Source: a virus. Taken from it: 34,917 nucleotides of DNA. The DNA lies in IMG/VR virus record IMGVR_UViG_3300000227_000001, positions 1 to 34,917 of that record; one strand, 5' to 3'. The position numbers were made by a program, and so were the translations under genes. How positions within the stretch are numbered: the first letter of the stretch is position 1; every line of letters starts with the position of its first letter. The notes beneath the pieces were generated by a model, which was not told the origin of the DNA, ran no database searches, and was given only the letters and a program-made list of their open reading frames with translations. Positions 1 to 34,917 of the stretch are shown here, piece by piece.

Positions 1-171
1 ACTAGGGTCTGATGCTCTGAGGAGCCCAGAATCAATCCTAGGGCCTCTCGGGCCCATGCCGAGCCGATGTTGGGCGGCCTCGGCCCATGCCGAGCCGATG
101 TTGGGCGGCCCTTGCTACAGAAGCTGCTACAGCTACAGTCGTTTTCCTATTCTCCTCTTAAAAACTCATTA
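1..171. repeat. Terminal redundancy: 171 bp identical to 34747-34917 (direct terminal repeat or circular-assembly overlap)
   Basis: Base-by-base reading shows 1-171 equals 34747-34917. The right copy stops inside the 165-bp repeat unit. Confidence 0.95.
51..110. repeat. Two tandem copies (period 31 bp) of the GC-rich 29-mer ggcccatgccgagccgatgttgggcggcc
   Basis: Copies at 51-79 and 82-110 are identical. Confidence 0.95.
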
Positions 172-275
172 GGAAGATTATTATACCTATATTTAATTTC
201 CTAATGAGCTTCTATTTCTAGAATAAGGAAAATACTGTAGCTGTAGCAGATTCTGTAGCAGGACTTGTGGACTCC
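111..275. repeat. 165-bp direct repeat, copy 1. Internally an imperfect palindrome around an AT-rich core.
   Basis: Identical to 317-481. The 28-nt outer arms (111-138 and 235-262) match 26/28 and carry CTACAG hexamers. The 11-bp inner arms ctcattaggaa (165-175) and ttcctaatgag (198-208) pair perfectly. Confidence 0.95.
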
Positions 276-280
276 ACATC

Positions 281-309
281 GGCCCATGCCGAGCCGATGT
301 TGGGTGGCC
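281..309. repeat. Third copy of the 29-mer, with one mismatch (ggcccatgccgagccgatgttgggTggcc)
   Basis: Direct comparison with 51-79 and 82-110. It is followed by an extra ctcggcc before the second 165-bp unit. Confidence 0.9.
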
Positions 310-316
310 CTCGGCC

Positions 317-481
317 CTTGCTACAGAAGCTGCTACAGCTACAGTCGTTTTCCTATTCTCCTCTTAAAAACTCATTAGGAAGATTATTATACCTATATTT
401 AATTTCCTAATGAGCTTCTATTTCTAGAATAAGGAAAATACTGTAGCTGTAGCAGATTCTGTAGCAGGACTTGTGGACTCC
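317..481. repeat. 165-bp direct repeat, copy 2 (perfect copy of 111-275)
   Basis: Character-by-character identity with 111-275. The repeat period is 206 bp. Confidence 0.95.
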
Positions 482-535
482 GCCGGCGCCACTTCAGATG
501 GTTTCGCGCCATAACACGCGCGTGCGTCGATGGGG

Positions 536-564
536 TATACATCGCCCCGCCGGCAAGCTATAAT
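536..564 (+). promoter_or_regulatory. Sigma70-like promoter for the rightward structural operon (TATACA-N17-TATAAT)
   Basis: -35 TATACA at 536-541, a 17-nt GC-rich spacer, and a perfect -10 TATAAT at 559-564, about 45 nt upstream of the small terminase ATG. It has the same architecture as the five leftward promoters. Confidence 0.6.
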
Positions 565-608
565 CCATTCTATAAGGTGAATCTTAATTACATTTAGGAG
601 GACTCTAC

Positions 609-977
609 ATGGCTTTAGGTGGCGCAAGGCGCGGGGCTGGTCGGCCCAGGGGTTCCGTGCAAAAGATCACGACCAAAGCTCGCGAAGAGGCGATGAAAGC
701 TGGGTTGCTCCCACACGAGTGGTTGCTGAAGGTCAGCCGTGGTGAAGGCATCGTGCACAAGCGTTGGGTCGTCGAGTATGACGCCAAGGGCAACGAGAAG
801 AGCAAAAAACTTGTGGAAGAAGAGTTCTATGCTGACTTTCCCACACGCATTGACGCCGCGAAAGCAGCAGCTCCGTACTACGCACCGCGCCTTGCTACAC
901 AAACCGTCTCCATCAGCGGCAACTCAGACGCCGTGTCCGAGGCCCTCAAGTCGATCGCGGAGAAGCTTCCAGTATGA
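609..977 (+). CDS. Terminase small subunit
   Basis: Strong RBS (aggagg) precedes the ATG. The N-terminus GGARRGAGRPRG is typical of small terminases. It lies directly upstream of the large terminase and is coupled to it by an ATGA overlap. Confidence 0.75.
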   Translation: MALGGARRGAGRPRGSVQKITTKAREEAMKAGLLPHEWLLKVSRGEGIVHKRWVVEYDAKGNEKSKKLVEEEFYADFPTRIDAAKAAAPYYAPRLATQTVSISGNSDAVSEALKSIAEKLPV

Positions 978-2299
978 CTGACCACGCCCATCAGAAGGAC
1001 ATGGAGCGTTGGTATCCACTAGCCGAGCACCCCATTCAAACCGCCTTGGTCAATGACAAGGTGCGGTTCAAGGTGGTCCCAGCAGGGCGGCGGTCCGGCA
1101 AGTCCGAACGCGCCAAGCGCTTTGTGGTGCGTGAGGCCATGAGGGAGCCCGGGCCCTACTTCGTGGCTGCTCCTACTCGGGACCAAGTCAAGCGTATCTA
1201 CTGGACCGACCTCAAGCGTCTCTGCTTCACGTCAGTTTTCGGTGACCGCTCAGTCAGCGAGTCTGAGCTCCAGATTCGCTTGCCCAACGGCAGCACGATC
1301 AGCCTCATCGGTCTTGATCAACCTCAGCGCATGGAAGGTGTGCACTGGATCGGAGGCATCATTGATGAGATTGCCGACGTGCGCGAAGGTGCGTGGCAGG
1401 AGCACATCAGCCCAGCCCTTGATACGTTCAACCCGTCGAGGCCCGACTATCGCCCATGGTGCTGGTTGATCGGCGTCCCTGACGGCTTGAATCACTATTT
1501 CGAGATGGCTGAGTACGCTCGGACCAGTGGCGATCCTGACTGGAAGCTATACACGTGGAAGAGCGCAGACATTCTGCCCAAGGATGTGATCGATGCAGCT
1601 AAGCGCCGCATGTCGCCGCGTCAATATCGGCAGGAATACGAGGCCAGCTTCGAGACCGCGTCCGGCCGTGTGTACGAGGACTACGGCCCAGACAACTACA
1701 CGAACGAGGTCATCAAGCCCCATGAGCAGTTAATGTGGTGCCATGACTTCAACTTCACGCCCATGAGCTCAGGCGTCGGGGTCCGTCGTGGCAATGACTT
1801 CTTCATCCTCGATGAGATTGTTCTCCAGTCCGCAGTGGCCAGGCAGTCGGCCCTTGAGTTCGTGGAGAAGTTCAAGAACCACCAGAACCGCAGCGTCATC
1901 ATTTACGGCGACCCAGCAGGCCGTGCAGGTGAGAAGCATGGACACGCCTCTGACTACACTGAGATAGAACAGGTTCTTCGCTCCAACAACTGGACCGTGA
2001 CACGCAAAGTGAAGAACGCGGCACCAGCCATCAAGGACCGGCAGAACTCCGTGCGTGCCAAGATCAAGAACGCTAGGGGTGAGGTCAGCCTGTTCGTGAA
2101 CATTGAGAAAGCCAAGTACGCCCACAAGGGCTTTTCCACAGTGCAGATCAAGAAGGGCAGCACCTTCCTGGAAGATTGCAGCGAGTACCAGCACATCACG
2201 ACGGCCATTGGTTACTGCGTCGATTACGAATGGCCGATCAACTTCAAGGAGGATGTTAAGGTCGAGCCGATCGCGTCCGTTAATCATTTCAACCGTTAA
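974..2299 (+). CDS. Terminase large subunit
   Basis: 441 aa with a Walker A-like motif PAGRRSGKS. It sits between the small terminase and the portal, and its ATGA start overlaps the upstream stop. Confidence 0.85.
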   Translation: MTDHAHQKDMERWYPLAEHPIQTALVNDKVRFKVVPAGRRSGKSERAKRFVVREAMREPGPYFVAAPTRDQVKRIYWTDLKRLCFTSVFGDRSVSESELQIRLPNGSTISLIGLDQPQRMEGVHWIGGIIDEIADVREGAWQEHISPALDTFNPSRPDYRPWCWLIGVPDGLNHYFEMAEYARTSGDPDWKLYTWKSADILPKDVIDAAKRRMSPRQYRQEYEASFETASGRVYEDYGPDNYTNEVIKPHEQLMWCHDFNFTPMSSGVGVRRGNDFFILDEIVLQSAVARQSALEFVEKFKNHQNRSVIIYGDPAGRAGEKHGHASDYTEIEQVLRSNNWTVTRKVKNAAPAIKDRQNSVRAKIKNARGEVSLFVNIEKAKYAHKGFSTVQIKKGSTFLEDCSEYQHITTAIGYCVDYEWPINFKEDVKVEPIASVNHFNR

Positions 2300-2308
2300 G
2301 GAACTACC

Positions 2309-4387
2309 ATGGCCCGACCAACCAAAGAGCAACGACTTGCTGCCATCCACAAGGAGGCACTCGTCGAGTTCGACAACATCCAATCTGCCCTGCGCGATGA
2401 GCGACTGCAGTGCCTACAAGACCGCCGGTTTTACTCGGTCGCAGGTGCTCAGTGGGAAGGTCCATTGGGCGAGCAGTTCGAGAACAAGCCCAAGTTCGAG
2501 GTTAACAAGATTCACTTGGCTGTCATCCGCATCATCAACGAGTACCGCAACAACCGCATCACCGTCAACTTCGTGAGCAAGGAAGGCAAGGAGCACGACA
2601 AGCTGGCTGACATATGCGCCGGCCTGTACCGTGCCGACGAGCAGGACAGCGGCGCTGAAGAAGCTTATGACAACGCCTTTGAGGAAGGTGTGGCTGGCGG
2701 CTTTGGTGCGTGGCGTCTGCGCACAGTGTACGAGAACGAAGAGGACAAAGAGGACGAGAGGCAGCGTATCCGCATTGAGCCGATCTTTGATGCCGACTCG
2801 TCTGTATTCTTTGACCTGAACGCCAAGCGCCAAGACAAGGCTGACGCCAAGAGCTGCTTCGTCATCACGTCCATGACGCACCAAGCTTACAAGGATGAGT
2901 GGGGCGATGATCCAGCTTCGTGGCCGAAGGAAGTCCATCGGTATGAGTTCGATTGGCTGACGCCTGACGTCGTCTATGTGGCTGAGTACTACCGCGTCGA
3001 GGAGACCCGTGAGACCGTCTACGTCTGGGAGACCCTGAACGGCGATGAGGAACGCTACAATGACGCCGACTTCGAGGCTGATGAGACCTTGGAAGAGCGC
3101 CTGCTCGCTGTTGGCAGCCGTGAGGTTCGCCAGAAGACCATCAAGCGCCGCCGCGTCCGCAAGTACATCCTGTCAGGCGCCAAGATTCTCGAGGACTGCG
3201 GCTACATAGCCGGTAAGTGCATCCCCATCGTGCCCATGTACGGCAAGCGCTGGTTCGTTGACAACGTTGAGCGCTGCATGGGTCATGTCCGCTTGGCCAA
3301 GGATGCTCAGCGCTTGAAGAACATGCAGCTGTCGAAGCTCGGTGAAATCAGCGCCATGTCCTCGGTTGAGAAGCCCATCCTCACACCTGAACAAGTTGCC
3401 GGCCACCAAATAATGTGGGCTAATGACAACATCAAGAACTTTCCCTATCTGCTTGTCAATCCCATTACTGACGCCAATGGTAATCAAGCCATTTCTGGTC
3501 CGATCGGTTACACCAAACCGCCTCAGGTTCCACAGGCTTTGGCTGCTCTGCTGCAAATCACTGAGCAGGACATGAAGGACCTGCTTGGTAACCAGCAGGC
3601 CGGCGAAGAGCTCCAGCCCAATATCAGTGGCAAAGCAGTTGAGCTCGTGCAGAACAAGCTCGACATGCAAACCTTCATCTACATGAGCAACATGAGCAAG
3701 GCCATCAAACGCTCAGGTGAAATTTGGTTGAGCATGGCTAAGGATGTTCTGGTCGAAGAAGGCCGCAAGATGAAGTCCATCGGCCCACAAGGCGAGATTC
3801 AGTCAGTCGAACTGGCCAAGCCCATGATTAACGAGAAGGGCGAGATTGGGATTGAGAACGACTTGTCTGACGCCGAGTTCGACGTCAGTGTGGACGTCGG
3901 CCCTTCGTCTTCTAGTAAGCGTGCCGCCACGGTCCGTGCTCTAACCGGTATGGCTTCCCTGACCGATGACGCTGAGACCAAGCAGGTCCTTGGCGCCATG
4001 GCCATGATGAATATGGAAGGCGAAGGTATCACTGAGGTGCGCGACTACTTCCGCAAGAAGTTGCTCCGCATGGGAGTCGTCAAGCCCACTGAGGAAGAAC
4101 AGCGGGCCATGGCTGAGGAAGCTCAGAACGCCAAGCCCAATCCGAATGAGCAGTACTTGCAGGCAGCGGCCGATGAGGCCACGGCCAATGCCACTCAGGC
4201 TCGCGCCAAGACCATCCTCACGATTGCCCAGGCAGATGAAACCAAGGCCAAGACTATGAAGACACTGGCTGAAGTGAACTCGTCAGAGCAGCGCCAGGCC
4301 ATTGAGGTCATCGAAAAGTTAGGTGGATTGGGCCAGGTCCAACCTCAAGGGGCCGAAACTGTATCCCAGAACGGCACTTCACTGTAA
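2309..4387 (+). CDS. Portal protein, P22 gp1-like
   Basis: 692 aa. The block IKRRRVRKYILSGAKILEDCGYIAGKCIPIVPMYGKRWFVDNVERCMGHVRLAKDAQRLKNM closely resembles my recollection of P22 portal (IKRRRVYKSII...[35 protein letters not shown]). The C-terminus is helical and Ala/Gln-rich. Confidence 0.9.
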   Translation: MARPTKEQRLAAIHKEALVEFDNIQSALRDERLQCLQDRRFYSVAGAQWEGPLGEQFENKPKFEVNKIHLAVIRIINEYRNNRITVNFVSKEGKEHDKLADICAGLYRADEQDSGAEEAYDNAFEEGVAGGFGAWRLRTVYENEEDKEDERQRIRIEPIFDADSSVFFDLNAKRQDKADAKSCFVITSMTHQAYKDEWGDDPASWPKEVHRYEFDWLTPDVVYVAEYYRVEETRETVYVWETLNGDEERYNDADFEADETLEERLLAVGSREVRQKTIKRRRVRKYILSGAKILEDCGYIAGKCIPIVPMYGKRWFVDNVERCMGHVRLAKDAQRLKNMQLSKLGEISAMSSVEKPILTPEQVAGHQIMWANDNIKNFPYLLVNPITDANGNQAISGPIGYTKPPQVPQALAALLQITEQDMKDLLGNQQAGEELQPNISGKAVELVQNKLDMQTFIYMSNMSKAIKRSGEIWLSMAKDVLVEEGRKMKSIGPQGEIQSVELAKPMINEKGEIGIENDLSDAEFDVSVDVGPSSSSKRAATVRALTGMASLTDDAETKQVLGAMAMMNMEGEGITEVRDYFRKKLLRMGVVKPTEEEQRAMAEEAQNAKPNPNEQYLQAAADEATANATQARAKTILTIAQADETKAKTMKTLAEVNSSEQRQAIEVIEKLGGLGQVQPQGAETVSQNGTSL

Positions 4388-4434
4388 TATCTTTGTTTAT
4401 GCGGTTCCCACCCAGCCGCTCTAATGGGTGAGGT

Positions 4435-5349
4435 TTGAATGGGGTCATTGAAATGAACAAAAAGGCAGACGACCAAGCAGCGGCAGACGATGAAGTGGTA
4501 ACCTTGGAAGACGAAACCACGGTTGTGGACGGCGAGGGTGAAGACAGCAACACCGACGAAACCCAGTCCGATGACAACGAAGGTGAAGGCACCCAGGAAA
4601 CTGCCACTGAGTCCGATGATGTTGTGGTGACCATTGGTGAGGAAGCGCCACCCACTGAGGAAGAGACCCGAGCGCCCGAATGGGTACGTGAACTGCGCAG
4701 GATCAACCGCGAGGACAAGCGTCGCATCCGTGAACTGGAAGAGAAGCTCAACGCCATCAAGACTGCTGAGACCAAGCCGGCAGCCTTGGGTAAGAAGCCC
4801 GCTCTTGAAGATTACGATTATGACGCTGAGAGGTTCGAGCAAGCATTGACAGCTTGGTACGACCGGAAACGTGAAGCCGACCAAGCTGCTGCACAAGCTG
4901 AAGCTGCACAAAAGGAACAGCAGAAAGCTTGGCAGGCCAAACTGGATGCCTACAACGAGGCGAAAGCTAAACTGAAGGTCAGGGACTTCGACGACGCCGA
5001 GGCGACTGTCCAGGACATCTTCAACGGCACCCAGCAAGGCATCATGCTGCAAGGAGCTGAGAACCCTGCGTTGGTTATCTACGCGCTGGGCAAGAACCCA
5101 AAGAAGGCCAAGGAAATCTCGACCATCACTGACCCCGTGAAATTTGCTTTCGCGGTGGCTAAACTGGAGACTCAATTGAAAGTTACGCAACGCAAAGCAG
5201 CCACAGCACCTGAGCGCATTGTCCAGGGAACTGGCAACAAGTCTGGGACTGTGGACCCAACCCTCGAGCGGCTGCGTGCAGAGGCGGCAAAGTCTGGTGA
5301 CTTCACCAAAGTCATCCAGTACAAGAGGTCGAAGCAAGCGGCTAAGTAG
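4435..5349 (+). CDS. Scaffolding protein (start more likely ATG at 4453)
   Basis: Acidic N-terminus and a coiled-coil Ala/Lys/Glu-rich body, positioned between portal and coat. The ORF track start at 4435 is a TTG. An in-frame ATG lies at 4453. Confidence 0.7.
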   Translation: MNGVIEMNKKADDQAAADDEVVTLEDETTVVDGEGEDSNTDETQSDDNEGEGTQETATESDDVVVTIGEEAPPTEEETRAPEWVRELRRINREDKRRIRELEEKLNAIKTAETKPAALGKKPALEDYDYDAERFEQALTAWYDRKREADQAAAQAEAAQKEQQKAWQAKLDAYNEAKAKLKVRDFDDAEATVQDIFNGTQQGIMLQGAENPALVIYALGKNPKKAKEISTITDPVKFAFAVAKLETQLKVTQRKAATAPERIVQGTGNKSGTVDPTLERLRAEAAKSGDFTKVIQYKRSKQAAK

Positions 5350-5373
5350 ACCATTTTTGAATAGGAGCCAATC

Positions 5374-6648
5374 ATGGCAAATGCATTTTCCAAAGAAGAA
5401 CGCATCGCGTTTGAAGACATCCTCGAAGGCTTCAATGACGCCTTGGTCCTGAGCCGCAACGTCGCGACCTACAACGTCGGCGGCACCGAGATGGAGCGCT
5501 CGCAAGACACCATCTGGCGTCCCCAGCCGTACATCGCTAACTCGATTGACGGTGCACCTGGTACTGACATCTCCGCCCAGTACAAGGACATGGTTCAGCT
5601 GTCTGTGCCCGCCACCCTGGGCTTCAGCAGGACTGTGCCTTGGACCCTGAACGCCAAGGAACTGCGCGACGCTCTGCAAGAAGGTCGTCTGGGCGACAGC
5701 GCCAAGCAGAAGCTGGCCAGCGACATCAACGTGGCAATCATGAACGTGGCATCCTCCCAAGGTACCTTGTTCGTGAAGCGCACCGCTGCGGCTTCTGGTT
5801 TCGACGACGTCGCCCAGTGCGAAGCAGTGTTCAACGAAATCGGTGTGCCTTCATACGATCGCTACCTCGCTCTGAGCACACGCGATTACAACGGCATGGC
5901 GGGCAACTTGGCTGGTCGTCAGAACGTGACTGACCTGCCGAAGGAAGCCTACCGCCGCGCCTACGTCGGCATGATCGCCTCGTTCGACACGTACAAACTG
6001 GACTACGCCAACCGCAAGGCGGCCGCTGCCGGCGGCTCAGGTCTGACCATCAGCACTCTGGACTCTGCTGGCAACTACTACATCCCCAAGGCCACGATCA
6101 CCTCCGCGGGCGGCAAGATCAACGTTGACAACCGTTACCAGACCGTGACTGTTTCGAGCACCGCTTCGGTGGCTGCTGGCGACGCCTTCACGATCGCTGG
6201 TGTGAACAGCGTGCACGCCATCACCAAGGGCGACACCGGCCAGCTGAAGACCTTCCGCGTCATCAGCGTGACCAGCGGCACCACGATGGTCATCAGCCCG
6301 CCAATCATCAGCAACCAGGTGCCTAACGACGCTTCGGCCCAGTACCAGAACTGCGTGGTGAATGCCAAGTCTTCGACCTCGGCCATCGTGTTCTTGAACA
6401 CCGCTGACGGCTACCAGAATCCGTTCTGGCAGAAGGACGCGCTGGAAATTCTGCCCGGCCGTTACGCCGTCCCGTCCGATGCTGGTACCGCAGTGATGCG
6501 TGCCACCACTGATCAGGGTATCGAACTGGTCATGCAGAAGTTTTATGACATCAACACAATGACGACCAAGTACCGCTTGGACACTCTCTTCGGTGTCGTG
6601 TGTAAGCAGCCTGAAATGGCCGGCATCATGATGTTCAGCCAACCCTAA
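5374..6648 (+). CDS. Major capsid (coat) protein, P22 gp5-like
   Basis: 424 aa with an aggag RBS. SQDTIWRPQPY and KINVDNRYQTVTVSSTASVAAGDAFTIAGV resemble P22 coat SSNTIWMPVEQ and [30 protein letters not shown], as recalled from memory. Confidence 0.9.
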   Translation: MANAFSKEERIAFEDILEGFNDALVLSRNVATYNVGGTEMERSQDTIWRPQPYIANSIDGAPGTDISAQYKDMVQLSVPATLGFSRTVPWTLNAKELRDALQEGRLGDSAKQKLASDINVAIMNVASSQGTLFVKRTAAASGFDDVAQCEAVFNEIGVPSYDRYLALSTRDYNGMAGNLAGRQNVTDLPKEAYRRAYVGMIASFDTYKLDYANRKAAAAGGSGLTISTLDSAGNYYIPKATITSAGGKINVDNRYQTVTVSSTASVAAGDAFTIAGVNSVHAITKGDTGQLKTFRVISVTSGTTMVISPPIISNQVPNDASAQYQNCVVNAKSSTSAIVFLNTADGYQNPFWQKDALEILPGRYAVPSDAGTAVMRATTDQGIELVMQKFYDINTMTTKYRLDTLFGVVCKQPEMAGIMMFSQP

Positions 6649-6654
6649 GCTGAT

Positions 6655-6686
6655 TGAAGGAAGGGGCTCCGGTCCCTTCCTTCAAC
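6655..6686 (+). other. Perfect 12-bp stem-loop immediately after the coat gene, with no U-tract
   Basis: ttgaaggaaggg (6655-6666) pairs with cccttccttcaa (6675-6686) across an 8-nt loop. The sequence after the stem is cctaccgatc. Confidence 0.7.
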
Positions 6687-6716
6687 CTACCGATCAATCC
6701 ACCTGAGGGCACCGAA

Positions 6717-7004
6717 ATGACTGAAGAAGTTCAAGCTGCTGACGACCAGTTTCCCACGCTCGTCTACAAGGGCCATGGCCCGCACTCCCGCGCCGGCGGC
6801 ACGTACGACTACGCTGCTATTAACGACCAGGAAGAGCTCGACGCCAAGCTGGCTGATGGCTGGTTCACCACGTTGCCTGAGGCCATTGACGCCCACGACA
6901 AGCCCGCGGTGAAGTCTGATGACGCGCCGGCAACTCGTGCTGAGCTCGAGACCAAGGCCAAAGAGCTGGGCATCCAGTTCGGCAAGAAGACGACTAGACG
7001 CTGA
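6717..7004 (+). CDS. Hypothetical protein (95 aa)
   Basis: ATG at 6717 follows gaggg. The TTG start at 6654 given in the track lies inside the hairpin and is unlikely. The gene sits between coat and the gp4-like gene. Confidence 0.6.
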   Translation: MTEEVQAADDQFPTLVYKGHGPHSRAGGTYDYAAINDQEELDAKLADGWFTTLPEAIDAHDKPAVKSDDAPATRAELETKAKELGIQFGKKTTRR

Positions 7005-7046
7005 ACTCAGCGCCTCAATCACTAAAGCACTCGCCAAGGAGCAACC

Positions 7047-7529
7047 ATGGGCTGGACTAAGCGCCAATTCGTCACACAGGCCTTCGAAGAAGTCGGGTTG
7101 GCGGCTTACGTTTTCGACCTGACCCCTGCGCAGCTGCAAAGCGCCTTGAACCGGCTGGACTCCATGATGGCGTCGTGGAACGCTAAAGGAATCCGTCTCG
7201 GTTACCCCATCGCGTCAAACCCACAAAATAGCGACCTTGACGAAGAAACCAACGTACCTGACTCGGCCAATGAGGCCATCTACCTGAACCTCGGGATCCG
7301 CATCGCTCCTGGCTTCGGCAAGACTGTAGCCCCTGAGACCAAGGCCGCGGCCAAGATGGCCTACGATGTCTTGCTGTCTCGTGCCGCCGTGCCACCTGAG
7401 CAGCAGTTCCCAGGCACGATGCCTTCTGGCGCAGGCAACAAACCATGGCGGGTCTATAACGATCCGTTCTTTCATCGACCAGTTGATCCCCTGCTTGCAG
7501 GTGAAGACGGCCCAATCGAGTTCAACTAG
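7047..7529 (+). CDS. Head-to-tail adaptor / tail accessory factor, P22 gp4-like
   Basis: 160 aa with an aaggag RBS. GIRIAPGF and TMPSGAGN resemble P22 gp4 ACRIAPDY and RMPTGSGN (from memory). Size and position agree. Confidence 0.75.
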   Translation: MGWTKRQFVTQAFEEVGLAAYVFDLTPAQLQSALNRLDSMMASWNAKGIRLGYPIASNPQNSDLDEETNVPDSANEAIYLNLGIRIAPGFGKTVAPETKAAAKMAYDVLLSRAAVPPEQQFPGTMPSGAGNKPWRVYNDPFFHRPVDPLLAGEDGPIEFN

Positions 7530-7540
7530 GAGAACCTCAC

Positions 7541-7996
7541 ATGCCACAAATCAATCAGCTCGCTGCCGTCGATCAAGTCCAGTCTGGCGACCAAGTGCCA
7601 ATCTACTCGGCAGCCAACGGCGACGCGCGTAAGGCCGCGCTCTCGCTGCTCAAGACCTTCTTCCAAGAAGGTATCACTGCTTCCGACGACAAGATCACTC
7701 AGTTCGCCGCCCCTTCAGCAACTGGCTTCAGCATTCAGGTCAACAACAACTCGGACAGTGTCTGGCTGGTGCTTGCACCGACTGCTGACTTTGCCGCTGG
7801 CACTCTGGTGCTTCCTGCTGTGGCCAACTGCGTTGACCGTCAAGAAGTCTTGGTGAACTGCACCCAAGCCGTGACCGCTCTGACCGTATCTGGGAACGGT
7901 GCTACCGTAACTGGTGCACCAACCGCATTGGCAGCCAATGCATTCTTCACGCTCAAATTCGACGCCGTAACCTCGACGTGGTATCGCGTCGGCTGA
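7541..7996 (+). CDS. Hypothetical virion-module protein (151 aa)
   Basis: An aggag RBS precedes an uninterrupted ORF in the structural operon. Confidence 0.7.
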   Translation: MPQINQLAAVDQVQSGDQVPIYSAANGDARKAALSLLKTFFQEGITASDDKITQFAAPSATGFSIQVNNNSDSVWLVLAPTADFAAGTLVLPAVANCVDRQEVLVNCTQAVTALTVSGNGATVTGAPTALAANAFFTLKFDAVTSTWYRVG

Positions 7997-8010
7997 CTAA
8001 GGAGAACATT

Positions 8011-8472
8011 ATGTGTTTCAACTTTTCAAGTGGGGATAACTTTACCGAAGGTGTCACCTCGGTTGCTCCCATCTACAGCGTTTTTGACAACACGGCAAAC
8101 GGCAGTGACAAGTCTTTTACTGTTCCGGCTGGCGAAATGTGGAAGATCATGTATGCCAACGTCAAACTTGTAACGTCCGCAACAGCTGGCGCCCGTCAAT
8201 TGCGTCTCACTATGACCGATCCAAGCGGCAACGAAGTTGGTTATATCTCGGCAGGCGCGGTGCAGAATTCATCCTTGGTATACAACTATGGATTCTTTCA
8301 GGGCATTAATCGTGAAACGTCATTTATAGACAACATGATTCAAGTTCCAATCCCCATTGACCTGTATCTGCCCGCTGGTTCGACTATTCGATTCCACGAC
8401 TCGGCAGCCGTTGACCCTGCCGCTGACTACATGGTGGTATCTTTTGGTGCGCAGCTCTTCAAGGGATGCTGA
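8011..8472 (+). CDS. Hypothetical virion-module protein (153 aa)
   Basis: ATG at 8011 follows taaggagaacatt. The upstream extension in the ORF track overlaps the previous gene. Confidence 0.7.
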   Translation: MCFNFSSGDNFTEGVTSVAPIYSVFDNTANGSDKSFTVPAGEMWKIMYANVKLVTSATAGARQLRLTMTDPSGNEVGYISAGAVQNSSLVYNYGFFQGINRETSFIDNMIQVPIPIDLYLPAGSTIRFHDSAAVDPAADYMVVSFGAQLFKGC

Positions 8473-8475
8473 GAC

Positions 8476-9876
8476 ATGCAAATTCCTGTTCTAAACGGCA
8501 TCTATACTGACGGGGTGGCGGATTTCCGAACTTCCTACCCTGTCAACATGGTGCCGGTGCCAAAAGAGCAAGGGATTAGCAAAGGATACTTGCGCCCGGC
8601 AGATGGCTTGGTTGCCAATGGCACAGGCCCCGGTGTCAGCCGCGGCGGAATCAACTGGTCTGGTATCTGCTATCGTGTCATGGGCACAAAGCTGGTGACG
8701 GTAGCGGAGAACGGCACGATCACTGAATTGGGCGACGTGGGCGGATCAGGTCAAGTGACGTTCGATTACTCCTTCGACCGCCTCGGCATCGCATCAGGTG
8801 GCAACTTGTTTTACTGGGACGGGTCAACGCTAACGCGTGTGGCCGACGCCAACCTCGGCACAGTGCTCGACTTTTGCTGGGTGGATGGCTACTTCCTCAC
8901 CACAGACGGCACGTCACTTGTCGTTACAGAACTCAACAATCCGACCTCTGTTAATCCACTGAAGTACGGCAGTTCTGAAGTCGATCCAGACCCAATCAAG
9001 GCGGTGCTCAAGGTGCGCAATGAGGTCTACGCGTTGAACCGGCACACAATCGAGGTATTCGACAACGTAGGCGGAGAGTTTTTCCCATTCGCCAGAATTG
9101 AAAGTGCACAGATTCAGAAGGGCGTTATAGGTACACATGCCGCTTGCATCTTTATGGATGCAGTAGCTTTTCTTGGCGGCGGACGCAATGAATCCCCCGG
9201 CGTATATCTTGGCAGCAACGCAAACGCAATCAAGATCAGCACCCGCGAAATCGACACGATCTTGTCGGGCTATACTGAGGCACAACTAGCTCTGTCGGTG
9301 CTGGAGACGCGCAATGATAAAGCGCATCAACATCTGTGGGTGCGGTTGCCAGATCGGACGCTTGTCTATGACGCGGCGGCGTCTCAAGCGCTGGAAGAAC
9401 CGGTTTGGTTCCATCTGACGAGCGCGATTAATGGTTTCTCGGCGTACCGTGCAAAGGATTTGGTGTGGTGCTACGACAGATGGCTTATTGGAGATGCTGA
9501 GACCTCAAACGTCGGCTACCTGGACGACTCTATCGCCTCCCATTTTGGCGAGACTGTGCGATGGGAGTTTGGCTCGCTGATCATCTACAACGAGGGTCGC
9601 GGAGCCATCTTCCACGAGTTGGAACTTGTTTGTTTGACTGGTCGTGTAGAGTTTGGCAAAGACCCGCAGATTAGCACGTCATACTCGGTGGACGGCGAAA
9701 CTTGGAGCCAAGACAAGTTCGTAAAGGTTGGCAAGCAGGGTGACCGACTTAAGCGCATCGTGTGGTTACAGCAAGGTCATATGCGCAATTGGCGAATGCA
9801 GCGATTCAGAGGCGACAGCCGGGCGTTTATCTCGGTGGCGCGTCTTGAGGCGCATCTTGAAGCATTGGCGGTGTAA
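8476..9876 (+). CDS. Tail hub / packaged-DNA stabilisation protein, P22 gp10-like
   Basis: 466 aa (P22 gp10 is about 472 aa). YPVNMVP, GVSRGG and GDVGGSGQV resemble P22 gp10 YLPVNML, GVSRG and GDVAGSGRV (from memory). Confidence 0.75.
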   Translation: MQIPVLNGIYTDGVADFRTSYPVNMVPVPKEQGISKGYLRPADGLVANGTGPGVSRGGINWSGICYRVMGTKLVTVAENGTITELGDVGGSGQVTFDYSFDRLGIASGGNLFYWDGSTLTRVADANLGTVLDFCWVDGYFLTTDGTSLVVTELNNPTSVNPLKYGSSEVDPDPIKAVLKVRNEVYALNRHTIEVFDNVGGEFFPFARIESAQIQKGVIGTHAACIFMDAVAFLGGGRNESPGVYLGSNANAIKISTREIDTILSGYTEAQLALSVLETRNDKAHQHLWVRLPDRTLVYDAAASQALEEPVWFHLTSAINGFSAYRAKDLVWCYDRWLIGDAETSNVGYLDDSIASHFGETVRWEFGSLIIYNEGRGAIFHELELVCLTGRVEFGKDPQISTSYSVDGETWSQDKFVKVGKQGDRLKRIVWLQQGHMRNWRMQRFRGDSRAFISVARLEAHLEALAV

Positions 9877-9878
9877 CC

Positions 9879-10406
9879 ATGGCGCGCTTAAATCTCACTC
9901 GTGACCAATTGGCGGCCTTTCTGAAAGACCACCAGTCGATCAAGCAGTTTGAACGGCTTTTCCAGGTTGTGAATGATGTGCTGGCGTCCAGCGATGCGCA
10001 AATTGCAGAATCGGCAGCCGCCAAAGTTCAGGAGGCTTTAGACGCTCTTCACCGCATCGCCGATGCTTTGGAACTGCTCGCTTTGTCGCCAGCCGCCCCG
10101 GCGGTTTTGGGAGAAGACGTAATTGTCATGCCAGCAGTCGAATTGTTGCAAGCCGATAATCTCGCGCCGCCTGTTCAGGTTGGCACGCTTGGGCAACAAC
10201 AGGCGGAATGCGTCTCAATATCTGGCGGCACAGTATCTGCTAATCTCAAGAACAACCAAACAATTTTGCTTGAAACGACCACTACACTTTCAAACGGGGC
10301 GGCAGCCGCTGTCGGCACACTATCTAACGCCCCTGTAGATGGCGATCCTACAAAATGGGTTGCCATAAACGACAATGGCACAATTCGTTACATCCCAACC
10401 TGGTAA
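9879..10406 (+). CDS. Hypothetical protein; possible tail needle/plug by position (P22 gp26 slot)
   Basis: 175 aa with a coiled-coil-like N-terminal half, directly after the gp10-like gene. No sequence match was recognised. Confidence 0.6.
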   Translation: MARLNLTRDQLAAFLKDHQSIKQFERLFQVVNDVLASSDAQIAESAAAKVQEALDALHRIADALELLALSPAAPAVLGEDVIVMPAVELLQADNLAPPVQVGTLGQQQAECVSISGGTVSANLKNNQTILLETTTTLSNGAAAAVGTLSNAPVDGDPTKWVAINDNGTIRYIPTW

Positions 10407-10417
10407 GGAGATCCACC

Positions 10418-10753
10418 ATGACCGTCACCGTCAAGAACATCATCCCGCGCAAGCAAGCTGAGAACGTGCAGACGACACAATACACTGCGACAAACTGCAA
10501 AACAATCATCGATAAGTTCACTGTGACTAACACCACAGCAGGAGCCGTGACCTTCGCTTGCAACCTGGTGGCCTCAGGTGAAGCTGCCGGGGTGTCGAAC
10601 CTGGTGCTGAGCACTAGATCGATCGCCGCCGGCGAGACCTACACCTGCCCTGAGCTTGTGGGTCAGGTCCTTGAGCCAGGCGGGTTCATTTCTACGTTGG
10701 CTGGTGCTGCCACGTCGTTGACTATCAGCGCTTCAGGCCGCGAAATCACCTAA
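10418..10753 (+). CDS. Hypothetical protein (111 aa, Thr/Ala-rich, beta-rich)
   Basis: ATG at 10418 follows taaggagatccacc. A terminator-like hairpin follows the gene. Confidence 0.7.
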   Translation: MTVTVKNIIPRKQAENVQTTQYTATNCKTIIDKFTVTNTTAGAVTFACNLVASGEAAGVSNLVLSTRSIAAGETYTCPELVGQVLEPGGFISTLAGAATSLTISASGREIT

Positions 10754-10769
10754 AGTGGTTCGCTTTTTT
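10740..10769 (+). terminator. Candidate intrinsic terminator (interrupted stem followed by T6)
   Basis: gcgaa (10740-10744) pairs with ttcgc (10759-10763), with an inner cac/gtg pairing, followed by tttttt at 10764-10769. The stem is short and interrupted. Confidence 0.35.
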
Positions 10770-10853
10770 CTATAGATTCATGGCAGATACCATCTCAGCT
10801 GAGCCGAGACTCGAGCCGCCAGCAGCTCACAAGTCCCACCAAGGAGTGAAGTG

Positions 10854-11708
10854 ATGAGTGGCACCGCAATCAAAAAAGCAACAGCGTTGGAAGCCCTTGA
10901 AGGCTACATGCTCAACTTTCCACAGGTCGAATGCCCGGTTGTTCATCACTTCGGACCTGGCATCTACATCCGAGAAGTTACCCTGCCTGCTGGCACAATC
11001 GCCATTGGACACGCCCAGCGGTTTGAGCACCTTAACATCATGTTGACAGGCGCAGTCGCAATGGTTGGTGACGACGGGCAGACCAAGGTGCTGCGAGCAC
11101 CCATGATCTTCGTTGGCAAGCCTGGGCGCAAGCTCGGCTACGTGCTCGAGACCTGCGTCTGGCAGAACGTCTACGCTACCGAGGAGCGTGACATCGACAA
11201 GCTCGAATCGATGTTCCTCGACAAGAGTCCCACATGGCAAGCCCATGCTGAGGCAGCTAAGCAGCTTGAGTCTTACCGCCGTCGTGAAGACCGTGAAGAC
11301 TTCGAGCTGGTGGTCCGCCTTGCTGGCTTCACTCCAGACGTCGTGCGAGCTCAATCAGAAAACCCTCACGACCAGATACCCATGCCTGAAGGGTTTGGCG
11401 CCAAGTTGACTATTCGCCCATCGGCCATCGAGGGCCTTGGCGTGTTCCTCAGCTCGCCTGCTGAAGCTGGTGAGGTGCTTGGACCAGCTAGAGTCATGGG
11501 ACGCCGTACACCTGCTGGCCGATATACCAACCACTCAAAAACTCCCAATGCCAAGTTCACCAAGGACGAGAGCGGTACCATTTGGCTCGTGGCCACTCAG
11601 CGAATTGCTGGTTGTGTCGGCGGCGGCCAAGGAGAAGAGGTCACGGTTGACTATCGTCAAGCTCTCGCCCTCTCGGGCATCAATTTAATCGAAGGAGAAT
11701 CACAATGA
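10854..11708 (+). CDS. SET-domain protein (putative lysine methyltransferase) with a His-rich beta N-terminal domain
   Basis: The C-terminal 100 aa carry SET hallmarks: GLGVF, RYTNHSKTPN (NHSxxPN) and GEEVTVDY. An aaggag RBS lies 7 nt before the ATG at 10854. The ATGA stop overlaps the next gene. Confidence 0.8.
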   Translation: MSGTAIKKATALEALEGYMLNFPQVECPVVHHFGPGIYIREVTLPAGTIAIGHAQRFEHLNIMLTGAVAMVGDDGQTKVLRAPMIFVGKPGRKLGYVLETCVWQNVYATEERDIDKLESMFLDKSPTWQAHAEAAKQLESYRRREDREDFELVVRLAGFTPDVVRAQSENPHDQIPMPEGFGAKLTIRPSAIEGLGVFLSSPAEAGEVLGPARVMGRRTPAGRYTNHSKTPNAKFTKDESGTIWLVATQRIAGCVGGGQGEEVTVDYRQALALSGINLIEGESQ

Positions 11709-12349
11709 GCGGAATCGCAACGGCCGTCGTGGCCGGTTCAGTCATTACTGGCGTCATGGCTAGCAAAGCCCAGTCTGACGCAGCTGAACATGCCGCCGAC
11801 GCGCAGATTACCTCGAGTCGGTCATCGATCGAGGAGCAGCGGCGCCAGTTTGACGCGATCCAGAAACTTCTGGCTCCATACGTGAGCGCTGGTGTACAAG
11901 CAATTGGTGGTCAGCAAGAACTGCTCGGTCTTGCTGGGCCAGAAGCTCAGCGCCAGGCAATTGCCGGTATCGAATCATCGCCCCAGTTTGCTTCGATGAT
12001 GCAACAAGGTGAGAACGCCATCTTGCAGAATGCCTCAGCGACTGGTGGGCTGCGTGGCGGCAATGTCCAAGCCACCCTTGCTCAATTCCGACCACAATTG
12101 TTGAATCAATTGATCGAGTCCCAGTTCAGTAAACTCGGCACCATCTCAGGTCTCGGTCAGGCGTCGGCCGCTGGTCAAGCAGCTGCAGCTCAGCAGACTG
12201 GCGCCAACATCGGCAACGCGTTGACTCAACAAGGTCAGGCCGCGGCAGGTGCGGCATTGGCCCAAGGACAAGCGCAAGCCCAAATGTGGGGGAATATCGG
12301 CGGGACCATAGGCAATGTCGCCACGCTCAAAGCAATGAAGGTATTCTAA
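11705..12349 (+). CDS. Internal virion / ejection protein (P22 gp7-sized)
   Basis: 214 aa, Ala/Gly/Gln-rich with a hydrophobic N-terminus. Synteny and size match the first of the three P22 ejection proteins. Confidence 0.6.
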   Translation: MSGIATAVVAGSVITGVMASKAQSDAAEHAADAQITSSRSSIEEQRRQFDAIQKLLAPYVSAGVQAIGGQQELLGLAGPEAQRQAIAGIESSPQFASMMQQGENAILQNASATGGLRGGNVQATLAQFRPQLLNQLIESQFSKLGTISGLGQASAAGQAAAAQQTGANIGNALTQQGQAAAGAALAQGQAQAQMWGNIGGTIGNVATLKAMKVF

Positions 12350-12351
12350 CC

Positions 12352-13647
12352 ATGGCACAACCATTCAACTACATGCTCAACGTCCCTGACCCGACTCAGT
12401 CGGTCATGGACGGCATTCAAAATGCACTCAACATCGGCTACATGATGTCGCAGCGAAACCTGGCCGAGCAGAAAGCCCTCGACCTGCAGAAAGCTCGTGA
12501 GACACAGGCCCAGATGGAGATTGACCTTGGCGCTCTGTCCAAGAACCCGACACCGTCGGCTCTGGCCAGCATGATGGTCAAGTACCCCAGCCTGAGCGAG
12601 AGCTTCAAGCGCACCTATGACGTGCTGAGCACCGAGCAGAAGGATTCACGTCTGGGCCAAGCCACGCAGGTTTACGCCGCACTCCAATCCAACAAGCCTG
12701 AGATCGCCCAGCAGCTGCTGACTGACCAAGCTGCGGCCTACCGCAACTCAGGCCAAGAGCGTGAAGCCAAGACGCTTGAGGACCTGGGCATGCTGATCAA
12801 GATCAGCCCTGAGACGGCGAAGACCTCGGTCGGTCTCTTCCTTGCTTCGGCCATGGGTCCTGACAAGTTCGTCGAGACGTTCACCAAGCTCCAAGGTGAG
12901 CAGCGTGATGCTGAGCTCCACCCGTCGAAGCTGACTGAGTCACAAGCCAAGGCCCAGAAAGCGGCGATCAGCGCCAAGTTCGCCGAGGCCAACGCCGTGC
13001 TTGACCTGCAGAAAAAAGGTTGGGACATCACCAAGATACAAGAGGACATCAAGATCGCCAAACAGAATGCTTCAATCGCCGCTCTCAACGCCCAGATCGC
13101 TCGCGAGAGCAACCAGATTAAGCGCGAGGAATACCAACTTAAGTTGCAAGACATGATCCAGAAACGGGATGAGGCTGTACGCGCCAAGGCAGCTGACCTT
13201 GAGGCCGCCCGCGCGAGCATGGACAATATGCTCAACACGGCTGACCGCATCCTGAAGACGCCGATTGGCGTGGTTGATTCAGCTGCCGGCCCAGTGTCGT
13301 CGCGCATGCCCACACTCAGACAGGACACGGCTGACTTCGAGGCTCTGGTTGAGATGCTTGGCTCACAGTCGTTCATGGCCCAGATCCCCATCATCAAGGG
13401 CATGGGCGCACTGTCTAACGCTGAAGGCGAGAAGCTCCAAGCTGCTCTGCAGAACTTCAGCTTGAAGCAGTCTCCTGAGCGTTTGCTCGAGAACGTCAGA
13501 GAGGCCCAGCGTTTGATTATAAAGGCACGCAAAAACTTGACCGCGCGGTCAGGCATGCCTGAGACCATCCCTGACACGCCTGCCGTGAGCACTTCTGGTG
13601 CCGACATCGATGCGCTTGTCAAGAAGTATACCCAAGGAGCCCACTAA
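12352..13647 (+). CDS. Internal virion / ejection protein (P22 gp20-sized), coiled-coil rich
   Basis: 431 aa. ATG at 12352 comes right after the previous stop. The track start at 12286 lies inside the previous gene. Confidence 0.6.
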   Translation: MAQPFNYMLNVPDPTQSVMDGIQNALNIGYMMSQRNLAEQKALDLQKARETQAQMEIDLGALSKNPTPSALASMMVKYPSLSESFKRTYDVLSTEQKDSRLGQATQVYAALQSNKPEIAQQLLTDQAAAYRNSGQEREAKTLEDLGMLIKISPETAKTSVGLFLASAMGPDKFVETFTKLQGEQRDAELHPSKLTESQAKAQKAAISAKFAEANAVLDLQKKGWDITKIQEDIKIAKQNASIAALNAQIARESNQIKREEYQLKLQDMIQKRDEAVRAKAADLEAARASMDNMLNTADRILKTPIGVVDSAAGPVSSRMPTLRQDTADFEALVEMLGSQSFMAQIPIIKGMGALSNAEGEKLQAALQNFSLKQSPERLLENVREAQRLIIKARKNLTARSGMPETIPDTPAVSTSGADIDALVKKYTQGAH

Positions 13648-15545
13648 TGGCAACACTCCAAGAACTTGAGCTGGCCTTGGTCAACGCCGACAAGGCGGGT
13701 GACCTTGATGCCGCTCGACGCTTGGCTGCCGTGCTTGTCAAGGCTCGCCAAGATCCCAAAAACCAGATACCAGACATGATTGTGCCTGGCACGACCCAAG
13801 AGTACGTTGAGCCATCCCTTGGTGAGAAGATTGTCGGCGCTGGTGAAGCTGCCCTGACAATTGGCACTGGTGCCACTGGCGGAACAATTGGCATGATCGC
13901 CGGCGCGTTGAAAGGTCTGGCCGAGCAGATATTGTCTGGCCAGTTCGGCAGCCGAGAAGCGGCCAGCCTAGTTGAGAAGTCAGCCATGCAAGGAGCTCAG
14001 GCACTGACCTACACGCCCCGCACGCAGTCAGGTCAGGAGCAAGTACAAGCCGTCGGCGAAGTGCTCCAGAACGTCCCTCCTGTCATCCCAGTTGTTGGAC
14101 CTATCGGAGCCGTCTCTACTAGTGCCAAGATGGCGCAGCCAGCGGTGGCGGCAACTGCCGGTCGTGTCGCAGCTCCTGTTGTGGCTGCCACCAAGCGAGC
14201 CGGTCAGGTCGCGGCCAAAGTTACTGAGCCGATTCGTGAGATGATGCCTGGCGCAACTTCCAAGAGCCCAACCCCTGGCACCCAGGCATCTGGCGGTTCA
14301 GCTGGTGTGGACATGGCTACTCTGCGCCAAGCTAAGGCCAATGAGTTGCCAGTGCCCATCAAGCTGACTGAAGGCCAGAAGACTCGTCAGTTCGAGCAGC
14401 AGCGCTTTGAGCGCGAGACCGCCAAGCTACCTGAGGTTGGGGCGCCCATCCGCGAGCGCTTTGCCATCCAGAATAAGCAGCTTCAGCAGAACCTCGAGGC
14501 CTTCATTGACATGACTGGAGCTGAGGCTCCTGACCTGCGCTCCATAGGCCTGGCCGTGGACAAGGCGCTGCGTGACCGGGCAGCCCGTGACAAGACGCGC
14601 ATCCGCACCTTGTACAAAGAGGCTGAGAAGGCCGGCGAGATGGAAGCCCCTGTCAAACTCGACGCCGTGGTTCAGCATCTGGTTGACAACGCGCCTGAAG
14701 CTGAGGTGGCCAATGTGCTCAAGGCAGCTCGAGCTAAAGCTCTGCAGCTTGGTGTAGCCATTGAGGCGCCTGATGGCACATTGATTGCCCGACCTGTCTC
14801 GTTGAAGACGGCTGAGTTGTTCCGTCGCTCGATTAGCGGTGCCACCAACGCTGAGCCGACCAACATCATGCAAGCTTCTCAGATGCGCAGCCTCATCGAC
14901 GCATCGACCGAAGGTCTGGGCGGCAACTTGTACAAGCAGGCTCGTGCAGCACGTGCTCGGTTTGCCAACGACTACGAGAACATCGGTCTGGTGAAGAACC
15001 TGCTTGGCCAGAAGCGCGGCTCTAATGATAGAGCCATAGCCATGGAAGACGTGCTTCGCCGCGCAGTCATCGACCCATCGACGTCGCTTGATACGGTCCG
15101 CCAAGTTCGCCGGCTGCTTCAGACCGAGGGGCAGAATGGCCGGCAAGCTTGGAAGGAACTGCAAGGCGGTACGCTCAAGTTCATACGTGACGAGGCCACC
15201 AAGGGCGTGGGCCGTGATGAGCTTGGCAATGCCGTCTTGTCGCCAGCGCAGCTCGACCGCGTTATCACCCAGCTCGACAAATCTGGCAAGCTCGACTTTG
15301 TGTTCGGCAAGAAAGGCGCTGAACAGCTACGCACCATCAACGACGTGGCCAAGGACGTGCTTACTACTCCGGCTGGCGCGGTCAATACAAGCAACACGGC
15401 CAGCGTGCTTGCAGGCATGATGGACATCGCCATCAGTGGCACGGCGGGTGTGCCTGCACCAATCATGACAAGCTTTCGATTGGCAACAAAAAGCATCAAA
15501 GATGCGAAAACTCGCGCCCGCGTCAAGCGGGCTCTCGGTGAATAA
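13647..15545 (+). CDS. Internal virion / ejection protein (P22 gp16-sized)
   Basis: 632 aa with an aaggag RBS and a TAATG overlap with the upstream gene. It is placed immediately before the tailspike. Confidence 0.6.
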   Translation: MATLQELELALVNADKAGDLDAARRLAAVLVKARQDPKNQIPDMIVPGTTQEYVEPSLGEKIVGAGEAALTIGTGATGGTIGMIAGALKGLAEQILSGQFGSREAASLVEKSAMQGAQALTYTPRTQSGQEQVQAVGEVLQNVPPVIPVVGPIGAVSTSAKMAQPAVAATAGRVAAPVVAATKRAGQVAAKVTEPIREMMPGATSKSPTPGTQASGGSAGVDMATLRQAKANELPVPIKLTEGQKTRQFEQQRFERETAKLPEVGAPIRERFAIQNKQLQQNLEAFIDMTGAEAPDLRSIGLAVDKALRDRAARDKTRIRTLYKEAEKAGEMEAPVKLDAVVQHLVDNAPEAEVANVLKAARAKALQLGVAIEAPDGTLIARPVSLKTAELFRRSISGATNAEPTNIMQASQMRSLIDASTEGLGGNLYKQARAARARFANDYENIGLVKNLLGQKRGSNDRAIAMEDVLRRAVIDPSTSLDTVRQVRRLLQTEGQNGRQAWKELQGGTLKFIRDEATKGVGRDELGNAVLSPAQLDRVITQLDKSGKLDFVFGKKGAEQLRTINDVAKDVLTTPAGAVNTSNTASVLAGMMDIAISGTAGVPAPIMTSFRLATKSIKDAKTRARVKRALGE

Positions 15546-15556
15546 AAGGAGTCCAT

Positions 15557-17578
15557 ATGTTTCAAGTTCAGTCGCCATTTCAGCAGTTTTTTGGTCTTGA
15601 GGGAGGTCCTCTTGACGACGGCAATATCTACATTGGCGCTGCCGGCCAGAACCCTGAGACCAACCCCATCGCCGTCTTCTGGGATGAGGCTGGTACACTG
15701 CCTGCAGCACAACCTCTTCGTACGTCAAATGGCTACATTGTGCGCAACGGAACTCCGGCTAGAGTGTTTACAGCTGTAATGGATTTTTCCATTATCGTCG
15801 CCGACAAAAACAAGCGTGTAGTGTTCTATGCGCCATCAGTTCCTCCCCTGTTCTCTGATTTATCAAATACTAGTAACCAAACTCTTGGCGACGCCCTGGT
15901 TGGAGTCAAGTCACTATTGCCTGGTGGCGTTGCCAGAACGCAGCATGAGAAAAATGCTGATGTTGTCAGTGTGTGTGATTTTGGTGTTAAGGGCGATGGT
16001 TCTGATGAGACTGCATATCTGCAAGCGGCGCTGAATTCTGGACACAAGTGGTTATCTTTGTCAGGTAAAACTATCACGGCCGGGACTGTCACATTACCAT
16101 CTGGCGTAGGTCTTGTTGGAGATGGTGGGACTTTGAAAGCCAAATCTGGGTCATATTATCAAATTTACATCCCAGACGGTTCGGCAAACAGCACCATCCA
16201 CGGCATAACATTTGATGCTTCAGGACTCGTAACAGAAGGTTCTCCAATGGGTGAAGCTGCCTGCATATCTTCTGCGACCACATCTGGGACGATGTCTGGG
16301 TTGAGTATCACAAACAACCGATTCTTGAACATCCCTACAAACCTTGGGCAACGCATGCACTCGATACAGTTAAATTACGGTGAGGCTTACGTCAGTGGGA
16401 ACTATACCGAACAATGCGGTGGTGACATTTACAACTTCAACAACGGCTACTTTATTGTAACTGGCAACACGGCAAAAAATAGCGGTGATGGTGGCATCGC
16501 ATTTAATAACGATGCGCGCGGCTGCATCGTTGGCAACTACATTTATAAATGCGATCTTGGGGTAGGTGCAGGGCCGGAAGGTACAGACGCTAATCAGGAT
16601 CACACGTTACTAATCTCCAGTAATGAAATTGTTGCTTGCGGCGACGGCATCAACATGGGATGGTTTGCATATAAAGGAAGAAAAGGGCCCCGGAACGTTA
16701 AGATAGTTAGCAACACTGTGGCTAAGTGTAAACGCTCTGGGATACGATATGATGGCAGCGATGATGGCTGGACGGGCTATGTCACGATCGTTGGTAACAC
16801 AATCTATAACTGTGGCAGTACAGATCATGACGGGTCGGTTGGCGATGGGATTGGCATCTCAATTGGTGGATGCAAATATGTGATTATCGGCAGCAACACT
16901 CTCCACGATAACGCTGGCACAGACATCGTAGTTGGTGCCATTGAGAATGTTCAGGTCATCGGCAACGCCGTGAACGCCGGTACTTATGCTGAAGCTGGCG
17001 GAAGCTGGGCTGACTTTGCTAGCAGCTACGGTCTTATTGCCAACAACACGGCCTTTGGACGCCGCATACTTATTCGGAACTCAACAGGAGTGCGGGTAAC
17101 AGGAAACACTCTGACTCTTGGCTTGCAAGCTGCCGATCAGGGGGCTGTTGTGGTTGGCGCAACATCCACGGAAGTTACGATCAGTGAAAATAATTTCGTA
17201 TCCTGTGGCAATGCCATCTATTTGCAGAACCTGGTCGGCTGGTTTGCCAATGACGTTCTGGATAGTAACAAGTTCTTCAACTGCATGAATAAGGTCGTAA
17301 ACTCACCACTAACACGGCACGGAGACGTGTATGTCGAATGCGAATATGGTGGGGTTGTTGATGCATCGGGCAATTTTGATATTTCACATGGCACAGCGAA
17401 TGGGGGCGGCTACGTGATGGCTGCTGCCGCGTTTTACAAAGGTAACAGCGGCGAATCGTTGCCCATGACTTTGGCTTACATAGATGGTAGCATAGCGCGA
17501 TTCACTACAGATGCTGGTAACAAGGACAGAATCTGCCGCGCGTGGCTGCGCTACAATAAAGATGCAATTACCTGGTAA
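15557..17578 (+). CDS. Tailspike with P22-like head-binding N-terminus and right-handed beta-helix body
   Basis: The N-terminus DDGNIYIGAAGQNPETNPIAVFWDEAGTLPAAQPLRTSNGYIVRNG parallels P22 tailspike [39 protein letters not shown]. The body has repeated GN/NN-containing beta-helix-like rungs (pectate-lyase type). Confidence 0.85.
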   Translation: MFQVQSPFQQFFGLEGGPLDDGNIYIGAAGQNPETNPIAVFWDEAGTLPAAQPLRTSNGYIVRNGTPARVFTAVMDFSIIVADKNKRVVFYAPSVPPLFSDLSNTSNQTLGDALVGVKSLLPGGVARTQHEKNADVVSVCDFGVKGDGSDETAYLQAALNSGHKWLSLSGKTITAGTVTLPSGVGLVGDGGTLKAKSGSYYQIYIPDGSANSTIHGITFDASGLVTEGSPMGEAACISSATTSGTMSGLSITNNRFLNIPTNLGQRMHSIQLNYGEAYVSGNYTEQCGGDIYNFNNGYFIVTGNTAKNSGDGGIAFNNDARGCIVGNYIYKCDLGVGAGPEGTDANQDHTLLISSNEIVACGDGINMGWFAYKGRKGPRNVKIVSNTVAKCKRSGIRYDGSDDGWTGYVTIVGNTIYNCGSTDHDGSVGDGIGISIGGCKYVIIGSNTLHDNAGTDIVVGAIENVQVIGNAVNAGTYAEAGGSWADFASSYGLIANNTAFGRRILIRNSTGVRVTGNTLTLGLQAADQGAVVVGATSTEVTISENNFVSCGNAIYLQNLVGWFANDVLDSNKFFNCMNKVVNSPLTRHGDVYVECEYGGVVDASGNFDISHGTANGGGYVMAAAAFYKGNSGESLPMTLAYIDGSIARFTTDAGNKDRICRAWLRYNKDAITW

Positions 17579-17601
17579 GAATCGATAACAAGGAGCTAAT
17601 A

Positions 17602-17823
17602 ATGTGGACTCACTACTGTAATTCCGAAAAGTGCTTGCTTGACGTTGAAGACGGCGAGGAATGCAACTGGTGCGGAGTAACTCAAGAACTAACGCGTGAT
17701 AAAGAAGGGGAGACTGGGAATGGACCAAACACTTATAAATTGGCTGCTAGGTGGCCTCGGAACTCTCATCGGGTTCTTGCTCAGTGCAGTTTGGCAATCT
17801 GTCAAGGACCTGCAGGTTACTGA
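17602..17823 (+). CDS. Possible small zinc-ribbon protein (CNSEKC...CNWC); extent uncertain
   Basis: A good RBS (aaggag) precedes the ATG and the first 25 aa hold four Cys. The 3' 104 nt overlap the next gene in another frame. Confidence 0.35.
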   Translation: MWTHYCNSEKCLLDVEDGEECNWCGVTQELTRDKEGETGNGPNTYKLAARWPRNSHRVLAQCSLAICQGPAGY

Positions 17824-17974
17824 CAAGGAGCTCACGAAGAAGGTCTCTGAGATTGAGATCTTGGTGGCTGGCGACTACGTCAAGAAGGATGAATTTATGT
17901 CCCATATGACCACACTGTTTGCCAAGCTCGACAAAATTGAAGACAAGATTGACAAGAAGGCGGACAAAAGATGA
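17720..17974 (+). CDS. Small membrane protein of the lysis cassette (N-terminal TM plus charged helical tail)
   Basis: 84 aa. The TM segment is LINWLLGGLGTLIGFLLSAVW. A ggggag RBS precedes it and its ATGA stop overlaps the endolysin start. Confidence 0.7.
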   Translation: MDQTLINWLLGGLGTLIGFLLSAVWQSVKDLQVTDKELTKKVSEIEILVAGDYVKKDEFMSHMTTLFAKLDKIEDKIDKKADKR

Positions 17975-18354
17975 TCTACACCCTCAGCAAAAAGTCGCGA
18001 GACCGCCTTGCTGGGGTTCACCCGGACCTCGTCAAGGTTGTTGAACGCGCCATTGAGATCACTGAGATTGACTTTGTCGTGCTCGAAGGAGTTCGCTCCA
18101 AGACTCGCCAAGAGCAACTCGTCAAGGCGGGCGCCAGTCAGACCATGCGATCGCGCCACCTGACTGGTCATGCCGTCGATCTCGGTGCTTACGTGGCCGG
18201 CTCAGTTCGCTGGGACTGGCCTCTTTACCACAAGCTTGCTGTTGCCGTCAAGCAGGCCGCCGCTGAGTTACAGATACCAGTCGAGTGGGGAGGCGATTGG
18301 GCGACGTTCAAAGACGGACCACATTGGCAATTACCTTGGAAGGAGTACCCATAA
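17971..18354 (+). CDS. Endolysin, peptidase M15 (VanY / L-alanyl-D-glutamate peptidase-like)
   Basis: Zn-ligand pattern SRHLTGHAVD ... WGGDW ... DGPHWQ is typical of M15 phage endolysins. Confidence 0.85.
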   Translation: MIYTLSKKSRDRLAGVHPDLVKVVERAIEITEIDFVVLEGVRSKTRQEQLVKAGASQTMRSRHLTGHAVDLGAYVAGSVRWDWPLYHKLAVAVKQAAAELQIPVEWGGDWATFKDGPHWQLPWKEYP

Positions 18355-23855: not shown

Positions 23856-25331
23856 CTATTTGCGCAATTTTTTGAGCGCATCAAACAGAGCATTCTGACC
23901 ACGACGCTTGGACTTCACAGCCGCTAGGATCGCCTCATCAATCGTGCCACGAGCCATGATGTGGTGCACGAAGACCTTTTTGCTCTTGTTGCCCTGCCGC
24001 AGCACCCGGCGGATGAACTGATCATAGAGCTCGTAGTCCCAGGTGAGTGAGTGCCAGCAGACGTGGTTGCCCACCTCTTGCAGGTTCAGACCGTGGGCCA
24101 TGGCCTGAGGATGCCCCAGCAAGACAGGCAGGTGTCCAGCATTCCACGCCTTCTCCAGCTCAGCCGAGCGCTTGGCCGTCACGCCGCCGCCGATGTAGGG
24201 CACGTCCTTGCCCAGCCGCTCACGGAGCCGATCGAGGTCATGCTCGAAGTCGTAAGCCACGAGAATGGGTGAGCCCTGCAGCTCCTCGATCAGATCGGCC
24301 AGCGCATCGACTTTCTCAGTGTGCAGGTTCACCCACTCACGCTTGGACTTGGGCAACTTGACCAGGGCTTCAACCTCAGGATCGAGGTAGATGCCGCCGT
24401 TGGCCACCTGCCTGCACTTCATGGAAGCCGCCGCTGCTGTGCTGGCCACGACAACCTTGGCATCGAGCTTGGCGATCAGGTCGTTCTCAAGCCGGTCGTA
24501 CATTTCCATGATCTTCTCAGGCAGGTCCACCCGGATGTTGTTCTCGATCAAGGTGGGCATGTCGAGGTAATCGTCAGCCGCCATGCGCAAAGCGAGCGGG
24601 TTCAGGCGCTCGTAAATCTCTTGCTCGGCACCTTCTCTGATGTTCCAGCTGAAGCCGTCATGGCTAGGCACGAAATACTTCATCCGATAGTGGGTGACGT
24701 ACTGACCTAGCGCACGACCTTGGTCAAGGATGTAACACTGGCCAAACAAGTCCATCAGGCCATTCGATGCCGGCGAGCCTGTCAGACCCCAGCGGCGGCG
24801 GAAGGTGCTGAGCACCAGCTTCAACGCTTTGAAGCGGTTGGTGTTCGTGTGCTTGAACTTGGACAGCTCGTCAACGACCAGCGTGTCGAAACCCAGCTGC
24901 TTCCAGCGGCGCATATCCACGCTGACCTTGGTCTTACCCTGGGCAGTCTTGGTTTTCTCAACCTGCAGCAGCCACTCAAGGCCCTCGGGGTTGATGACGT
25001 AGACGTCAGCCTCGGTCTTGAGCAGCGCGTCCTTGTTCGGCCCGTGGAGGACGCAGACACGGATGCCGCTGAAGTCCTCCCACTTCTCGACCTCCTTGGG
25101 CCACACGCTGTAGCAGACGCGGAGCGGAGCGATCAGCAGGACCTTGTCCAGCAGCTTCTTCTGCTTGAGTAGCTTGATGGCGGCCAGCGTGATACTAGTC
25201 TTGCCTAACCCCGGATCTAAGAACAGCGCAGATGCGTCGTGCTCGAGCAAGAACTTGACGGCTTTCTTTTGATAGGCGTGTGGTTGCCACGGCTTCGATG
25301 ACGGCTTGAAAAGCTCGGATTGCATTGTCAT
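23856..25331 (-). CDS. SNF2-family (DEAD/DEAH-like) ATPase/helicase
   Basis: Q-motif region PHAYQKKAV, Walker A DPGLGKTS, DExx box LVVDELSKF and C-terminal helicase motifs are present. The track start at 25340 is a TTG. In-frame ATGs lie at 25331 and 25325. Confidence 0.85.
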   Translation of the reverse strand: MTMQSELFKPSSKPWQPHAYQKKAVKFLLEHDASALFLDPGLGKTSITLAAIKLLKQKKLLDKVLLIAPLRVCYSVWPKEVEKWEDFSGIRVCVLHGPNKDALLKTEADVYVINPEGLEWLLQVEKTKTAQGKTKVSVDMRRWKQLGFDTLVVDELSKFKHTNTNRFKALKLVLSTFRRRWGLTGSPASNGLMDLFGQCYILDQGRALGQYVTHYRMKYFVPSHDGFSWNIREGAEQEIYERLNPLALRMAADDYLDMPTLIENNIRVDLPEKIMEMYDRLENDLIAKLDAKVVVASTAAAASMKCRQVANGGIYLDPEVEALVKLPKSKREWVNLHTEKVDALADLIEELQGSPILVAYDFEHDLDRLRERLGKDVPYIGGGVTAKRSAELEKAWNAGHLPVLLGHPQAMAHGLNLQEVGNHVCWHSLTWDYELYDQFIRRVLRQGNKSKKVFVHHIMARGTIDEAILAAVKSKRRGQNALFDALKKLRK

Positions 25332-25569
25332 GTACCTCAACTTGGTAGCCCAACTTTCTCAGCTGGGTGTGGATGTAAATCTGCTTGGGCGCAAGTTCTT
25401 CCCCAGGTCGCTTGAACTCAATCAACAACGGACGACCACCGGGCAGCCAGAAGATCCTGTCTGGGTACCCCGTGTCGCCCGGCGTAACGAGCTTGGAACC
25501 TATGATCCCGAGGTGCTTCCACACGAGGTCGCAGGCGTCCTGCTCGATCTTGCTTTCCAGCTGCCTCAT
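25195..25569 (-). CDS. VRR-NUC domain nuclease
   Basis: GYPDRIFWLPGGRPLLIEFKRPGEELAPKQ fits the VRR-NUC PD-(D/E)XK core (D...E.K...Q). The C-terminal ~45 codons overlap the SNF2 start. Confidence 0.8.
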   Translation of the reverse strand: MRQLESKIEQDACDLVWKHLGIIGSKLVTPGDTGYPDRIFWLPGGRPLLIEFKRPGEELAPKQIYIHTQLRKLGYQVEVHDNAIRAFQAVIEAVATTRLSKESRQVLARARRICAVLRSGVRQD

Positions 25570-25757
25570 GGCAGCTTGTGTCTGTCACGGCATGGAGCAC
25601 AGACACCGTTGACCAACCTTGCTGACCACTCGCCGCAAAGATCGCAGTCGCCTGGCCGCCCTGCTGGCATCTGACTGGCCTGCTCGCGTATCTTCTTCAC
25701 CCACGCGGCTTCAAGTACCTCATCACACTCCAGCTGACGATCAATTTCATCTACCAT
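25566..25757 (-). CDS. Small zinc-ribbon-like protein (63 aa; CDLCG...CAPC)
   Basis: Two CxxC pairs are present. ATGA coupling links it to the VRR-NUC gene, and its start lies 3 nt after the upstream stop. Confidence 0.65.
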   Translation of the reverse strand: MVDEIDRQLECDEVLEAAWVKKIREQASQMPAGRPGDCDLCGEWSARLVNGVCAPCRDRHKLP

Positions 25758-25760
25758 TGG

Positions 25761-26291
25761 TCACCCCAGCAACTCGATTGCGTGGAAGGCCTGAGACTTG
25801 GCATCGTCCAACGCGTTGTGGCAGGTGCCTTGGCGCTGCATCTTGATCGACGGCTTCAGGCTCTTCAACGTGCGGTAGCAGCGGTTGTTCCAGAACTCCC
25901 ACGGCAGTGGCTTCTCGACGGAGGCGTAACAAGCCGTGAGGATGGCGTTGTCGAAGTCCGATCCGTTGCCCCAGACCTTGACCTTCTTGAGGTCGAACTG
26001 GCTGAGGTACTTGGTTAGCTCCTCCAGCGCCTCGGGCAGCACCTTGTTGCCACTGGCAGCTCGTGCCTGCTTGAGGACCTTCTGCGCCTCGGGGTTTTGC
26101 TTCTCCCACCAAGCGATCGTGTCCGGGTCGATGTGCAGGCCTGCCTTCTCGCAGCTGTCCAGGCGCACGACCGTGTACAGCTCAGGACCCAGCTCCTTGG
26201 CCTTGGCGTCGAAGGCCACTGCCCCAATGGACAGGATGGCGCAGCCAGCGCGGCGGCCCAGGGTCTCAAGGTCAATCATCACGTGTTCCAT
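25761..26291 (-). CDS. DEDD-family 3'-5' exonuclease (Rv2179c-like)
   Basis: It has IDLETLG (Exo I), IGAV, TIAWW and a C-terminal HNALDDA (Exo III). ATG at 26291 has a GAGGAG RBS at 6 nt. The longer track ORF overlaps the upstream gene. Confidence 0.8.
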   Translation of the reverse strand: MEHVMIDLETLGRRAGCAILSIGAVAFDAKAKELGPELYTVVRLDSCEKAGLHIDPDTIAWWEKQNPEAQKVLKQARAASGNKVLPEALEELTKYLSQFDLKKVKVWGNGSDFDNAILTACYASVEKPLPWEFWNNRCYRTLKSLKPSIKMQRQGTCHNALDDAKSQAFHAIELLG

Positions 26292-26301
26292 GTTCATCTC
26301 C

Positions 26302-27036
26302 TCAGTATTTGCACTGGCCGCCACCGGCAGCCTTGTTGCTGTTGCGGTAAAAACAGAATCGGCACTTGTCGTTCGGGCGGGGCGCGAACTGCTTATCATT
26401 CAGCATGGCCTTGGTCCGCTTCTTCCACAGCTTCTTGAGCTTGGGGATGTCAGTGCGCGTGAACACCAGCTCAGCGCCAGCCTCAGGGTATGTGATGCCG
26501 AGGTCCAAGTAGGCGAGGCGTGGCTTGACCTGCTGAATGTGCTCGTGAAGAAGCAGGGCGGCCAGCGCGTAGAGCTCCAGCTGCTCGACGTACTCCTCAT
26601 TCATCTCAGGGCGGAACTTGCCCGTCTTCCAGTCCGTGATGATGAGGGTCTCGTCGTCCTGATGGTGGGCGCAATCAATCTTGATGCGCACAACGCACTC
26701 TGCCCAATTATCCCACTGTGTTTCAGACCAATCTTTTGTGAAAGCCCAGTTGTCTTCGACCACCATGCCGTTGATTTTCTTCTTGTACTGGGCCCGCAGC
26801 TTCTTGAACTCGTCAGCAAACAGCTTGAGTTCAGGCGGCAACGAGCGGCCCTCACCCTTGATGTACTTCTCAGCCAACTTGTGGATGGCGTCGCCGCGCA
26901 CCATGGCCTCATTGCCCGGCTCGCGTATATGATCGATCGCGCTGAGTTTCAGCTTCAACGGGCATTGCTTGTACGTGCTGTAGCGGCTGAACGACCAGCT
27001 GGTGACCTGCTTGATCGGGATGGTTTTCTTGTTCAT
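26302..27036 (-). CDS. Cas4/RecB-like PD-(D/E)XK nuclease with four-Cys cluster
   Basis: The N-terminal Cys lies in YKQCPLK and the nuclease core is ITDWKTGK. The C-terminal CRFC...C pattern suggests an Fe-S cluster. Confidence 0.75.
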   Translation of the reverse strand: MNKKTIPIKQVTSWSFSRYSTYKQCPLKLKLSAIDHIREPGNEAMVRGDAIHKLAEKYIKGEGRSLPPELKLFADEFKKLRAQYKKKINGMVVEDNWAFTKDWSETQWDNWAECVVRIKIDCAHHQDDETLIITDWKTGKFRPEMNEEYVEQLELYALAALLLHEHIQQVKPRLAYLDLGITYPEAGAELVFTRTDIPKLKKLWKKRTKAMLNDKQFAPRPNDKCRFCFYRNSNKAAGGGQCKY

Positions 27037-28946
27037 AGGATCTTTCCTCGTTTGTCGTAATCCTGGAGTTCGTCCCAGTTGGTTGATGAAATTGAGCCTT
27101 CGCTCAGGATAGGGACGTCGAACTCCACCCCTTCCATGGCTTGGCGCAGCACCTCCATCTCAGTCTTCATGATCTTCTTCGGCACGCTGACTGTGATTTG
27201 GTCATGAACGCTGAGGATGATCTTCGCCTCAGGGTGCTTGGCGGCGTGGTAGCTGATGATCGCGGCTTTGGTGCAGTCGGCAGCCGAGCCTTGAATGAGC
27301 ACGTTCACGAGCTTGTAGTCAAACTCCTGGATGCGCCCGTTGATCAGCTTGGGTTCCTCGCAGTAGTACTCACGCCCACCCCAGGTGCGGATAGGCTGCT
27401 TGAACTTAGCGCGGACCTTCATGTCCTTGTACATGTCACGCAGCCCCGGGTACAGCTGCAAGATGGCCTTCTTCAGCTCAGCTGACTCCTCGACCGTCAT
27501 GCCGTTGCGCTCAGCCAGCTTGCCCACGCCCATGCCGTAAATCAGACCCAGGTTCGTGTTCTTCACCGGCTTGCGGTCGTAGAACTTGCCCATCTTTTCG
27601 AGCTCCGCCTTGGCGTAGTCGTGGAAGTCAATCCACGGGTTCTCGAGGTACTTCTCCATAAGGGCGCCGCCATCGAAGTGGGCGAGGATCCGAGGCTCCT
27701 GCTGCGAGTAGTCGCGGTCGATCATCACGTGCCCGGGGAAGGGCGTGATGTAGCTCCGCACCTTGGGCAGCGGAGGCAGGTCCTTGAACGGGCACTTGGG
27801 CAGCTTCTTGTCGGGCGCCTCGTGGTGGAAGATCGGCTGGAACTCCTTCGGGATGTTCTGGAAGTTCGGCGTCGATGACAGGCGACCAGTCCGCGTGCCG
27901 ACGTTGGTGTCGCCTGACGGGGTCTTGGTCTGGTTCCAGGTCGTGAAGATCAGACCATCTGAGGCCTCGGCCGTCGCCAGCCAGGGTTGCATGAAGGTGT
28001 TCAGGCAGGTGTTCAGCTGGGTGCGGTACTTGAGGATGGCCAGCAGGACCTTGTCAGTGACCCCTTGCAGCAGAGCCTCCTTGTTCGTCTGGAACTTGCC
28101 AGTCGGGGTCCGCGGCACCAGATCGGGATCAGCTTTGCCAGACAGCACCATGGCATCGACGAGCTGCTGTCCAGAATCGAGGTTGATGTCGGGGCTGGCC
28201 TTCAGGGTCTTGATGATCCAGAGGTTGATCTTGTCGCGCCACTCGTTGTACATGGCCACATCGTTGCGCAGCCGCTTGAGGTCCACGGGCAGACCTTGGC
28301 GCTCCATCTCCAGCAAGATGGGCATGAGCTGGCGCTCGCGGTCGTAGGCGGCCAACATGCCACGCTCAACCGTCCTCTTCCAAAGCAGGTTGAAGATAGC
28401 CTCAGTCCTGTCAACGTCGCCGTTGGCGTACGTGCCCACAAGGCCGCCAGGTGCGTAGGCGATGTAGCGGCCGAAGTAGTGCTCAGATGACCTCGACTTG
28501 CTGATCTTGACGCCTGGGACCGGCTGGTGCTCAATCAGCCAGTCACCCACAGCATCGCGCTCCTCAGCCGGCATGTTGAGCAGGCGGGCCGCAGCAGGCT
28601 TCAGGCCCAGCTCAATCTGGTGGGGGTCGTCGAGGAACAGCAGAAAGAGGGTATCATGGACGCGTTCCCAGCTGGGGACAGCCAGACCAAAATGGACGTC
28701 AGCCACGTCCACGTCGAACTTGCCGTTATGGAACAGGACGCCGTCCTTGTGCGCGTAGGCCTTAGCCAGCTCAGCGGCTGCTTCAGACCAACAGCAGTTG
28801 TTGCCCTCAGAATGGCCGAAGGCGTAGTACCTGGCCTTCTTGCCTGGGTACTTGATCGAAACACCAACGGGCATCGGCGGGTACTTGGGCCTGTCCTCAA
28901 TACCGAATGTTTCAAAATCCAAACACACTGGTTTAGGCTGCTTCAT
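27033..28946 (-). CDS. Family A DNA polymerase with N-terminal 3'-5' exonuclease domain
   Basis: Exo I is CLDFETFG, motif A is DYSQQEPRILAH, motif B is RKPVKNTNLGLIYGMG and motif C is SVHDQI. Confidence 0.95.
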   Translation of the reverse strand: MKQPKPVCLDFETFGIEDRPKYPPMPVGVSIKYPGKKARYYAFGHSEGNNCCWSEAAAELAKAYAHKDGVLFHNGKFDVDVADVHFGLAVPSWERVHDTLFLLFLDDPHQIELGLKPAAARLLNMPAEERDAVGDWLIEHQPVPGVKISKSRSSEHYFGRYIAYAPGGLVGTYANGDVDRTEAIFNLLWKRTVERGMLAAYDRERQLMPILLEMERQGLPVDLKRLRNDVAMYNEWRDKINLWIIKTLKASPDINLDSGQQLVDAMVLSGKADPDLVPRTPTGKFQTNKEALLQGVTDKVLLAILKYRTQLNTCLNTFMQPWLATAEASDGLIFTTWNQTKTPSGDTNVGTRTGRLSSTPNFQNIPKEFQPIFHHEAPDKKLPKCPFKDLPPLPKVRSYITPFPGHVMIDRDYSQQEPRILAHFDGGALMEKYLENPWIDFHDYAKAELEKMGKFYDRKPVKNTNLGLIYGMGVGKLAERNGMTVEESAELKKAILQLYPGLRDMYKDMKVRAKFKQPIRTWGGREYYCEEPKLINGRIQEFDYKLVNVLIQGSAADCTKAAIISYHAAKHPEAKIILSVHDQITVSVPKKIMKTEMEVLRQAMEGVEFDVPILSEGSISSTNWDELQDYDKRGKIL

Positions 28947-29155
28947 GATGCCTTGGCCTCGAGCTCGGCGCGCTCACGATCGGCGCGGACTTTGTTGAAT
29001 CTGCTGTGAATCCGCTTGATGAACTGCTTGCGCCTGCGCCCCTCCAGCTCCTCTTTCAACAACGCCTCGCAGACCGGTTCACCAGCCTCACGAAGCGCAT
29101 CGTTCAGTGCTAGCCAAGACTGCAAGGCTGGGTTGTTCACCGGCTTCTTCTTCAT
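28943..29155 (-). CDS. Hypothetical protein (70 aa, basic helical)
   Basis: An aggag RBS precedes it and ATGA coupling links it to the DNA polymerase gene. Confidence 0.65.
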   Translation of the reverse strand: MKKKPVNNPALQSWLALNDALREAGEPVCEALLKEELEGRRRKQFIKRIHSRFNKVRADRERAELEAKAS

Positions 29156-29172
29156 AGCTGTTGCTCCTGTGT

Positions 29173-29223
29173 CAAAAGACCCGGCAGGTCTGGCGGGAGG
29201 AGGTTACCGTCAGACCTGCCGGG
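29173..29223 (-). terminator. Intrinsic terminator (13-bp GC-rich stem plus U-tract) after the 29242 gene
   Basis: cccggcaggtctg (29180-29192) pairs perfectly with cagacctgccggg (29211-29223) across an 18-nt loop. On the minus strand the stem is followed by TCTTTTG. Confidence 0.75.
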
Positions 29224-29241
29224 CAAAGACGGCTACTGCAA

Positions 29242-30060
29242 TCAGTACTTGCGACCGCGAGCAGGCATAGCTGCTGCGCGGCTGCCGCGCTTCGGAGGAG
29301 GTGCCTTCTCCTCGTCAGCTGGCTGGTACGGGAATTCGATGGTGGCCTTCGCCTCCTCGTGACGCTGCATGATGACGCCCATCAGCTCGTCAGGGATGTT
29401 CATGATCGGCTCGAAGACGACCTTGAACTGGGTCTTCGGATCGGGAACGACCTTGACCTTGGTGACGATGCCGAAGGGTGGCCGACGCAGAGCACCAGCC
29501 ACCTGCTTGACAAAGCTGGCGTAGCCCTTGACCGAAGTGACGGGCAGCTTCATGAAGCCGATCGCAGTCGAGGCGAAGTGCTCCTCTTCCTCAAACAGCT
29601 CGAATTTGCCAGCCTGATTGAACGAGCCAGCCGGGATCATCGCCAGACGGCGCGTCTCACGAGCTGCCTTGCCGCGACCAATATCGGCCGAGCCCCACTG
29701 GCAGACGTCCGACTCGATGCACAGCTTGCCGGCGAACTCAGGATCGGAGTTCTCGTGCCAGGTCATCGTCTTCTCATCGCGGCCGAAGGCGAATGCCGTC
29801 GGGCTCTGAGGGGCGTCGGGGTCGTACTTGCCTTTGTAGTAGGTGGTCTCGAAGATGCTATCCAGGATGACGACTGCCATCTGGTTGTTCGGCAGCGGGG
29901 CGTCTTGCCAGGAGAGGACGCCGCCCTTCAGGCTGAAGAACTGACCGCCGCCAGTGTTGGCTTCCATGCCAGCCGCAATATCGGCCTGCTTGGCCAGTTC
30001 TTCGTCCCACTTGACTAGGGCGGTGGATTCGGATGCCGTTGCTTTTTTGGTTGTTGCCAT
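29242..30060 (-). CDS. Conserved replication-module protein of unknown function (possible ssDNA-binding/annealing protein)
   Basis: 272 aa with an aggag RBS, followed by a strong terminator, which implies high expression. The functional guess rests on position only. Confidence 0.7.
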   Translation of the reverse strand: MATTKKATASESTALVKWDEELAKQADIAAGMEANTGGGQFFSLKGGVLSWQDAPLPNNQMAVVILDSIFETTYYKGKYDPDAPQSPTAFAFGRDEKTMTWHENSDPEFAGKLCIESDVCQWGSADIGRGKAARETRRLAMIPAGSFNQAGKFELFEEEEHFASTAIGFMKLPVTSVKGYASFVKQVAGALRRPPFGIVTKVKVVPDPKTQFKVVFEPIMNIPDELMGVIMQRHEEAKATIEFPYQPADEEKAPPPKRGSRAAAMPARGRKY

Positions 30061-30144
30061 GATTAGGAACTCCTAACTAGTTACACGTTCGCGGGGTTGA
30101 AGAACCAACCGCCTGAGGCCGCGCCCTCAAGCAGCTGGGTTGAG

Positions 30145-30546
30145 CTACACCTTGTTGATGCTGATGGACACGGCGTTGAAGCGCTCGACACCCGGCACCT
30201 CCTCGCCAGCTTCCCAACGCTCCTTGATGGCAGCATCAGTGATGCGACGCTGCATGAGGTCGAACTGGCCGGTCTTCTTGACATACTCGTAGAAGGCGCC
30301 CCAGTCCTTGACCTGCGGGATCTGCTTGGTCACGACCGTCACGCGGGCCAGCTTGCCAGCCACGCCAGAGGCCTCAGACTTAGGCAGCGTGTTGATGATG
30401 TGCTCCTTGAGAGCAGACTCCTCAGCCGCGACCTTGTCAACCTCCTTCTGCATCTCCAGTCGCTTTTGGCGCAGCTGGTACAGACGGTCGGCGCAAGCGC
30501 CCATGGCCTTGGGGAATTTGTACTTGGGGTTCTCGACTTCGCTCAT
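30145..30546 (-). CDS. Hypothetical protein (133 aa)
   Basis: First gene after a promoter, with a gaggag RBS inside the conserved leader ACTTGCTGAGGA. Confidence 0.75.
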   Translation of the reverse strand: MSEVENPKYKFPKAMGACADRLYQLRQKRLEMQKEVDKVAAEESALKEHIINTLPKSEASGVAGKLARVTVVTKQIPQVKDWGAFYEYVKKTGQFDLMQRRITDAAIKERWEAGEEVPGVERFNAVSISINKV

Positions 30547-30577
30547 GATAGCTCCTCAGCAAGTTTAAGGTAGGCCA

Positions 30578-30606
30578 ATCGTATCTCAGACCGGCCTGGT
30601 TGTAAA
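30578..30606 (-). promoter_or_regulatory. Sigma70-like promoter (TTTACA-N17-TACGAT)
   Basis: Read on the minus strand: TTTACA (30606-30601), a 17-nt spacer and TACGAT (30583-30578). The downstream leader is near-identical to that of the 23770 gene. Confidence 0.6.
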
Positions 30607-30613
30607 TAACTAA

Positions 30614-30754
30614 TTATTCGACCGCGATCAACCGACCAGCATCGCTGTCGTGCTCCTCATTTGGCATTGGCTTACACCAGCACTCGAGTGTAAGCTCGTG
30701 CTCGCTCAGGTCGTTGACCGGCACGACATGGTAGCGGCGAGGGCTATTGAACAT
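30614..30754 (-). CDS. Small hypothetical protein (46 aa; H..L.LECWCKP motif)
   Basis: ATG at 30754 overlaps the end of the DnaJ-like gene. The upstream part of the track ORF lies inside that gene. Confidence 0.5.
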   Translation of the reverse strand: MFNSPRRYHVVPVNDLSEHELTLECWCKPMPNEEHDSDAGRLIAVE

Positions 30755-31025
30755 GCCCGGTTCCTCCGCAGGCCATGCAGGGCATGTCGATCGAGCTGAA
30801 CCCACGGCTTTGCTTGATCTTGCCGGTTCCGTTGCACTGAGGGCACGCCTTGGGTGCCGAGGCTTCCTCCATGGCGATCTTGTAGGCCTTGCGAATCTCG
30901 TTGAAGTCGCAAGGATTCCCTCCGCGATCGGGGTGGTTCACCATGACCAGCTCGCGCCACTTCGCCTTGACTTCGTCAGGCGTCGCGGTCTCAGGCAAGC
31001 CTAAAGCCGTGAACGCCTTGCTCAT
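30744..31025 (-). CDS. Mini-DnaJ: J-domain with HPD motif fused to two CxxCxGxG zinc-finger repeats
   Basis: The J-domain is LGLPETATPDEVKAKWRELVMVNHPDRGG. The zinc-finger repeats are CPQCNGTG and CMACGGTG. Confidence 0.85.
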   Translation of the reverse strand: MSKAFTALGLPETATPDEVKAKWRELVMVNHPDRGGNPCDFNEIRKAYKIAMEEASAPKACPQCNGTGKIKQSRGFSSIDMPCMACGGTGHVQ

Positions 31026-31031
31026 AAATGA

Positions 31032-31283
31032 TCACGCCTCCAGTTCATTGCTGAGCACCTCGTCAAGCTTGTTGGCGTACCAGATGGCCTTGCGGTTGTC
31101 CTCGACCGCGCTGTCCTTCTTGCCCAGGCGCCACTGGTACTTGATGACCTGGCCACGCAGAAAACCGATGAACTGCTCCCGGCCCAGGGCAGCGCGGATG
31201 GCGTCGATGCACTCGACCCCGTTGTCGGTCTCAGCGTAGTGCGGCGGGTGGTTGACCATGTCCTTCAGACGGACTTGGCTCAT
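31032..31283 (-). CDS. DUF3310-family protein
   Basis: VNHPPHYAETDNGVECIDAI ... VIKYQWRLGKKD ... DNRKAIWYANKL fits the DUF3310 pattern. ATGA coupling at 31280-31283 sets the start. Confidence 0.8.
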   Translation of the reverse strand: MSQVRLKDMVNHPPHYAETDNGVECIDAIRAALGREQFIGFLRGQVIKYQWRLGKKDSAVEDNRKAIWYANKLDEVLSNELEA

Positions 31284-31495
31284 TCTTCCGCGTCCTTCAC
31301 GTCGGTTTCGGCGCACAAGATGTTGATGAACTCGAGCAGGTCGGCCTTGGCAACCGGGATGTCGGTCTGCTCAATCTTGACGTCCTTCTTCTTGCAGCCC
31401 AGCTGCTCGACCAGTGCATTGCGGGTAGTGCGGGCGTCGGCATTCGTGGCAGCGTAGCGCTTGGCACCAGGGCCTGTTACGAGGTAGCAACGCAT
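31280..31495 (-). CDS. Hypothetical protein (71 aa)
   Basis: An aaggag RBS precedes it. It is the first gene after the 31530-31560 hairpin. Confidence 0.65.
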   Translation of the reverse strand: MRCYLVTGPGAKRYAATNADARTTRNALVEQLGCKKKDVKIEQTDIPVAKADLLEFINILCAETDVKDAEE

Positions 31496-31520
31496 GATAA
31501 ACTCCTTATTTACATTGAGG

Positions 31521-31560
31521 TGAAAAGAAAGGCGCCTTTGAACTGAGCTCCTTGGCGCCT
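31521..31560 (-). terminator. Candidate intrinsic terminator after the 31578 gene
   Basis: aggcgcc (31530-31536) pairs with ggcgcct (31554-31560) across a 17-nt loop. On the minus strand the stem is followed by TTCTTTTC. Confidence 0.5.
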
Positions 31561-31577
31561 CACTGGGCAGAGGCTGC

Positions 31578-31784
31578 TTACGCAGCTTCCTTGATGCCGG
31601 CGGTCACGCTCTTCAGCGCTTCTTTCACAGCCTTGGCTGCGGCCTTGTCTTCCGGCAGCTTGGTGCCCTTGACCACTGCCAAGCAACGCTTGGTCTCGGC
31701 CTTGACGGCCTTGGCCACTTCCTTTTCGATCGCGGCCTGCACAGCTTCGTCGGCCAGGGCGGCTTTCACTTCTTTTGCGTTCAT
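31578..31784 (-). CDS. Small Ala/Lys-rich helical protein (68 aa) in its own promoter-to-terminator unit
   Basis: ATG at 31784 follows ggagtgaatatc. The track ORF extends upstream through an alternative start. The gene is flanked by promoter 31841-31869 and hairpin 31530-31560. Confidence 0.7.
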   Translation of the reverse strand: MNAKEVKAALADEAVQAAIEKEVAKAVKAETKRCLAVVKGTKLPEDKAAAKAVKEALKSVTAGIKEAA

Positions 31785-31840
31785 GATATTCACTCCAGGT
31801 GGTTGATGAAAGCTTTGGGACGGTTCCCTCAGTAATTGCA

Positions 31841-31869
31841 TTTTACGCCGCGGGACCGCCGTCGTAAAC
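31841..31869 (-). promoter_or_regulatory. Sigma70-like promoter (TTTACG-N17-TAAAAT)
   Basis: Read on the minus strand: TTTACG (31869-31864), a 17-nt GC-rich spacer and TAAAAT (31846-31841). Confidence 0.6.
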
Positions 31870-31877
31870 ATGTGGTT

Positions 31878-33977
31878 TCAATATTTTGAGCCTTTCGAGC
31901 CGCTTTGTTTCTTCATCCAGTCATCGAGGTGCTTCACAGCAGCTTGCGGAGTCGCCGTCAACCACTGGTCCGCGTTGCGCACCGCGTAGTACCGGCCTTG
32001 CGATCCATCGTGAAGCCGCACCGGCTTGCCACCGCAGATTTGACGAACCCCGGCCCTAGCCAGCTCGCGACCAAGACCGTTGGCGGTCGTACCCGTCTTG
32101 CCGGTCGGGTCGTAGAACTGCAGCAGCTCCTTCGACGTGAACAGGTCCTTGCCAACCACAACGTCGCCGACACGCAGAACAAAGTCAGGAGACGCCATGA
32201 GGCTTCGCACCCAGCCGGCCAGATCAGACTGCATGTTCGCGATCATGCGCTCCTTGGCCATGGTCTTGAAGGCCGGGGCTGCTGGGTTGAAGTCGCCGAG
32301 GTCCAGGTTCAGCAGGTAGTCGAACACGGCAGCCGATCCTCCGGTGTCCAACCAGAGGTCGTACTCCATGTAGAACGCTTCGTCCATCGGCCCTACCTGC
32401 ACCTCATGGATGAAGAACCGCCGGTCATCGTCTTCAAGGAAAAACGAGTCCGGGTGGTTGGCCGTAAAGAAGTAGTTGATGCAGTCAGGCACCACGTAGG
32501 TTGGGACATACTTACCGTTGACACGGAGATCGCGCTGGGTGATGAGCTTCTTGAGGAAGTCAGCATCTTGCCGCTTGTTCGATCCGGTCACGTCGTCGCC
32601 CATAACAAACTGACGGCCCTCAGCCCACTCGTTGAAGCTGCTGTGCAGGTCCATCTGGCTGATCTCGGTGAAGTTCTGGCCATAAATCCTACCCAAGGTG
32701 TAGCCGATCAGCGACTTACCAGTGCCGTGCTTGATGCCGTGGATGACGACCGAGCTGAACAGCTTGACGCCTGGGTGCTGCAGCGGGTACGCGCACCACT
32801 TGAGAAACCAGTCCTTGGCTTTAGGTTCGGCACCGGTGAAGATGTGGTCAACGAGCTGCAAGAACAAGCTGACGTCGCCCTTAACTGGCTCAACACCCCA
32901 ACCCGGCCAGATGTTGTACATCGGTAGCGGGCCATCGATGAACTTGTCGCGGCCTGGTTGGTAGGTGAGTTTAGCCACCTCAGTACGCAACGGCCAGCGG
33001 AGCCAAGCCTGGGCGGCTGGCACGGTAGTGAAGCTCACTGAACCGTCGGCCTTGAGCTTCCGCTCCTGGTAGTTGCGGGTGGCTTCAAGGTGGCCGGTGA
33101 AAGCGTTGGGCGTTGACTTGAAGGCCGTCTGCTGGTCAATGATCAGACCCGGGTTCTGCACGTAGACGTACTTCTGATTGAGCGCCCAGAGGGGACGAGT
33201 CAGCCCCAGGGGCTCAGCCTCAGCCAGCAGGTTCCGGAACATCTGGTTGGCAGTCGGCCCGGCGTGCACGAGGAAGTCATCCAAGCCGACCTTCTCCAGA
33301 CCCTCAAGGGCGGGCAGCGAGACAATGTGGGCGAAGGCACCTCGGCGATGAAGCTCCTCAGCCAGCTCATGCAAAGCCGCGCAGACCATGGGGTTGGTGG
33401 TGTAATCCGAGTCGAAGCAGATGTAGACGTTGCGCTTCACCCACCGAACAGGCTCGAGGCTGGGAAGCCAGTCAAGACCCAGCTTGCGGCTGCGCCAATT
33501 ATAAACTCCACCGATACCGATGGTGGGGAACCCCTCCTTGCAGGCCTTGGCCGACTTCAGCTCGCCTTCTGTGATGATCAGTGGCCGATCGACGTCCTCA
33601 ACCAACTCAGCCCATGCTTGGTTGGCTGGGAAATAGGCAACAGGAGCTGTGTTGGGCTCCTGCGCGTAGCGTAGCGGTTTCTTGTTAGCCAGTGAGGCGA
33701 AGTCAGCGCCTGTCTCGAGATACCGCAGCCGGTAGAACGGCTTGGACCCAGGCCAGTCAGCCAGAGGTTCCCCATCGATGCCGAAGTAGTCGAGGCGCAG
33801 ACTGCAAAGCGGCTTGAAAGCTGGGTGGAGGGCGGCCGTCTGCTCGCCGCTAAGGAACGTCATGCCGAGGATATTGGCATCCTCGATGGTGAGGCCAGAT
33901 GAGGCTAACTTTGCTTCACCCAGGCTGAATGCTTTTGAATTAGTAACTGCTGGTTTCTTCTTGGTTGTCCGTGCCAT
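31878..33977 (-). CDS. Bifunctional DNA primase / SF3 helicase (TOPRIM plus P4/D5-type NTPase)
   Basis: TOPRIM motifs are LIITEGELKSAK and ICFDSDY. The Walker A motif is HGIKHGTGKS. The protein is 699 aa. Confidence 0.9.
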   Translation of the reverse strand: MARTTKKKPAVTNSKAFSLGEAKLASSGLTIEDANILGMTFLSGEQTAALHPAFKPLCSLRLDYFGIDGEPLADWPGSKPFYRLRYLETGADFASLANKKPLRYAQEPNTAPVAYFPANQAWAELVEDVDRPLIITEGELKSAKACKEGFPTIGIGGVYNWRSRKLGLDWLPSLEPVRWVKRNVYICFDSDYTTNPMVCAALHELAEELHRRGAFAHIVSLPALEGLEKVGLDDFLVHAGPTANQMFRNLLAEAEPLGLTRPLWALNQKYVYVQNPGLIIDQQTAFKSTPNAFTGHLEATRNYQERKLKADGSVSFTTVPAAQAWLRWPLRTEVAKLTYQPGRDKFIDGPLPMYNIWPGWGVEPVKGDVSLFLQLVDHIFTGAEPKAKDWFLKWCAYPLQHPGVKLFSSVVIHGIKHGTGKSLIGYTLGRIYGQNFTEISQMDLHSSFNEWAEGRQFVMGDDVTGSNKRQDADFLKKLITQRDLRVNGKYVPTYVVPDCINYFFTANHPDSFFLEDDDRRFFIHEVQVGPMDEAFYMEYDLWLDTGGSAAVFDYLLNLDLGDFNPAAPAFKTMAKERMIANMQSDLAGWVRSLMASPDFVLRVGDVVVGKDLFTSKELLQFYDPTGKTGTTANGLGRELARAGVRQICGGKPVRLHDGSQGRYYAVRNADQWLTATPQAAVKHLDDWMKKQSGSKGSKY

Positions 33978-34158
33978 TTAGTATGTATCTCCGGTTGTCA
34001 ACTGTGCGTTTTGCGTCGCCCCTCAGCGCGTTGCGACGTTCCACATGCTCAGCCATGAAGAAAGGTGTCAGACCGACCAATTCTTGCTGAGGGAATTTGC
34101 ACCACCGGAGATTCCCAGAAGGGAAAGAGGAGGAACACAGCCGGTCTGACGCTTAGAA

Positions 34159-34187
34159 TCTTATCGCACTCAACTTCGACTGTAAAT
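34159..34187 (-). promoter_or_regulatory. Sigma70-like promoter (TTTACA-N17-TAAGAT) giving a ~175-nt structured leader for the primase gene
   Basis: Read on the minus strand: TTTACA (34187-34182), a 17-nt spacer and TAAGAT (34164-34159). Confidence 0.55.
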
Positions 34188-34193
34188 AGCTGA

Positions 34194-34586
34194 CTAGAGC
34201 CGCTCGATTGTGATGATCTTATCATCATCAACTATGCAGTCATAACGTCCTTTACCTTTGCTGAGATAGACAGCCAGCGTAGCAGGCGTCTTCTTGATAA
34301 GCTCAGCCGCCTCCCCAGTTGTACAAAGAACTGAGCCGCCCCCTTGCCATGTAACGCGGCAATTTGGGTTCTGTGCTCGAGCCTCGACGGTAGCCCGCGC
34401 TTTGCCTCCTGGCGCCCAGGCAGCTTTACGGCGGTCAACAAAGAGGTCATCTGTGGAACCTACATAGGTCTGCAATCGAATGATCTGGTCTGCCACTTCT
34501 TGGCGCTTGGATGCTTGGATGGCGCTCACAACATCAAATAGATCCTTGATGAGTTGTGGGTCAGGCTTCTTGTCAGTCTTTTTCAT
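34194..34586 (-). CDS. Hypothetical early protein (130 aa), first gene of the leftward arm
   Basis: ATG at 34586 (MKKTDKKPDP...). The upstream 65 codons of the track ORF run into the noncoding control region. I saw no clear SD. Confidence 0.6.
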   Translation of the reverse strand: MKKTDKKPDPQLIKDLFDVVSAIQASKRQEVADQIIRLQTYVGSTDDLFVDRRKAAWAPGGKARATVEARAQNPNCRVTWQGGGSVLCTTGEAAELIKKTPATLAVYLSKGKGRYDCIVDDDKIITIERL

Positions 34587-34625
34587 TTCGGAATCTTTAG
34601 GAAGTTGTCTGGAAGATTCTACGTT

Positions 34626-34654
34626 AAACTTTGCTGGAAGTACATAGCCGAGTA
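34626..34654 (-). promoter_or_regulatory. Weaker candidate early promoter (TGTACT-N17-TAGAAT)
   Basis: Read on the minus strand: TAGAAT (34631-34626), with TGTACT 17 nt upstream, about 40 nt before the 34586 start. Confidence 0.35.
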
Positions 34655-34746
34655 GGCACGGAGAGCGAACGCGGAGCCGCGTGGGCCCCGGCCGCCAGAG
34701 GCCCCAGAAGGTCCCAGAGGCGTTTTGCACAGCAGGTAATAGGGTG

Positions 34747-34917
34747 ACTAGGGTCTGATGCTCTGAGGAGCCCAGAATCAATCCTAGGGCCTCTCGGGCC
34801 CATGCCGAGCCGATGTTGGGCGGCCTCGGCCCATGCCGAGCCGATGTTGGGCGGCCCTTGCTACAGAAGCTGCTACAGCTACAGTCGTTTTCCTATTCTC
34901 CTCTTAAAAACTCATTA
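34747..34917. repeat. Right copy of the 171-bp terminal redundancy
   Basis: Identical to 1-171. Confidence 0.95.

Follow-up and report, generated by a model that had tools for sequence, protein, structure and literature searches.

The question raised by the left end of this phage genome is what function is served by a long AT-rich palindrome that occurs there in two identical copies. The window, by which we mean the whole stretch of 34,917 bp that was analysed (positions 1 to 34,917 of IMG/VR virus record IMGVR_UViG_3300000227_000001), carries the same 170-bp sequence at positions 106-275 and 312-481, with 100% identity and a start-to-start spacing of 206 bp. An earlier note on this DNA had described perfect repeats of 165 bp with a period of 206 bp; the identity and the period were reproduced, while the repeats proved to extend 5 bp further to the left (106-275). 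Each copy contains an imperfect palindrome of 152 bp without assigned strand (unit 1, 111-262; unit 2, of the same sequence, 317-468), in which 116 of the 152 positions are self-complementary. The outer arms (111-138 and 235-262) are inverted repeats that match at 26 of 28 positions, and each of them carries three hexamers, CTACAG in forward orientation on the left and CTGTAG, the inverted form, on the right. In unit 1, the left array (113-138, plus strand) consists of (G)CTACAG at 115, 127 and 133, with a spacing of 12 bp and then 6 bp, and the right array (235-260, minus strand) runs opposite to it with CTGTAG at 235, 241 and 253; the corresponding starts in unit 2 are 321, 333 and 339 for CTACAG and 441, 447 and 459 for CTGTAG. 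The arms enclose a core of 96 bp (139-234 in unit 1 and 345-440 in unit 2), which has a GC content of 26% compared to 56.9% for the genome and includes a perfect 11-bp inverted repeat (165-175 and 198-208) as well as an inner dyad, CCTATTCT / AGAATAAGG; it is our candidate for an unwinding element. The palindrome, its arms and hexamers, the inner repeat, the low GC content, the TAGAAT boxes at 219-224 and 425-430 and a ttctagaa palindrome were all found as described in the note, the exception being the loop at 176-197, which was said to be AT-only and is A or T at 19 of its 22 positions.

The element is unique in its genome. The only 100-bp intervals with a GC fraction of 0.34 or less are located at 111-279 and 317-482, which are the two cores. 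There are 23 CTACAG/CTGTAG sites in the whole window against an expectation of 10.9 +/- 3.7, a number that none of 100 shuffles reached, and 12 of them are within the element with another 3 in a duplicate of its left part at the end of the contig. The 206-bp unit also includes a 31-bp GC-rich repeat (5 matches against 0.02 expected). Two overlapping copies of 31-33 bp (GGCCCATGCCGAGCCGATGTTGGGCGGCC; 49-81 and 80-112) occupy positions 49-112 and adjoin the left iteron array of unit 1, and the third (279-311) is located in the inter-unit junction (263-316), where it follows a short palindrome, GTGGACTCCAC (267-277). Folded as single-stranded DNA, the 152-nt unit reaches -46.1 kcal/mol compared to -12.0 +/- 2.9 for dinucleotide shuffles (z = -11.9), and folded as RNA it reaches -75.4 kcal/mol (z = -12.5). 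A score for the asymmetry between pyrimidine-rich and purine-rich strand segments of the core was only moderate for the window and is not discriminating.

The final 171 bp of the window (34747-34917) are identical to its initial 171 bp and stop inside palindrome unit 1, representing either circular overlap or terminal redundancy. The genome is therefore about 34,746 bp long and circular, or permuted and terminally redundant, and the partial third copy of the element at the right end is copy 1 again, the contig break falling within palindrome 1. When the window is read as a circle, the element is placed where the early and late arms diverge, as had been proposed, in a gap of about 770 bp that separates a leftward replication arm from terS. 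The plus strand encodes terS, terL, a P22-like portal and structural genes from position 609 onwards. On the minus strand, a small gene for a 130-aa protein without family match (34194-34586) is the first of an arm that extends from about 34587 down to about 19354 and includes genes for a 699-aa primase-helicase, a DnaJ-like protein, PolA (27033-28946), an SNF2 helicase and thymidylate synthase. Relatives either lack the 130-aa gene or have it in variable form, and the element can therefore do without it. The element itself is intergenic, 140-500 bp upstream of terS, and a sigma-70-like promoter, TATACA-17-TATAAT (536-564, plus strand), is located downstream of it and upstream of terS. The GC skew and purine excess only follow gene orientation and give no origin signal. 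We rejected a hairpin telomere or protelomerase site, since the centre of the palindrome is not symmetric and there was no protelomerase among the proteins examined, and likewise an N4-type hairpin promoter, the genome being too small for a virion RNA polymerase and none having been seen.

A search with TerL in IMG/VR yielded 55 loci with 56-94% identity. BLASTN against these 55 loci gave no match at E <= 1e-3 for the palindrome, the 206-bp unit, the 31-bp repeat or the 770 bp of intergenic sequence as a whole, and nucleotide homology with the close relatives starts precisely at the ATG of terS. Since the upstream region cannot be aligned by BLAST, the comparison was made by reading the architecture of the upstream 460 bp in about 35 of the loci. 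This comparison, which the earlier note had suggested, showed that the locus is built alike in about 35 relatives, including the cultured siphoviruses AXL3 and PW916, whose primases are 58% identical to that of the window: short repeats in opposite orientation flank an AT-rich core, in a single copy. The close relatives have forward GCTACA[GC] repeats, an AT-rich core that is first pyrimidine-rich and then purine-rich, and inverted CTGTAG repeats, often followed by a second pair, GCTACAC-N5-GCTACAC, then by a TTTACG-17-TACGAT promoter equivalent to that at 536-564 in the window, and then by terS.

The core sequence varies from phage to phage beyond alignment and the repeats vary by lineage, being TGGCCGTGTG / CACACGGCCA in L154-156, CCCCGTGAAA / TTTCACGGGG in L157, CCTCAGAA / TTCTGAGG in L153 and CTGTTTCT / AGAAACAG in MW202621, while AXL3 and PW916 have CAGAAT in inverted orientation around an AT-rich core in the same place. 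L180, a closer relative with a primase 86% identical to that of the window, has a single copy with 3 + 3 iterons and a perfect 12-bp inner dyad; it lacks the 31-bp repeat, and its element is separated from terS by two tRNA genes. The elements of L185 and MW202621 are less clear-cut than those of the close relatives. Among the TerL relatives, the distant ones (L158-L174) lack such an element and have different TerS genes, an observation that does not separate the hypotheses. The published descriptions of AXL3, PW916 and of another phage, CUB19, do not mention the region. Three features, all from a single assembly, set the window apart from the sequences compared: its element is duplicated in tandem, is accompanied by the 31-bp GC-rich repeats and has a nearly complete dyad.

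The copy number of two was obtained from one assembly. Exact searches with the core in IMG/VR and the JGI collections gave no match and hence no independent assembly, and exact look-ups of two window proteins gave no match either. The 31-bp GC-rich repeat had no exact match in IMG/VR and is absent from the relatives, and a 16-mer from the iteron arm (GCTGCTACAGCTACAG) had more than 118 unrelated single matches in IMG/VR, which are uninformative. The unique junction at 263-316 runs from the end of one palindrome to the start of the next, and the reads must therefore contain at least two tandem copies. This bears on the suggestion that the duplication is an assembly artefact, or that a miniature inverted-repeat mobile element was inserted and duplicated. 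A contig break inside the repeat and the single assembly would suit the former, and the 28-bp terminal inverted arms with their AT-rich interior are reminiscent of the latter. However, an assembler could not create the unique junction from a single-copy locus, the flanks show no target-site duplication, and no dispersed copies were found in the genome, IMG/VR or the JGI collections, while the same kind of element is present at the same locus in all relatives. We consider both versions of this explanation very improbable. The earlier note had attributed the perfect identity of the copies to recent duplication or strong constraint; the first of these is favoured, since all relatives examined carry one copy, and the second unit is thus best viewed as the product of a recent tandem duplication.

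The extended hairpin is less widespread than the layout. The DNA-fold z-scores of the 150-bp element were -12.5 for the window, -8.1 for L141, -6.5 for PW916, -5.3 for L157, -4.2 for AXL3, -3.9 for L156 and -3.7 for L143, and ranged from -0.4 to -2 for the common L120/L164 type, for which the values may be understated because the 150-bp segments were placed around the AT minimum and lie off the true centre. Given the weak scores in the common relatives, the feature shared across the family is the pair of opposed short repeats with the AT-rich core, and the long hairpin is dispensable. The same data bear on the proposal that the element is the template of a structured RNA, a long hairpin of about 150 nt present in two copies. 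The RNA fold of the unit is indeed very stable, but a palindrome folds equally well on both strands, as any DNA palindrome does, and neither a promoter nor a terminator brackets the element. Rfam 15 gave 0 matches at the gathering thresholds over the whole window, and a permissive scan returned only plant miRNA-precursor models on both strands with 28-42 bits against cut-offs of 85-200, which we take as noise. Together with the unconserved core and the lack of an extended hairpin in most close relatives, this argues against a conserved structured RNA, an option of the earlier note that we regard as having very little chance of being correct.

A location between divergent transcription units would also suit a transcriptional control region, in which the hexamers would serve as operators for a phage regulator of early and late timing at the divergent promoters, and the AT-rich core would be a promoter, an UP element or a bend. 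The TAGAAT box within the core could be accommodated by such a role, as could the finding that one iteron is located in the spacer of the leftward promoter in L120-type relatives, and the C-terminal part of the small protein encoded by the first leftward gene reads, by eye, like a possible helix-turn-helix. Against this, the site at 536-564, which is outside the element, is the only promoter-like site in positions 1-700, and there is none in positions 34400-34917. A distance of 150-350 bp separates the hexamer arrays from the start codons, most of the relatives that have the element lack the small leftward gene, and phages of the L153 type have kept the element without divergent transcription. 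A regulatory role of this kind therefore seems improbable.

Of the four options put forward in the earlier note, namely a replication origin, a pac site, a cruciform switch and a structured RNA, the replication origin is best supported, because the layout is conserved in the relatives, accompanies a helicase of the SF3 initiator type and matches a published origin, that of the SaPIs. The helicase is part of a fused DnaG-type TOPRIM primase and SF3 helicase of 699 aa (31878-33977, minus strand), with DUF3854 (TOPRIM-type) and DUF5906 domains and the NrS-1 helicase region as its best PDB match by sequence. In an AlphaFold model of the protein (mean pLDDT 76), the C-terminal half matched the C-terminal region of NrS-1 (E = 5e-9) and also the poxvirus D5/E5 helicases, and the N-terminal half matched the DnaG catalytic core (E about 1e-6). 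Modelled on their own, the final 115 residues gave a pLDDT of 90 and a topology of three helices followed by a beta-hairpin. All the top fold matches of this domain were winged-helix DNA-binding proteins (PadR, PerR, AhrC, HSF1 and Rpc5), none of them significant (best Foldseek E = 0.06), and its predicted winged-helix identity is thus topological only.

All lineages examined encode an SF3 helicase close to the element, and two arrangements favour a link between them. In L153, a 126-aa paralog of the C-terminal domain of the helicase (E = 2e-11) is encoded directly beside the element. In relatives of the L120 type, the leftward arm starts with the primase-helicase gene, whose promoter, TTTACA-17-TAGAAT, has an iteron within its 17-bp spacer, the arrangement expected of an autoregulated initiator. 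In the window, the element is located upstream of the helicase gene at a distance of about 0.8 kb from the gene start, as compared to within the promoter region of the gene in the L120 type.

The replication origins of the Staphylococcus aureus pathogenicity islands known as SaPIs have an AT-rich centre flanked on either side by two or more iterons, the two sides pointing in opposite directions; the iterons are 5 or 6 nt long, number 6-12 in total and are located immediately downstream of rep. The Rep protein, a self-loading SF3 helicase, reads them with its C-terminal winged-helix domain, and in SaPI5 it is fused to a primase and has the NrS-1 helicase as its nearest structure (PMC9371898). 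The window has six hexamers per unit and twelve in all, arranged as 3 forward and 3 inverted copies around the 96-bp core, and encodes an SF3 helicase fused to a primase. Unlike in the SaPIs, the element is upstream rather than downstream of the helicase gene and its AT-rich core forms a long imperfect palindrome, the primase domain is of the DnaG/TOPRIM type and the whole putative origin is tandemly duplicated. A second comparison is provided by satellite phage P4, the alpha protein of which, according to what Ziegelin and Lanka reportedly described in 1995 for ori and crr, is a single polypeptide with TOPRIM primase, SF3 helicase and C-terminal DNA-binding domains. The alpha protein recognises short repeats in both orientations, in this case octamers, and crr, located kilobases away from ori, is made up of two directly repeated segments of about 120 bp that both contain such short repeats. 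The likeness to the window is at the level of domain class for the protein, with the same combination of primase, SF3 and C-terminal domains, and the two 170-bp units resemble the two repeats of crr; the hexamers differ from the P4 octamer and, to our knowledge, P4 has no long AT-rich palindrome. By analogy with these systems, the element most likely belongs to the known class of SaPI, P4 and viral SF3-type origins.

The main rival to the origin, if an unlikely one, is a pac site for a headful terminase, at which TerS oligomers would bind both hexamer arrays, the AT-rich core would be bent or wrapped and TerL would make its first cut nearby. The documented precedent for hexamer sets in this role is the pac site of P1, which spans 161 bp and has the sets HEX4 and HEX3 on either side of an IHF site, where IHF bends the DNA, and the terminase cleavage site (PMC10028697). 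The element is similar in its span of about 160 bp and in the two sets of hexamers that flank a central region, 3 + 3 in place of 4 + 3. It is unlike P1 pac in that the P1 site is inside pacA, the gene for the small terminase, and its hexamers contain Dam GATC, whereas the element is located between genes, its CTACAG hexamers lack GATC and a long AT-rich palindrome forms its centre. An exact IHF consensus, AATCAACAACTTA, is conserved in most close relatives, located beside the unit rather than at its centre, and would fit a pac site or an origin; a search with the consensus WATCAANNNNTTR gave no match anywhere in the window. The candidate small terminase is a protein of 122 aa encoded by the first gene of the rightward arm (609-977, plus strand), and its N-terminus has a GRP, AT-hook-like motif (GGARRGAGRPRG) that could bind an AT-rich core.

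The terS-terL-portal block always follows directly downstream of the element, also in L153-157 with their co-oriented upstream genes, and CUB19, with a TerL 60% identical to that of the window, packages by headful. Given these observations and the P1 precedent, we asked which protein family accompanies the element. In the window group, a TerS of the window family is combined with the DUF3854 + DUF5906 primase-helicase. L153-157 have the same TerS family and a more distant SF3 protein with PriCT_2 and DUF5906 domains (E = 1e-10 to the helicase domain of the window), and AXL3 and PW916, of which AXL3 has a TerL unrelated to that of the window, have a TerS with a related core (E = 2e-15) and a primase-helicase of the same family (58%). 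In MW202621 and L185 the TerS family has been replaced, by an unrelated protein (E = 8) and by an unrelated Terminase_2 protein, respectively, and the primase-helicase family (53% and 68%) has been kept along with an element of the same layout, if a less clear-cut one, which counts for the origin. Conversely, Edwardsiella phage ZHS has a TerS of the window family and a GC-rich sequence upstream of terS, with no AT-rich core and no element, and this also counts for the origin. The tRNA genes that intervene between the element and terS in L180, the iteron inside the primase-helicase promoter of relatives and the lack of the IHF consensus in the window likewise speak against a pac site.

No co-variation was seen between the iteron sequence and the C-terminal domain of the helicase or the N-terminus of TerS, both of which change little where the repeats change completely. 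The most conserved helix of TerS, LPHEWLL, is invariant across such changes, which argues against the pac site, and the C-terminal helix of the helicase (TANGLGRELARAG) is nearly unchanged among phages with quite different repeats, which counts against the origin. Further observations count against the origin, among them the position of the element upstream rather than downstream of the helicase gene, its constant place just ahead of the packaging genes, which would suit a pac site as well, and L183, which has the same primase family in a long string of co-oriented genes with no such element beside the primase gene. On balance, we give about an even chance to the interpretation that the element is a dyad-symmetric, iteron-based and AT-rich replication origin at which the primase/SF3-helicase of the phage itself acts and which has undergone a recent tandem duplication.

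If so, each 152-bp unit would be a bipartite origin, for which we infer the following sequence of events. The helicase would bind the three CTACAG hexamers of each arm, probably via its winged-helix-like C-terminal domain, and two helicase hexamers would assemble in opposite orientation on either side of the 96-bp core, which would then melt, with the inner inverted repeats possibly holding the separated strands as hairpins. The TOPRIM domain would synthesize primers to be extended by the phage PolA, and the origin would fire bidirectionally, each fork being co-directional with the transcription of the divergent arm that it enters. Any benefit of the duplication might be that the second unit doubles the capacity for initiator binding.

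The unusual completeness of the dyad could have a function of its own. OriL of HSV is a long palindrome between divergent genes. The HSV origins OriS and OriL resemble the element in having inverted boxes and an AT-rich spacer within a palindrome and in being present in more than one copy; they differ in that the initiator, UL9, is an SF2 helicase dimer rather than an SF3 hexamer, the boxes are longer and the virus is eukaryotic, so that the analogy is one of design only. For OriS, it has been proposed that the unwound origin refolds as a hairpin recognised by the initiator helicase (PMC12543377). Similarly, the melted strands of the 152-bp dyad might snap back to a hairpin or cruciform that loads or activates the SF3 helicase and that could also be the entry site for the terminase, as a joint ori/pac module. 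The duplication would in that case be an adaptive gain, for example by a higher firing rate or by escape from a host factor that targets the origin. We consider this elaboration of the origin to have only a slim chance of being true; most likely, the element is of an ordinary kind, here duplicated and unusually symmetric.

Very few phages have a mapped replication origin, and the annotation of metagenomic genomes hardly ever includes one. The signature described here consists of opposed short repeats around the only AT-rich island of the genome, near a gene for a primase/SF3-helicase. Since it recurs both in a broad group of environmental phages and in the cultured AXL3 and PW916, the prediction is directly testable in the laboratory. 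The duplication and the extreme palindromy of the element in the window are curiosities rather than a new principle. If the prediction were confirmed, the self-loading SF3 origin of the SaPI and P4 style would be extended to lytic tailed phages, and the signature would provide a simple rule for the annotation of their origins.

Each iteron array of the paired palindromic units in the window is adjoined by a GC-rich repeat of 31-33 bp, GGCCCATGCCGAGCCGATGTTGGGCGGCC, which is present in three copies at positions 49-81, 80-112 and 279-311. No copy of this repeat was found in any of the relatives or in IMG/VR. It occupies the place that in relatives is taken by an IHF-consensus site. In the group of related metagenomic loci L120-L164, most of the close relatives keep the exact IHF consensus WATCAANNNNTTR, in the form AATCAACAACTTA, next to the element, at about -184 and -357 from the terS ATG, and this consensus is very rare in the remainder of these loci. 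There were zero matches to WATCAANNNNTTR across the whole window.

Directly after unit 1 of the window is a perfect short palindrome, GTGGACTCCAC (267-277), the counterpart of which after unit 2 departs at position 482 (GTGGACTCCGC); in the related locus L141, GTGGACT is located at the equivalent relative position. In related phages, several start codons are preceded at a short distance by a conserved motif, CCTTGCTGAGGAG, with sites in L183 (8092-8105 and 2318-2331), in L141 (2728-2745) and at the junction in the cultured phage AXL3. This motif is in part similar to CCTTGCTAC at the left edge of the units in the window, and looks like an extended ribosome-binding region. An iteron-like sequence, CCTTGCTACACAA, was also observed within terS (890-902), matching the left edge of the units at 12 of 13 positions, which may be a chance occurrence.

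The TerS proteins of the family to which that of the window belongs have an N-terminal stretch rich in glycine and arginine with GRP or GRKP, followed by an invariant LPHEWLL (LPHELLL in the Edwardsiella phage ZHS). In the window, this N-terminus reads GGARRGAGRPRG (residues 1-17, positions 609-660), and other TerS genes with such a start are located in L153 (3624-3995), L156 (2253-2663) and L186 (from about 2957). The stretch resembles an AT-hook. Directly upstream of the element in L153 is a gene for a 126-aa protein (3001-3381, + strand) that is paralogous to the C-terminal domain of the SF3 helicase encoded by the same locus (59-1633, + strand; 36% identical across 78 aa, E = 2e-11). This paralog could be a stand-alone copy for origin binding or regulation.

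The replication arms of the window (30744-31025, - strand), AXL3 (gp60), the cultured phage PW916 and the loci L179, L180, L183 and L185 all encode a conserved small protein with a DnaJ J-domain and a zinc finger, and its gene is located a few genes away from that for the primase-helicase. In L180, a close relative, the element is separated from terS by two genes (38-190), one for tRNA-Pro(TGG) and the other tRNA-like; no tRNA genes were found in the window.

The two ends of the window overlap by 171 bp (1-171 being identical to 34747-34917), and the contig break is located within palindrome 1. Likewise, the contigs of L128, L140, L142, L180, L181 and L182 terminate in, or at most a few hundred bp from, their own elements. 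This clustering of contig ends at or near the element, in the window and in several relatives, suggests that the region is either difficult to assemble or variable within populations.

Follow-up and report, generated by a model that had tools for sequence, protein, structure and literature searches.

PBCV-1 vSET (A612L; 1n3j and 3kma) is a characterised H3K27 methyltransferase, a standalone protein of 119 aa encoded by a eukaryotic algal virus and acting on histones. In most characterised SET enzymes a SET-I insert and a post-SET segment complete the lysine channel, although this is not universal, vSET being without post-SET. In the SET domain of MLL1/KMT2A (5f5e and 6u9m) the SET-I insert measures about 40 aa, a post-SET zinc cluster is present, and activity is partner-dependent. 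SET proteins of bacteria and archaea (Methanosarcina Go1-SET, and the effectors of Chlamydia and Legionella) are methyltransferases of chromatin-like or host proteins; they are cellular or secreted effectors, neither encoded in phage virion modules nor fused to cupins. The literature searched yielded neither a characterised SET enzyme from a phage nor proteomic or biochemical results for the cupin-SET protein described here or any member of its cupin family.

Among podophages, two kinds of genes are comparable by their location. P22 gp14 (head morphogenesis, PHROG 651) and T7 gp13 are encoded after the tail or needle genes and directly before the three ejection or internal core genes, and both lack an enzyme domain. 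Standalone cupins (PHROG 12032 and 24280), namely Ralstonia RSK1 ORF13, phiAp1 gp43, Shewanella X14 gp38 and Bordetella BPP-1 Bbp23, are encoded directly upstream of ejection or internal-virion protein genes, BPP-1 excepted; a literature search on Bbp23 returned nothing relevant.

The window analysed here, a 34,917-nt stretch of viral DNA (IMG/VR record IMGVR_UViG_3300000227_000001), encodes a cupin-SET fusion protein of 284 aa at positions 10,854–11,708 of the plus strand, on which all features given below are located. The ORF list included an alternative GTG start at 10,851, and a Shine-Dalgarno sequence, AAGGAG, was read at 10,841–10,846, 7 nt before the ATG at 10,854. The protein matched PHROG 34170, a cupin-SET fusion family of unknown function, over its full length (E 3.6e-91; residues 8–280 against profile positions 16–291 of 296), and no NCBIfam model matched it. 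Its AF2 model had a pLDDT of 89.9 and a pTM of 0.85. At its 3′ end the gene overlaps the gene for the first ejection protein in an ATGA stop/start (11,705–11,708). This coupling, already pointed out in a preliminary description of the DNA, was kept together with the operon position in 63 related loci, where the junction was a 4-nt overlap in 29, a 13-nt overlap in 23 and a 2-nt gap in four. A promoter and terminator scan of positions 9,800–12,400 revealed no motif parting the gene from its neighbours.

These neighbours confirmed a placement in a P22-like virion and ejection module. A P22 gp10-like head-closure protein, Hc3 (8,476–9,876; Pfam Phage_stabilise, E 3e-39; PHROG 578, E 1e-101), is followed by a 175-aa gene in the needle position (9,879–10,406), assigned by its position and without family match, whose homologues range from about 100 to 900 aa. 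Directly upstream of the cupin-SET gene lies p112 (10,418–10,753), a conserved gene for a beta-rich protein of 111 aa, also without family match, which preceded the cupin-SET gene in 64 related loci and was 33% identical to RSK1 ORF12 (E 1e-8). Downstream are the genes for a P22 gp7-like ejection protein (11,705–12,349; Pfam P22_gp7, E 1e-12; PHROG 598 ‘DNA ejection’, E 3.3e-39) and a P22 gp20-like ejection protein (12,352–13,647; PHROG 2534 ‘released from the phage upon host infection’, E 3.8e-32), and a third gene in the P22 gp16 slot (13,647–15,545), identified by position only, without family match and conserved in related loci. The gene thus lies before the ejection genes, as had been described, but not directly after the needle gene, from which the 111-aa gene separates it. 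The comparison with P22 gp14 likewise held for position and not for homology, since hhalign gave a probability of 0.2 and the two proteins belong to different PHROGs; for T7 gp13, a single-sequence target, the probability was 0.18, and both are therefore positional analogues only. The cupin-SET gene is best explained as a late gene for a two-domain enzyme in the ejection-protein operon of a P22-like podophage, and in its product a helical linker joins a small cupin barrel to a minimal SET domain.

The minimal SET domain spans aa ∼184–272 (11,403–11,669), as identified by Pfam PF00856, profile and Foldseek matches. The window protein scored 24.4 bits against the Pfam cutoff of 22.4 (E 3.9e-5), in a match covering only profile positions 62–104, and 100 of 108 divergent relatives matched the same model individually (best E 9.9e-9). 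A PDB search with the single sequence gave only sub-threshold matches (PRDM16, E 0.28). The family profile matched the SET domain of MLL1 best (E 2.9e-10), together with vSET 1n3j (1.8e-6) and EZH2 (3e-6), and aligned both halves of the domain, i.e., GxG and NHSxxPN...GEExTxDY. Foldseek with the AF2 model matched the C-terminus to vSET 3kma (E 1.7e-4, target TM 0.66) and MLL1 6u9m, which supports the predicted SET fold.

The motifs quoted in the preliminary description, which had read this C-terminal domain as SET, were all present in the sequence and intact. GLGVF (aa 194–198, nt 11,433–11,447) contains the GxG motif (194–196) and aligned to SPIHGRGLF of MLL1 in the family profile, RYTNHSKTPN (aa 223–232, nt 11,520–11,549) contains NHS (226–228) and PN (231–232) and aligned to RFINHSCEPN, and GEEVTVDY (aa 260–267, nt 11,631–11,654) aligned to GEELTYDY, with Y267 at the catalytic position. 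In SET domains SAM is bound by the GxG motif and by the NH pair, which also forms the pseudoknot. Conservation was assessed in 132 sequences, each representing a 50%-identity cluster; in the related 108-sequence alignment A2, mean column identity was 36%. G194 and G196 were each kept in 130 of the 132 representatives, N226 in 127, H227 in 129, P231 in 124, N232 in 125, E262 in 130 and Y267 in 129, so that each of the eight is 94–98% conserved. Strong purifying selection acts on the motifs for SAM binding and catalysis.

As these near-invariant residues are those of SAM binding and catalysis, the domain is likely an active SAM-dependent protein methyltransferase, most likely of lysine. The SET-I insert is nearly absent, with only about seven residues separating the third strand from RTPAGRY where MLL1 has about 40, and no Cys cluster indicative of a Cys-rich post-SET follows Y267 in the window sequence. 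Both features would suit a non-catalytic SET, its fold kept as a structural or protein-binding module, e.g., a chaperone surface for ejection proteins. A scaffold would not need the GxG, NH, E262 and Y267 residues that are conserved here, and vSET is likewise minimal, yet an active enzyme, which makes this explanation very unlikely. Both the phage domain and vSET are virus-encoded minimal SET domains lacking a Cys-rich post-SET, with motifs that we take to be near-identical (FNHSKDPNA in vSET and TNHSKTPNA in the phage; GEEITISY and GEEVTVDY). The phage SET differs in being shorter, with SET-I nearly absent, in being always fused to a cupin, and in its location in a virion/ejection operon of a virus whose host has no histones. 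The likeness to MLL1 is confined to the domain itself, context and architecture being unrelated. The absence of SET-I and post-SET may leave the lysine channel incomplete, unless linker or cupin fills the gap, a point that counts against the function favoured below.

The N-terminal region had been described as a single, possibly cupin-like domain of roughly 180 aa. The cupin likeness was borne out by Foldseek, whereas the single domain resolved into a barrel of about 95 aa and a helical linker of about 55 aa. The small cupin beta-barrel (aa ∼20–112; 10,911–11,189) was recognised from Foldseek and from matches to PHROG 12032 and 24280. All of the top 30 Foldseek matches of the N-terminus in the PDB were single-domain cupins (E 4e-5 to 1.5e-4, target TM 0.52–0.68), headed by the RmlC-like cupins TM1459 8awp, 3fjs, ectoine synthase 5bxx and KdgF 5fq0 (E ∼4e-5), and matches in BFVD included phage proteins named ‘Cupin’. 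The AlphaFold check that had been proposed for both domains returned vSET and MLL1 at the C-terminus and small cupins at the N-terminus. By sequence, similarity to known cupins was slight: the window protein was unmatched by the Pfam Cupin models, Cupin_2 matched 4 of 108 relatives, and the cupin profile reached PDB cupins with E values of 0.18–1.6 only. Conserved residues of the barrel were Q24, H31, Y38, R40, G52, G66, K93, W103 and N105, and the two His-rich stretches quoted in the preliminary description are located at aa 31–41 (HHFGPGIYIRE) and aa 52–59 (GHAQRFEH).

Canonical cupin motif 1, which provides metal ligands, is G(X)5HXH(X)3,4E(X)6G, and motif 2, with the fourth ligand, is G(X)5PXG(X)2H(X)3N. 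A variant of motif 1, G47-x5-H53-x-Q55-x3-H59-x6-G66, was read from the sequence at 10,992–11,051, and the stretch aligned to HSHPWEH of TM1459. Among the 132 representatives, H53 was found in 99, H59 in 99 and G66 in all, while position 55 was Q in 69 and H in 63; H53 and H59 are thus each 75% conserved in the fusion family, and neither is conserved in the standalone cupin relatives. The region of motif 2 reads GKPGRKLGY, with an invariant K93 and no His. The linker (aa 114–168; 11,193–11,357) comprises four helices according to DSSP on the AF2 model.

The standalone cupins lack the SET module and are homologous to the window cupin, with 24–44% identity and shared Q24, Y38, R40, G52, G66, G91 and K93. 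Some cupin-only ORFs have apparently long N-termini, which look like the result of start codons called too far upstream. PHROG 12032 and 24280 and several GenBank records label these cupins ‘short tail fiber’ or ‘tail fiber adhesin’, names that would make them receptor-binding proteins. The source of the naming is an unvalidated annotation, that of phiAP1 ORF43 (PMC8703784). The proteins are globular cupins of 133–230 aa, their gene sits with the ejection-protein genes, three of which separate it from the tailspike gene, and a separate tailspike, bearing a P22 head-binding domain, is already encoded in the window. A receptor-binding role was accordingly rejected as extremely improbable, and ‘short tail fiber’ is probably a misannotation of the podophage cupin.

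A search for homologues of the cupin-SET protein returned 1343 sequences, and the family comprises 294 clusters at 50% identity with E ≤ 1e-30. It was abundant in metagenomes and IMG/VR viral contigs. Few hosts could be identified; Burkholderiales were among them (a Rhodoferax phage and Burkholderia/Paraburkholderia genomes), and a genome scan with alignment A1 found three Burkholderia/Paraburkholderia loci. Two cultured phages carry the fusion, Rhodoferax phage P26218, where it is gp30 and goes unmentioned in the genome paper, and Pseudoalteromonas phage PH1. The operon position and the coupling to the gp7-like gene were the same in both, in MW202744 and in Paraburkholderia prophage-like loci, and a standalone cupin occupies the same slot in the P22-like RSK1 and the T7-like phiAp1. 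The cupin forms the conserved core of a podophage protein family whose genes lie directly upstream of those for ejection or internal-virion proteins, and in many podophages, P22-like and T7-like, it occurs there alone.

The SET module, comprising a linker helix and the SET domain, is accessory to this core, joined to it in both orders and sometimes lost. The SET domain is C-terminal to the cupin in the window and N-terminal in seven loci (L101–L106 and L162), where the permuted gene is still just upstream of the gp7-like gene. The part of the linker from D146 onward (D146-x2-D149-F150) moves together with SET in the permuted relatives, as shown by a BLASTP alignment of window aa 146–281 to aa 11–137 of L101. 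SET fusions occurred at no fewer than four places on the cupin tree, and SET was never a separate ORF among the 79 loci of a second scan (L092–L170). A close relative, L168, lacks SET and keeps both the cupin and the coupling, which implies that methylation is not essential for assembly. Only SET was seen fused to the cupin among 157 loci, and the idea of the cupin as a generic cargo carrier was discarded.

Regarding function, both proposals of the preliminary description remain plausible, and we tentatively favour methylation of ejection or other virion proteins of the phage during assembly over packaging and injection of the enzyme. The cupin would tether the SET enzyme to the ejection-protein or procapsid assembly pathway, and the enzyme would methylate its targets inside the producing cell, either ahead of their entry into the procapsid or while it takes place; the modification would tune stability, protease resistance or interactions of virion proteins in the next infection. 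The fusion of SET to the cupin at either end argues that physical tethering matters. An enzyme acting only on its neighbours during assembly, however, would not obviously need such a fusion. Candidate substrate lysines were sought by comparing gp7-like, gp20-like, Hc3, p112 and p151 proteins of SET-bearing phages with those of L168. No Lys of the gp7-like protein was conserved across the SET-bearing phages, and the few conserved Lys of the gp20-like protein and p112 were also retained in the SET-less L168, so that no substrate site was indicated.

The lack of a substrate signal in neighbouring phage proteins, together with the intact catalytic motifs, would also fit an enzyme that stays in the producing cell and methylates host proteins late in infection, e.g., to sustain translation or to block late-acting defences, with the operon position reflecting co-regulation only. 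As this leaves both the constant fusion of SET and cupin in either order and the tight translational coupling to the gp7-like gene unexplained, we consider it quite improbable.

The enzyme could instead be packaged. The cupin would then be a minor virion protein, internal or ejected, bringing SET into the capsid, and the enzyme would be expelled along with the ejection proteins and methylate host proteins, possibly of the nucleoid, translation or defence, right at the start of the next infection. T4 Alt and N4 vRNAP are pre-made enzymes injected in a similar way. The gene is late, lies within the ejection-protein genes and is coupled to them in translation. SET is invariably attached to one or other end of the cupin rather than free, as cargo on a carrier would need to be, and its sporadic presence and loss are typical of accessory host-interaction functions. 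In the T7-like phiAp1 the cupin takes the place of T7 gene 13, whose annotation is internal virion protein. In favour of packaging, too, host protein methylation in another phage system was up at T0 of infection (PMC13288928). T7 gp13 and P22 gp14 are, however, not detectably homologous to the cupin, P22 gp14 is not known to be a virion component, and with SET as the sole cargo domain seen in 157 loci a general carrier role is not indicated. Overall, we regard a packaged effector as possible, though somewhat less probable than methylation during assembly. In its most specific form, the cupin would be a carrier, and SET, attached to either of its ends, would enter the capsid with the ejection proteins, be injected before the DNA and methylate host proteins. 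This version is unlikely; if true, the enzyme would be the first phage-injected protein methyltransferase, and the burst of methylation on host proteins seen at time zero in some phage infections would be accounted for.

Only in 2026 were methylated structural proteins of phages, with marks that persist in free virions, reported: Lys and Arg methylation was found in phages without a methyltransferase gene of their own (PMC13288928), and no phage-encoded enzyme for virion-protein methylation is therefore known. As cultured carriers of the fusion (P26218 and PH1) and natural SET-less relatives exist, the question is directly testable. The cupin-SET protein, apparently unstudied in the literature searched, is put forward as an enzyme by which a phage could methylate proteins, and its large family supplies a concrete candidate, with a SET domain whose catalytic motifs are intact and which is wired firmly into the ejection-protein operon. 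That SET and cupin have been fused repeatedly, and in either order, constitutes a Rosetta-stone signal and offers an initial functional clue to the widespread cupin named ‘short tail fiber’.

The cupin-SET gene was on the plus strand, running from a GTG at 10851 or an ATG at 10854 to 11708, and encoded 284 aa counted from the ATG, with a ribosome-binding site (AAGGAG) 7 nt 5' of the start. Its GC ratio (0.556) was similar to that of the neighboring genes, and a motif scan found no promoter or terminator motifs between the gene and its neighbors. The TGA stop overlapped the ATG of the gp7-like gene, the first of three ejection-protein genes, as ATGA at 11705–11708, the coupling claimed in the preliminary description. 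All peptides quoted there were found, namely HHFGPGIYIRE (aa 31–41) and GHAQRFEH (aa 52–59), and the SET peptides GLGVF (aa 194–198), RYTNHSKTPN (aa 223–232) and GEEVTVDY (aa 260–267).

The same description had read the C-terminus as a SET domain and the N-terminus as cupin-like, and both structural calls were supported by sequence and structure matches. The Pfam SET model scored above the gathering cutoff in the window protein, yet covered just the C-terminal half of the model. It matched 100 of 108 divergent family members individually, and a profile of these members matched the SET domains of MLL1 (E 2.9e-10), vSET (E 1.8e-6) and EZH2 (E 3e-6), the MLL1 alignment spanning both SET halves (SpIeGkGlF/SPIHGRGLF and RyvNHSkePNa...GeEitvDY/RFINHSCEPNC...GEELTYDY). 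An AlphaFold2 model built on 51 aligned sequences (pLDDT 89.9, pTM 0.85) had a beta-barrel at aa ∼29–108, four helices at 114–168 and a small beta-rich C-terminal domain at 185–272. Foldseek searches against the PDB matched the barrel to the single-domain RmlC-like cupins TM1459, 3fjs, ectoine synthase and KdgF, and the C-terminus to the SET domains of MLL1 (6u9m) and PBCV-1 vSET (3kma), with a target TM of 0.66. Among predicted viral structures, matches were to standalone phage cupins of 140–180 aa and to a ‘SET domain containing protein [uncultured Caudovirales phage]’. In PHROGs, the full-length protein matched family 34170, with no function assigned there, while its N-terminal 135 residues matched families 12032 and 24280, which carry the names ‘short tail fiber’ and ‘tail fiber adhesin’. 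The former label originates in an unvalidated annotation of phiAP1 ORF43 (PMC8703784), and the cupin is probably misnamed.

An exhaustive search returned 4000 relatives at E ≤ 1e-3 and 294 clusters at the 50% identity level at E ≤ 1e-30, nearly all full length (265–300 aa). C-terminal positions conserved in at least 90% of 132 representatives were S190, I192, G194, G196, T219, N226, H227, P231, N232, G253, G260, E262 and Y267; mean column identity in the related 108-sequence alignment was 36%. Since eight of these positions (G194, G196, N226, H227, P231, N232, E262 and Y267) fall in canonical SET elements for SAM binding and catalysis, the conservation pattern points to purifying selection on catalysis and not on a scaffold role. 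The domain was unusually small, with ∼7 residues from the third strand to RTPAGRYTNHS compared to ∼40 in MLL1, and was devoid of a Cys-rich post-SET region; its lysine channel may be completed by the linker helix or the cupin. At the sequence level, the SET domain looks catalytically intact.

The barrel carried a variant of cupin motif 1 (G47-x5-H53-x-Q55-x3-H59-x6-G66), which aligned with the HSHPWEH stretch of the Mn-cupin TM1459. Within the fusion family, H53 and H59 were each present in 99 of the 132 representatives, and position 55 was either Q (69) or H (63). Cupin motif 2 was not recognizable, and an invariant lysine, K93, occupied its place. The motif-1 histidines were not conserved among standalone relatives, and only Q24, Y38, R40, G52, G66, G91 and K93 were common to all eight aligned cupin proteins. 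Conserved residues alternated along the strands, a pattern suggesting that they face into the barrel, and a conserved polar pocket is therefore likely. A metal center universal to the cupin family is not likely.

The gene lay within the P22-type morphogenesis module of a podophage, which comprised a large terminase (974–2299), a P22-like portal (2309–4387), a scaffold (4435–5349), a coat (5374–6648), a gp4-like adaptor (7047–7529), the gp10-like head-closure protein Hc3 (8476–9876), a needle-position gene (9879–10406) and a small conserved gene, p112 (10418–10753). Downstream were the gp7-like gene (11705–12349; Pfam P22_gp7, PHROG ‘DNA ejection’), a gp20-like gene (12352–13647; PHROG ‘released from the phage upon host infection’), a large third gene occupying the gp16 slot (13647–15545), a tailspike combining a P22 head-binding domain and a beta-helix (15557–17578), and an endolysin and holin. 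The earlier placement in the virion/ejection module was right, although one extra conserved gene, p112, separates the needle-position and SET genes. The other half of the window, on the minus strand, was a replication module encoding PolA, an SNF2 helicase, a primase/helicase, nucleases, a thymidylate-synthase homologue and a class I methyltransferase. GenBank did not contain this phage at the DNA level; the best match had 14% query coverage and 75% identity.

Several neighboring features were also observed. The needle-position gene had no family match; its homologues in loci L010–L089 shared sequence similarity and ranged from ∼100 to ∼900 aa, suggesting a swappable distal, perhaps receptor-binding, part. 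The beta-rich, 111-aa p112 product, also without a family match, was encoded directly 5' of the cupin gene in 64 loci, sometimes in duplicate, had 33% identity to RSK1 ORF12, and carried invariant lysines at two positions, numbered here as K13 and K34. It resembled another small beta-rich tail-region ORF (7978–8472) in its low-complexity, T/S/A/G-rich composition. The tailspike region (16001–18000) had a GC ratio of 0.48, clearly below the 0.53–0.61 found elsewhere in the window, which would fit horizontal exchange of the part that binds the receptor. In the replication module, the thymidylate-synthase homologue, scoring far under equivalog cutoffs, and the class I SAM methyltransferase (19354–20301 and 21447–22259, minus strand, ∼1.1 kb apart) may form a DNA base-modification pair; the methyltransferase region had 78% DNA identity to a methyltransferase gene of Pseudoxanthomonas phage PW916.

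The cupin occurred in 73 of 50,697 GenBank phage records, only eight of which had the SET part. These eight represented six distinct phage sequences (Rhodoferax phage P26218 gp30, MW202557, MW202655, MW202744, zth2-2 and Pseudoalteromonas phage PH1), one record being auto-annotated as ‘pbcV-1 histone H3-lys 27 methyltransferase structure’. Across 80 IMG/VR loci the order was conserved: Hc3, a variable needle-position gene, p112, cupin-SET, gp7-like, gp20-like, gp16-slot and tailspike. Where a gp7-like gene was detected next (63 loci), the junction was a 4-nt overlap in 29, a 13-nt overlap in 23 and a 2-nt gap in four. Standalone cupins occupied the equivalent slot in the P22-like Ralstonia phage RSK1 and Shewanella phage X14, and that of the T7-like Ralstonia phage phiAp1 was flanked by the genes for tail tubular protein B and the internal virion proteins, the slot of T7 gene 13. 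Homology of the cupin to P22 gp14 or T7 gp13 was not detectable, leaving both as positional analogues. Bbp23 of Bordetella phage BPP-1, a distant cupin homologue, was located away from that slot, without ejection-gene neighbors; it adjoined a GNAT N-acetyltransferase, Bbp24 (L007:6501–7420), another type of protein-modifying enzyme paired with the cupin.

Cupin-SET genes with 38–39% identity were also found in assemblies of Burkholderia sp. BCC1977 and Paraburkholderia sp. CNPSo 3274 and HD33-4, with an Hc3-like gene 5' in two and a gp7-like gene 3' in one. These are probably prophages and provide additional cultured systems. One metagenomic protein of 545 aa (P0126) had an extra ∼280-aa N-terminal region, glycosyltransferase-like in appearance, before the cupin-SET, and may represent a genuine triple fusion, or else an artifact of gene calling.

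A scan with a cupin-only alignment retrieved 80 loci, one (L057) known from the earlier set and 79 new (L092–L170), including 60 standalone cupins and 18 with SET. Counted from the first start codon in frame, the standalone cupins measured 133–277 aa, and the longest of these calls probably begin too far 5'. Seven loci (L101–L106, L162) had the reversed order, with the linker helix and SET first and the cupin after. In L101 (3578–4426), BLASTP aligned window aa 146–281 with aa 11–137 (43% identity, E 5e-31) and window aa 15–117 with aa 148–250 (39% identity, E 7e-24); from these swapped blocks, the mobile unit is the ‘D-x2-DF helix plus SET’, of ∼135 aa. The permuted genes, whose cupin partner was RSK1-type or marine-type, were directly 5' of the gp7-like ‘DNA ejection’ gene, as in the window. 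A neighbor-joining tree of the cupin domains, with the limited resolution of ∼115 aa, placed SET-bearing proteins in at least four positions: a large window-type clade, two cupin-SET proteins beside RSK1, a SET-cupin group inside the RSK1-type clade, and one SET-cupin among marine cupins. L168, a close relative of the window phage (Hc3, E 1e-196; gp7-like, E 2e-64), encoded a 145-aa cupin without SET (3965–4402) that retained the ATGA-type overlap with the gp7-like gene, providing a natural comparator for SET deletion. None of the 79 loci had SET as an ORF of its own. Taken together, both fusion orders, the scattered tree positions, the SET-less L168 and the lack of a free SET identify the cupin as the conserved core and SET as an accessory, and show that selection maintains the physical link between the two.

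As read from sequence, the SET domain is tethered to an ejection-module cupin, with predicted late-operon expression coupled to the first ejection protein. The protein would be a SAM-dependent protein methyltransferase, which the cupin may recruit to the pathway that assembles ejection proteins or procapsids. The strict requirement for a fusion, at whichever end, would fit well with a cupin that is a minor internal protein, with SET co-packaged, injected and acting on host proteins; however, the cupin was found without any other cargo domain in 157 loci, and we consider this main alternative somewhat less likely. We tentatively favor a role in the producing cell, where phage ejection or virion proteins would be methylated, over co-packaging and injection. 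Lys and Arg methylation of structural proteins, persisting in virions, has been documented in other phages (PMC13288928). Comparison of SET-plus and SET-minus phages indicated no substrate lysine.

SET domains in phage genomes had already been flagged by automatic annotation, and their fold and chemistry are familiar; the literature searched held no study of any cupin-SET family member. What is new is the conserved cupin-SET architecture with its permuted form, and the constancy of its position in the ejection operon throughout a very large family. Members come from metagenomes and IMG/VR viral contigs, Burkholderiales are among the few hosts identified, and Burkholderia and Paraburkholderia genomes hold copies. 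The SET fusion also gives a link to what a widespread and probably misnamed cupin does, a question directly testable in cultured phages.
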